Part shown: piece by piece, positions 1 through 64,000 of the stretch
Numbering within the stretch: the stretch's first letter is position 1
How the letters are laid out: the number at the start of each line of letters is the position of its first letter
Origin: Macrostomum lignano
Lineage: Eukaryota
NCBI GenBank assembly: GCA_002269645.1
Contig: NIVC01000107.1
Span: 248,001 to 312,000 of the forward strand
DNA length: 64,000 nucleotides
Direction: 5' to 3'
Notes under the pieces: generated by a model
Database searches by the model: none
What the model was told of the DNA's origin: nothing
Seen by the model: only the letters and a program-made list of their open reading frames with translations
Program-made: the position numbers and the translations under genes

Positions 1-2
1 GC

Positions 3-1274
3 CTCGTCGGTCAGGTCGATGCGGGTGGCGCCAGCCTCCTGGTGAGTCACAGACTCGAACCAGTCGGTCGGAGCCTCCCCGCTTAGAGTCTGGCCTTCTG
101 GCTGTTGGGGTGGAGCGCGAGAAGCGCGGGCCCGCTCACGATGCGCACGAAGGTTCTTGGCCTGGTCCAGCGCGCGCTGGATCAGGCCGGACCTCCGGGT
201 GCTCCTGGCGGGTCTGCGATTGCGATTTCCGGTTTCAGCAGCGCGAACTGCCTTACCGGGCATAGGATCGGCCGTTTGCCTCGGCTTCTTTGCCGGAGGA
301 GCCTGGGCCCCAGTTCCGGTTTCGGAAGCTTTGGCATTCTTGGCTTCATCAGCTTTCCGCTCCTCGCAACGGAGGATGGTCAGCTGAGTCAGACCAATAT
401 GAATTGTGGACTTAGGCGGCAAGCGCTTAGCCCAGTCATCAGAGAGCCCTAGGATCACCGTAGCCCCCTTCTCCTTGCGGGAAGTGGCGTGGTGTAGGAG
501 CCCGTTGACCTTAAGGTCGGGGTGCAGCTTTAGCAATATTTGCCTAAGCTGATCTCCGGACTTAATGGCACTGCCGGCCGGGATCCAGACGCGAAAGCGC
601 TGGGTCTTCTGTCGTTCGCCCTCGCTGGCGAAGACGAGCTTGCCGAGCTTCTTGGGCCAGTTCAGCTTTGGCAGAAGCTCGCGTAGATTGCGGCTGCTCT
701 CCTCCGAGCTGCACCAGATGAAGATGCAGCCGTCGGTCTTGGCAGACTTGACCACGCTCACAGGGCGGCCCGCCAGGAGCTGGTCGATGAGCGCAGCATC
801 GATGGTGCGCCAGGCACTGTCGAGCTCGTCGGCCGTGAGGTCCTGCTCTTCCCCGAAGACGATGACCGCCGGTTGGAGCTTGACCTTTGAGGCGTAGTTG
901 GTGGCGGCGGTTCCCGAAGGCCCGGCCGCGCTTGTAGCAGGTATACTGGGTGGCTCACCAGCGGGGGTTGTATCCTGGGGGGCAGGGGTTGCTGTGGTTC
1001 CTTTCGGCCCAACAGCAGCCTCGCCCTCCCTAGGTTCCCCTTCCGCCGGTGGCCGGCCCGCAGTACCCCGTAGTCGCCGTCGCCGCTCGTTGCGGCGTTG
1101 GTTGCGGGTGCGTCGGGCTTCAGCGGAGGGCCCGGTTGCGCGTGCGGGCATGTCACCAGCCGAGCCGGCGGCAAGCCTATCTGCCCCCGGTGGGGCGGCG
1201 CTGGTGCCAGAGTCACCGGCCGGAGTTGCCGGGGCCCCGGCTTCAGCGGGGGTTAAAGAGGCGGATGACGCCAT
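3..1274 (-). CDS. LINE ORF1 protein, copy A (open to the window edge, absent from the ORF track)
   Basis: Manual translation from ATG 1274: MASSASLTPAEAG...NYASKVKLQPAVIVFGEEQDLTADELDSAWRTID...RFRVWIPAGS...LLKLHPDL...VILGLSDDW, with no stop before position 3. Collinear with the copy B ORF1 (TFAAKAK...QDWTTDQLQKVW...VFVPAKS...LLRLNPDL...IVLGLSSTW). Confidence 0.8.
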   Translation of the reverse strand, partial: MASSASLTPAEAGAPATPAGDSGTSAAPPGADRLAAGSAGDMPARATGPSAEARRTRNQRRNERRRRLRGTAGRPPAEGEPREGEAAVGPKGTTATPAPQDTTPAGEPPSIPATSAAGPSGTAATNYASKVKLQPAVIVFGEEQDLTADELDSAWRTIDAALIDQLLAGRPVSVVKSAKTDGCIFIWCSSEESSRNLRELLPKLNWPKKLGKLVFASEGERQKTQRFRVWIPAGSAIKSGDQLRQILLKLHPDLKVNGLLHHATSRKEKGATVILGLSDDWAKRLPPKSTIHIGLTQLTILRCEERKADEAKNAKASETGTGAQAPPAKKPRQTADPMPGKAVRAAETGNRNRRPARSTRRSGLIQRALDQAKNLRAHRERARASRAPPQQPEGQTLSGEAPTDWFESVTHQEAGATRIDLTDE

Positions 1275-1502
1275 AGCTGAAAGCGGGAAGGAGTGAGCTG
1301 AGTCACAAAAGAAAGAGGAAAGAAGAAAAAGAAAAGGACCGCTAGCGACCGGACAACCCCCCGGCCTTCCAGCCCATCGGCACGGTCAAACACCTTAGGC
1401 ATTAGGGGGTACGTTAAGCAGTACCACGGCCTGCAGGCTGGCAAGCCAGACCCGCATACCCAAATTCGGCCGAAGCCACTGGATGGGTCGCCAGCGTCGG
1501 AG

Positions 1503-1747
1503 CCCAGTCTGTCCAGCAGCCCTAGGGTCTGCCTTGAACACACGCGGGGACGAGTACCCTGGGTCGACTTGTGAAACAGCGTGAGGGGGGGGGGTCTGCG
1601 GCTGCCAGTGGCAAATAGCGGGTGCAGACCTCCCTCTCCAGCCTTGACCTGCTGAATATAGGGGCAGGCGTGAAGCATCGCAGACCGTAGCCCTTAGGCC
1701 TGGTCTGTCTCATACTTCACTGGCGTGCTGAATACACCTTCGCGTGC
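1503..1747 (-). ncRNA. Putative HDV-like self-cleaving ribozyme at the LINE 5' end (copy A)
   Basis: Hand fold: P1 GCACGCG/CGCGUGU, P2 CCCA(G)/(C)UGGG, P3 GGG/CCC, L3 UACUCGU, P1.1 AC/GU, P4 GGCAG-A-CC-CUAG-GG-CUGCU, J4/2 CAGA (candidate catalytic C at 1511). Confidence 0.7.
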
Positions 1748-2489
1748 CTCTAGAGAGCTGTTGTTGAGCATCTGTGAGTTGAGGCGGGCTAGCCATGTAC
1801 AGTAGTACATGCCTACGTCACGTCAGATTTCAGAAGCGTGCGTTATGGTGCTGTGCCGATTTAACAAATGCCCACCTTAAATCTGATATTAGCATCTTCC
1901 CTTAAATCATCTATTTCTCCCTGCATCTTTTGTTCCCCCATCATCTGTCTCCCTGCACCATCTCTGTATCCCTGCATCACGTCCGTCTCCCTGCATCATC
2001 TCTGTCACCCTGCATCATGTCTCTATCTGAGTCATGATCTCTCTCAGCTATCATTTTCTCCCTGCATCATTAGGGACAAAAATCGCCCCTACCAGCAGAT
2101 GTGCAGCCACAGAAACTGCCTTGATGAAGTCTAGCAGCCCAGCCTCTTTGTCCGGTAGAATCTGATTGGCTGGCGCCATCGCGTGGATACATAAAAAGGA
2201 GAGCTACTCAAGCAATGGGCTGGCAATGGAAATTGTCTCCAATATTTCAACCTGTGTGAGATCCGTTTGCATTATTTCTGTTTCTAAGGCTGACTTCTCG
2301 CTTTCTGAGCCAGCGCTAATTAACAGTACAAAGAGACCTTCGCGGTAAGTTTGTGATATTTTTTAATTTTGTAGCGCCTCCCACTCCTTGCTCAGTTTGG
2401 GACTTCATATTTTCAATTAGATTTGTTTATACCATTGAGGCCATACTATGCACGTAACCACCAGCCTTTTATCGTCACTCCGAGTCCAC

Positions 2490-3060
2490 ATTATTGTCAC
2501 CCCAAGGCTTTCATTGTCACTCCAAGCCAAGAATCATATTGCCACTCCAAGCCTCACATTGTTACTTCAGGCCCCAAGTTATCACTCCAAGCTCCACATT
2601 AACACTCCAAGTCTTACAATGTCACTCCAAGTCCCACATTGTCACTCCAGGCCTCATATTGTCACTCCAAGTCTCACATTGTCACTACAAGCCTCACATT
2701 GTCACTCCAAGTCTCAAATTGTCACTCCAAGCCTCACAAGTTGTCACTCCAAGCCTCGCATTGTCACTCCAAGCCTCACATTGTCACTCCAAGTCTCAAA
2801 TTGTCACTCCAAGCCTCACAAGTTGTCACTCCAAGCCTCGCATTTGTCACTCCAAGCCTCACAAATCGTCACTCCAAGCCTCGCATTGTCACTCCAAGCC
2901 TCACAAGTTGTCACTCCAAGCCTCGCATTGTCACTCCAAGCCTCACAAGTTGTCACTCCAAGCCTCGCATTGTCACTCCAAGTCTCAAATTGTCACTCCA
3001 AGCCTGACACTTTCACTCCAAGTCCCACATTGTCACTCCAAGCCTCGCGTTGTCACTCTG
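2490..3060 (+). repeat. Minisatellite, ~20-23 bp unit (ttgtcactccaagcctcaca)
   Basis: Direct tandem copies visible; ends ~70 bp upstream of the GPCR start codon. Confidence 0.95.
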
Positions 3061-3129
3061 AGGCTTACATCGTCAATCAGTTGGGACTCTAAACCGTTCT
3101 AAATAGATCTAAACAACAGGGAACCTGGC

Positions 3130-4545
3130 ATGGAAGCCGCCGAAAACGACACCGGCAGCGCGGACGCCGGTGTCAACTTGAACCTGCTAAACTCTCCGGC
3201 CTGGCGGGCCGCCGGCCTCGCCTTCCTGCTCGCCGCCTGCTGGCTGGGCCTGGCCGGCAACGCGCTGGTTCTGGTGCTGATGGCCGCCAACAAGGAGCTG
3301 CAGAACGGCATCAACGCCTGCGTGGCCAACATCGCCGCTTGCGACCTGCTGGTCTGCTGCCTCCTCCTGCCATTGGCCATCGCGCAGCGGGCGGCCGGCG
3401 CTCGTCTAGTCGACGAAACCGTCTGCATGGTGAGCGGCTGCGCTCTCTTCGTGTGCACCGGCGTCGCCAATTCCAGCTTTGCTCTGATCGGCTTCAACAG
3501 ATTCGTGTTCCTGCTGTATCCCGCCGCCTACCGCAGGTTCGCACCGCGCGCTCGGGGAACCGGGGCTTTGCGGAGCGGGGAGTGAGGTGGCGGTTTTCAA
3601 GGACGGGGAGTGAGGTGGCGGTTATCAGACATGGAGTGAGGTGGGGTTATCAGAGGCGGGGAGTGAGGTGGGGTTATCAGACATGGAGTGAGGTGGGGTT
3701 ATCAGAGGCGGGGAGTGAGGTGGGGTTATCAGAGGCGGGGAGTGAGGTTGGGTTATCAGAGGCGGGGAGTGAGGTGGGGTTATCAGAGGCGGGGAGTGAG
3801 GTGGGGTTTATTAGAGCCAAGGAATGGGGTGGGGCTATCAGGGGTGAATATAAGAAGCAGCTAGGGAATAAGGTGGATGGGGTTTGTGTACACGCAAGCC
3901 GCCAAGCACGAAAAGCCACCCAATCATTCTCTCCACCCTCCAAGATGCCTGGTGGGCCCACGCCAGGTGGCTGTCCGCCTGGTCGCAAACTGGGCGGTGT
4001 GGCTGGTCCTGAGCGGTGTGGTGTTCGACAGGCGAGCTTTCCACTACGTGCCGGACAGCTTCCTGTGCTTCTTTAGCGACGCGGATGCGGACCTGGCCAC
4101 CACGGTGCTGGTGCTCATGGCCATGGTGACGGTGCCCTCTGCGGTGGCCGGCTTCTGCTACTGCCGCATCCTGCTCCACGTGCTGGCTTCCCGGCGTCGA
4201 GTCCGGGACCTTCAGAACTGCGGCAGCCAGTCGGGCGAACAGACCCGCCTAGTCCGCTCTCTGGCGGTGGTGATGCTGAACTACCTCATCTTCAACGCGC
4301 TGTGGCTGCCGTACTCCTGCTACGCCATGTTCGGCCGCCTGCTGCGGCTGGCCTCAGACGCCGAGCACAATGCCCTGGTGTGGGCGGCGCTGTTCGCCTG
4401 CTCAGTGAAGCCGCTGCTGCAGGTCAGCATCAGCCCGGAGTTCCGGCGCGGCCTGCGGCGGCTCCGCCTGAGAAAGTGCAGCCGGCGGTCGCAGGCGGCG
4501 ACATCGACAGCCCCCGTCGTCGAGATGGTCGCCAGCCGGAACTGA
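3130..4545 (+). CDS. Class A (rhodopsin-like) GPCR, melatonin-receptor-like orphan; exons 3130-3536 and 3945-4545 (335 aa)
   Basis: TM1 GN, TM2 NIAACD, TM3 IGFNRF, ECL2 HYVPDSFLCFF, TM5 YCRI, TM6 LWLPY. A GT..AG phase-2 intron (3537-3944) joins the frames as YPAAYR-R-CLVGPRQ. Confidence 0.85.
3575..3810 (+). repeat. Intronic G-rich minisatellite, 27-bp unit (ggggagtgaggtggggttatcagaggc)
   Basis: Tandem copies inside the GPCR intron. Confidence 0.9.
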
Positions 4546-4602
4546 CTGCCCGCTGCCTGCTGAGGGAGACGGGTGGGGGAAGGCTTAAGACTTAAGGCTT
4601 AA

Positions 4603-4700
4603 GGGTGAGCATGCAGGTGGGTGAGCATGCAGGTGGGTGAGCATGCAGGTGGGTGAGCATGCAGGTGGGTGAGCATGCAGGTGGGGGAGCATGCAGGTGG
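4603..4700 (+). repeat. 16-bp tandem repeat (gtgagcatgcaggtgg) x~6
   Basis: Direct copies just 3' of the GPCR stop codon. Confidence 0.9.
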
Positions 4701-5104
4701 GCAATCAGTGGCGGAGGCGGAGGACCCAATGGTCTGAAACACATCGCGTGACATATAACGGTTATCAAGCAACAACCCTGTCCATAACTGGCGATTTCAC
4801 AAAATTCAAGAAGAGAGACGATATTGATCGAGCAGGGCTGATGGAAAGCATAAAAAGAACACTTTGTAAAAACTTGCATAATGCTTACTGTCATTTTTAT
4901 ACTGGGGTCCGGCATTGGTTCTCTTGTAAAACTGAATACACTGTACTAATTAATTTGGAGCTGCCCTGACAGCCGTTTATTTGATTTATTGAGGCGGAAT
5001 TCAGCATCCGCAGAGTACCGCCAGGAATCTGCTGAGAGGCAGGAGCGATGGCTCAGCTCGAAAACTCAAAATTTAAGATTTTAAATCCCCCCCCCAATTT
5101 AAAT

Positions 5105-5640
5105 TCCCCCCTCAGCAGCACCCAACTCCCTCAGCAGCACTCAACTCCCTCAGCAGCACCCAACTCCCTCAGCAGCACCCAACCTCCCTCAGCAGCACCC
5201 AACCCCCCCTCAGCAGCACCCAACCCCCCTCAGCAGCACCCAACCCCCCTCAGCAGCACCCAACCCCCTCAGCAGCACCCAACCCCCTCAGCAGCACCCA
5301 ACCCCCCTCAGCAGCACCCAACCCCCTCAGCAGCACCCAACCCCCTCAGCAGCACCCAACCCCCCTCAGCAGCACCCAACCCCCTCATCAGCACCCAACC
5401 CCGCTCAGCAGCACCCAACCCCCCTCAGCAGCACCCAACCCCCCCCCTCAGCAGCACCCAACCCCAGCAGCACCCAACGCCCCTCAGCAGCACCCAACCC
5501 CCTCAGCAGCACCCAACCCCCCTCAGCAGCACCCAACCACCTCAGCAGCACCCAACGCCCCTCAGCAGCACCCAACGCCCCTCAGCAGCACCCAACCCCC
5601 CCCTCAGCAGCACCCAACGCCCCTCAGCAGCACCCAACCG
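5105..5640 (+). repeat. C-rich minisatellite, ~19-21 bp unit (cccctcagcagcacccaac)
   Basis: Direct tandem copies with variable C-runs. Confidence 0.95.
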
Positions 5641-6372
5641 AAATCAACCATATGCAGAATCGAACCTTATCCTCTGCAATTATCCCACTTACTCGCGTAT
5701 CTAGCAAAATTGCAGTTGAGAAATATCTGAACTTCACAAAAATATTCACCAACGTGTGTCGCGTCGCTCATGGTAATTACTTTAATCAAATACCCGCACG
5801 TGCCTAATTAGCAGCTATGTTGCGGCGCGCGTGATTCGGCTAAAATCGAGGCCATGGTTTATCTGAACTGGACAGAAAATCGCTGATCCAGTCAGGGAAT
5901 CCGTTAATTCCGGGTGGGCCTCGCGATGTCGCACCTGCCGTCGCTAAGCCGCTTTTAGCTGGGCGGATAAGGGTTTATCTCCCGCGCTCTTAAAACAGCG
6001 GGACATGGGCGGGGCCTTGGAGCACCGACTGCAGCTGCGGCTCAGACTTGCTTTGGTGCAAGATGCACCCGTGACATTTTCCTGGCAGTGACTAAAAGCA
6101 GCCATTGGATTGCTCGAAGTATTGCTGCCTTTATTTATTAAAAACTCAACTCCGGATGCAGATGCGTCAGTAGTTGGCTGGTAAAGAATTTGCTGGCCCT
6201 GCGAGAAGGTAGAAACGAGGGGCACTCGAAGTTGGCGTCCGAAGACGAATTACCGCGGCATAGCGATGAGTTCCTATGATGGAACAGAGGCTGTAGAAAG
6301 GAGGTGAAATCCGCGCGAGTGATGCGTTTCGTCCAGGCACGGAGGGCGCGCTTTACGGTCTGGACAGCCCTT

Positions 6373-6990
6373 TCAGCGGCGTCGTTTGCTTGGAGATAGT
6401 AGGTGGGAGACTCGAGCTTTTTTACTCCATTTAATTAGTTTCAACCATGTGAGCAACCAGTGGCCGACGAACTCTGGTGCATTATCTGACACAAGCAGTT
6501 CGGGGACGCCGAAGCGCGTGAAGACAGTGCGCAAGGATCGGAATACGGAGGCAGTTGACCTAGAGCACTTGACGACGATCAGTGCGTTACCAGCGTCCTT
6601 GACGTACGCCCAGTCCATTTGTGAAGCTTTTGGAATGGATAGTCCGTGGCCGGCCAAGTGTCTCTGGATTTTGAAAGTCTTGGAATTGGGCGCAGCTGGT
6701 TGCAGCCCGCACACTGACGAACAAATTGTTCTAAGTTGGAGCTCATGCCGGGCCACCAATGGGACAGAGCCATGCTATTGAAAGTAGCCGGATGTGTGCT
6801 GTGGGCCGCACTGAAAACCTCCCTCCGAGGCATGGATAAAAACCCGGCGGCCTTTAAATAGTAATTGCCATTCTCTGGCGCCAGCATCTCTGAAACATGC
6901 CAGAACGGCTTCTCCGCCGTCGAACATTGGCTCCAATCACCTGAACGGACGCGACGAATATAATCTTTTGAATAAATAGGTCTGCGCCCA
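6373..6990 (-). mobile_element. Decayed Ty3/Gypsy pol fragment (integrase zinc finger and core)
   Basis: Frameshifted pieces: AHSTHP...WWPGMSSNLEQFVRQCAGCNQ (HHCC-like), WPATDYPFQKLH, FRSLRTVFTRFGVPELLVSDNAPEF (DDE core). Confidence 0.85.
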
Positions 6991-7099
6991 GCTCAGTTTC
7001 CAGAGGATCCCTCAAACGGCACACAGTTGATCGCACTGCACACCTCCTTTGGATCAACGGACGAGTCTGTGAAGCGCAACCGCAACAAAGCGTAGGCGT

Positions 7100-7480
7100 G
7101 AAGGATATTTTCCGGGGACGCAAGTAATAATTGTTTAGTCGTGCCGGACATTGCCGACGACCTGGACTGGCCTGGGCCGCGTTTCGTTCTGTGCGCTCCG
7201 TGCTCCATTCTGAGGCCCTGGATGACGGGCTCAAGGCTCGGCTGTTTCAGGCAGTCGTTGAGACTGTCTTGTTGTACAACGCCGAGACCTGGACTCTGAC
7301 GGACGCTTCGGAGTGCGCAGCGGTCCAGGCAGCGAGACCAACACCGCGCTCTACACGAGGGCACGCCTGATGCGGCCTTCTGACCTGCTGCGCGGGCGGC
7401 GACTTCGACTGGCAGACCACGTCATCTAGTCGGAGGCTCGCTGCCTTGAGTCGCTGCACGAGCTGCTGCTGCTCAAGCTG
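7100..7480 (+). mobile_element. Fragment of an RTE-like non-LTR retrotransposon (post-RT region)
   Basis: LAWAAFRSVRSVL...LKARLFQAVVETVLLYNAETWTLT matches the typical LLYxxETWTL motif of RTE-group ORFs. Confidence 0.7.
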
Positions 7481-7941
7481 CAGGGACCACGCAGGCGAGG
7501 CAAAGGGCGAACGGCGAGATACCCTGACTGACTTTTGACCGATGCTGGCGCCCCGGACCCAGCTGGGGAGCGACTTTTTGAGGGCTTTGGCCCAGAGCCG
7601 CGCTCTCTGACTCCCCCCTTTCTAGCCACTGCGTGGCTGGCGGGTAAAGTAATTTATTGTGGTTGTTGTTTTGTTGTATAGTCGTATTGCATCGTTGCCA
7701 ACAACACCCATCGCGAGATACGAGCGGATGTATTAAGCGGGATTCCGCCAGATGGACCCAACAGACGAACGAGTGGCTGCTGGTCGGTGTTGATGGTGAA
7801 GCGTTGTCCTAATAAATAGGGTTTTAGTCGTGTGACCGCCCAGAAAATTGCTAATGCCTCACGTTCTATATTTGAATAATTTAACTCGGCCTTGGAGAGA
7901 CTTCTTGAGATAAAGATGACCCGGTGACCTTCCTGTAGCCT

Positions 7942-8691
7942 ATCTAGTATAATGGATGCAGGAATAGAATGGATTGCTAATCTAGCCTATCATGGCAGCA
8001 GGAATAGAATGGATTGCTAATCTAGCCTATCATGGGTGCAGGAATAGAATGGATTGCTAATCTAGCCTATCATGGATGCAGGAATAGAATGGATTGCTAA
8101 TCTAGCCTATCATGGGTGCAGGAATAGAATGGATTGCTAATCTAGCCTATCATGGGTGCAGGAATAGAATGGATTGCTAATCTAGCCTATCATGGGTGCA
8201 GGAATAGAATGGATTGCTAATCTAGCCTATCATGGGTGCAGGAATAGAATGGATTGCTAATCTAGCCTATCGTGGGTGCAGGAATAGAATGGATTGCTAA
8301 TCTAGCCTATAATGGATGCAGGAATAGAATGGATTGCTAATCTAGCCTATCATGGGTGCAGGAATAGAATGGATTGCTAATCTAGCCTATCATGGGTGCA
8401 GGAATAGAATGGATTGCTAATCTAGCCTATCATGGATGCAGGAATAGAATGGATTGCTAATCTAGCCTATCATGGGTGCAGGAATAGAATGGATTGCTAA
8501 TCTAGCCTATCATGGGTGCAGAATAGAATGGATTGCTAATCTAGCCTATCATGGGTGCAGGAATAGAATGGATTGCTAATCTAGCCTATCATGGGTGCAG
8601 GAATAGAATGGATTGCTAATCTAGCCTATCATGGGTGCAGGAATAGAATGGATTGCTAATCTAGCCTATCATGGATGCAGGAATAGAATGG
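7942..8691 (+). repeat. 40-bp satellite array 1 (ggaatagaatggattgctaatctagcctatcatgggtgca)
   Basis: About 18 near-identical head-to-tail units with no spacers; the same unit occurs at three other loci. Confidence 0.97.
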
Positions 8692-9395
8692 GTCGCAAGG
8701 AACCCCGAACTTCAATGAAGCCTCAGTCACAGGTGGATATGCAATCCAGAACTGGGAGACACACAGCGGCAGTGGCCTGAACGCATCCATCAGAACGGGT
8801 TTCGCACTATTCATGCTACCATGCCCCCAGCCTTTTGCTTGAAATCTGCCAAGAACAGGCGAAGCTCCTCAAGTTTGACAGGACATGAAATGATGAGTTA
8901 ATGAAATAGTTTAATAAAATAAAGTCAACAAAGCAGCCCCAAAAAGGGCTCGCTCGATTTTCGCCAACGAACAGGCCGCTTGTCCAGTTTAAAGAGAGGA
9001 AATTAATGCCAAATCTTCAATTAAGACGAGCAAAAAACACGGATTTGAGTCGACTGATTCATAAGAAACTCACTGTCCATACATTTTTGTTTATTACGAA
9101 ATAATGGAAAAAGTGCCTCATCTCTCTATGAAAACAGGATTATAGAAATACGCAAGCGCAAAGCTATTGAATGTAGCGGATTAAGGGAATAACAAACGGC
9201 TTAGGCGCAAATCGGACTCATCATTCAATATGGCGCGCAAACGTGAATTTTTCAGGAAAAAATCAGAATAGAAAATGGAAATGTTGGATACTCTACTGCC
9301 AGTAGGCTGATGCGAACACTTGTACCCGACAACTTATGTTGTTAATGAACAAGCCAGAGTCGCTCCAATGAATTCGGTCAGCAAAAGTGCAGAAC

Positions 9396-9820
9396 TCAGC
9401 GCATGACGGGCATGGCGGTGGCCGAGGCGCTGGTGACCGCATCCTCAGACCGCCACAGCTGCGTCACGGTCTTCAGCTGGGTGTAAAAGTGCACGCCGTG
9501 CTTGCCGTAGAAGTTCTGGTCGCCGCGGAAGCTGCCCCGGCTGCCAGTGAAGCTGAACATGGGCAGCGGCACCGGGATCGGCACGTTGACGCCCACCTGG
9601 CCGACGTCGATCTCCTCGGTGAACTTGCGGGCCGCGGCGCCGCTGTTGGTGAAGATGGCCGTGCCGTTGCCGTACGGGTTGGAGTTGATCAGCTGGATGG
9701 CGTCCTCCAGGGTGTCCGCCTCCAGGCACAGCAGCACCGGCCCGAAGATCTCCTCCCGGTAGCACTCCATGCTGGGGGTCACCTGGATGAGGGAGAGAGA
9801 GAGAGCTGGGGGTCACCTGG

Positions 9821-9851
<31 letters not shown>

Positions 9852-9908
9852 CTGGGGGTCACCTGGATAAGAGAGAGAGAGAGAGAGAGAGAGCTGGGGG
9901 TCACCTGG

Positions 9909-9953
<45 letters not shown>

Positions 9954-10014
9954 GAAGGTCACCTGGATAAGAGAGAGAGAGGGAGCTGAGAGAGAGAGAG
10001 CTGGGGTCACCTGG

Positions 10015-10063
<49 letters not shown>

Positions 10064-12262
10064 GGGGGTCACCTGATTCATGGCGGCGCGCGAATCATTT
10101 TGCATCAGACGATGTATAGATAGCTTTTAACTGAGTTACGCTACATATCGGCAATCGATCAACCGAACTTCTCTGGAAGTTTCTTGAGAAACAAGTGGAG
10201 ATAAACTTATTCTTTTCTGCCTGCCTGCCTGTCTGTCTGTCTACCTGCCTTAGCTAGCCCCAGTCAGTCTGACTCACCTTAGTGAGGATGGTGGGGCCAA
10301 CAAAGTTGCCCTTCTCGTACCCCTTGACCACGAGGCCTCGGCCGTCCAGCACGCAGTCGGCGCCCTCGGAGATGCCGGACTCCACCAGGCTGAGGGTGCG
10401 CGCTTTGGCCTCCGGGGAGATGACTGGGCCGAGGTCGGCGCCAGGTTCGGTGCCGGGGCCAACGCGGAGCTCCTTGGCGCGGGCGACGATCTCCGGCAGC
10501 CAGTTGCGCGCCTCCCCCACCAGGATGGCGGTGCTGAGCGCCATGCAGCGCTGGCCGGCGGCGCCGAAAGCGGCGCCAATGAGAGACTGAAATGGGAGGG
10601 TTGGGCGCGGACTGCGGAGCTGCTGGCGGCGAGAGCGGAGACGAGAGATCTTAGAAGGTAAAGGGGAGAAAGAAGATGGGGGAGACAAGGGAGATGGGGG
10701 GAGATAAGGGAGATGGGGGAGACAAGGGAGATGGGGGAGATGGGGGAGACAAGGGAGATGGGGGAGACAAGAGAGATGGGGGAGACAAGGGAGATGGGGG
10801 AGACAAGGGAGATGGGGGGAGACAAGGGAGATGGGGGAGACAAGGGAGATGGGTAGACAAGGGAGATGGGGGAGTCAAGGGAGATGGGGAGACAAGGGAG
10901 ATGGGGGAGACAAGGGAGATGGGGGAGACAAGGGAGATGGGGGAGACAAGGGAGATGGGGGGAGACAAAGGAGATGAGGGGAGACAAGGGAGATGGGGGA
11001 GACAAGGGAGATAACACAGCAGGCGAAAGGCCCACCTGGATAGTCTGCGCCTTGTTGGCATCCGGCAGGATCACGCCGTGGTTCTTGGCGCCCATGTTGC
11101 ACTGCACCCGCTTGCCGGACTTGCTGCCCCTCTCGTAGATGTACTGGCCGGCCCGGTCCGAGCCCACGAAGCTGATGGCGCGGATTTGCGGGTTGTCGCA
11201 GATGAAGGTGACGGCCTCCTGGGCGCCGTGGATAACGTTCACGACACCCTTGGGGAAGCCGGCCTCCTGCAGCAGGCCCATGAGCAGCATGCAGGCGCCG
11301 GGGTCTCGCTCCGACGGCTTCAGCAGCATGGTGTTGCCGCACACCAGGGACAAGGGGAACATCCACAGCGGGATCATGGCGGGGAAGTTAAACGGCGTGA
11401 TGCCGGCGGTGACGCCCAGGGGGACCCGGTAGGTGTGCGTGTCCATGTCCTTGGCAATGCCGGGCATGGTCTCTCCCAGCTGCAGGGACGTGATGCTGCA
11501 GCAGTGCTCCACCACCTGGCGACGAGTTGTGAGTTTTTGGTTGTTGCGAGTAAACTTATAATGCCGTAGCAACCACTACGTGACCAGCTATTTCTGAGGC
11601 CTTAGCAACCAATTTTGAGATCAGCCATTTGAGAGTCCTTAGCAACCAATTCTGTGACTAGCCAGTCCCGAGCCCTTAGCAACCAATTCTGTGAACAGCC
11701 ATAATTCTGTGACCAGCCATTCCCGAGCCCTTAGCAACCAATTCTGTGACCAGCCATTCCCGAGTCCTTAGCAACCAATTTTGAGATCAGCCATTTGAGA
11801 GTCCTTAGCAACTAATTATGTGCCCAGCCATTTTCATCGCACCGCCTGGCAGCTGAGTAAAAACCAACCCTTTTTGAGACCTTAGCAACCAGGCTGTAAT
11901 TGCCCAAGCTAACAAAAGCCGATCCAACCGCAGCAGCTGTACCTGCAGACCCCGCATGACATCGCCATGAGCATCAGCCAGAGTCTTCCCCTGCTCCAAG
12001 GTGATGTTCTCCGCCAGCTTCTTCATGTCCCGCTTGATGAGCCGCTGCAGTTCGAACATGAGGCTCTGCCTGGTCAGCACGGTGGTCTTGCGCCAGGACT
12101 CGAAAGCAGTTTGGCAGGAATCAACAGCAGAATTCATCTCCGCCTCAGTACACTTAGGCACCCGGGTGACCAGCTCATTGTTGGCTGGATTGTGCAGCTC
12201 GATCCAGCTCTTTGCCTTGGACTCCACAAATTCGCCATCAATGAACATCTTGGTGGTAGGCA
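9396..12262 (-). CDS. ALDH6A1: Methylmalonate-semialdehyde dehydrogenase (acylating); exons 12262-11943, 11515-11036, 10586-10278, 9782-9396; N-terminal exon(s) not located
   Basis: [55 protein letters not shown] (catalytic Cys), [20 protein letters not shown]. All junctions are GT-AG and in frame. Confidence 0.95.
9775..10075 (-). repeat. Intronic array of (CT)n plus a duplicated splice junction (atccag|gtgacccccagc)
   Basis: Six extra copies of the acceptor and exon start, with AG at 9817, 9863, 9905, 9963, 10011 and 10073, upstream of the coding acceptor at 9783. Confidence 0.9.
10670..11012 (-). repeat. Intronic pyrimidine-rich minisatellite, ~18-19 bp unit (cttgtctcccccatctcc)
   Basis: Tandem copies in ALDH6A1 intron 10587-11035. 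Confidence 0.9.
11560..11895 (+). repeat. Degenerate intronic minisatellite (ttagcaaccaattctgtgaccagccatt...)
   Basis: Repeated motif in ALDH6A1 intron 11516-11942. Confidence 0.8.
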
Positions 12263-15016
12263 CTGAGTAGTGGCGCCAGAACCCAGTTAGGACTGGTACC
12301 TGGGCATTTGGGATCCAAGGAAGTTGCAAATAATTAGTATTGGCATGCAATTCATTCTTAAGACAACAACAGATAGAAAAATCAAGACCAAGACTTCAAA
12401 TAATTTCTAATTATACCTAATTGTTTGAGTGGATGGCCAGCCAATAAATATTTGAAGTTTTTCAATATGCTTCAAAACATATTATAAAAAAGTCAAAATC
12501 ATTGAACAAATTATTCAAGTCCTAAATTCTTCTGAATAATTCCTTCAATTTCTATACTATTTTTATTAATAATAACCATTTAGCATTTTAAGTCCATTGT
12601 AGTGGAAATAATTTCTATATAGGAAACAAAAATTAATTTTAGTTCATTATAACAAGGTACAATAGGAAACTTTTTGGTATATACAAATATACAACATACT
12701 TAGGTAGATTTTTAAAGGACTTTCATTAGAAAATAAATAATTATAGCTTGTAAAGCACCATTGCACCTTTACTTGTAACAATTTTTGGTAATAAGTATTT
12801 TAGTTACACTTAAGTTAAACCAATGCAGTGGTTATATATTTAGTAAAGTAAACAAAGGTTCTTGAAGTTTTTTTGGGTTGAGTGTTATATAGCTATAAAT
12901 ATATAGGAGACAGGACAGGAGTTTGACAGGAGATTTTTTAAGATTTCAAGGCTATATGTAGCATATTAAAAAAAACATTTATTGCATTTCTTTGGCTCCC
13001 CAACGGGGGGCATAGATTGCTAGTAGAATAAAACTAATATATATTTTAGTTACTATGTAAACCACACTCTGGATCATGTAGTATACACCCAAAAATTTGG
13101 GTATACATTGGCCTTGCATATTAGGTATGCATTACTCCTAAGAAAATAGTGTGCATTTACACTTGGTATACATTTTATAGAAATCAGATGGAAGAGTTAG
13201 TGTTAAATAGAAAAAAGATTGAGAAGTTCATTTAAAGAGTAAATTTCAAGCTTTCCAGTTTTTTAAAGCTCATAATAGGGCATTTAAACAAATGTTTGAG
13301 CATACCAATTTTCTGCCATAAATAGTATAGGCAAAGAAAAAAACAAATTATCAGCCAAAAAGGGTTGAACTTCACGCAATGCAAGAAAGGTCATTTTCTG
13401 TTGCAATGCAAAAGCCATTTTGCAGATGGTGGGGTATATGCAGAAAATTCCAGCGTACACTTGATTTCTGTGGCGTACACCAGTGTACATTTCTTGGCTG
13501 TGTACAGTGTGGCATACAGTGTGGTGTATGGCGACTGGCGTAGAAATTAATATAAAGAATTTTTTGTGCTTTTTCTGTGTTAAGTTATTTCAAAACCATT
13601 TTTTCTGCTACTATTTTCTCATTTACCAATCATTTTAATTACCGGAATTGTCACGACAATTGTCATGTTGTTATCATTTTTTGTAGTTTGAATTTAAATT
13701 TAAATATTTGTTGATTTTTTTACCATTTTTAAGTTGGCATACATTAAAAATCTGTTGGCGTACAATTGAAAATTCAATAAAAATGTGTCTGGCGTACACA
13801 GAAAACCTTCCGCAATATGGTGCAAAAGAAGGTCATTTATTGTTGCAATACTTGCCTAGATTTGAGAGTGTGGGCATGCACTTAATTTTTTGGCATGCAT
13901 TTGTAACTTTAATTTTTGTTTGGGCCTTTACCTAGCATGATCTAGACTATAGCTATAGTATGCACCCTATACTAATAAGATTAGTAACACTAACAGGTGC
14001 AATGACGATGGCATAATTGCCATAATTATAATTAAAAATTTGCAGAACAAAATTACCTTGCTTAAGCTGAGAAGCCGATTCATTTTTTCCTTAGGAGGAT
14101 ACCTAATGGACTGTAGATTTTTTACACAGCGTAAAGTATACCCGTTGACTTCGAGTTAAGAGCAATAAATATATTTTAACAAAAAAGAAGTGAGAAAATT
14201 AAAAAGGGTTAAAAAGCATTCAGTTGCAATTGGTGTAAATAAAATTTTAAACTTATACTAATAATAATAGGAGAATTAAAGAGTAAGTTATCGCTTTTTC
14301 TGGTGCATTGCATTGTTTTATTTTGTGATGTTAGGATTTGTTATTATTTTTTATAAAAACAATCTAATTTAAAATACTTTTTTTCGTGCCAATTTGAACA
14401 TATATATCCACTCATCGTTTAACGAACCAATTATATAATTTAAAATTAAGGCCTAGCCGCCGCAGTAAACTTCGAGGTGAGCTAATCTCCATGCATGTGA
14501 CTTGAGACCGTGCTGTTGTCAAATTACTAGGTCTATCAATTCCAATTATGCATATCGTGATCATATTCTATTTGATTTCAAGAAGTAGTGTGCTTTATCA
14601 TTTGACAATGCTTATCCCCAAAGCACAAGAAGATAGGGCAGCTATCTCGTTAGTGTGCCATGTGATAAGCAAAAATTATTCCCATAGTGTATGTGGAAAA
14701 TAGGGCAGCTTTCTTGTCAGTGTGCCATGGCCATGTCATTCAGATAAGCATCATTGCATCATTTTTCCAAAATCCCATAATATGGGGGACACTAAAATAA
14801 AAAAATGTGATGAGACCTGTATAACTTTTATACATTTTCATGTATAATGCCAACACATTTTCAAAGGCTACCAGTCACTTTGGCATCAAGACATTTTGGT
14901 GACAGACACTAACAACAAGACATTTTGGCAACAGTCACTTTGGCAACAATGTTAGGCCATTTTGGCAAATTCTCTGGTATAACTAATTTATGCACTTAGA
15001 CTTGGACCCGGACTAA

Positions 15017-17216
15017 ATGCAGGGATTCCCTAAGTGATATTCAAGATCAATATTCGGAAATAACAAAAATCTCTGCTTTTAAAGCACCAAATGCCATGAT
15101 TTTTTACAGAAGAAACATCACCCACGAGATAAACCGACTTAAAAAAATTATGGCTACAGATTGAAAGGATTTTTTACAATTTGCCTAAAACTAGTGCTTC
15201 CTTATATCCACAGTGTAATAAATTGATATTTGATTTCAAGTACTTCTGCTTGCTCTCTGTCGCTAAAAATTGACATGCAGGACTTCATCCAGACATTAAG
15301 CGATTATCATAACTCAAACTGAACTCAAGGCTTCATGCTCAAGAAATATTTGAGAAAACTGATGTTCTTATCTCCACAATGTATTAAATTGATATTCGAT
15401 TTCAAGTACTTCTGCTTGCTTTCTATTGCTAAAAAATGACATGCAGGACTTCACCCAGACACTAAGCGATTATCATAACTCAAACTGAAGTCAAAGCTTC
15501 ATGCTCAAGAAATATTCGAGAAAAACTGATGTTTCTACAGTACATTGTACATGTACATGTATCTCCACAGTGCATTAGACTGGGATAATAATTTTGTTCA
15601 TTTGTGTGAATATATAGTAAGATATATAGTAAGATGCATCGAAAGGTATAAATTGCACAGGAGTTAAGCATGCAAGAAAATCTATAGCTATGTAATCTTA
15701 TTTTGACGTTTCCCGAATTATTTCATTTTTAGGAAGCCCATTTGATTTTGGTTTTGGTTCCCATGTTTACTGGAAGCCATTTTTACCTGGTAGCGATTAT
15801 TGTATCAGCTAGAAATGTTTATCTCTTCAACTCCTCTACCAGTAATATCCGCCAGCAGAATGTGTTGCCCAGAATTGTAGAAAACTGGAAGTAAGAAGCT
15901 TTTTCCTTTCAACCTTTGACTTCAGATAAGACAATTATGAATGTAAGGATACACATCCATGTAAGCTTTTCCAAACACCAATTGTAGTGCTTTTCTACAT
16001 CTGGCACTAAAAGAAATCTACAAGTATTTTTCACTTAAAGAAAATACTACTTTTTGCAGTGACAACGCTCCACACACTAAGCAAGACGATTCTTTTAGTT
16101 GTGGTGCCTTCGATTTGTCTGCTTGTATGCCAGAAGCATAATTCTTGGTAGGGAGCTACAATATCAGAAAGCAAGCAAAGACTTTCTTGAGAAAGTGCAT
16201 TTGTTACATATGGAAAGTAATCAGTAACAACTCCGTCGATAGCAACCAAGGTTCTTGTGTCATTTGTCAAGTAGAAAAGCCACCAAAAGCAGACGGTGCA
16301 GCAACAATTGATTGGGTGAGTTGTAAAATTCTTGTACGTATAAATACCTCTGTGCCAAATATCAATACACATGTACTCACTTTACCTTTAAATTTACTTC
16401 TTGTACATGCACTACTGGTAGATTGAGTGCTCATCCTGTCTTGACTAGATCCACTGCGTCTGTGCATCCACAACGCAAGAAGAGGAAAACTTCTGCTGCT
16501 CGACCTGCATCAATTTACTCATCTGATCGAATAGCATACAATTCAATGGCCTAACTTTGTGCAGCATTAAATATGCATGACGTGTACGCTATTCAAGGAA
16601 TTCTAGACTAAAGAGCTAATTGAGTTTCATCTAAATTTATTCAGTGCAAATAAACTTTCAACTCAATATAAAATGTTACACTAGCTACTGTAGAAATAGA
16701 AACATCAGTTTTTCTCGAGTAGGTCTCAAGCATGAAGCTTTGAGTTCAGTTTGAGTTATGATAATCGCTTAGTGTCTGGGTGAAGTCCTGCATGTCAATT
16801 TTCAGCAACAGAGAGCAAGTAGAAGTACTGAAATAGAATATCAATCTAATACATTGTGGAGATAAGAACATCAGTTTTCTCAAATAGTTCTTGAGCATGA
16901 AGCCTTGAGTTCAGTTTGAGTTATGATAATCGCTTAGTGTCTGGGTGAAGTCCTGCATGTCAATTTTCAGCAACAGAGAGCAAGCAGAAGTACTTGAAAT
17001 CAAATATCAATTTATTACACTGTGGATATAAGGAAGCACCAGTTTTAGGCAAATTGTAAAAAATCCTTTCAATCTGTAGCCATAATTTTTTTAAGTCGGT
17101 TTATCTCGTGGGTGATATTTCTTCTGTAAAAAATCATGGCGTTTGGTGCTTTAAAAGCAGAGATTTTTGTTATTTCCGAATATTGATCTTGAATATCGCT
17201 CAGGGAATCCCTGCAT
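15017..17216. mobile_element. Foldback/TIR DNA element with ~520-bp inverted arms (15017-~15540 and ~16690-17216)
   Basis: atgcagggattccctaagtgatattcaagatcaatattcggaaataac... is the reverse complement of ...gttatttccgaatattgatcttgaatatcgctcagggaatccctgcat. Each arm contains an internal ~185-bp direct duplication. No TSD recognised. Confidence 0.85.
15733..16526 (+). pseudogene. Decayed spliced Ulp1/SENP (C48)-like protease plus PHD-finger gene inside the foldback element
   Basis: LVPMFTGSHFYLVAIIVSARNVYLFNS (His region) and KQDDSFSCGA[fs]FVCLYA (Gln/Cys region). The PHD reads CVIC...IDW|intron 16316-16421|IECSSCLD*IHCVC...FCCSTC, with the conserved Trp codon changed to TAG (16446-16448). Confidence 0.75.
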
Positions 17217-19449
17217 CCAGACTAATGCCATTTTGATATTTGCCAATTTACAGACCGGACTACCCATTTTATTGACTTTAGGCAAAACTTGACATTTGGC
17301 CTAACGTACCTAACGTGTAACGTACCTAACGTACCTAAAGGCCTAACGTGTTAAAATCAATAAAGGTTCTAAAATGGATATTGGTTTGGGTCCAAGTCTA
17401 TATAATATAGTCCATTTATTAGTTAGTGGAATTCTTTAGAAAATATCAATTTAACAAAATAAAGAAGCAGCTACTGCTTGATATTTTAATGGTCTGATTA
17501 TTCTATAGTCTCTATTTTATATTTTATTTTATAATGACTTTTTTAATTTAAAATCAATTAATCAGTTACTATTTTAACAAAGTGTTTTAACAAAGTGCAT
17601 GGCTACAGACTTTTATTTTTATTTTAAGTATTTGAGTAGTAAAAAATGATTATCTTTGTGACCTTATTTATATAGTTGTTTTATCTTTGGTAAATAGTCT
17701 TTATATAATTATTCATATTCAGCTTTTGTTAAAATGTCTCATTCTTTGTTGCCAATTTGGCAATTACTATTGCCAAAAAAATTCATTTGTCCTAAAATTG
17801 TTGTTGCCGAAGTGACTTGTTGCTGAAGTGACTAGTAGCCTTTTCAAACACATCTTCCAACACTTTTTATAACACTTAAAATGTCACAAAATGTCATAAT
17901 GGTTAACTTTTTCCAACAAATTTTCAGACACATCTTTCAATACCTTTTTATGACATTTAAAATGCTGCAAAAAGTGTTGTAATGATAGGTGCTAGTATTT
18001 CCATCAACTGGCATTTTGTCAAATAGTTGACAAAGTAACTATTTGGCGGGTGTAGCAGTATTTGCTATTGACAAATTGACCAAGTTAAGAGTTCTTACTG
18101 ATTGGTCAATTAATGAAGTCACTGAGATCAAGGCATATGCCCCAGGCCCCCATTTGACAAAATAAAATAAATTTTGAATTATAGTTACTCAATACCAAAT
18201 GCATATAGAGCATTGATCAATTGATTTGATTTGATCAATTGAATTGATTTGTCTATGACATGCATCAGTCTAAAAGATTTTTCAATATACAAGTCTAAAA
18301 GTATATCACTTAAAATCAATTGGCTCATTAAGCTTATTGAACATATCAGACTAAAGCACATTAAGGCAAGAGGTTTCTTAGATGGGAAGGTAGTGATATA
18401 GTAATGCAATAGGCAAAAGTTCACTCAACAATATCAAAGTTTAAACTTTTAAAGTTATTTCTAGTGTTGGGCACCATTAATGAAAATCTTAACTTCCATT
18501 AAAGGCAAAAGCATTAGCATAAAAATGAAAAAATCTCAACTTTTTAACTCTTAATTTTGTATAAGTTAACTGAAAATTAAATGATAATTGTTAATAAGTG
18601 TTAATCCATTGAAGTTAACATAGAAAATACAGAAATCTTGCACATTTTTCTGAAATAGACTTCATAATGCACTGCTTTTGCTTTTCCATCTTTTTAGCAA
18701 AACACAGGACATCCAACAGATTTACAAGCTGGAAAAAACAAAAAATAATAATAGTAAAAACTTATAAGTCTAATACTACTAAAAGTAATCATACAATAAA
18801 CAAAGTAACTTATTTATTTGAAACTTGAAAGCTAATTAGTTAATAATAAAATACAAATAGGAAGGTTGTTTCAATAGCATTAGCAAGTGGAGCAGAAAGT
18901 TACAAAAGATTGGGAAACAAGTCAATTAAAGCAATTGATGCTCATGTGCAAGCAATAAAGTTCACAATTTTAATTCAATATTAAAGTTTATTAGTAAGAA
19001 GTTGCTACATCTGCATGATCATTGTCATAAACAAAGAAATTAATTAGGCATTTAGGTAAATTTGAATATATCCATAATGTTGTAACTTCTAGTCAGACTT
19101 GTATTTTTGTTTTTTATTTGCATTGTTAGTCTTGACACTGTCATTGACGTTAACAATGAATTTGTCATTAACTCACAAAATAACTAACACAAATTCGTTA
19201 ATCCGTTAGTTCAAAAAATCTTAATGGCAGTCCGTTAACATTAACAAAAAATCTTAATGCTTATTAATGGATTAATGCTTATTAACAGACCCATGCCCAA
19301 CACTGGTTATTTCTAAATTATAATTAAAAATATATATAAAAAATAGTAATGCTAATTCAACATATTAACAAACTGCAGCAATAAACTCAATCTCAGTTCT
19401 ACAGTTCTACTAAGACTGGCACCAAATCATCTGCCTACGCTTGTATCAG

Positions 19450-22400
19450 ATGCATAACCTGCTAGGCAGCAACTATCCTGGTGGACTGCAGAACATTGGT
19501 AATTTTAGCTGGCATACACCTGAAGTACAGCTCACTTTCTAATTCTTTGCAAGCTGAGGCATGCGCTATTTTCTAATATTTCAGGCAATACCTGCTATGC
19601 CAATGCTGTGCTGCAGGTGCTCTGCTACACGCCAGGCCTCTACAATCATCTCAGAAAGGTTGTGCTATTCATACATCGCATTGATCGGGTGCGCTCAGTT
19701 CTAAAAGAGGTGAGCTGGTAACCTGGGGCTGGACAACTGCTCTCCACTCCAATATCGTCTTGGATCCTTGAATTTGATGGTGAATATTTTCTGTTCCACT
19801 TTGCAGCTTGTGACAGAGTCGATGCAGGAGAAGCTGGCGCTGCCATTGTCCTGCGCTTTTGTGGAGCACATGTTTAGGGTGAGTTTTGGATTCGGCTCGG
19901 GATCAGTTTCGGTGCTGGGTGGGGAATTGGGATCAGTTTCGGTGCTGGGTGGGGAATTGGGATCAGTTTCGGTGCTGGGTGGGGAATTGGGATCAGTTTC
20001 AGTGCTGGATGGGGAATTGGGATCGGTTTCAGTGCTGGGTGGGGAATTGGGATCAGTTTCAGTGCTGGGTGGGGAATTGGGATCAGTTTCAGTGCTGGGT
20101 GGGGAATTGGGATCAGTTCGGTGCTGGGTGGGGAATTGAGATCAGTTTCGGTGCTGGGTGGGGAATTGGGATCGGTTTCAGTGCTGGGTGGGGAATTGGG
20201 ATCAGTTTCGGTGCTGGGTGGGGAATTGGGATCAGTTTCAGTGCTGGGTGGGGAGTTGGGATCAGTTTCAGTGCTGGGTGGGGAATTGGGATCAGTTTCA
20301 GTGCTGGGTGGGGAATTGGGATCAGTTTCAGTGCTGGGTGGGGAATTGGGATCAGTTTCAGTGCTGGGTGGGGAATTGAGATCGGTTTCAGTGCTGGGTG
20401 GGGAATTGGGATCAGTTTCAGTGCTGGGTGGGGAATTGAGATCGGTTTCAGTGCTGGGTGGGGAATTGGGATCAGTTTCAGTGCTGGGTGGGGAATTGGG
20501 ATCAGTTTCAGTGCTGGGTGGGGAATTGAGATCGGTTTCAGTGCTGGGTGGGGAATTGGGATCAGTTTCAATGCTGGATGGGGAATTGGGATCAGTTTCA
20601 GTGCTGGGTGGGGAATTGGGATCAGTTTCGATGCTGGGTGGGGAATTGGGATCAGTTTCGATGCTGGGTGGGGAATTGGGATCAGTGCTGATTAATCCAC
20701 TGCTGAAGTCAATGAATATGGCTGTAAGTTACTCACTAAGTAGCACTGAGCAGTATGCATAAATCATCGCAGGTGTTTCGCATGATTCGAGTGGAACGGC
20801 GCACCTGTCGCCCGGGGCCGCTTCTCCGCATCCTCCGGTCTATGCACTGCGCCTTCACGCCCGGCGAGGAGCACGACGCCCAGGAGCTGCTGCTGTGCGC
20901 GCTGGACGCTGTCCAGTCGGCGATGCGCGACCTGCAGGCCTTTCGCAACTCGCTGGCTGAGCTGGCGCGGGACTGGGGGAGCAGCCCGCCCGCCGGCTGC
21001 TGCCGCTGCCTCAGCGATTCGCCGCCTCCACCAGCCTGGAGGAGGCCCTTGCGGTGCCAGACATCCCAGACGATGACAGTTCGGCTGAAGCCTCCGCCGA
21101 GCCCGCCGAGGCTGCCGCTGCTGGCTCGGATTCCTACGACGCACCGCTCCTCCGGCTTGACGAGTTCGTCGACGATGACGACTTGTTTTCCATCACGGCC
21201 GCCGCCACCGCTGCTCAGGACGATGGCGACTCGCCGTTCCTGTCCGCCACTGCCGCGCCCACCTCCGCCGCCTCGGCCGTGTCCACCGCCGGCGCCGACC
21301 GGGCCGCCTCCACCCCATCGCCGCTGTCGCCCTGCCTGTCGCCGCGCAGCCCCGCCGCCGCCGAGGACGGGCCGGACGCGGCCGCGGATCTGCTGCCCGG
21401 CCTGACCGCCCACCCCGCTGTGCAGCAGCCGCCTCACCGACAGCTGCCAGTGAAGTCGTTCTCGCGCAACCGGGACCGGCAGCCCAGCAGCTTCGACCGG
21501 GCCTTCGGCGCCGACGCCTTCAAATTGCGTGGCGGCGCCCGCGCCAACCGGCTGATCGCCGCAGAGTCTCCGAGGCGGCCGCTCGGCCAGCAAAATCTCG
21601 CCGTCAACTCCGGCGGCCTGCCGTCCGCAACGCTGTCGCCTCATCAACCGCATCTGCCAGCCTCCGCGGCGGCTGCCGCAGCTGCCACATCCGCTGCCGT
21701 GGCCGCCGTCTCCGCCGCGGTTGCCGGCAAGCGGTCTCTCAGCGCGGCCCTGGACTCCTCCCTGCCGGCTGCGCTGATTCCAGCCACCCTCCAGCCGCCT
21801 TCATCTCCTTCGACGCTCACCTCGCCCGCCTCCAAGCTGCCCATGCTCTCCGCTGCCGTCGCGGCCATCAACGGCGCCGGTCCCACTAACGACGAGAATT
21901 TCGGCGCTTCGCCGTTGAAACGGCAGCGCCGCCTGCTGTCTTCAGCGTCCTCCTCTTCTGGCGTCGCCTTGTCCGTGACGAACTCGGCGGGGTCGGAGGC
22001 TGCGGCCAACCGCGGCGGCTCTGCTGGCTTCACCCTGGCTGAGCTGGTCGGCTGCATCGAGGCGCTGGACATCGGAGATCCTCGGCTTCACGACTTTGTG
22101 GGCAGTCGAATGACTGGTGAGTCCAGAGAATCGCCTGGAGCTGGCATAGAGCATCGCCTAGAGCTGCCATAGAGAATCGCCTGGAGCTGGCATAGAATCG
22201 CTCGGAGCTGGCATAGAGAATCGCTCAGAACTTGTATAGAGAAGCCCATTGGCTGGCATAGAGCATCGCCTAAAGCTGGCATAGAGAACTGTCTGGAGCT
22301 GGCATCAAATCGCCTTGAACTGGTATAGCATCACTCTTGCTGGCATAGAGAATCGCTCAGAGCTGGCATAGAGAACTGTCTGGGGCTGGCATAGAGAATC

Positions 22401-25255
22401 GCCTGGAGCTGGCATAGACAATCGCCTAGGGCTGGCATTCAGAATCGCCTCGGGCTGGCATTAAGAACCGCCTCGGGCTGGCATAGACAATCGCCTGGAG
22501 CTGGCATAGAGAATCGCTCAGAGCTGGCGTAGAGAATCGCTCAGAGCTGGCATAGAGAATCGCTCAGAGCTGGCAAAGAGAATTGCCCTTATCTGATATG
22601 GAGAAGCGCCCTGGGCTTTGCTTATAGTATCCTGTCACATCCTGTGAGGTGTCTGGTGCTGTCCAGTGCTTATTGATACAGGCCAACTTTCCATTTCTAA
22701 TTTAACTTTGCCAGGCCAGCAGCAGTACACCACCCGGTGCATGGAGTGCGAATCTGAGACGGTCAAATGCCAGCCATTCAGCATCATCAGCTGCCCAGTC
22801 AAGCCTCATCGACGCTCGCCCGCTGCAGACGGAACCGCCAGCCCATCGGCTGCCACCGGCGCCGACGCGTTTGAATCGCAGATTTGCGGCGAAGTTCGAA
22901 CTCTTGTTGCTGAGCCGGATGGTCAGTTGAACATGTCAACTGGTGAGCCTTTTAAACTTTTGCGCAATGGCGTTAGTGTTACCCAAACCAGTCCGTGAAA
23001 TTCTAAACTATTCTACAAGGCTGAATAATCTTTTACCAGTCCGTGAATCACTTTAAAAAACCCCGTGAACCGCACCACAACCAGTCTCCGTGAACCTCAC
23101 CAGAACCAGTCCCGTGAACATCACCACAAACCAGTCCCCGTGAACCTCACCAGAACCAGTCCCGTGAACCACACCAGAACCAATCCCGTGAACCACACCA
23201 CAAACCAGTCCCCGTGAACCTCACCACAAACCAGTCCCATGAACCTCACCACAAACCAGTCCCGTGAACCTCACCACAAATCAGTCCCCGTGAACCTCAC
23301 CACAAATCAGTCCCCGTGAACCTCACCACAAACCAGCTCCCGTGAACCTCACCACAAACCAGTCCCGTGAACCTCAAGGGAACCAGTCCTGTGAACCTCA
23401 CCAGAACCTGTTCCGTGAACCTCAACAGAACCAGTCCCGTGAACCTCACCACAAACCAATCCCCGTGAACCTCACCAGAACCAGTCCCGTGAACCACACC
23501 AGAACCAATCCCGTGAACCTCACCACAAACCAGTCCCCGTGAACCTCACCACAAATCAGTCCCCGTGAACCTCACCACAAACCAGCTCCCGTGAACCTCA
23601 CCACAAACCAGTCCCGTGAACCTCAAGGGAACCAGTCCTGTGAACCTCACCAGAACCTGTTCCGTGAACCTCAACAGAACCAGTCCCTGTGAACCTCACC
23701 AGAACCAGTCCCCGTGAGCCTCACCAGAACCAGTCCCCGTGAGCCTCACCAGAACCAGTCCCGTGAACCTCACCACAAATCAGTCCCCGTGAACCTCACC
23801 AGAACCAGTCCCGTGAACCTCACCAGAACCAGTCCCGTGAACCTCACCACAACCAGTCCCCGTGAACCTCACCACAAATCAGTCCCCGTGAACCTCACCA
23901 GAACCAGTCCCGTGAACCTCACCAGAACCAGTCCCGTGAACCTCACCAGAACCAGTCCCGTGAACCTCACCACAAACCAATCCCCGTGAACCTCACCAGA
24001 ACCAGTCCCGTGAACCTCACCACAACCAGTCCCGTAAACCGCACCAAAAAAGGCCGCAACTCATTTACCATCTCAGAATCAGACGCGGACTCCGAGCTGC
24101 CGTTTCCCCACTGCGCCCTGCGAGAGGAGGAGCGGCTGACAGGTGATGACAAGTTCCTGTGCGACCGGTGCAGCGAGCTGCAGGAAGCCAGTCTGCGCCT
24201 CACCTACGGCTGCCTCCCGCCCCTGCTCTGCCTACACCTGAAGCGCTTTAGCCTGGACAGCCGCGGCTGCGTCACCAAGATCAACGAGCCGGTGCAGATA
24301 CCCGCCGAGTTTCGGCACCGCGAGCCCGACGGAACTGAGAGAAGGTGAGCAGCAGTGACTGTCATATCTTTTGGTTTGCGTATCTGAATGTATGTAGTTC
24401 TGTCTCCGTGCGGTTAGGGGGCTTCTCCAGGTCTGGGTGTCCTTAGGGGTGTCTTTTAAGTGGTTATCCTTGGGATTGTCTACTGTGTGGGTGTCCGGGT
24501 TGTCCTTTAGAGGGGGTGTCCTTCAGGGTTGTCCTCTAAGAGGGGTTTCCTTCGGGGTGTCCCCTAGGTGGGGGTCGGCGTTTGTCCTCTAGAATGTCCA
24601 GTAGGCAGTTGTCCTCTAGAATGTCCAGTAGGCGTTTGTCCTCTAGAATGTCCAGTAGGCAGTTGTCCTCTAGAATGTCCAGTAGGCGTTTGTCCTCTAG
24701 AATGTCCAGTAGGCAGTTGTCCTCTAGAATGTCCAGTAGGCGTTTGTCCTCTAGAATGTCCAGTAGGCAGTTGTCCTCTAGAATGTCCAGTAGGCAGTTG
24801 TCCTCTAGAATGTCCAGTAGGCAGTTGTCCTCTAGAATGTCCAGTAGGCAGTTGTCCTCTAGAATGTCCAGTAGGCAGTTGTCCTCTAGAATGTCCAGTA
24901 GGCAGTTGTCCCGACCCGATGCTGGAGCCTGGATATAGTGAGGCTCTGTACAAAGTAGTCAGTTCTCAAGCCCCCCTGCCGCTCCGCCCGCCGCAGGTAC
25001 GAGCTGTACGCTGTGATCATTCACGACGGCCTGACCATCTCCTCGGGCCACTACACCAGCCTGGTGCGCCTGCCCGAGCCCGGCAGCGGCTGGTTCAGCT
25101 TCGACGATGACTACGTGAGGCCGGTGGGCTCCGCCCAGCTGGACATGGTGCTGTCACCCAGCCAGACAGCCTCCAAGACGCCATACGTGGTGCTGTACTC
25201 TGCAGGGCCCGCCGAGGCGTGTGCGGCTGGCGCTGCGGGCTCTCAAACTACCTAG
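19450..25255 (+). CDS. USP1: Ubiquitin carboxyl-terminal hydrolase, USP1-like; exons 19450-19498, 19585-19709, 19807-19878, 20773-22116 (one frameshift near 20977), 22715-22942, 24077-24344, 24997-25255
   Basis: Cys box GLQNIG|[23 protein letters not shown], zinc ribbons TRCMECE and FLCDRC, CLHLKRF, His box [20 protein letters not shown] (USP1-type GxTISSGHY), WFSFDD. Junctions are GT-AG. The start at 19450 could instead be an internal acceptor (cag|atg). Confidence 0.85.
19905..20690 (+). repeat. Intronic 30-bp minisatellite (gggaattgggatcagtttcagtgctgggtg)
   Basis: About 26 units fill USP1 intron 19879-20772. Confidence 0.95.
22125..22580 (+). repeat. Intronic 23-bp minisatellite (agagaatcgcctggagctggcat)
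   Basis: Starts right after the donor of intron 22117-22714. Confidence 0.9.
23040..24035 (+). repeat. Intronic ~24-bp minisatellite (cccgtgaacctcaccagaaccagt)
   Basis: Fills USP1 intron 22943-24076. Confidence 0.95.
24580..24910 (+). repeat. Intronic 27-bp minisatellite (agtaggcagttgtcctctagaatgtcc)
   Basis: About 12 units in USP1 intron 24345-24996. Confidence 0.95.
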
Positions 25256-25429
25256 ACAATTAATTTATTAGCTTTTGTCATTATTGTATCCGATTTTCCA
25301 ATGCCCGCGTCTCGATAGCGGTTTTTTATAAGCTCGAGACCTTTTTTGTACTTTTCTGTTGTTGTTCAGATAGAGTTGGGCTTGTCGGGTGCGCCATGTG
25401 AGACTGTGGCCTCTGTCCCGCTTCAGGTT

Positions 25430-25600
25430 CAGGGCTGGCTATCAGAGTTCAGGGGTGAGAATTCAGGGCTGGCTATCAGAGTTCAGGAGTGAGAATTCAG
25501 GGCTGGCTATCAGAGTTCAGGAGTGAGAATTCAGGGCTGGCTATCAGAGTTCAGGAGTGAGAATTCAGGGCTGGCTATCAGAGTTCAGGAGTGAGAATTA
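25430..25600 (+). repeat. 34-bp tandem repeat (cagggctggctatcagagttcaggagtgagaatt) x~5
   Basis: Direct copies 3' of the USP1 stop codon. Confidence 0.9.
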
Positions 25601-26339
25601 TTGCATACGGAAGCCATATCTAAAAAGTATGCCGTTGAATAGGGAGAAATTTTCCCACTGCCAGATGCACCCGGGCCCAGCTGTGCAATATTTACTACTG
25701 TTAGTAATATTTCAAACTGGTATGTATTAAAAAATTGAATTGAGTGCTATTGTGAACTGCATCTATTGTCCAGCCTCTTCTATTTACTACTCGGTGTGTT
25801 CGTTCAGTAGTAGTATGTTCAGCCGGAGCCGTCAGCTGTGGCGCTGCACTCCCGGCTCTGCTGTTTTTAAGCACCCCGCCTTTTGCATTTCAAGCGGCCC
25901 CTGATGATTGCCGCTGTTCCCAGCTTCTCTTTCTCCCCGCTTGTTCAGCCCGTGGCCTGCAATTTTCCCCGCTCTCAGCAGCACCTCCCAGCTCGCCTGT
26001 CCCGCTCTGCTATATGCCTGTTTACAAACTTAACCCACCTGTCGATCCGTTAAAAGTACAGCCTGTGTACTTTTTGTTTTAATTGATAAATGTAAATTTC
26101 TCGACCCTGCAGCTGCTTAATGTTTTATTGGGGCGTCCTGGCACTGCAGGGTCGCTTTTTCTAAGAAATGTTGGCTGATGCTGTTCTATCAGGCCGGGGC
26201 CTCCGCCTCTGCGCTAAATATAAGGAGAGTCCCGAGTTCTACACCTGCCTGTGTTCCGCTGCCGTTCCATCACAACCCACGCCGGATGCGCCGGATCTCT
26301 TCCCGTGTGTTTCTATTCCTATATGGTTCATTCCCTAAT

Positions 26340-26757
26340 CCTGGCTAGATTAGCAATCCATGATAGGCTGGATTAGCAATCCATTCTATTCCTGCACCCA
26401 TGATAGGCTAGATTAGCAATCCATTCTATTCCTGCACCCATGATAGGCTAGATTAGCAATTCATTTTTTTCCTGCACCCATGATAGGCTAGATTAGCAAT
26501 CCATTCTATTCCTGCACCCATGATAGGCTAGATTAGCAATCCATTCTATTCCTGAATCCATGATAGGCTAGATTAGCAATCCATTCTATTCCTGCATCCA
26601 ATGGTAGGCTAGATTAGCAATCCATTCTATTCCTGCACCCATGATAGGCTAGATTAGCAATCCATTCTATTCCCGCACCCATGATAGGCTAGATTAGCAA
26701 TCCATTCTATTCCTGCACCCAATGATAGGCTAGATTAGCAATCCATTCTATTCCTGC
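26340..26757 (-). repeat. 40-bp satellite array 2 (same unit as array 1, inverted)
   Basis: Reverse complement of the 7942-8691 unit; ends at the RTE insertion. Confidence 0.95.
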
Positions 26758-28463
26758 TGAGAGTTGTCTGGCAGATTCGAGCCGATTCCTTGGCTGTACC
26801 AAGAACAGCAGAAGTTGTGTGACGAAATTTGTAACATTCTGCAATAAAAAACTGCTGAGAATCAGTTGGGAAAAGCTAGAAAGATCAAAAGGCCATGGAT
26901 ACGAGAGAATGCGTAACAAGAGAGGGATGGACAGCTGCAACAAGAGAGGGAGAAGAGAAGGAAGAGGAAGCAGGAGGCAACTGATCTGTGAGAGTATAGA
27001 GCTGCCAGCAAAGAGTGCAGAAAAGCACTCAACGAAGCGAAGAACAAAGGGGTGAAAGACGAAACCAGGGCAATGGAAGACTGCATGATACGCAGCAACA
27101 CTGACCAGGTCTAATGAAGTCATGAAGAAGCCACGTAGCACGAGGGCAATTGAGATCAAATGCAAGCACACACAGCTGCCATGGAATAAAAAATGGGAAT
27201 CTTGCAAGACTGAGGCGGATACTGCAGAAATGTGGGAAGAATATTGCAGAGATCTTCACAACTAGGAGGTACAGAAGGACTCCAAAGTGCTAGATGAAGC
27301 TGTGCAGCAGGAAAACATCAAAGAAGAGGAAGAAATCTTAGTGTCGGAAGTTGAAGCTGCCATGGAGCAAGCTGAAGCAGAACAAGAACTCATTCAAGTT
27401 GGTTGGGAAATCACAGCGAAAGTGCTACACAAGCTTTGCAAAAAGATCCTGAAGACAAGAAAGGTGCCGAGTCAGTGAGCAAAAGGTATTCTCATCACCA
27501 TAATGAAGACTAACAGTAGGAAGTGTACGGACTACGGAACCATCAGACTAAATCTGTCACGCGTCAAAGGTGATTCAGAAGAGGAAGAAGCACTGCTCAA
27601 CAGATAGCGACCTTGAGAACTATGAGCGAGAAAGCAAGAGACGTTGAAAACGATCTGTCACAACTTAGATATTCGAAAAGCTTTTGATAGAGTCTGACAT
27701 GAGGAACTGTGGTACTCAAAGGGCAAGTATATAACATTGGGAAAGGAATAACTGCGTTGATCAGGAGCTTGCACGATGGATTAAAATCTAAAGTTCTGTC
27801 TGGTGAGTAGTTTACAGAGTGGTTCCGGACTACTGTTGGTTGCGACAAGGATGCCCGCTGTTGCCTGTCCTGTTCAACTTTTGTCTTGGGAGAATCATTA
27901 AAATAACACTTGAAGGCCATTTTCGAGGCGTGAGATGCGCCGGGAGACGGATAAATGATCTCCGATTTGTTGGTGACATCCTGGATGAAGATGCGGATGC
28001 TCTGCAGGTTACGGGAAGACTTGGGGAAACTTGATGACGGACAAGAGGAGGGACATATTTAGTTATTGAATGTAAGGGTTAATCGGATCGGTAGTCATGG
28101 CAACGAGCTGGACAATGGATAAGAAAGATGAAAAGAAACCGAGAGCTTTCGGGATGAAGACCTACAGAAGGATGACTGGAAAAAAAGGAAGTGATAAGGA
28201 TCTACGGAAAGGAGGTGGGCTTTGTGAATCTGATTAAGAGAAGGAAATTCCGCTTTTTCGGACATGTTGCGAGAAGTGCTGGAGTGCTGAGGCTGTGGTT
28301 AAAACTGCTGTTGAGGGACGAAGAGACAAGCAGGCAATCTCAAGGAGTGAAATGGAGAAGATGGTGCAGCTGAGCAGGACGGCCTTAGCTCGAAGGAGGT
28401 GGAGAACCGCTGTCGAGAAACGGGTGCACCAACGGCCTTACTGGCGTGGACGTGATGATGATG
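26758..28463 (+). mobile_element. Degenerate, 5'-truncated RTE-clade LINE inserted into the 40-bp satellite
   Basis: EEILVSEVEAAM, KVLHKLCKKI, GCPLLPVLFNFCL...RINDLRFVGDI (decayed RT motifs), RKFRFFGHVAR, and a 3' (TGA)n tail gtgatgatgatg. Many stops and frameshifts. Confidence 0.85.
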
Positions 28464-28987
28464 CATCTATGTAGGCTAGATTAGCAATCCATTCTATTCC
28501 TGCATCCATGATAGGCTAGATTAGCAATCCATTCTATTCCTGCATCCATGATAGGCTAGATTAGCAATCCATTCTATTCCTGCACCCATGATAGGCTAGA
28601 TTAGCAATCCATTCTATTCCTGCATCCATGATAGGCTAGATTAGCAATCCATTCTATTCCTGCATCCATGATAGGCTAGATTAGCAATCCATTCTATTCC
28701 TGCACCCATGATAGGCTAGATTAGCAATCCATTCTATTCCTGCACCCATGATAGGCTAGATTAGCAATCCATTCTATTCCTGCATCCATGATAGGCTAGA
28801 TTAGCAATCCATTCTATTCCTGCATCCATGATAGGCTAGATTAGCAATCCATTCTATTCCTGCACCCATGATAGGCTAGATTAGCAATCCATTCTATTCC
28901 TGCACCCATGATAGGCTAGATTAGCAATCCATTCTATTCCTGCACCCATGATAGGCTAGATTAGCAATCCATTCTATTCCTGCATCC
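28464..28987 (-). repeat. 40-bp satellite array 3 (continuation of array 2)
   Basis: About 13 units in the same orientation and register as array 2. Confidence 0.95.
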
Positions 28988-29435
28988 TGGACGCCCATCA
29001 GCCGGAGACCCTGTTTCCCATGAGGCCGGAGCTCCCCATCTCATTTGCGGGATACGTATTCGGCCGCACACTTGTGGGAGATTTGTCCCGCCAGCTTTCC
29101 AAATCCCCGTCAGGGCCGGATCAGCTGCATCAAGTTTCCATCAGCATCACCGCGACTGTCAGGTGCTCGGGCGCGAGGATTTGGCAATGAGGAAGCCGAC
29201 CGAGCTTTGGTGAGAGGCGGATGGGATTTGACTAATCCTGCTGCCCAAGTCCGGTGTTGCGTGACGGGCGGGCGCCTTGCCGACTGAATCGGCCCCGCGT
29301 GTCTGCGGCCCAGCCCTCAGAGGCTGCCGGCATTTCCTGCAGACGGAGCTTTGAAGTGAAGTCCGTTTGTTGCAGCAGCCTTTTTGCTTGGGGCGGAAGT
29401 GTCTGCTGCGAGTTTACCAACTGGCTTGTCATGCA

Positions 29436-30790
29436 GGACCTGTTCATTTCGTGTCTCACCTCTTCATTTCCCGTGTCTCACCTGTTCATTTCCCGTGTCT
29501 CACCTGTTCCTTTCACGTGTCTCACCTGTTCCTTTCCCGTGTCTCACCTGTTCATTTCCCGTGTCTCACCTGTTCATTTCCCATGTCTCACCTGTTCATT
29601 TCCCGTGTCTCACCTGTTCATTTCCCGTGTCTCACCTGTTCATTTCCCGTGTCTCACCTGTTCATTTCCCGTGTCTCACCTGTTCATTTCCCGTGTCTCA
29701 CCTGTTCATTTCCCGTGTCTCACCTGTTCATTTCCCGTGTCTCACCTGTTCATTTCCCGTGTCTCACCTGTTCATTTCCCGTGTCTCACCTGTTCATTTC
29801 CCGTTTCTCACCTGTTCATTTCCCGTTTCTCACCTGTTCATTTCCCGTTTCTCACCTGTTCATTTCCCGTGTCTCACCTGTTCATTTCCCGTGTCTCACC
29901 TGTTCATTTCCCGTGTCTCACCTGTTCATTTCCCGTGTCTCACCTGTTCATTTCCCGTGTCTCACCTGTTCATTTCCCGTGTCTCACCTGTTCATTTCCC
30001 GTTTCTCACCTGTTCATTTCCTGTTTCTCACCTGTTCATTTCCTGTTTCTCACCTGTTCATTTCCCGTTTCTCACCTGTTCATTTCCCGTTTCTCACCTG
30101 TTCATTTCCCGTTTCTCACCTGTTCATTTCCCGTTTCTCACCTGTTCATTTCCTGTTTCTCACCTGTTCATTTCCCGTTTGTCACCTGTTCATTTCCCGT
30201 GTCTCTCCTGTTCATTTCCCACTGCCTCCCCTGTTCATTCCCACTGCCTCCCCTGTTCATTCCCACTGCCTCTCCTGTTCATTCCCACTGCCTCCCCTGT
30301 TCATTCCCACTGCCTCTCCTGTTCATTCCCACTGCCTCCCCTGTTCATTCCCACTGCCTCTCCTGTTCATTCCCACTGCCTCCCCTGTTCATTCCCACTG
30401 CCTCCCCTGTTCATTCCCACTGCCTCCCCTGTTCATTCCCACTGCCTCCCCTGTTCATTCCCACTGCCTCCCCTGTTCATTCCCACTGCCTCCCCTGTTC
30501 ATTCCCACTGCCTCCCCTGTTCATTCCCACTGCCTCTCCTGTTCATTCCCACTGCCTCCCCTGTTCATTCCCACTGCCTCTCCTGTTCATTCCCACTGCC
30601 TCCCCTGTTCATTCCCACTGCCTCCCCTGTTCATTCCCACTGCCTCCCCTGTTCATTCCCACTGCCTCTCCTGTTCATTCCCACTGCCTCTCCTGTTCAT
30701 TCCCACTGCCTCCCCTGTTCATTCCCACTGCCTCTCCTGTTCATTCCCACTGCCTCCCCTGTTCATTCCCACTGCCTCCCCTGCTCATCC
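29436..30790 (+). repeat. Two-zone 22-bp minisatellite (cacctgttcatttcccgtgtct then cccctgttcattcccactgcct)
   Basis: Shared core cctgttcatt; the variant switches at ~30200-30230. Confidence 0.95.
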
Positions 30791-31389
30791 CCACTGACAT
30801 TTCATCATTCACGCAATAAAGAAATTCTTCATTTCCCTTGTCCCCCCGAGAATCGGCGAGTAATTTCAATTTGAGAATATAAAAATTGAATATTTCAAGA
30901 GGCGGCCCTACTGTCAAGAGGGCGGCTCTGGCCAGTGCTGGGCAATTGCCGAATTTGAGTTGCACTTGCAGTTGCGGGAACATCGCCCTCTCGCTCACTG
31001 ACCCTCCCGGGCTGTGGGGGCCCGAGCTCGGCAGGAGCGGCTCTGCTAATTGCCGGCATCCTGTTGGGGGGGGGGCAGTGACTGGCGGCGAATCGGGTCC
31101 GAGATCCCCTTTCTCTCCCCTTCATCCAGCGACCAGCCGCTCACTTTGCCGGCTATAAACTTGTTCGGGCGCACTGACAAGCCAGTTGAGATACATTTGG
31201 TTCAAGAGCATCAGTGAGAGATATCAGCCCGTTGGTTAGGTGAGTAATCTTTACAAGTGTTATCCTAATGGCAATTTATCATAGCAACACAGACTAGAAG
31301 AATCTCAACCCAGACTAGGAGAATCTCAACCCAGACTAGAAGAGTCTCAAATCAGACTAGGAGAATCTCAACACAGAGTAGAGAGCCCC

Positions 31390-31945
31390 CCTCCACCGGA
31401 CAAGGAGAATCCCCACTGAGAGTAAGAGAATCCCCACTGAGAATAGGAGAATCCCCACTGAGAATAGGAGAATCCCCACCGAGAATGGCAGAATCCCCAC
31501 CGAGAATAGGATAATCCCCACTGAGAATAGGATAATCCCCACTGAGAATAGGATAATCCCCACTGAGAATAGGAGAATCCCCACTGAGAATAGGAGAATC
31601 CCCATTGAGAATTGGAGAATCCCCACCGTGAATAGGAGAATCCCCACTGAGAATAGGATAATCCCCACTGAGAATAGGATAATCCCCACTGAGAATAGGA
31701 GAATCCCCACTGAGAACAGGAGAAGCCCCATTGAGAATAGGAGAATCCCCACCGTGAATAGGAGAATCCCCACTGAGAATAGGAGAAACCCCATTGAGAA
31801 TAGGAGAATCCCCACCGTGAATAGGAGAATCCCCACTGAGAATAGGAGAATCCCCACTGAGAATAGGAGAATCCCCACTGAGAATAGGAGAATCCCCACT
31901 GAGAATAGGAGAATCCCCACCGAGAACAGGAGAAGCCCCACCCAG
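31390..31945 (+). repeat. 21-bp minisatellite (gagaataggagaatccccact), probably in a 5'-UTR intron of the neurensin-like gene
   Basis: Flanked by a donor-like ag|gtgagt (~31240) and an acceptor-like cttctggctag (~31968) upstream of ATG 31988. Confidence 0.85.
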
Positions 31946-31987
31946 ACTTTGGAAATCTCTTCTGGCTAGAAGCCGACACCGCCCAGC

Positions 31988-32617
31988 ATGTCGAACTCGG
32001 CGCACCGGCGGCCGCTGATCGTGTCTCATCTGGGCAGCTTCTACGAGCCGGCCGAGCAGCTGCCGACCAACTGCGGCCAATTCGAGCCGTTGAAGTCGGC
32101 GGAGTCCGAGCGGCTGCTGCCAGCGCCGGTGCGCCACGGCGCCAGTGGCGGCTGTCGATCGACGCGCCTGTGGCAGGCGATGCTCTGGTCCGGCGCCCTC
32201 CTGCTGCTGCTGGGCGCTGCCAGCCTTGTCGGGGTCCAGCTGGCACCCCGGCGGCCGGCGCTGGTCGAGACGCCCAGCAGCGAAGGCGACCGACACGGCG
32301 TCATCGGGCTCCGGCGCCGGCCGGAGAACGCCGAGTGGAATCGCCGCCTGGAGCTCGCCGGCTACGCTGCCCTCGGAGTCTTTGGTCTCGGCGGCCTGCT
32401 GACCGCGGCCGGCCTCCTGCTGCCCTCCGTCACCGCCTGGCACCGCGTCGGCGAGACCGAAGACACCGCCGCGGTCAACGAGCTGCCCGGTGGCCTCACG
32501 GTGGCTGACGGGGCTGCGGCGGCTCCGCTGGCTCTCGGGCCCGCCACGCCGACGACGCTGCAGCCGCAGAGACAGTCGGAGGGCAGCGTCAGGAACGGGG
32601 CAGTGCGCTGGCGATGA
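31988..32617 (+). CDS. Neurensin-like two-TM vesicular membrane protein
   Basis: N-terminal SHLGSFYE (cf. neurensin SYLHQFYE), TM1 LWQAMLWSGALLLLLGAASLVG, luminal AEWNRRLE, TM2 LGVFGLGGLLTAAGLLL. Recognised from memory of the family. Confidence 0.7.
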   Translation: MSNSAHRRPLIVSHLGSFYEPAEQLPTNCGQFEPLKSAESERLLPAPVRHGASGGCRSTRLWQAMLWSGALLLLLGAASLVGVQLAPRRPALVETPSSEGDRHGVIGLRRRPENAEWNRRLELAGYAALGVFGLGGLLTAAGLLLPSVTAWHRVGETEDTAAVNELPGGLTVADGAAAAPLALGPATPTTLQPQRQSEGSVRNGAVRWR

Positions 32618-32679
32618 GGCTGGGGCTCTGGGGACCTCAAATATTCATTTTAGTGACCATTGCACAGTAGTTTCAGCTG

Positions 32680-33385
32680 CAGGCATAGAGCGGATTGCTA
32701 ATCTAGCCTATCATGGGTGCAGGAATAGAATGGATTGCTAATCTAGCCTATCATGGATGCAGAAATAGAATGGATTGCTAATCTAGCCTATCATGGGTGC
32801 AGGAATAGAATGGATTGCTAATCTAGCCTATCATGGATGCAGGAATAGAATGGATTGCTAATCTAGCCTATCATGGGTGCAGGAATAGAATGGATTGCTA
32901 ATCTAGCCTATCATGGATGCAGGAATAGAATGGATTGCTAATCTAGCCTATCATGGGTGCAGGAATAGAATGGATTGCTAATCTAGCCTATCATGGGTGC
33001 AGGAATAGAATGGATTGCTAATCTAGCCTATCATGGGTGCAGGAATAGAATGGATTGCTAATCTAGCCTATCATGGATGCAGGAATAGAATGGATTGCTA
33101 ATCTAGCCTATCATGGGTGCAGGGATAGAATGGATTGCTAATCTAGCCTATCATGGATGCAGAAATAGAATGGATTGCTAATCTAGCCTGTCATGGGTGC
33201 AGGAATAGAATGGATTGCTAATCTAGCCTATCATGGATGCAGAAAAGAGCGGATTGCTAATCTAGCCTATCATGGATGCAGGAATAGAGCGGATTGCTAA
33301 TCTAGCCTATCATGGGTGCAGGAATAGAATGGATTGCTAATCTAGCCTATCATGGGTGCAGGAATAGAATGGATTGCTAATCTAT
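32680..33385 (+). repeat. 40-bp satellite array 4
   Basis: Same unit as arrays 1-3; begins ~60 bp after the neurensin-like stop codon. Confidence 0.96.
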
Positions 33386-33714
33386 GGATTGCTACGAGGC
33401 AATTCAGTTGGTATAACACAAGAATAGCTGCATGTATTCAAAAGACTTTAAATTTTCTTTGCGATGTATGTTTCTGCCGTTTTGCAGCTCATTTGTCTGT
33501 TATAATTTTTGAACCACTAATTTGGGTCCTTTTTCTTGCTGTGTGTTTGTCTAAATATAAAATTCTTTCAGCGCCACTGTAAGTAGCACTCGTAGGTTAT
33601 TTAATTGTTTAAAAGCCAGTTGCAGGATATTAAATGTTAATCATTTTTTTGAATGGCGACCTTGGTAATAAAACTCCAAATCCCCGGAAACACTGTGTGA
33701 ATCCGAATTAATAC

Positions 33715-34345
33715 CTTTGTGAATGCCAGAGACCACTGTCTGAGTCCCAGTGAATGTTAGAGAGCACTGTCTGAGTCCCAGTGAATGCTGAATGCTGTGT
33801 GAATGCCAGAGAGCACTGTCTGAGTCCCAGTGAATGCTGTGTGAATGCCAGAGAGCAGTATCTGAGTCCCAGTGAATGCTGTGTGAATGCCAGAGAGCAG
33901 TATCTGAGTCCAGTGAATGCTGTGTGAATGCCAGAGAGCACTGTCTGAGTCCCAGTGAATGCTGTGTGAATGCCAAAGAGCACTGTCTGAGTCCCAGTGA
34001 ATGCTGTGTGAATGCCAGAGAGTAGTATCTGAGTCCCAGTGAATGCTGTGTGAATGCCAGAGAGCACTGTCTGAGTCCCAGTGAATGCTGTGTGAATGCC
34101 AGAGAGCACTGTCTGAGTCCCAGTGAATGCTGTGTGAATGCCAGAGAGCACTGTCTGAGTCCCAGTGAATGCTGTGTGAATGCCAGAGAGCAGTATCTGA
34201 GTCCCAGTGAATGCTGTGTGAATGCCAGAGAGCACTGTCTGAGCCCCAGTGAATGCTGTGTGAATGCCAGAGAGCAGTATCTGAGTCCCAGTGAATGCTG
34301 TGTGAATGCCAGAGAGCACTGTCTGAGTCCCAGTGAATGCTGTAA
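33715..34345 (+). repeat. 42-bp minisatellite (gtgaatgctgtgtgaatgccagagagcactgtctgagtccca)
   Basis: About 14 direct copies. Confidence 0.95.
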
Positions 34346-34819
34346 ATAGCTGTCCAGCTCAGAGTGGCTCAGTACATTGGGTTGGCAGCAGGCATAAATT
34401 GGCTGCCGCCAAAGCCCGCAGCCGGACTGTCCGGGCGCCGTCCCACTTTGGCCAGACGGAGCGCCGGCTCGAATTTCGTTCGCTTCGCTAAAAATTTGTG
34501 CAAAATCCTAAATGTTGTCCTCCGCGTCATCGGGCTGCACCTCTCGGGAGCGCGGCGGGCCGTGCCAGGCATCGGGTGTCTTGTTCGCTGGTTTTTCTAG
34601 CGAGTTTGCAGGCAAGAGCGGAGCAAGACCTGCGTTTAGCAATGATTGATCTGACAGGCTGCGTGCTCAAGTGACTGATAACTGGCTTGACGGCACTGAC
34701 AGCCTTTGGGGGCTGTGAATTTCATTTTGCCGAAAGTAGAATTGATGAGCTGCTATTAGAGAACAATGAATAGTAGACAGGATAAGATAGTAGACTGGGT
34801 AGATAGTAGATTGGGTAGA

Positions 34820-35310
34820 TGGTAGACTCGCAGGTAGGCAGTAGGCAGGTAGACAGGTAGGCAGTAGGCAGGTAGGCAGTAAGCAGGGAAGCAGGTAGGC
34901 AGTAAGCAGGGAAGCAGGTAGGCAGTAAGCAGGGAAGCAGGTAGGCAGGTAGGCAGTAGGCAGGTAGACAGGTAGGCAGTAGGCAGGTAGGCAGTAGGCA
35001 GGTAGGCAGTAAGCAGGGAAGCAGGTAGGCAGTAGGCAATAAGCAGGGAAGCAGATAGGCAGGTAGGCAGTAAGCAGGGAAGCAGGTAGGCAGTAGGCAG
35101 TAAGCAGGGAAGCAGGTAGGCAGGTAGGCAGTAAGCAGGGAAGCAGGTAGGCAGGTAGGCAGTAAGCAGGGAAGCAGGTAGGCAGTAGGCAGTAAGCAGG
35201 GAAGCAGGTAGGCAGTAGGCAGGTAGGCAGGTAAGCAGGGAAGCAGGTAGGCAGGTAGGCAGTAGACAGGTAGGCAGTAGACAGGTAGGCAGTAGACAGT
35301 AGGCAGGTGT
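34820..35310 (+). repeat. Compound purine-rich repeat (aggcagt / aggcaggt / aagcagggaagcaggt)
   Basis: Mosaic of 7-, 8- and 16-bp modules. Confidence 0.9.
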
Positions 35311-35924
35311 TCAAAGAGACCTGCATGCCCCGCTAATTGAAAAGCAGCCAGCAGCAAAGCTCGGTCCGGGCTTTTCCGCTCTCCCACGCGAAAGCATCGA
35401 GTGGCAAATCCGCGCTGTGCGCCGGCGTCTTTGCCGAAATTGAAGTCTCCAATTTCTTAAAGTTGCTTTGCGTGCTGCCCAACTCCAAGGCCGCTCCTCA
35501 AAGTCTCTGAGCAGCCTCGAAGCCTAAGGGTTGCCTTACAGTGCGCCTGCACTCTGCAGCTGGCGGAGACAGTAAGATAAACAAAAATTTGAAAACTGAA
35601 ATTTCTGACTTCAGCGGAGCAGCGCGTGGATCATCAGAAGGGCAGAGCGCGGTCAGGTGCATTTGGGGCTGGCGTGCACGGATATTGGCTGGGGGGTTAC
35701 CATGCGATTCACACAGGTGATCGGGCCAACCCCCAAGGCACAGAGCAGAGTGTACATGCGTAACGATTTGAAAGTCAGGGCCGCTGTACACCCGCTGTGA
35801 GCGCGTGTGCGAGTGCGCGCCTGCTTGCATGTGTCACTATGGATTTTATGAAGGGGGGACAAAGGCTAGAATTCTACATGACTAAATTCCTACATTATTT
35901 TGGGAATCGGTGTTGTTATCACAT

Positions 35925-36150
35925 TTTGGCGCCGAAGGCAGGCACGCATTTTCGCGCCACAGGACACTCATTTTGGCGCCGCAGGCACTCATTTTGGCGC
36001 GGCAGACACTCATTTTCGCACCACAGGCACTCATTTTGGCACCACGGGCACTCATTTTGGCGCCACAGGACACTCATTTTGGCACCACGGGCACTCATTT
36101 TGGCGCCACGGGCACTCATTTTGGCGCCACAGGCACTCATTTTGGCGCCA
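35925..36150 (+). repeat. ~21-22-bp minisatellite (ggcactcattttggcgccaca)
   Basis: About 10 direct copies. Confidence 0.9.
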
Positions 36151-36644
36151 TAAGCAGACCTAGCAAGACATAAAAATTCTTAGATTTAGATCCACAGAAG
36201 AAAGCACAGGAAATAGAACAATATTTTTTAATTTAATGCATTTTTCATTTCTCCTCTTTCCTAACTAAATGGAGCTCAGGGGCTCATTTAGAATTTGTTC
36301 GCCTGCAAATAATAAGTATATTAGCTGTAAAGTAAGAGGACAATGTAATTTAAGTGCTACATGACAGCAAGATGGGGGCATTGGGTCGAAGAAAATCAGG
36401 TTCGGCAGAGCAATTATTCAGTATGTCGGGAGAGGCCTCTGCTTCGTGTGCAGAATGCTGGCTAATAAATGCTACTGCAAACAAAAAACTGTCTTGGAAA
36501 AAAAGATTCAATTTTGCATGAAAAGTATTTGTCTCGACGGGTACACAGAATTGTAAAAAATTTCAGTTTTTATAAAAAAAATTGAGTCATTCTAAGACTA
36601 AAAGTGCACAGGGCTTTGCTTTGCTCTTCTCTTTTCAGTGGCTT

Positions 36645-36803
36645 AGCCAATCAGAAGCGGAGTGGGGCAGCCAAGCGTCTCTCTCAGCGTGTCAGCCAAT
36701 CAGAAGCGGGGTGGGGCAGCCAAGCGTCTCTCTCAGCCTGTCAGCCAATCAGAAGCGGGGCGGGGCAGCCAAGCGTCTCTCTCTCAGCCAGCCAGCCAAT
36801 CAC
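36645..36803 (+). repeat. 49-51-bp repeat containing agccaatca, anchored on the TXNDC9 stop codon
   Basis: agccaatca starts at 36645, 36694, 36743 and 36794; the last copy includes the TXNDC9 TGA (36800-36802). Confidence 0.85.
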
Positions 36804-37633
36804 CAGTCGTCCTCATCGTCATCCGAGTCGTCATCCGCCTTGTCGCCACGGATCGTCTTGCCCGAAGGCTTCTTGCTGCTGGCACCTCCTTTGCCGCCTT
36901 TGCCGCCTTTGCCGCCTTTCCCGCCGCCAGCTCCGCCCTGCTGACGGCCGGCCGCCGAGTCCGGCGGGGTCTCCAGGTCGCCGCGATAGTCGATGACCTC
37001 CGAGCGGGCCAGACGCCACTCCAACATCTCTGTGGAGAAATTGTCGTGGCCGCCCAGATCGTCGAAGCCGACAATGTAGTCCTTGACTTTCTCGTCCTTG
37101 ACGATGCACAAAGTCGGGATGACACGGACGCCGAGGCGCCGGGTCAGGAAGGGCGCTTTCTCGACGCTGATGCGCACGAATTTGCACTCAATGTGGCGCG
37201 GCGCCAGCGCGGTGAGGTGGCGGTCAACAATGCCGCAGCGGAAGGTCGTGTCCCGGTAGAAGTGGCACACCAGCCGCTTGCTGCGCATGGACTCGTCAAA
37301 GAAGTCGCGCTCCTGTGTGAGCTCGGCCAGACTGCCGTGCCCGTTGGCCAGCCACTCGTCCCGTTGCTTGGCCTGTTCCTTCAGCTGGCGCAGCCGGCGC
37401 TCCCGCAGCCGCTCCAGGTCGTCTTCGTTGAGGTTCTCCAGCCGCTCGATCTCGTTGTCGAGACGCTGCTCGATCATCTTGGCGGCGCGGACCATCTGGG
37501 TTTCCAGCACCTTCTCCAGCTGCGCGTTGCCCGTCATTTTCTTCCAGTTTGCTTTTGGTTGGCGGCCGGGCTGTTGCTGGGGCATTGAGCTCGAGTGAGC
37601 AAGTTGGCTGAGCAAGTGCTCAGCTTGCCACAT
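36800..37633 (-). CDS. TXNDC9: Thioredoxin domain-containing protein 9 (phosducin-like PhLP3), intronless; the true start may be a downstream Met (MPQQQ)
   Basis: DDLERLRERRLRQLK, WLANGHG, VCHFYRDTTFRCGIVDRHL, EKAPFLTRRLGVRVIPTL, IVGFDDLGGHDNFSTEMLEWRL, and an acidic DDW C-terminus. Confidence 0.92.
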   Translation of the reverse strand: MWQAEHLLSQLAHSSSMPQQQPGRQPKANWKKMTGNAQLEKVLETQMVRAAKMIEQRLDNEIERLENLNEDDLERLRERRLRQLKEQAKQRDEWLANGHGSLAELTQERDFFDESMRSKRLVCHFYRDTTFRCGIVDRHLTALAPRHIECKFVRISVEKAPFLTRRLGVRVIPTLCIVKDEKVKDYIVGFDDLGGHDNFSTEMLEWRLARSEVIDYRGDLETPPDSAAGRQQGGAGGGKGGKGGKGGKGGASSKKPSGKTIRGDKADDDSDDDEDDW

Positions 37634-37859
37634 GCTGGCTTTGAGAGCACAAGCGCTGGCGCAGGATTGCGTCTATGGCCGGCCGCTGTTGCAAAAGTAC
37701 ATGCTGATCTGAGCTTCAAAGGATGACTAACAGTAATTCCAAGGGTTTTCCCAATTTAACTGCCGCACGACTATAGAAATAATCGTACTAATCCCCATTT
37801 ATGACCCTTAATCTAATGATTCTAAGAATCTACAATAAGATAGTCTTCAATGATAACAA

Positions 37860-38830
37860 ATGATCTCAAATGATCCCAAATGGACTCAGATGATTCCAAA
37901 TGGTCTCAGATGATCGCAAATGGTCTCAGATGATCCCAAATGGACTCAGATAATCCCAAATGGTCTCAGATGATCCCAAATGGACTCAGATAATCCCAAA
38001 TGGTCTCAGATGATTCCAAATGGACTCAGATGATCCCAAATAGTCTCAGATGATCGCAAATGGTCTCAGATGATCCCAAATGGTCTCAGATGATCCCAGA
38101 TGGACTCAGATAAGCCCAAATGGTCTCAGATGATCTCAAATGGACTCAGATAATCCCAAATGGTCTCAAATGATCTCAAATGGACTCGTGCAGATGATCC
38201 CAGATGGACTCAGATAATCCCAGATGGTCTTAGATGATCCCAAATGGTCTCAGATGATCTCAAATGGACTCAGATAATCCCAAATGGTCTCAGATGATCG
38301 CAAATGGTCCCAGATGATCCCAGATGGACTCAGATGATCCCAGATGGACTCAGATAATCCCAACTGGTCTCAGATGATCTCAAATGGACTCGTGCAGATG
38401 ATCCCATGATCTCAAATGGACTCAGATGATCCCAAATGGTCTCAGATGATCCCAAATGGACTCGTGCAGATGATCCCAGATGGACTCAGATAATCCCAAA
38501 TGGTCTCAGATGATCTCAAATGGACTCAGATAATCCCAAATGGTCTCAGATAATCCCAAATGGACTCAGATGATCCCAAATGGTCTCAGATGATCTCAAA
38601 TGGTCTCAGATGATCCCAAATGGACTCAGATAATCCCAAATGGTCTCAGATTATCCCAAATGGACTCAGATAATCCCAGATGGTCTCAGATGATCCCAAA
38701 TGGTCTCAGATGATCTCAAATGAACTCGTGCAGATGATCCCAGATGGACTCAGATAATCCCAAATGCTCTCAGATGATCCCAAATGGTTTCAGATGATCC
38801 CAGATGGACTCAGATGATCCCGAACTGATC
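37860..38830 (+). repeat. 20-bp minisatellite (gatgatcccaaatggactca)
   Basis: About 48 units between TXNDC9 and SIDT. Confidence 0.95.
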
Positions 38831-39269
38831 CAGAGTAATTCCAAAAGCGGACATGAAGAAATAGATTGCTTTTTCCTGTTGCTGATCGGCAAAAATAATA
38901 TTCCAGCAAATAATTTAATTTTTAATTGAAGTTCGGGCATTAATACGTTTTTTCTACAATAAATACACATGCATGTACCCGCTGAATCCAAACTGTGCAC
39001 AGGGCGGTCTTTTAAACACTTTGTGTTGACACGCAATATGTAGTATGAAGGAACAAAAAATTAAAATAATAAAATCGAAACAGTAAAACAAATATTAGCA
39101 GTGATTCTAAGGGGAATTGGATATACAAAGGAAATTTTTAAGACTTCTTTTCTAAAAGCACGTGCGCTGCTATGGCTCAGGCTATGGCTATGTTAGATTG
39201 CGTTGAATTAGTAAGCTGTCGGAATATGAGTTAACCCACGAGATTGGGGGGGGGGGGGCTACCAGGACA

Positions 39270-39450
39270 GTCAGGACACCCGGATGTGTGAGCATTCATG
39301 ACAGTCAGATGTGTGAGCATTTATGACACCCGGATGTGTGACTGTTCAGGACACCCGGATGTGTGAGCATTCAGGACACCCGGATGTGTGAGCACTCTGG
39401 ACACCCGGATGCGTGTCAGACTGTCAGGTCAGGTCAAAACACCCGGATGC
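39270..39450 (+). repeat. Short degenerate repeat (caggacacccggatgtgtgagcatt) overlapping the SIDT 3' end
   Basis: Repeated acacccggatg motif; the last copy overlaps the final SIDT codons. Confidence 0.75.
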
Positions 39451-41650
39451 GGTCCCGCGGCACAGTCTCGAGGTCGTCGTCCACGGTGAGCAGCGCCATG
39501 AAGCCGAAGAACACGGCCGCCGATGACAGGAAGTGCCAGACGTCGTGCACATCGTAGAAGCCGGCCAGCACGCAGGCCTGGTTGCGCAGCCGCGATCCGG
39601 CCGCGCTGTCCTCCCAGTTGGCCGGCTGCTGCAGGTAGAAGCGGCCCGCGCCGGCCCAGGCCACCCCGGCCAGGGCCAGGTAGGCCAGAGGCGCCTTGGC
39701 CAGCCTCTCGCCTGAGCGCAGCTTCATCACTAAGTAGTAGAGAAAGTAGGCCAGCGAGTTGGCGGTGAGCACCCAAAGCAGGAAGCTGCCGAAGTCTCTC
39801 GGCCGGGCCAAGGCGCCGTAGAGCCCCAGGCCGAGGTTGGCAGCGTTGGCGACGGCCAGGAGGGCGGCGCGGGCGGGGGCGCGCGGCCAGCCGACGCAGC
39901 GCAGGCTGAGCAGCAGGCTCGCCCCGGTGAGGAGGCCGCAGAACAGGGCGTAGAAAGCGACGCTGCCGCCGCCATAGAAGACGCCAAGCAGGCCGGTGAG
40001 GATGACGATGGCCAGGGCCAGGTAGGCGGCGTGGGCGGGCGCGTTCGAGTCCGGGTGGCGGGCCTGGTAGAGGCACAGGGCGCACAGGCCGCAGAGCATG
40101 TACATGAAGGCCGTGTCGAACTGGAAATTGCTGTAGCTTGGGCAGACGTGATAGCAGGCCGACATGACGCCCTGCATGATGAGCGCCACCCCCATGGCGT
40201 AGTGGAGGCCGTGGTGCTGCGGCAGGCCCAGCGGAGGCTGCAGCGGAGTCCGACGCCCCGGCGGCCGGCGTCGCTGAAGGAGATCGCGGCGCCAGACGAG
40301 CAGCAGGAACAGCAGCCCGAGCAGGCCGTAGCTGATGTTGGAGAAGACGCTGTTGAACGAAGAGATCGGGCCCAGCGGGTGCGAGCACTCGAAGTTGTAG
40401 AAGCAGATGTCCTCGTCCCCGCTGGTGTTGAGCACCCGCTGGTAGGTGAGCACAAGCTGCACGACCGGCAGGCAATAGAAGATGGAGATGATGATGAGGT
40501 ACCAGCAGTACAGCCGGTACTTCTTCCGCAGCCGTCTGGACGGCTTTCTTGCCAGCTCGAGCACCGACGGCGGCGGCTGTGGTGAAGGAGGCGGCAGCGG
40601 CGAGTCCGACTGTGAAGGCAGCACCGGTGGCGGCAACGGTGGTGGCGGTGGAGGCTCCCTGAGCTTCCTTGAGCTGGCCAGGTGGCTGAGGGTGGACAGG
40701 GCCAAGGCTAGCAGGTAGCAAAGCACGTAAAACAGCAGCGTCCACAGCACCGGCCAGCCGTACTGCTCGCTGTGCAGCGACGCCTGCACGTGCAACGTCA
40801 GCCGCTTCACCCGGCCCTGCTGGCGAGTTCCGCTGCCAGCTGGCGGCGACGCTGACGGAGACGCCGCCTCCACTTCGGCTTCCACGCCGCCGCGGCAGTT
40901 GGCGTCGTTCGGGTAGACCAGCAGCACCACGTTGAAGCGGTCGGGCGTCCCGACGGCTGGGTCTCCTCGCCCGATGCTGAGCACCGCTTTCCTGCTGGCC
41001 GTCTGCCGGACGCCCGAGAACTCGACGTTCCGCGCCAGATCGTTGGCCGGGCAGGCCGCCGCCTGGACCGCCAGCCGCATGCAGAGCGCGTCGTTCGACT
41101 GCACGCGCACCTGCACGCTGGTGACGTTCGGCGGGTAGACGAACCTGAAGTACTGCGGCTGCGTGGGCGACACCTCCACTTGGACCGGGGAGTCCAGGCC
41201 CAGCCGGAAGTTGGGGACCAGCGTCGCGCTCAAGCTGAAGCGGATCTGCCGCGGCCTCTGCGACGTCACCTCCACGAAGACGGTGTGGCTGCCCCGCCGG
41301 TGGACCGGGCACAGGGTGCGGGACACCACGCCGAAGCCGGCGTACTCCCCGGACATGGGCAGCCGCCAGGAGATCACCTCCCGCTGCTGCCTGGCCACCA
41401 CCAGCAGCGGGAACTCGGAGTCCGCTTCGTCGCTTTCAACGGAGACTCGAACCGCCGCGTTGGCGCCTCCCGTCGAGCAGTCGTCGGGCGTGGCGTAGGT
41501 GAAGGCGAACACGCGCTCGACGCCTGCGCCGACTGAGCTGCGGTAGACGCGACCGAAGCTTGCCGTCTCGGCGGTCGATGCAGCGTTGGCCGCCTCTAGG
41601 AGCAGCAAGAGCAGCAGGTGGCGAGCCGCCATGCCTGACAGCAAAGCCAT
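39434..41650 (-). CDS. SIDT: SID-1 transmembrane family protein (SIDT1/2-like), intronless, 738 aa
   Basis: Signal peptide; ectodomain PLLVVARQQREVISW, SRTLC, PTQPQYF; FYCLPVVQLV; GDEDICFYNFECSHPLGPISSFNSVFSN; SACYHVCPSYSNFQFDTAFMY; FYDVHDVWHFLSS; DDDL. Confidence 0.95.
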   Translation of the reverse strand: MALLSGMAARHLLLLLLLEAANAASTAETASFGRVYRSSVGAGVERVFAFTYATPDDCSTGGANAAVRVSVESDEADSEFPLLVVARQQREVISWRLPMSGEYAGFGVVSRTLCPVHRRGSHTVFVEVTSQRPRQIRFSLSATLVPNFRLGLDSPVQVEVSPTQPQYFRFVYPPNVTSVQVRVQSNDALCMRLAVQAAACPANDLARNVEFSGVRQTASRKAVLSIGRGDPAVGTPDRFNVVLLVYPNDANCRGGVEAEVEAASPSASPPAGSGTRQQGRVKRLTLHVQASLHSEQYGWPVLWTLLFYVLCYLLALALSTLSHLASSRKLREPPPPPPLPPPVLPSQSDSPLPPPSPQPPPSVLELARKPSRRLRKKYRLYCWYLIIISIFYCLPVVQLVLTYQRVLNTSGDEDICFYNFECSHPLGPISSFNSVFSNISYGLLGLLFLLLVWRRDLLQRRRPPGRRTPLQPPLGLPQHHGLHYAMGVALIMQGVMSACYHVCPSYSNFQFDTAFMYMLCGLCALCLYQARHPDSNAPAHAAYLALAIVILTGLLGVFYGGGSVAFYALFCGLLTGASLLLSLRCVGWPRAPARAALLAVANAANLGLGLYGALARPRDFGSFLLWVLTANSLAYFLYYLVMKLRSGERLAKAPLAYLALAGVAWAGAGRFYLQQPANWEDSAAGSRLRNQACVLAGFYDVHDVWHFLSSAAVFFGFMALLTVDDDLETVPRDRIRVF

Positions 41651-42100
41651 AAACTTGGAGCTGGCAAGTTCTCAGCTGTTATGGGGCTGGCAGAGGGCAT
41701 ACAAGTAGAGTAGGGTGAGAGTGTATACAAGTATGTGAAGTCCAGAACCAGTCCCGAGTCAGCTGAGCTCAGCCAATAAGAGCCGGTCCCTCGGTCTCTG
41801 GAGGCTGCCTATATTCTAGAAGGGTGGATGGCGAATGCAAATCCAAATGAAGTCCTGTGCAGTTCTCAGCTGAGTAGACACTGCTGGCTGATCATTTCGT
41901 GACTTTTCTGCTAGAGAGCTTGGCGAGCATAAGGGCTCAAATCTGGGGGGTGGGGGTGGGGATTAGCGGCTTAGTGAAGGAATAATTCCCTGACCTCAGC
42001 TGCGGCGGGCTCCATCTTTGCCAGCCAAATTGATTTCAATCTTTTCGATCCCTTGCCCGAATCTAATCAGCTGTGTGGGCCCGCCTCTGCGTTCTCTGCC

Positions 42101-42943
<843 letters not shown>

Positions 42944-45900
42944 AGTGCACTTTTGCACAGCTTTCCAAGATAACAGAGAGTCCCGTCCCTCAAAGGGGAT
43001 CGAACTCCAGTTAGACAAGTGGGAGCCTCTAAAGCCAGCTTCCAATCTTCATCAGGCTGTCTGTCCGACGGATCCGGGGGGGGGGGGGGGTTAGAGGCTC
43101 GGGGCCGCAAAGCCGCTGCTAATAACGAATCCTGCAAGGCGACAATGGGGTTTCGGAGTCGGGGATTTCCAATCTGCAGCCAGGATTGCAGCTGCGTCCT
43201 GGGCAGACTAGGAAGCTGCAAGCAACGCGGCACGCTGCATCAGGCACCGGGGGAAATTGCCTTCATTCCGTTTTTTCGGCCGCCATCCGTGCTGGCCAGG
43301 CGAGTTTATTTTTGCCAGACGAACTTTTTGCTAAGCCGGTCTGTGCAAATCTGTTTCATTCTCGATGATCGTCTCTTGCAGAAGCGAAAGCGAGAGCAGC
43401 AGGAGACAACTCAACTGCCTGGCAACAAGATTGAGAGCTGCGTGAGAGCTTATGCCAGGCTGCACTGGAGTGTAAACTGAAACTCGGGCCTCTGTAAGTT
43501 AGCTATAATAGTCGGATATTGAGTTTCTGGGGTCCTTGGCCGGCGGGGCCCTGGAGAGCTGTGGTTCGACAACCTGCTAAGGCGCAGTGGCAGCCCAGTT
43601 ATTACATTATAGGCTGAGGGCATATGATAGTTAAGCAGTGCTTTCAGCCCTGTGAAATGCTTATATTAGTTGGCGCAGCTCTCCATCATCTCTCTCTGAT
43701 TTGATTTCGAGCCCTCGTATCAGCGAGCAGGCTTGAATATGCGGGCCACTGGGACGGTCGGTGCGAGTGTGCCGCGATGGATGGCCATTAGCGCAGCATT
43801 TTTCGAATCCCCGCGGCTGAGACGGCAAGGCCTTTTGCTAAGAAGCCTCGCTGCTCGCCTCGATCGAACCCAATTGGCCTCTCTCGGCAAATATTCGTGC
43901 CGTTGCGTGCCTCGATGCTCGGTATCAGCTGAAAGTACTTTAAGGCCTTGTTGGAAAACATCGGAGAATTTCTGTAGATGTAGTGAATCAGTCGGCGTTG
44001 ACGACGAACGCTCCATAGATGCTGATCATTCAATTTGAGCAAAGAATAACATGTAGCTCGATACGTGCATGTGTACCAGAATGCCCATTCAAAAATGTTA
44101 CTCGTGCATAGAAAAGGTTAATCTCGTTAATACTAAATATTTGTTGCTGCTTCTTGCTCGCTGATGCTTTCCTGCTTTATTATTACTTCTGAAAGACTGA
44201 TGGACGAGAATTATCTAAAAGGCAGTAAAACAATCTAAAACGAAGCATTGGATTGATCGTGTATTTAGGCTGCTACATGTACGTACATGTATACAAGCAT
44301 TTATAGATTTGGGTCGTATAGCACAGGCCATTCTCCATCATGTAGTTAAAGCCATATTTCTCCCATATCCAGAATGCTCAATCAACTGGCAGAATGAGTA
44401 TAGAAATAAAAAATCAAAAATACCACTCTTACTTCCGTGTGAATATAATTACCTGTATATTTAGTAAAATAACCAATTACCACAATTCCGAATATCTTTA
44501 AAAATATATTTGAAGATATTTTAATATATATTTTTATAAAGAAAGCAAGAAAATAGCCAAAGAGCTATGATATGAAGTATTAATTTTAGTATCAGTATAC
44601 ACATGTAGCATAATCGGCAACAGCCTAAAACGGGATATTTGCTAGATAGCTAGCTAGACGGATGGAATACACTGTATAGTGTTTATTAATAAACTAAAAA
44701 AATCTTTCGTGATGAAAAATTAAATAAAGTAAATGTTTTATGAAAAACCGAAGTATAAGCTCACACTTTTTAGATACCTTCGACTATCGTCGTTACTCTT
44801 TTACTCCTTACACTTTTTGGAATTCATTACATTTTATTGTTTGTTATACGAGTTATGGAGTTTAGTGTACAGAAATGCGCACCAGATTGGTTTTATTTTA
44901 ATCTTTTATATTTTAAAGAAGCCATAAATTTTTATTGACTTTCGCCGCCTGGCCCGCCTGGCGCCTGGCCTGCGGGTAGTGTTAGTGTAGTAGTCAGAAA
45001 GTGAGCGATTGCAATGTTGATATTACATCTAGTAACTTCGTGGGCTGATAACTTACTATAAGTTTGTCTAGTCACGTGAATTAAATGCTTATTCAGAATT
45101 CAACCGAAGAGGCGAAGATTAGCTTGCATTATTATCATTCAGTCGGAGTGTCGCTGTCGGGTCTGGCATTGGTCTCACTCACGAAGGATACAGCTAGTCT
45201 ATTGCTTGATGCTCCTGCTGAAGTCTTTATTTTAAATAAAGATAGAAAGAAGTAGATTACTATGTTATTGCAGTGCCAGAGGCAGAGTATTTAAATTCAA
45301 TATCTGTAGGTCTATTCTAGCCTGTACGTAGCTAATGATGTTATCTCTGTTATTAGGCCTAACTTGCCAGTCTATCCCATCTGACAGTGAAAAGTGACAA
45401 TAAAGCCCCTGTTCGTTCATACATTATAAAATTAGCTATAATAGACCTACAATAGTAAACTGACAATGGTCTATAAATGGTTTTAAATTCATTAAATATA
45501 AAAAGCACTAAGAAATAAGATTTTTAATTAAAGGATTAACAAATTAGATTATTATTGTTATAGTTATAGCATCATTGCCCAATTTAACATTAATGTTTTT
45601 AATAAGAAGTTAAAAATAAATTTCGGTAATAGAAACTATTGTGAAAATATATTATTCCCATTGGCATTGTCATTATTACCATAGCAATGATCATGCTATA
45701 GATATGTGCATTAGAAGTTGTGCAAAAATATTATCAATTGTATACTAGGCAACATTGCTAGACAAGTGGTCAATTTGAAATCTCTTAGCTCCTTAGCCTA
45801 GTCCAATATATATATCTAACAATATTTTATATAAAATATGTGAATTTACAGACCATTTTTAATAAAATAGTAACTATTAGTTAACTTACAATACTGCAAA

Positions 45901-46397
45901 AGAATTGTTCAAAATTAATAAATTGTCAATTTCAATCCAAAATTGAAATGCTAAGATTCTATCCTAGGCTATGATCTATGATATAGTGCATATTGCATTC
46001 CAACTTTTTGGTACAGCTATATACACATGTACTAAGAAGTTAAGAACCAAATTATAATAATAACAAATCTATACAGTATTATATTTGATACAAAGCATTT
46101 GATTGAAGCCCAAGCTATGTGCCCTGGATCCTTTCGATGAAATTTATATAATAAGTGTATTTATCACAAATTAGAAATTTCTAGTATACCTAATATGATC
46201 CTGATTGTGGCATTAATAAAATGATACATATTATAATAGGACTGCCATTTCTATATAAGGGGTGCCATCTCAAGGATACATATGATAAGTATACTATATG
46301 CGCCTTGGATAGCAATGGTATATATCATTAAGCTTGAGATGGCACCCCTTTTACACTTATTGTATATTTCATATTTTCAGACATTATAGTATTAATA

Positions 46398-48047
46398 ATG
46401 GGAAACTCGCATGGTGCATTCTCTAAGGAAGAGCTGGCTGAGTACCAGGAGCTGACATACCTAACTAAGAGAGAGATTATTGAGTAAGTTGGCATCTTTG
46501 AATTTTTAATTGTTAATAAAATCATAATTCCAATGTCTATCTATACTTTCAATTCTCAAACTGCAGGGTCTACAACAGATTTACAAAGATCGATCCACAA
46601 GCACTGAAGGAGGACGCCAGGAATCCCAAGGTGGAATGGGAAAAGATTCTGGCAATTCCTGAACTCAGGGTGAGAGTTTGTATTGGCACATGTCTTTTCC
46701 TCTTCACTGTTCACAGATTCTTATTCACTGTTCACATAGATCTCTTCACTGTTCACAGATACTTATTCACTGTTCACATAGATCTCTTCACTGTTCACAG
46801 ATACTTATTCACTGTTCACAAAGACCTTCATTGTTCAAAAACATCTCTTCACTGTTCACAAAGACCTTTTCACTGTTCACAGATACTTATTCACTGTTCA
46901 CAAAGACCTCTAGTGATCGCAGATTCTTATTCACTGTTCACATAGACCTCTTCACTGTTCACAAAGGCTTTATTAATTGTCAACAAAGACCTATCAGCTT
47001 GCAACCGTCCTACCCGCAGATGAACCCGTTCAAGGAGCGAATAGTTAGCGTGTTCAGCAGCGAGCCGAGCCGCATGTCGTTCGAGGACTTCCTGGACATG
47101 ATGTCCGTGTTCAGCGAGGCGGCGGACAAGGCCACCAAGGTGAAGTACGCCTTCCTCATCTACGATTACGACGGCGATTTGCACATCGGCGAGGCCGACC
47201 TGCGCTGCATCATCCGGGCGCTGACGTCTAATGAGGAGGCCGGGCCGCAGCAGCAGCCGCAGCAGCAGCTCACGGACGATGATGTTGAGAAGCTGGTCAG
47301 CAATGTAAGTAGTGCAGATTTTGAGCAGGTGCAGGGTCCCCGAATCTCCCAGATCCCCAGTCCTCTGCTCTCCTAAATCCCCTGTTCTCTAATCTCCCAA
47401 ATGCCCAGTCCCCAAATCTCCCTAATCCCCAGTTCTCTAATCTCCCAGATCCCCAGTCCCCGAATCTCCCAGTCCCGCATCTCCCAAATCCCCAGTTCTC
47501 TAATCTCCCAGATCCCCAGTCCCCGAATCTCCAAGATAAAATCTCTCAGTCCTAGAATGTCCCAGATCCCCCGTCAGATATCCGTATCTCCCAGATCCCC
47601 AGTCCCCGAATCTCCCAGTCCCACATCTCCCAGATCCCCAGTCCCGCATCTCCCAGATCCCCAGTCCCCGAATCTCTCAGTCCCGCATCTCCCAGATCCC
47701 CAGTTCTCTAATCTCCCAGTCCCGCATCTCCCAGATCCCAGTCCCGCATCTCCCAGATCCCAGTCCCGCATCTCCCATATCCCAGTCCCGCATCTCCCAG
47801 ATCCCAGTCCCGCATCTCCCAGATCCCAGTCCCGCATCTCCCAGATCCCAATCCCGCATCTCCCAGATCCCAGTCCCGCATCTCACATATCCCAGTCAGC
47901 CTGTAAGGCTAAGCCCATTCGAACGGCACCCCGCAGATCCTGGCCGAGTCGGACCGGGACGAGGACCGCAAGCTGTCATTCGCCGAGTTCGAGCACGTGA
48001 TCTCCAAGGCGCCCGACTTTGTGAGCTCATTCCGAATCCGTGTCTAA
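46398..48047 (+). CDS. CIB1: Calcium- and integrin-binding protein (CIB1-like EF-hand); exons 46398-46483, 46567-46669, 47020-47304, 47937-48047 (194 aa)
   Basis: MGNSHGAFSKEELAEYQELTYLTKREII, IPELR|MNPFKERIVSVFS, MSFEDFLDMMSVFSE, EF-hands DYDGDLHIGEAD and DRDEDRKLSFAEF, KAPDFVSSFRI. All junctions are GT-AG and in frame. Confidence 0.92.
46700..46965 (+). repeat. Intronic ~21-bp minisatellite (ttcactgttcacagatacttat)
   Basis: Lies in CIB intron 46670-47019. Confidence 0.9.
47330..47895 (+). repeat. Intronic ~22-23-bp minisatellite (tctcccagatcccagtcccgca)
   Basis: Lies in CIB intron 47305-47936. Confidence 0.9.
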
Positions 48048-49004
48048 CTGGCTGTGAGACTGCGGCCGGCTGACGGACAGATAGTCGGCCTTGGCTCTGT
48101 GCTCTATATTTACATTTTGCTAACCCGAGTGGCACCTGTCTTCGGATTTGCGCTGCCTGTAGAAACCTGTGATAAAACAGCCAGTGGCTGCGTGCTTATT
48201 GAATCAAAATTGTTTAGAATTCCATCCGCTTTGGTACTTGCAAAGATTGAATTGGCTTGAAAAGTCTATAATTAGAATATTTAATCAAAATTTGATTTCT
48301 ACTTCAAGGATCATTCGCAATTTTTATTTCCCTTATCTGGGCCTCGCTTTGCTACTTATGCTTGACAGTCAGTAGTATAGAGTGCTTTGCGCTTTTTATT
48401 TGTTCGTGTAATCGAGAACTATGCTGTAGACTTTATAAATAGAAAGCTTAATAATATTATTTATTTTACAATCTTAATTAATTAGCATTGCTCGCTTGCG
48501 CTTAAGACTATTTTTATTCATCGACAAATATTCGCGAAAATGGCTCCAGTTTTGGTGTTGAAACATGCCTTGAGAGAAACTGACCGCCTTTTACCTTAAC
48601 CTGCAATTATCAGTGCAGTTTTAAGCCTTTGGCCTGTAGTGAATGAATATGACAAACATTTATGCCGGATTTTATACCCAACATTTCTGTTCACTTGATC
48701 AGAAGAAAGCTTTGCTGACTAATATTTTTGGGGTTGTTTTCTTTAATTTTAAAAAAATTGCTTTAGTCTCGAAATTTTATCAGGAATTTTTTATTCCTGT
48801 CTGGGATTTCATTAACTTACAACTTATTTTGTTTAGAAAATTCACTTTTTGGAAATTTGGGAAAAATAATAATTAATAATTAATTACAACAGCCCCCAGC
48901 TATTGCGCGGCGCATCTGAAGGCTGATCAGTCCAAATGCTGGCATGATGAAGTCTGCAATGAATTACCAGCAATGCGCTGCTCAGGAGCACAAATTGTTG
49001 CAGT

Positions 49005-49092
49005 GTTATCGGAAATCGAACTCCGGACCTTCTAGCCACTAGGCTTACAGTCTTCTTCACGACTTCTAAATATACTAAATCCACTATACTAA
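49005..49092 (-). other. Possible tRNA-derived SINE head or tRNA pseudogene
   Basis: A-box-like tagtatagtgg and B-box-like ggagttcgatttcc on the minus strand; no convincing cloverleaf. Confidence 0.3.
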
Positions 49093-50111
49093 AAATAAAA
49101 TGCTTAAATAATTTCTTTGTACTTTCCTGTCGCATGAGTCATGAACTCGTGCTCAGTTTCCAGTGAAACTCCAGCCAGTTGTGAGGAATTCATTCAGCTT
49201 TAGAACGACACCAAGTTTGTTAAAATCGGTTCTGCTATTCCGGAGTTATTGGGAACCTTGTGCGGGACAGTTAAGGCTTCTCCGTCTATTTTCTAGAAAC
49301 GAACTGGCCTTAGGACATCCTGGGGTCAAGGCCGTTAGAGCTGACCCCAATAAATAAACAAAGCGCAGTCGTCCTTCATCTGAGCTGGGGGCCTTGGCCG
49401 CAGAAATTTATCTGTTGCTCGGCCTGGGTTGTTATTTCTGAGTCTTCTGATAAGCGCAGGAATACAATCTTGATCAGGTCATAAACAGGCCTAGCGTGCA
49501 TGCGGTGGGGAAGGCGGGGTGACGCGATCGATTCTTTTAGCGATAAACACAAAAACACGCGAGCGGCTCGGCTCGCCTGACCAACGCGGACAAACTTGAA
49601 GACTGCACCGGCGCAAATTCTCTTGCCGCGGGAGAACATGGAACTGCGGGGGGCGGGGGGAACGGGGTGGGTGTGACGTGCGCGCTCAGCCGGCGCCTGT
49701 TTTGCACTTGACCAGGCGCGTCTCGTGACTCACGCGGGGGGGTGGGGCGGCTGGCCGCCCTTTCTCTGTACGCGCCAACCCCCCTCTCAAAGCCTCTCGC
49801 CCTTAATTTGGGCAGGCGTGCAGTGGCGGGCGGGTGTTTGCGCTTGCGCTCCGCGTGCTGGCTCGCAGTGTTTGCGTCCCCCGCAGTTTTATGGCCATTT
49901 TGGCTTTAAGGGGGCGGTGGACGGTCATTCGCCCAGCCAGCCGGCGGGCTAAGGAAAGATTTATATTAAAGCCCCAAAATTGCGCACAGACTGACTGTTT
50001 ATTCTGCCCGAGTGAACCCTTAAGCTCAACCGTATTGAACTGAGCGACTGCCCGAGAGCTGCTGCCCAAGCCTTACTGCGGAATTTATTGATTAGAAAGA
50101 AAGCGCAGGAA

Positions 50112-50402
50112 ATGAGACAGCGCCGATTCGCCATGGCCAGCCTGCCTCCTTATGTGCCCGCTTCGATAGAGCAGCCCGCCGACCGCGGCGGCGGCGACCA
50201 CTCAGCCGCGTCTCCTGGGCCGCTCAATCGCGCTGAGTCCCCCTTGACGGCGGCAGGCAGCTCCCGGCTCAGGCAGCGGCGGAATGCTGTGTACTGCCGG
50301 CCGCCGGAGCTGGACCGCCTGCTGGGACTGCCGGCCGGGGCCTGGGTGGCCGACCTGCTGACCGATGACCGGACGGAGTCTGCTGAAGAGGCCGGACGAT
50401 GA
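50112..50402 (+). CDS. Small hypothetical protein (96 aa) with an RRNAV motif
   Basis: GC-rich ORF downstream of a GC-rich promoter-like region (49650-50000), in an otherwise AT-rich context; no family recognised. Confidence 0.35.
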   Translation: MRQRRFAMASLPPYVPASIEQPADRGGGDHSAASPGPLNRAESPLTAAGSSRLRQRRNAVYCRPPELDRLLGLPAGAWVADLLTDDRTESAEEAGR

Positions 50403-51229
50403 TTGTCTAATTGAATTTGGCAAATCGGACTGAATCACAGACTTCCTGCAACAATATGCATTTTCCGGTCGGAAATTTTTGAATTTTCAGTTTCAAAAAT
50501 CAAGTGGCGCGAATTCAAACTATATAAATGTTTGATACTGCAAGTAGTATTTGTGTTGACCTCGTTTTGATTTGTTTAATATTGAATTTGCATTGTCCAG
50601 GCGAGCATGCACACTCGGTTTTGCTCTGTTCTTTATGTACTATAAGCCCTGTAACATGCACTTTTAGTTAAACTAGTGCGGTGTCGCATTGCCACTTTTG
50701 TAAACTTTATTGCGAGCGGGAATATGTATATATATAAGGGTGCATTTCTGTCTGTTACGTAAAAAATTGTTACCAAGTTGTAAAATTTACATCCTTGATC
50801 GTGTATACTTCATTTCAAGTCTTTGTATTTTGCTCTCGGCTTTGCACCGCGTTGCGTCATTGCCGGTTAAATATATCTCAGTAAAATGATCGATTCTGTG
50901 CCGGAGTTCCAGTCCAGCAGTCACAGACTTTCTGCTTCCCAAAATGAAAACGTCTTGCACTGACTGAGCAGATGCTCACAACAGATGATGGCGCAGCTGC
51001 CGCAGTTGCTTGACTACTAGTAATTATTCGATTCGAATCGGATCTGGCGAGTAATTATCATAAATTAGATGTAGGAAATGGGAACTGATTTGAGTCTGCA
51101 ACACCTGCCATCCGCACGTCCGACGAAAATCCGGGTTGTTGTGCGACACTGGACAGCATTTGGCTGCTTTTTTTGCAATCGTATCTTTGCAATTGTTGTA
51201 ATGTATAACTCATAGCTCAACAAAGTCAC

Positions 51230-51945
51230 TCAGCTCAGTGATGTCACACACAGCGCAGCGATGCGACTCACACCTCGGCAATGTCACTTATAGCTCAGTG
51301 ATAAGAGTCACAGCTCTGCAATGTCACTCACAGCTCAGTGATAAGAGTCACAGCTTTGCAATGTCACTCACAGCTCAGTGATAAGAGTCACAGCTCTGCA
51401 ATGTCACTCACAGCTCAGTGATAAGAGTCACAGCTCTGCAATGTCACTCACAGCTCAGTGATAAGAGTCACAGCTCTGCAATGTCACTCACAGCTCAGTG
51501 ATAAGAGTCACAGCTCTGCAATGTCACTCACAGCTCAGTGATAAGAGTCACAGCTCTGCAATGTCACTCACAGCTCAGTGATAAGAGTCACAGCTCTGCA
51601 ATGTCACTCACAGCTCAGTGATAAGAGTCACAGCTCTGCAATGTCACTCACAGCTCAGTGATAAGAGTCACAGCTCTGCAATGTCACTCACAGCTCAGTG
51701 ATAAGAGTCACAGCTCTGCAATGTCACTCACAGCTCAGTGATAAGAGTCACAGCTCTGCAATGTCACTCACAGCTCAGTGATAAGAGTCACAGCTCTGCA
51801 ATGTCACTCACAGCTCAGTGATAAGAGTCACAGCTCTGCAATGTCACTCACAGCTCAGTGATAAGAGTCACAGCTCTGCAATGTCACTCACAGCTCAGTA
51901 ATAAGAGTCACAGCTGTGCAATGTAACTCACAGCTCAACAATGTC
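51230..51945 (+). repeat. Second, unrelated 40-bp satellite (ataagagtcacagctctgcaatgtcactcacagctcagtg)
   Basis: About 15 nearly identical units, each built from two related 20-bp halves (tcacagctc). Confidence 0.96.
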
Positions 51946-52559
51946 ACTCGAAAAATTGGCTGAGTCGAAAAACTATAGCTGTTTTTGTTAAATATCAATT
52001 AGCATGACCTGATTGACCAGGGTAAAGTATAGAAGTTTTATTGAAGTCAAACTGCCTGCTGGTTTCAGTAAAAAAAACCATTTTATTGTTGATCGATCAT
52101 CGTACGGACGAACCAGGCGATCTCCCATGTACACATGCAGTATCTCTGGAAACCACGCAGAAAACCCTAATTTACAGGTACTATTTAGTCAAAGCAGAAA
52201 AATAGGCTAAGTTTTTTGAACTAATACTACTAAAAGTACGAGATCATTGCACGCTACTCTTGTGCAGCCCTTACGAGGGTATAACCAGAAAATGTAGCGA
52301 AGCGATGCTCAGCTGAAAGTTCGATCGTCATGTCTATACAATGCATGCATTGCTGAAAATCCCTGGGTGGGAGAGCGAGACCACGGCAGTGGTTCTACTC
52401 GGATTCAGCTTGCGCTACTACGGCCGCTAATTAAATAGTTTCTGCTCTGTCAGCTTTTGTCCGGTCTTGAGCAAAGCCACGCTAGTACGCTCCGTAAACT
52501 GAGTATAGACGTCATGCACAACACAGAGCAGACTCGTTTTCGCACTTTCAATCTGTTCC

Positions 52560-52878
52560 CCAACCACTTTCCCTAACGACCCCTTTCCCAAACTCTTTTC
52601 CCCAACCCGGCCCTTTCCCAAACTCTTCCCCAACCCCTTTCCCAAACTCTTCCCCAACCCCTTTCCCAAACTCTTCCCCAACCCCATTCCCAAACTCTTC
52701 CCCAACCCCTTTTCCCAAACTCTTCCCCAAACTCTTCCCCAACCCCTTTCCCAAACTCTTCCCCAACCCGGCCCTTTCCCAAACTCTTCCCCAACCCCTT
52801 TCCCAAACTCTTTTCCCCAACCCCTTTCCCAAACTCTTCCCCAACCCCTTTCCCAAACTCTTCCCCAACCCCTTTCCC
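52560..52878 (+). repeat. C-rich ~22-bp minisatellite (ccccaacccctttcccaaactctt)
   Basis: Begins exactly where the Gypsy integrase remnant ends. Confidence 0.9.
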
Positions 52879-52931
52879 GTCCTTGTTCATGCCGGCCCAC
52901 ACGAACTTAGCGGCCACGAGGCGCTGCGTGC
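52879..52931 (-). mobile_element. Distal stub of the Gypsy element (integrase zinc-finger continuation)
   Basis: Reads TQRLVAAKFVWAGMNKD, continuing IHGLAHPSVRSTQRL from ~58830. Confidence 0.85.
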
Positions 52932-53169
52932 ACGCGAAGGCGTATTCAGCATGCCAGTGAAGTATGAGACAGACTAGGCCTACGAGCTAAGGTCTGCGAT
53001 GCTTCACGCCTGCCCCTATCTTCAGCAGGTCAAGGCTGGTGGGAGGTCTGCACCCTCTATTTGCCTCTGGCAGCCGCAGACCCCCCCCCACGCTGTCTCG
53101 CAAGTCGACCCAGGATACTCGTCCCCGCGTGTGTTCAAGGCAGTCCCTAGGGCTGCTGGACAGACTGGG
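52930..53169 (+). ncRNA. Putative HDV-like self-cleaving ribozyme at the LINE 5' end (copy B)
   Basis: P1 52930-52936/53126-53132 (G.U at +1), P2 53109-53112/53166-53169, P3 53113-53115/53123-53125 (A.C mismatch), L3 UACUCGU, P1.1 AC/GU 53133-53134, P4 53135-53160, J4/2 CAGA with C53161. Confidence 0.7.
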
Positions 53170-53447
53170 CTCCGGCGCTGGCGACCCTATCCAGTGGCTT
53201 CGGCCGAATTTGGGTATGCGGGTCTGGCTCGCCAACCTGCAGGCCGTGGTACTGCTCAACGTACTCTCTAATGCCTAAGGTGTTGACCGTGCCGATGGGC
53301 TGGAAGGCCGGGGAGTAGTCCGGTCGCAAGCGGTCCCCCTCCTGGTGTCGGGCCAGCCTTGAGGGTGCTATTGGCCTACTGCCCGGTCAGGTGGAGCGGC
53401 CGGGTGGGTACCGCGCCCCTTTGAGGGTAGCCCACCAACCTTCTATC

Positions 53448-54862
53448 ATGGCCTTCGAGCCGTCTATGGATAAACAAGCTATTTCTAGGGACGGGGACCC
53501 TTCTAAACCCCAACCTCAGTCCGAAGGACCGGCCGGCCCTGCTGGCAGATCCCAACCGACTGATTCAACTGTGGCAAAGGAAGGACCGGCTGGCTCTGCT
53601 GGCAGATCCGACCAGAGCTACCAAACTCAAAATACCTAAAGACCTGCCAGCTCCGCTGGTGGATCTAAGGGAACCGCGAGCTCTGAGCCTAAAGGACCGG
53701 CCAAATCTGGCAGATCCGACGAAGCTCAGCGGGCTCGGCTTGAGCGCAAACGCGCTAAACAACGCGCCAAAAGGCAGGCCAAGAAGGGAGCTGCGGGGGC
53801 CAAAGCGGCGGCGTCCACCATGGATGCTGAAGCGACTGGCGTCCCAAGGCAACCAGACGGGCCGGCCGGTGGAAGCTCCGGTAGTTCAGCGGCGGCGCTC
53901 CCTGGAGATGCTGCTGCGGCTGCTGAGGCCGAAACCACGGCGCAACAAATGGCCACTGCCAACAAGGAGGTTCCTTCGGGAGCTACCTTTGCGGCGAAGG
54001 CCAAGGCCAAAATCCCGGGAGTGATCATCCAAGGTCGCGACCAGGACTGGACCACTGATCAGCTTCAAAAAGTGTGGAGTGCTGTTGATTCCTATCTGAT
54101 TGAGCTGACTGTCGAGGAGGGAATCTCCATCGGCATTGAGCGGATGGTGCTGCGAAGCACATTCGTTCTTATTGCTCCTAGCAGCGAGGAGGACGCTCGG
54201 CAGCTGCTCCAGCGGCTACCGACGGTCTCCTTGGATGCTGACCTTGGCGGAGCTCTTTTTCTTCGCGAGGGCCAGCGTCCAAAGACGATACCCTATGTGG
54301 TTTTCGTCCCTGCTAAGAGCACCGCAGCTGGACCAGACGTTATTCGCCGGGTCCTACTGCGTCTGAACCCCGACCTCCCTGCTAGTGGACTGGTGTATCA
54401 CCGCAAAGTCCGCAGGGGGGAGACGGGCAACTCAATTGTCCTCGGCCTTTCCAGCACTTGGGCGAGTCGGTACCCTAATGATCCTCTTTCCAGCTGGGTG
54501 CCCTCAAGCTCAAGATGCGCCGAGGAAAGTCTGCCAAAGGGAAGGCTACTGCCAACCCCGGCATCTCCGGCAAGAGCGGGGCGCAGTCTAAGGCCCAAGG
54601 AAAGGCGCAAGCCGATCCCAAAGCCAAAGCTGCGTCTCGCCCCTCTGCTAGCAGCAGTTCGGCGACCGCGGTAACGGCTCCGGCCAAGCCCCGGGAACCA
54701 AACCTGCCAGTCGGAGAAGGAGTTGAGGACGAGGCCGGGTCTTCGGAATCCGAGCTCTCCTCGGCCACCCTGGTGGGGTCTGAAGGTAAAGATGCAGGTG
54801 AGGAAGCTTCCTCCATCCTGTCATCGGAGCCTGAGGACTCTGCTGGGGGGCCGGGGGGGTGA
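53448..54862 (+). CDS. LINE ORF1 protein, copy B (frameshifts near 53640 and 54480)
   Basis: Basic/low-complexity N-terminus and a central domain homologous to copy A ORF1; pieces correspond to track ORFs 53391-53639, 53820-54674 and 54515-54862. Confidence 0.7.
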
Positions 54863-54989
54863 GGAGGCCATGGACGTCGACCAACTCCCATCTCCCAGTC
54901 AAGCCCCAGCGGCCTGGGACGAGGACGATCTGTTGTCCAAGTCTCCTTGATGGCCCTGGGCTCTAGCCAGAAATTGCATTTAATACAGT

Positions 54990-57900
54990 ATGACTAAGCT
55001 CCACGCTGCCAAAGGAGCGACATTCTGTCTGCAAATTAATTTACAGCATTGCGTATCTGCGTCACTAAATCTGATGAAGATTGCTGAGCTGTACAGGCCA
55101 GGCCTCATCCTGATCCAGGAACCCTGGATGCGCAACGGTAAGTTGCCCAACATTCCCTCTGGCTACTCTGATTTTTATGTGTGTGGCCCGGGGAACAGTC
55201 GCCCTAGAGCGGCTATCCTCGCTGCTAGCCATCTCCAGGCTTGGCTGAGGACTGATCTCTCTGATGGAGACCTTTGCGTCATCCAATCTAATCATTTCTC
55301 TCCGCGTACGTGTCTTGTTGCCTCGGTTTATATCCCAGGCGACAGAGACCCTGCTCCTGAGAGTTTACTGCGCCTCGCGCAGTACTGCGAGTCCCAGAAC
55401 GCTGAGCTGTGCTTAGGGGGCGACCTCAACGCGCACCACAAGCACTGGGGCAGCAAAGATACCAACACTAGAGGAGAGGAGCTTCTGGCCCTCATCTCTA
55501 ACACAAACCTCATGCTCTGCAACCGCGGCAGCACTCCTACCTTTAATAATGGCAGATGGACCGAGGTCCTCGACGCCACACTCGTTACCCCAAGACTCTT
55601 TGACAGAGTCCAGGAGTGGAGAGTCTGGTCCGAGGAGCCCTCCCTGTCTGACCACTGCTTTATCGCCTTTAACATCGCGGACACTAAAACCCAGTCTCCG
55701 ATCACTTGGAGACGCAATATCCGCAACACTGATTGGGCGGCCTACAAGGCTGCCCTTGATCTGCACCTGCAGGAACTCACGGACTTACGTCCGATTGAGA
55801 CCTGCGAGGATGTGGATCATATGGCTGAGACGCTGACAGGTTGCATTATTGAAGCCTACGAAGCGGCTTGTCCTGCTCGCGCCTACAAAGGCAAGACCTC
55901 GGCGCCGTGGTGGAACCCGGAGCTGGGGAAACTCAGGCGGAAGGCCAAAAGCCTTCATCGCCGTGCCATGAAGACCGGAAACCCGGAGGACATGGAGCTT
56001 TTCCGGCAAGCCTCCCGCAATTTCAAATCTGAAGTGCGCAAGGCCAAGGAATGTAAGTGGCGCCAATTCTGCAATGAATTGGATCAAGACAGACCTACTT
56101 CTAGGCTTGTCAAGGCCCTTACAATGGACAAAATGTCCAAATTAGCCATGATCAAAAAAGATGATGGCTCTCTTACTAAAGACCCTGAAGAAGTGCTTCA
56201 GCATATGCTTAGCACATTCTTCCCGAGGGTACCTACTGCTAGACCGGAGCCCAACCATTCGATGGATGGAGCCACCCTAGCGGCGGGCATTGTCACTGAA
56301 GACCTAATCGCTCGTGCGGTCAGAACCTTCAAACCCTTCAAATCTCCTGGACCTGATGGTATCTACCCTGTTCTCCTTCGTGAAGCAGCCAAGATACCTC
56401 GTTCCTGAGACTCACCCGCAATCTTATGCGGGCCTCTATCCAGCTGGGATACGTTCCCAAATGCTGGACTGAAGCTCGGGTAGTCTTTATTCCCAAACCT
56501 GGGAAGGGCGACTACCAAAGCGTCAAGGCCTTCCGGCCTATTAGCTTAACGTCAGCAATGCTTAAGCTCACTGAGAGGCTTATTCTCTGGCGGCTGCTGT
56601 CCTGCGAGCTGACAGCGATGCCCCTCAGCAATAATCAGCACGCCTTCCGTACCGGGAGGTCGACTGACAGCGCCTGCATGCGATTGTCGAGAAGATTGAA
56701 CGGGCGGTACTGGGTGACGGTTACGCTCTGGCTCTCTTTCTTGACATTGTTGGCGCCTTCGACAACGTTATCTTTGAAGCGTTTCAGAGGGCCCTTCAAA
56801 ATCGCAAAGCTCATGCTACCCTCATACGGTGGATCATGTACATGATCTCCAACCGTACGGTCACTGCCCAACTTCTTGGGCAAACTGCCTCCACCAGAGT
56901 CTGTAAGGGTGGACCCCAAGGCGGAGTCCTCACCCCGACGCTCTGGAACCTGGTCATGGACGCTCTTTTGAGTGACTCCCGACCCGACCCCGTCTTCAAA
57001 GTCGGGTATGCTGATGACGTCACGGCCATTGTGGCAGGACCGTCTCCCAGCACGCTCAGGGATCTGATGCAGAGCTTTATCCGCAAAGCAGAATCCTGGG
57101 CCAATGACAATGGTCTGGAACTCTCTGAGCCCAAAACCGTTGCCATTATGTTTACCAGCAGACTACGCTGGAACATACGTCCTCTGCAGCTCTACGGCAG
57201 AGATATTGCCTTCGCGCACCAGACCAGATGTCTCGGGGTCATACTTGACCACCGGCTCAACTGGTCCTCCCACGTGAAAGCAAAAGCCAAGCGTGCCTCA
57301 GCCATCCTGGCCCAGCTCCGACGAGCACTTGGCACTTCTTGGGGTCTATCCCCAAAGCGGCTTTGGTGGATCTATACTTCCGTAGTTAGACCTGCCATTA
57401 CGTACGCCTCTGTTGTCTGGGTTAGCGCTACCCAGGTCAAAAGCCATGCAGACCTGCTCAACACGATCCAAGGCAGAGCGTGTAGGCTCATCTGCAACGC
57501 CACCAGGTCCACGCCCTTTGCTGGCATGGGGGCCTTCCTTAATCTTCCGCCTCTTGACCTCTTCATCAGGGGTGAGGCGGCTAGAACGACGCGGCGTCTA
57601 ATTGATGCCGGCGTCAAATTCATTTACATGAGAGCACCTGCTAAGCGGAACCTTGTCCCGCATAGCGATCTGTGCCTCAACTTTCTCAACGAGTGTCAGG
57701 CCAATCGCGTCTTCACCGATGGCATTGCCTCAACGCTCAACCTGAGACAGCGCTACTCCGTAGCTATCGACTCGCGCGATAACATCAATGACCAATGGAA
57801 CCCTGGTGAGCTTCATTGCTACACCGACGGTTCTAAGCAGTCAGCCAACACCGCTGGTGTTGGAATCTTTCTGAACGGGAGGGTCATCGCTACCCACGCT

Positions 57901-58725
57901 CAATACACTGGGGTCAACTCCAGTGTTTTCCAAAATGAAGTTCTGGCCATCAGCTCCTGCACTGCAGAGCTTCTCGCCACTGGCGTTACTGGTAAGAACA
58001 TCATTTTCCATTCGGACAGCCAAGCTGCCTTGCACGCCATCAGTGGCTGCAGCACCAACTCTGCTACAGTCCTCGACTGTATCAAACTCCTCAACATGTT
58101 GGGTTCCGCCAACAAAATTACCCTTAAGTGGGTTCCGGGGCATGTGGGGATCCGAGGAAATGAGTTGGCTGACACCCTTGCAAAAGTTGGTGCCTCCGGC
58201 TCCTCTCTCGGTCCCGAACCTCTTGTCCCGATTCCTGGCTGTGTCATCGACTCGCGCATCAAAGCGTGGATCAGGACTCAGCACCGCTCGACTTGGGCGA
58301 ACCGCACGAACTGCAGGCAATCCAGAGGCGCTGTCCCTCAGCCCTCTCACCAGCTCCGGAAGCTCCTCTTGCGCCTCTCGCGCAGAGACATCCGGGCTGC
58401 CACCATGACCCTCTCTGGTCACGGCTGCTTCTCCAGGCACCAGTACCTGCAGGGCAACGCCACCAACGCCACCTGTAGCTTCTGCAACTCAGGTGACGAA
58501 ACCGCTGAGCATTTCGTCAGCATCTGTCCCGCCTTCACGCGGGCCAGACTCACTTACCTCGGGCCACACACATCTATTACTGAAGCGTGCAAACCCGAAA
58601 ACTTTAATCAGCTCATGCGCTACCTTCGGGCCACCCGCAGGGCTGAACTCTCCTTTCCAGAGAGCACCATAGCTGCTGGCGACACTGGGGGACCTCCCTG
58701 GGCGGCGCCAACCCTCCGTCCATAG
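54990..58725 (+). CDS. LINE ORF2: AP endonuclease, reverse transcriptase, RNase H and C-terminal Cys/His motif (frameshifts near 56395 and 56670)
   Basis: QINLQH, LIQEPW, GGDLNAHH-WGS, LSDH (APE); KSPGPDGI, FRPISL, GPQGGVLTP, YADD (RT); YTDGS, NEVLAI, SDSQAA, WVPGHVGIRGNELAD (RNase H); CSFCNSGDETAEH. Confidence 0.95.
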
Positions 58726-58818
58726 CGACGCGTCGGCCGTTCAGGGACTAGCGGAATGGGCGCCCGCGCCTTCCCGCTGTGTCCCCTTCGGGACAGCCCT
58801 GCAGCTAAGTCAAGTAAA

Positions 58819-61442
58819 GAGGCGCTGCGTGCTGCGGACGGACGGGTGGGCGAGGCCGTGGATGGCGTCGGAGAGGGGGCGTCGGAAATTCGGCGGCACC
58901 AATGGGCGCAGCCGGCCCGTGGAGATGTCGCAGAGCAGGGCGACTCCAGGGCTGAGCTGCAGCAGCTCGAGCTGGAGGCTGGCATCGGCCTGGCTGGCCG
59001 ATCGGCCGCCTGCGCCATGGCCGCGAAATCCACGCCGGGGAGCAGCCTGGCCTGCACCGAAGAGACCTTGCAGCGGGACAGCGCGTCTGCGACCGAGTTG
59101 TCCTTGCCCGCCACGTGCTGGATGTCCGTGGTGAACTCGGATACGTAGGCCAGGTGGCGCTGGTGCCAGGCGGACCACGGGTCAGACATCTTGGACATGG
59201 CGGCGACCAGCGGTTTGTGGTCTGTGAAAGCGGTGAATGCGCGGCCCTCGAGGAAATAGCGAAAGTGCCGGACCGCGAACTTCGAAGGCGCTGTACTTCT
59301 GCTCGGGCGGGCAGAGCTGCCGGCTGAAGAAGGCGAGCGGTTGCCAGGCGCTGCCAACCCCCTGCTCGGGCGCCGCGCCGACTGCGGTACCGGAGGCGTC
59401 GACGTTGAGGGCGAGGGGCGCGTCTGGCCGCGGGTGCGCCAGCATGGCGGCGGAGGCCAGCGCCCGCTTTGCTCTGTCGAAAGCGGCGGTCAGCTCGGGC
59501 GTCCACCGGACGAACTTCTCCTTGCCGGCCATGGCCGCATGGATGGGGCGCAGCAGCTGGGCGGCGCGCGGCACGTAGCGGTGGTAGAAATTCACCATGC
59601 CGGCGAACTCCTGCAGGCCCTTGACGGTGGCTGGTGGTGCGAACATGGCGATGGCGTCGACTTTGGTGGGCAGCGGCACGGCTCCCTGGGCGCTGATCCA
59701 GTGGCCGAGGAAGTCGATATCGCTGCGGCCGAACTCGCACTTGGCCGGGTTGACGATAAGGCCGTTGTCGGCCAGGCGCTGGAACAGCGTCCGCAGGTGC
59801 TCCATGTGCTGCTGCCGGCTTTGGTTAGCGACCAAGAAGTCGTCGATGTAGGCGAAGACGAAGTCCAGGTCTTGGAAGACGGAGTCCACCAGCCGCTGGA
59901 AGGCCTGGGCAGCGTTCTTGAGGCCGAACGGCATTCGCAGGAATTCGAAGAGGCCGAACGGGGTAGTGACGGCTGTCTTGGGCACGTCAACTGTGGCCAC
60001 AGGCACCTGGTGGCAGCCACGGACGAGATCGATCTTGGAGAAGGCGCGCTGAGAAGTCCTGGATGTGCCAAGTGCTGTTGATCCGGCGAACGATGCCGAG
60101 CTGCTCCAGGAGCCGGAACTCCTCCTTGGCCACCGCCAGCTTGTCCGGCGGCAGGCGGCGAGGGCGGGCGTGGACCGGCGGGCCCTGCGTCGGGATGTGG
60201 TGCTCCACCCCGTGCCGTGGCGCAGCCCGCTGGAAACTGGGCTCGGTGAGGGCAGGGAACTCGGCCAACAGCTGGCTGTACGGGTCCTCAGCGGTGGCTG
60301 CGGCGAGCTGCAGTCCGGGCCCCGCGCCGTCCAGCAGGTGCACGCTGGCGAGCGAGCGGGCGTCCAGGAGGCGCCGGTGCGGCAGGTCCACCAGCAGGCC
60401 GTGATGCCGCAGAAAGTCGGCGCCGATCAGCGGGCGGGAGACTTCGGCTAGTATGAACGGCCAGGAGCAGCGCCGGATGCCGAGGTCCAACGTGAGCTGG
60501 CAGTGCCGAAGGTGCGGATGAGGCTGCCGTTGGCTGCGAAGAGCGGCGGGCCTGGCGAGTGCAGGCGGGCGTCGGAACCGGCGACGGGGAAAATGCTGAC
60601 CTCGGCGCCGGTGTCGACCAGGAAACGCCAGCCTGTCTGCACATCCGGGATGAGGAGCAGGCTGCTGCTGTTGCCGGCCGTCGAGCTGTTCACTGACGGC
60701 CGGCCTGCCCGTTTCCCTGGAAGCTGTACGGGGGCTCGCAGCGGCGGGCCTTCGCACCGAAGCGACGGTGAAAGAAACACAGGCCGTCGTCCGGGCGGTG
60801 TTGCCGAAGCCGGCTCTGTCTGGCGCCCTTGCTGGCCGCAGAGACCGCCGGCTGGGCTTGCTGGACTGGGTCTGCCGCCGGCTGCTGGACGGAGGCCGCG
60901 ACCAGCTGCGGCCGCCGGCCGGCTGGCCCAGAGCTTGTCCACCTGCTGCGCTGCTGCCCGGGGGTCCGCGAAACTGACGGTTGTCATGGCCATGCGTACC
61001 TCCGGTGGCAGCTGTGGCAGAACAGCTCCTCGAACAGCAGGCAGGGGCGGTGTGGTTCCCCAGCAGGGCGAGCATCTCGTCCATCAGCTCGGACGGCAGC
61101 CGGTCGTCGAGGCCGGACATGCTGAGCAGGCGGCTGGCCCGCTGCTGAGGATTCAAATCGAAAGTGCTGTTGAGGCGCTCCTTTAGCTGAGCGTACTTGT
61201 TCGCATCCGGAAGATCCTCGAGCACATCGAACAGGCGCTCTGCTGTCTGCTGGTCAAGAGCTGCGACGACCAGATGGGCGTACTGTATCGTCCTTGAGTG
61301 ATGCCTCTCGGGGTAACTGAGCTTTGGCCTGGATGAACCAGGCTCGAGGCTGGGCCGCCCAAAACGTGGGCAGCTTCAGGAGGGACCCAGCAGAGTCGGT
61401 TTGTTGGGCCATTGCACGAAATGGCTGCGTAGGGCTCACCAA
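58819..61442 (-). mobile_element. Ty3/Gypsy LTR retrotransposon, degenerate gag-pol (gag ATG 61412), interrupted by the LINE
   Basis: Gag KLPTFWAAQPRAWF, protease FLVDTGAEVS, RT MPFGLKNAAQAFQR...YIDD, RNase H VDASGTAVGA and FTDHKPL, integrase HGLAHP. Several frameshifts and small deletions (e.g. the RT N-terminus at ...NST/WHIQDF). Confidence 0.93.
61428..61441 (-). promoter_or_regulatory. Primer-binding site of the Gypsy element (tRNA-Trp-like)
   Basis: ...gcttCA-T-TGGTGAGCCCTACG follows an LTR-type CA end and matches the vertebrate tRNA-Trp PBS TGGTGACCCCGACG (recalled) at 12/14. Confidence 0.6.
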
Positions 61443-61640
61443 TGAAGCGCGGCTTGCGAGTTGTAGCTAAGCGAGCAAAAAGAGCTTGTGATATTTTTTC
61501 AGCATAGTTATTTATACATAACGAGAATAGGGAGGTGTGAGTCAGATCGAACTGGCTAGCTGGGCAAAACTCCCCAGCAGCCAGACGTGCAGGGGTCTGT
61601 GCAGTGTACAGGCGGGCCCCGCTCTCAGCCGTTGAATTTG
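61443..61640 (-). mobile_element. Probable 5' LTR of the Gypsy element (outer boundary uncertain)
   Basis: Ends in CA adjacent to the PBS and contains a TATA-like tataaata; no second LTR is in the window to confirm its length. Confidence 0.4.
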
Positions 61641-64000
61641 ATTGATTAAAAATTTCTAAGCTTAATTTTAAGTTCAAACTAAACTTGAATTAATTCAGTT
61701 GAAGATTTTAACCAGTGTCCTTTTTATTTAGGATTTGATAGAGAATGCGGTAGTCGTGCGAAATTTTTGTGAATACCAAAAATATATACTTTTGTACATG
61801 TATGCAATACACAAACACAAAATATGCAAAAAGATGAAATACTAAGCTAGTAATAATTTGATTAGAACGTAAATTCATTTTACATATGCATAGACAAAAC
61901 TCTAAAAATCAGAAATTGCTATCGTACTGAAAGTGGAATAGAAAACAGATTTTTATAACTAAAATCATATACCAGCTGTGAGAAAGTATATAGTAAAGCG
62001 ACAAAAATATTAGAAAGCCCTTAAAACAGTATTTTTGTGCTCGAACATGAGAAAAAAATTGCAGAGTAAGACTGAAGAAGAGGCATATGGATTTTCCTCT
62101 GCATTTTTTCCTTTTAGAGCAAAATCGGCAGAAAAAGACCTGGTTCTCAAATGTGCAGCAAAATCTGCAATCCGTAATTCCCAGAAACGAGACTAAAGCG
62201 TAATGTTACTTTACGCGAAAATTTAAAAGGTTTTTTCCTTGCTTGCTCATTTCGAAAACTTAATTCTCGTCTCGGCGGCTTGCTCGCACAACCCGGAACA
62301 GGAAACTAGCCGCACGATCAGCGGGAATAAAATTGCGGGAGGGGATTAGCTCATTTGTTAGTTAGTAATTTACGGTTTACAGCCGTGATCTAAAGTGGTC
62401 ATGGCTCAATCAATACCTATAAAATTTCAGGAACACTTTCAAGTAAGTTCGAATTCATTCTAATTTCATGTCTGATTCTGAAAAGGACTAAAAAGAGCAG
62501 TGTATTCGAGCTAAAATTCAAACTGAAAATTTTAACTTGCAATGTTTATTAAGACCTATTTAATGGGCAAGAATTAAATATATGTATTGTATTAAATGTT
62601 AGTTGATCCAGATCCAGTGTGTGTAGGGGCCAAGGCCCAGAGCTATGTCCTCAACTAGAGTCTAGAGTCTAGACTCTAGTTTTAAATAGAATCTAAATAG
62701 AATTTTTATGATAGCTATAGGTCAAAATGGCAATAGATCAAAAAGGTTGTCAAAAAGTGACAGTCAGAATTAGCAATGGACCAAATATGGATTTTTGCAA
62801 GTTTCTAAAACCAAATCTAAATTTACAAAAAATCAAATCCAAATATCTGAAGTGTTTCCAAATTTAAGCAAAAAGTAAAAGGTAAATGGCAAAAGTAACT
62901 ATAACATTTTTTAAGTAACAAAAATGCTTTAGCATCTAATTAATGATCTAAGCAACTAATATACTGTAAGTGAAATTTAAGTGAGATTGAAAGTATTGAA
63001 ACTTAGTAGAGAATAAGTAAGTTTAAATTGAACATAATTCCTATATATCTAATCTAGCTAATTCTAACTACTAATGCAAATTTATGTTACATTTGTGTTT
63101 TTGAGAATGTTCTTGAATCTTAAAAATGCTTTACCATAATCTATAAGTCCATGCATTTGCATTTTGAAGAAAAAAGAACTAATGATTACACTTAAAAAAT
63201 GATTGCCAAAATGTTTCTGCAACTTTAAGTTCAATGCCTCAAAGGTCTTAAAGTTTATAACTTTACTTTATATAAATTTCTTTCAAATATGTTATTGCAA
63301 AAATGAATAATATGATATAAAATGTTGCATTTTTGTTTTTTAATATACTTTCTTATGTTGTAGGGCTTACTTCTATCCTTATAAATAATCCTAACTGGTT
63401 AGCCACCAAAGTTGTTACAGTGATTATTTCTTTTTACTGATCTTACTGGTTATTATTTGCCTTTTTACTAGTAGCGCATATATTTCAATTGGTAGTATCT
63501 AGTTTCATACCATAGTCCAAATCATGGCAAGAATATATAGGAATAAAAATTATAGTTTTTTAAATTTTATGTTAGTATAAAATTTAACAGTGAATTATGG
63601 TGAGTAGAAAGTTGCTTTTATGCCAACTTTTGTAGAGAATATATATATTTTTAGTAATACAAGAGTTTTCTTAAACTTTAAAATGTCTGTTTTAGCTAAA
63701 AACTTCTATTTTTCATTTTAATTTTGTTCTCATAAAAGGTGTTATTTTTTCCATTTTTGTTTCCAGTTATTGTTAAATGAACCTTTGTTGGTTGATATTT
63801 AACTATACCATTTACACTAAACCTGAACTTGGCTTTTTTGTATGCCAACTGTGTGCTCTTAATGTTGAACCTAAAAATTCTATATGCTAAATGTATACAC
63901 CAGGATACACCAAGCAAAAATACACTAGAATTTTCTAGCATTAAGGCCTACTTTTTGGATAGTTTACCCCCAATTTGCCGAATCCCAATTTGCTGATTCC

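What the first reader, a model, noticed from the sequence alone, without database searches (positions are those of the whole stretch)
52930..53169. HDV-like ribozyme with a non-canonical AC/GU P1.1 defines the exact 5' end of an RNase H-bearing LINE
Seen: the first 7 nt of the element (GCACGCG) pair with CGCGUGU ~190 nt downstream, with G.U at +1. Every other HDV element follows in the correct order: P2, P3, L3 UACUCGU, P1.1, a P4 hairpin and a CNRA-type J4/2 (CAGA). The usual CC/GG P1.1 is replaced by a compensatory AC/GU. The predicted cleavage G (52930) lies within 2 nt of the TSD boundary. Established: HDV-like ribozymes process the 5' ends of R2, RTE and LOA-clade (Baggins) retrotransposons. 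Inference: this is an active or recently active variant in an unstudied lineage. The P2/P3 register is ambiguous by 1 nt and copy B has an A.C mismatch in P3.
Basis: partly seen in the sequence, partly recalled or inferred. Interest (0 to 1): 0.88.

Follow-up and report, generated by a model that had tools for sequence, protein, structure and literature searches.

The report
HDV-like ribozyme candidate at LINE 5' end
The first 240 bases of a flatworm (most likely Macrostomum lignano) LINE retrotransposon can fold into the self-cutting HDV-like ribozyme shape, with the cut falling exactly on the element's first base; this is an untested new example of a known trick, and the same leader also heads a second, different LINE family.

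Summary
G52930-G52936 is the only full 7-bp partner of 53126-53132. P3/L3, P1.1, a stable P4 hairpin and a CAGA J4/2 (C53161) follow in HDV order. G52930 is the first base of a 5,889-bp APE-RT-RNase H LINE (52930-58818), and a 12-bp target-site duplication abuts it. In 32 Mb of composition-matched random sequence, such a fold starts at a given base with probability 4e-6 (strict P1) to 2e-4 (loose P1), so chance is unlikely. No Rfam model matches. No further copies could be retrieved, so there is no real covariation test and no activity data. Two details are wrong. The A.C mismatch in P3 is in the copy at 52930, not in copy B. "Copy B" (1747-1336, minus strand) is the 5' end of a different LINE family: its ORF1 is only 35% identical, yet it shares a 93%-identical 407-nt leader. 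The long J1/2 insert (172 nt) and the weak P1.1 both have precedents in R2 and L1Tc ribozymes. Verdict: a probable HDV-like ribozyme (about 0.68), a new member of a known kind. The shared leader module is the most interesting extra.

The parts
52918..52929 (+). Left target-site duplication GAGGCGCTGCGT
   Evidence: Exact 12-nt repeat of 58819-58830. It directly abuts G52930. The next 2 nt (GC) are also shared, which makes a 2-nt microhomology.
52930..58818 (+). LINE element A, full length (5,889 bp): leader, ORF1, APE-RT-RNase H ORF2, 3' end ...GTCAAGTAAA
   Evidence: TSDs. Pfam Exo_endo_phos_2, RVT_1 and RNase_H. ORF2 is split over three frames (54990-56408, 56426-56845, 56836-58725), so this copy is defective.
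52930..52936 (+). P1 5' strand (GCACGCG); predicted cleavage is 5' of G52930
   Evidence: 7/7 pairing with 53126-53132. It is the only full partner within 500 nt. The MFE forms it.
52937..53108 (+). J1/2 insert (172 nt), predicted to form four hairpins enclosed by P1
   Evidence: MFE. All 4 A/B substitutions at paired positions of this insert keep pairing. A fifth pair-keeping change, at 53115, lies in P3. The 8 other substitutions and both indels are unpaired.
53104..53112 (+). P2 5' strand: CCCA 53109-12, with a possible extension GUCG 53104-07
   Evidence: Pairs with UGGG 53166-69. The extension pairs with 53173-76 across a 1x3 internal loop (-9.9 kcal/mol). U53105.G53175 in A is U-A in B.
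53113..53125 (+). P3 (GGA/CCC) with L3 UACUCGU (53116-53122)
   Evidence: Sequence. A53115.C53123 is a mismatch in A and G-C in B. The L3 C (53118) and G (53121) occupy the conserved positions (PMC3774820).
53126..53134 (+). P1 3' strand CGCGUGU (53126-32) and P1.1 3' strand GU (53133-34)
   Evidence: P1.1 is C53118-G53133 plus A53117-U53134.
53139..53157 (+). P4 hairpin
   Evidence: RNAfold -11.1 kcal/mol. The only A/B difference is the bulged base 53144.
53158..53165 (+). J4/2 GGACAGAC with the candidate catalytic C53161 (CNRA = CAGA)
   Evidence: Sequence. Descriptor hit with catalytic C at 53161.
53166..53176 (+). P2 3' strand: UGGG 53166-69, with a possible extension 53173-76
53170..53336 (+). 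Rest of the leader shared with element B (function unknown; includes a UUCG-capped hairpin at 53197-53206)
   Evidence: Homology with 1747-1336 ends after GCGGTCC at 53336.
53820..54674 (+). ORF1 of element A (284 aa, no Pfam family)
   Evidence: The only database relative is a Macrostomum lignano UniRef entry, 100% identical over 35%.
58819..58830 (+). Right target-site duplication
1336..1747 (-). Leader of element B (a different LINE family), 92.7% identical to 52930-53336. The ribozyme candidate is 1747-1503: cleavage G at 1747, L3 starts at 1556, candidate catalytic C at 1511
   Evidence: blastn, descriptor hit, alignment.
1..1274 (-). ORF1 of element B, open from the ATG at 1274 to the window edge (at least 424 aa)
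   Evidence: Translation. 35% identity to ORF1 of A, E 9e-34.

Best explanation
The first ~240 nt of the LINE RNA (52930-53169) form an HDV-like, nested double-pseudoknot self-cleaving ribozyme with a large structured J1/2 insert.

Proposed mechanism:
- The element is transcribed as part of a longer transcript, by read-through from upstream or from its own promoter with upstream starts.
- The ribozyme then cuts immediately 5' of G52930, using C53161 in J4/2 as the general acid/base. This leaves a 5'-OH on G+1.
- The RNA is therefore trimmed to the exact element boundary. Full-length target-primed reverse transcription copies it to that base, so the TSD abuts G52930.

By analogy with R2 and L1Tc, the folded leader may also help translation of the uncapped RNA.

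The ribozyme is part of a 407-nt leader cassette that has recently been exchanged between two LINE families with 35%-identical ORF1.

What is shown: the pairings, the exact coincidence with the element end, the TSD, the shared leader.
What is inferred: cleavage itself, its chemistry, co-transcription, a role in translation, and the direction and mechanism of leader exchange.
For: - All helices and junctions are present in HDV order.
- P1 is 7 bp with G.U at +1. It is the unique full partner in 500 nt and is formed in the unconstrained MFE.
- The L3 C and G, the P1.1 G and the J4/2 C-N-R-A are at the conserved positions named in PMC3774820.
- There is a stable P4 of -11.1 kcal/mol.
- P1 starts on the very nucleotide defined as the element end by a 12-bp TSD and by the start of homology with an independent element.
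- The chance of such a fold starting at a given base is 4.1e-6 (strict) to 1.8e-4 (loose).
- Element B, which has an intact ORF1, has a perfect P3.
- Substitutions between A and B spare or preserve the predicted pairs: 5 of 5 at paired sites keep pairing. The core has 2/61 differences against 12 substitutions plus 5 indel bases in the 172-nt J1/2.
- Precedents exist: ribozyme-defined 5' ends in R4, Dong, baggins and L1Tc; J1/2 of 216-498 nt; structured J1/2 domains that activate the ribozyme; a 1-bp P1.1 in the active L1TcRz; L1Tc is APE-RT-RNase H with 12-bp TSDs.
Against: - No Rfam HDV-type family matches, even at E<=10 on 86 nt.
- The core descriptor alone is unspecific. It gives about 40 hits per strand in the window, and C is not enriched over A/G/U controls.
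- Contiguous P2 is only 4 bp (-4.1 kcal/mol).
- An extra C53165 sits between CNRA and P2.
- Copy A has an A.C in P3.
- An alternative hairpin (GUUCA 53133-37 with UGGAC 53157-61) would sequester the P1.1 G and the catalytic C, and it appears in MFE folds.
- The whole-region folding z-score is only -1.5.
- There is no compensatory double change in any core helix, because only two near-identical sequences exist.
- The one retrievable relative with a 5' UTR (L003) shows no HDV core.
- The descriptor's tolerances were set after seeing the candidate.
Confidence: 0.68

Rival explanations
1. Chance resemblance. The 5' end at G52930 is set by an internal RNA polymerase II promoter that starts at +1, as in many LINEs. 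The leader is structured for other reasons (promoter, ORF1p or ORF2p binding, translation), and the HDV-like pairings have no catalytic meaning.
For: - No Rfam hit.
- The core descriptor is unspecific and shows no C-over-control enrichment.
- P2 is short, and competing hairpins appear in the MFE.
- There is no covariation.
- Relative L003 has no such motif.
Against: The full fold with P1 anchored on the exact terminal nucleotide has a chance rate of 4e-6 to 2e-4 per position. All the conserved nucleotides and a well-placed P4 come in addition to that. Ribozyme-defined 5' ends are common in LINEs of this build.
Confidence: 0.17
2. A decayed relic. An ancestor of the leader carried a working HDV-like ribozyme, but the versions now in the genome (weak P2, A-U in P1.1, A.C in P3 of copy A) no longer cleave at a useful rate. 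The leader now serves mainly as promoter or UTR.
For: - Copy A has ORF2 in three frames and a P3 mismatch.
- P2 is 4 bp contiguous.
- P1.1 is weaker than the usual two G-C pairs.
Against: - Element B has an open ORF1 of at least 424 aa and a perfect P3.
- Both elements begin exactly at G+1. This is expected only if cleavage, or an equally precise start, operated when they were inserted.
- Active natural ribozymes tolerate a 1-bp P1.1 and P2 mismatches.
Confidence: 0.15

Closest known systems
L1TcRz / Pr77 of the Trypanosoma cruzi L1Tc LINE (ingi clade)
   Same: An HDV-like ribozyme at the very first nucleotides of an APE-RT-RNase H LINE flanked by about 12-bp TSDs. P1.1 is non-canonical and weak. 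The same 5' signature is shared by several element families (L1Tc, NARTc, ingi, SIDERs) (PMC3185411, PMC4035085, PMC6765202).
   Different: L1TcRz is compact (77 nt, no large J1/2). Here the two P1 strands are 189 nt apart. There is no sequence similarity. The host is a flatworm rather than a kinetoplastid. Promoter activity of the leader is not known here.
R2 / R4 / Dong ribozymes (Eickbush laboratory)
   Same: The double-pseudoknot fold has a very long, poorly conserved J1/2 (216-498 nt in silkmoths; P1 to P1' up to more than 700 nt). P2 mismatches and P3/P1.1 disruptions are tolerated. In R4, Dong and Drosophila R2, cleavage is at the exact element 5' end, and 5' junctions form by microhomology (PMC3774820).
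   Different: R2-type elements use a restriction-like endonuclease, insert site-specifically in rDNA and lack RNase H. This element is an APE-type LINE inserted in another retrotransposon.
baggins (LOA clade) and the mosquito drz-Agam-2 HDV-like ribozymes with a P1.2 peripheral domain
   Same: HDV-like ribozymes at LINE 5' ends. A structured J1/2 domain brings P1 and P2 together and accelerates cleavage (PMC4908430). baggins is listed among elements cleaved at their 5' end.
   Different: In drz-Agam-2 the insert is a single P1.2 helix. Here the predicted insert is a row of four hairpins with no obvious closing helix. Clade membership of the present LINE was not determined.
Mammalian CPEB3 ribozyme
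   Same: From my own knowledge of that sequence: a 7-nt L3, a weakened P1.1 and a CNRA J4/2.
   Different: It is intronic and not part of a retrotransposon. It is compact. The Rfam CPEB3 model does not match here.

Membership tests
HDV-like self-cleaving ribozyme | Nested double-pseudoknot order: P1-5', (J1/2), P2-5', P3-5', L3, P3-3', P1-3', P1.1, P4, J4/2, P2-3' | tested here: met
   All segments are found in this order at 52930-53169, and again at 1747-1503 (minus strand).
HDV-like self-cleaving ribozyme | P1 of 6-7 bp starting at the cleavage site, usually with a G.U wobble at +1 | tested here: met
   7 bp, with G52930.U53132 plus six Watson-Crick pairs. It is the only 7/7 partner in 500 nt.
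HDV-like self-cleaving ribozyme | 3-bp P3 closing a 7-8-nt L3 with the conserved C and G | tested here: met
   GGG/CCC in element B. GGA/CCC (one A.C) in element A. L3 is UACUCGU, with C53118 and G53121. The conserved L3 C and G are named in PMC3774820.
HDV-like self-cleaving ribozyme | P1.1: L3 nucleotides pair with the 1-2 nt right after P1-3' (usually two G-C pairs) | tested here: met
   C53118-G53133 and A53117-U53134. The outer pair is A-U instead of C-G. The active L1TcRz has only 1 bp.
HDV-like self-cleaving ribozyme | Catalytic C as the first base of a C-N-R-A J4/2, directly before P2-3' | tested here: met
   C53161-A-G-A. One extra base (C53165) precedes P2-3', unless it pairs with G53113.
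HDV-like self-cleaving ribozyme | P2 of at least 5 bp (mismatches tolerated in about a third of R2 ribozymes) | tested here: inconclusive
   4 contiguous bp (-4.1 kcal/mol). It becomes 5 bp if G53113-C53165 is counted, or 8 bp with a 1x3 internal loop (-9.9 kcal/mol). The criterion is from PMC3774820.
HDV-like self-cleaving ribozyme | Covariation supporting the helices across homologues | tested here: inconclusive
   Only two sequences, 93% identical. There are five one-sided, pair-keeping changes and no double compensatory change. No further copies were found.
HDV-like self-cleaving ribozyme | Mg2+-dependent site-specific self-cleavage, abolished by C-to-U at the catalytic C | not testable with these tools
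   Needs in vitro transcription and cleavage assays.
Rfam HDV-type families (HDV_ribozyme, CPEB3_ribozyme, drz-Agam families and others in Rfam 15) | Score at or above the family gathering threshold | tested here: not met
   There is no match at gathering score on the window. There is none at E<=10 on 52800-53500 or on 53095-53180. So this is not a member of any curated sequence family, only of the structural class.
APE-type LINE with RNase H (I/LOA/ingi/Tad-like build) | APE endonuclease, RT and RNase H domains in ORF2; TSDs; a separate ORF1 | tested here: met
   Pfam Exo_endo_phos_2 3.2e-21; RVT_1 4.7e-11 (best fragment, ORF 56836-58725); RNase_H 2.6e-11. 12-bp TSD. ORF1 of 284 aa. The clade itself was not determined.

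The most novel reading that the evidence does not exclude
The ribozyme sits in a portable 407-nt leader cassette that moves between LINE families. Two families whose ORF1 proteins are only 35% identical carry 93%-identical leaders that start at the same G. This suggests recent capture of a ribozyme-bearing 5' module, by template switching or recombination, as a way for a LINE lineage to acquire precise 5' processing and perhaps cap-independent translation. The A-U-containing P1.1 and the four-hairpin J1/2 would then define a distinct flatworm subtype of HDV-like ribozyme.
Probability: 0.45. Interest if true: 0.55.

Novelty: new member of a known kind. Interest (0 to 1): 0.42.

Why it matters
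If cleavage is confirmed, three things follow. First, it extends ribozyme-defined LINE 5' ends to a free-living flatworm that is a laboratory model with transgenesis (PMC5730564); two text searches found no report of a ribozyme in Macrostomum. Second, it adds a natural example with an A-U pair in P1.1 and a multi-hairpin J1/2. Third, it gives a clear case of a ribozyme-bearing leader shared by two divergent LINE families, which bears on how LINEs replace their 5' ends. It would not change the general picture, since HDV-like ribozymes at LINE 5' ends are well established.

Tried and rejected
- Rfam 15 at gathering score on the whole window, and at E<=10 on 701 nt and on 86 nt around the core. 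There was no HDV-type hit. The only match was a chance hit to a mycobacterial sRNA at 53281-53375.
- Search for more copies:
  - An exact look-up of ORF1 found nothing.
  - The ORF1 homologue search gave one M. lignano UniRef entry without DNA.
  - The ORF2 search gave M. lignano UniRef entries without contigs, plus distant relatives.
  - The pattern GGRTACTCGTCCC-N7-GTTCAAGG gave one hit each in metagenome and prokaryotic genome contigs. One is a fungal-looking contig and the other a Thermomicrobiales MAG, with no LINE context; both were judged chance.
  - The viral contig scan found no relative.
- Relatives with flanks (L003, L004, L005):
  - L003 is a near-complete relative (ORF1 26% identical, RT-RNase H 42%). 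Its 448-nt 5' UTR has no similarity to the leader and no HDV core by my descriptor.
  - Hits in L004 and L005 appear equally with the C-to-A/G/U control descriptors and were rejected.
- The idea that copy B is a 3'-truncated copy of the same LINE was rejected, because an intact, divergent ORF1 follows it.
- The alternative P3 register (A53115-U53122, 6-nt L3, one unpaired C before P1-3') was considered. It was judged less likely, because it shortens L3 below the usual 7-8 nt and element B fits the GGG/CCC register perfectly.
- A nearer P1 5' strand (CACGC 53089-53093) gives only 5 bp without a G.U at the start, so it was rejected.
- Whole-region folding z-scores (-1.5 and -1.65) are uninformative for a pseudoknot.

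Full report
**What is there.** The window is eukaryotic and almost certainly from the flatworm Macrostomum lignano.
- The RT-RNase H ORF matches M. lignano UniRef entries at 77-95% identity.
- The only relative of ORF1 is an M. lignano entry, identical over the aligned part.

A 5,889-bp LINE lies on the + strand at 52930-58818. Its parts are:
- a 12-bp target-site duplication, GAGGCGCTGCGT, at 52918-29 and 58819-30, with 2 further shared bases;
- an 890-nt 5' UTR;
- ORF1 at 53820-54674, with no Pfam family;
- an ORF2 with APE endonuclease, reverse transcriptase and RNase H domains;
- a 3' end of ...GTCAAGTAAA.

ORF2 is split over three reading frames, so this copy is dead. The element is inserted into the pol region (RVT_1, RT_RNaseH) of an LTR-type retroelement on the minus strand.

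| Element | Coordinates and sequence |
|---|---|
| P1 | GCACGCG 52930-36 with CGCGUGU 53126-32, G.U at +1 |
| P2 | CCCA 53109-12 with UGGG 53166-69 |
| P3 | GGA 53113-15 with CCC 53123-25 |
| L3 | UACUCGU 53116-22 |
| P1.1 | C53118-G53133 and A53117-U53134 |
| P4 | hairpin 53139-57, -11.1 kcal/mol |
| J4/2 | candidate catalytic C53161 in CAGA |

- P1 is the only full 7-bp partner of the 3' strand within 500 nt.
- P1 forms in the unconstrained minimum-energy fold of 52930-53132.
- The 172-nt J1/2 insert folds into four hairpins.
- P2 is the weak point. It has four contiguous pairs. It can be extended by 53104-07 with 53173-76 across a small internal loop (-9.9 kcal/mol).

**Is it more than chance?** I wrote a descriptor with these requirements:
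- the conserved L3 C and G;
- a P1.1 G;
- C-N-R-A before P2;
- a 3-bp P3 with at most 1 mismatch;
- P2 of at least 4 bp;
- P1 within 300 nt upstream.

The core alone is unspecific. It gives about 40 hits per strand of the window, with no excess of C over A/G/U at the catalytic position.

Requiring a P1 with G.U plus six Watson-Crick pairs leaves three hits in 128 kb. Two are the leader copies and one is spurious, at 46302/46616. The three control descriptors give three hits in total.

In 32 Mb of Markov sequence with the element's composition, such a fold starts at a given nucleotide with probability 4.1e-6. With any 7-bp P1 the probability is 1.8e-4.

The decisive point is therefore position. 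The fold starts on exactly the base that both the TSD and an independent second element define as the 5' end. The well-placed P4 is not counted in that estimate.

**What does not support it.**
- No Rfam HDV-type model matches at any threshold. This is expected for a class described as having only about five conserved nucleotides (PMC4870747). It does mean the candidate belongs to no curated sequence family.
- An alternative hairpin (53133-37 with 53157-61) would sequester the P1.1 G and C53161, and it appears in nested MFE folds.
- No further copies could be obtained from any collection.
- The nearest relative with a 5' UTR (L003; ORF1 26% identical, RT-RNase H 42% identical) shows neither similarity nor an HDV core.

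Covariation therefore rests on two sequences only.
- Five substitutions fall at predicted paired positions, and all keep pairing through one-sided changes: C-G/U.G, G.U/G-C, U.G/C-G, C-G/U.G and A-U/G.U.
- Eight substitutions and both indels fall in unpaired positions.
- The 61-nt core has 2 differences. The 172-nt J1/2 has 12 substitutions plus 5 indel bases.
- This is consistent with the structure, but weak.

- The A.C mismatch in P3 is in the copy at 52930 (A53115). The other copy has G and a perfect GGG/CCC.
- "Copy B" is not another copy of this LINE. The shared sequence is 52930-53336 against 1747-1336, at 92.7% identity.
- After the shared sequence, element B runs through a short polypyrimidine stretch into an open reading frame. 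That frame is open from the ATG at 1274 to the window edge, at least 424 aa.
- Its product is only 35% identical to ORF1 of element A (E 9e-34).
- So two different LINE families carry the same 407-nt leader, and both start at the same G.
- Given the protein divergence, the leader must have been exchanged recently between families rather than conserved throughout. This is an inference.

**Comparison with what is known.** HDV-like ribozymes at LINE 5' ends are well established.
- R2, R4, Dong, baggins and L1Tc all have them, with cleavage at the exact element end in R4, Dong, baggins and L1Tc (PMC3774820).
- A long J1/2 is not unusual. It is 216-498 nt in silkmoth R2, and the P1 to P1' distance exceeds 700 nt in honeybee.
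- Structured J1/2 domains activate the ribozyme (PMC4908430).
- P1.1 varies. The active L1TcRz has a single pair (PMC3185411), and trypanosomatid ribozymes differ in P1.1 composition (PMC4035085).
- L1Tc is itself an APE-RT-RNase H LINE with 12-bp TSDs. Its 5' signature is shared by several element families (PMC6765202).

The closest analogue is therefore L1TcRz/Pr77 in function and context, and R2 ribozymes in architecture. Two text searches found no report of a ribozyme in Macrostomum.

**Verdict.** This is a probable HDV-like ribozyme that defines the 5' end of a flatworm LINE (confidence about 0.68). It is untested for activity and is a new member of a known kind. The features stressed as unusual fall within published variation. 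The shared leader cassette is the most interesting new point.

Noticed in passing
window 1-1747 (minus strand) versus 52930-54674: Two LINE families whose ORF1 proteins are 35% identical share a 93%-identical 407-nt 5' leader that begins at the same G. Homology stops abruptly after GCGGTCC (53336 / 1336). This points to recent exchange of the leader between families.
   Followed up: partly
window 54990-58725: ORF2 of element A lies in three different frames (54990-56408, 56426-56845, 56836-58725). That implies at least two frameshifts inside the RT region, so the copy is defective although its TSDs are perfect.
   Followed up: partly
window 58620-61225 (minus strand): Element A is inserted into the pol region of an LTR-type retroelement (Pfam RVT_1 2.5e-21, RT_RNaseH_2 2.8e-19) that reads on the minus strand.
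   Followed up: partly
window 52929 / 53133: In element A the base before the cleavage site (U52929) could pair with G53133. This would extend P1 by a wobble pair and compete with P1.1. Such an effect is reported to reduce cleavage in L1Tc and R2 (PMC3185411). Element B has G at -1 and cannot do this.
   Followed up: no
window 53170-53336, e.g. 53197-53206: The part of the shared leader downstream of the ribozyme candidate is as well conserved as the rest. It contains a UUCG-capped hairpin (GGCUUCGGCC). Its function is unknown. A weak Rfam match to a mycobacterial sRNA at 53281-53375 (E 0.089) is taken as chance.
   Followed up: no
window 2.5-52.9 kb, e.g. 41941-43000 (8-nt period), 29335-30900 (22-nt), 7797-8855 / 28344-29108 / 32558-33250 (40-nt, one array inverted), 52580-52927 (12-13-nt, directly upstream of element A): The window is packed with mini- and microsatellite arrays of many periods. 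The same 40-nt repeat occurs in three arrays, one in inverted orientation (98% complementary over 516 nt).
   Followed up: no
window 39434-41650 (-), 10274-11572 (-), 46678-47376 (+): Host gene fragments: a SID-1 dsRNA channel homologue (Pfam E 2.5e-164), an aldehyde dehydrogenase fragment (1.5e-45) and an EF-hand ORF (E 2.6e-06, 28.1 bits, just under Pfam's 30-bit cut-off). The one spurious hit of my HDV descriptor (P1 at 46302, L3 at 46616) lies just upstream of the EF-hand ORF.
   Followed up: no
L003 (JGI metagenome contig Ga0450781_086094, 5,211 nt): A near-complete relative of this LINE lineage from an environmental sample, with ORF1 (288 aa), APE and RT-RNase H. Its 448-nt 5' UTR has no similarity to the leader and no HDV-like core.
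   Followed up: partly
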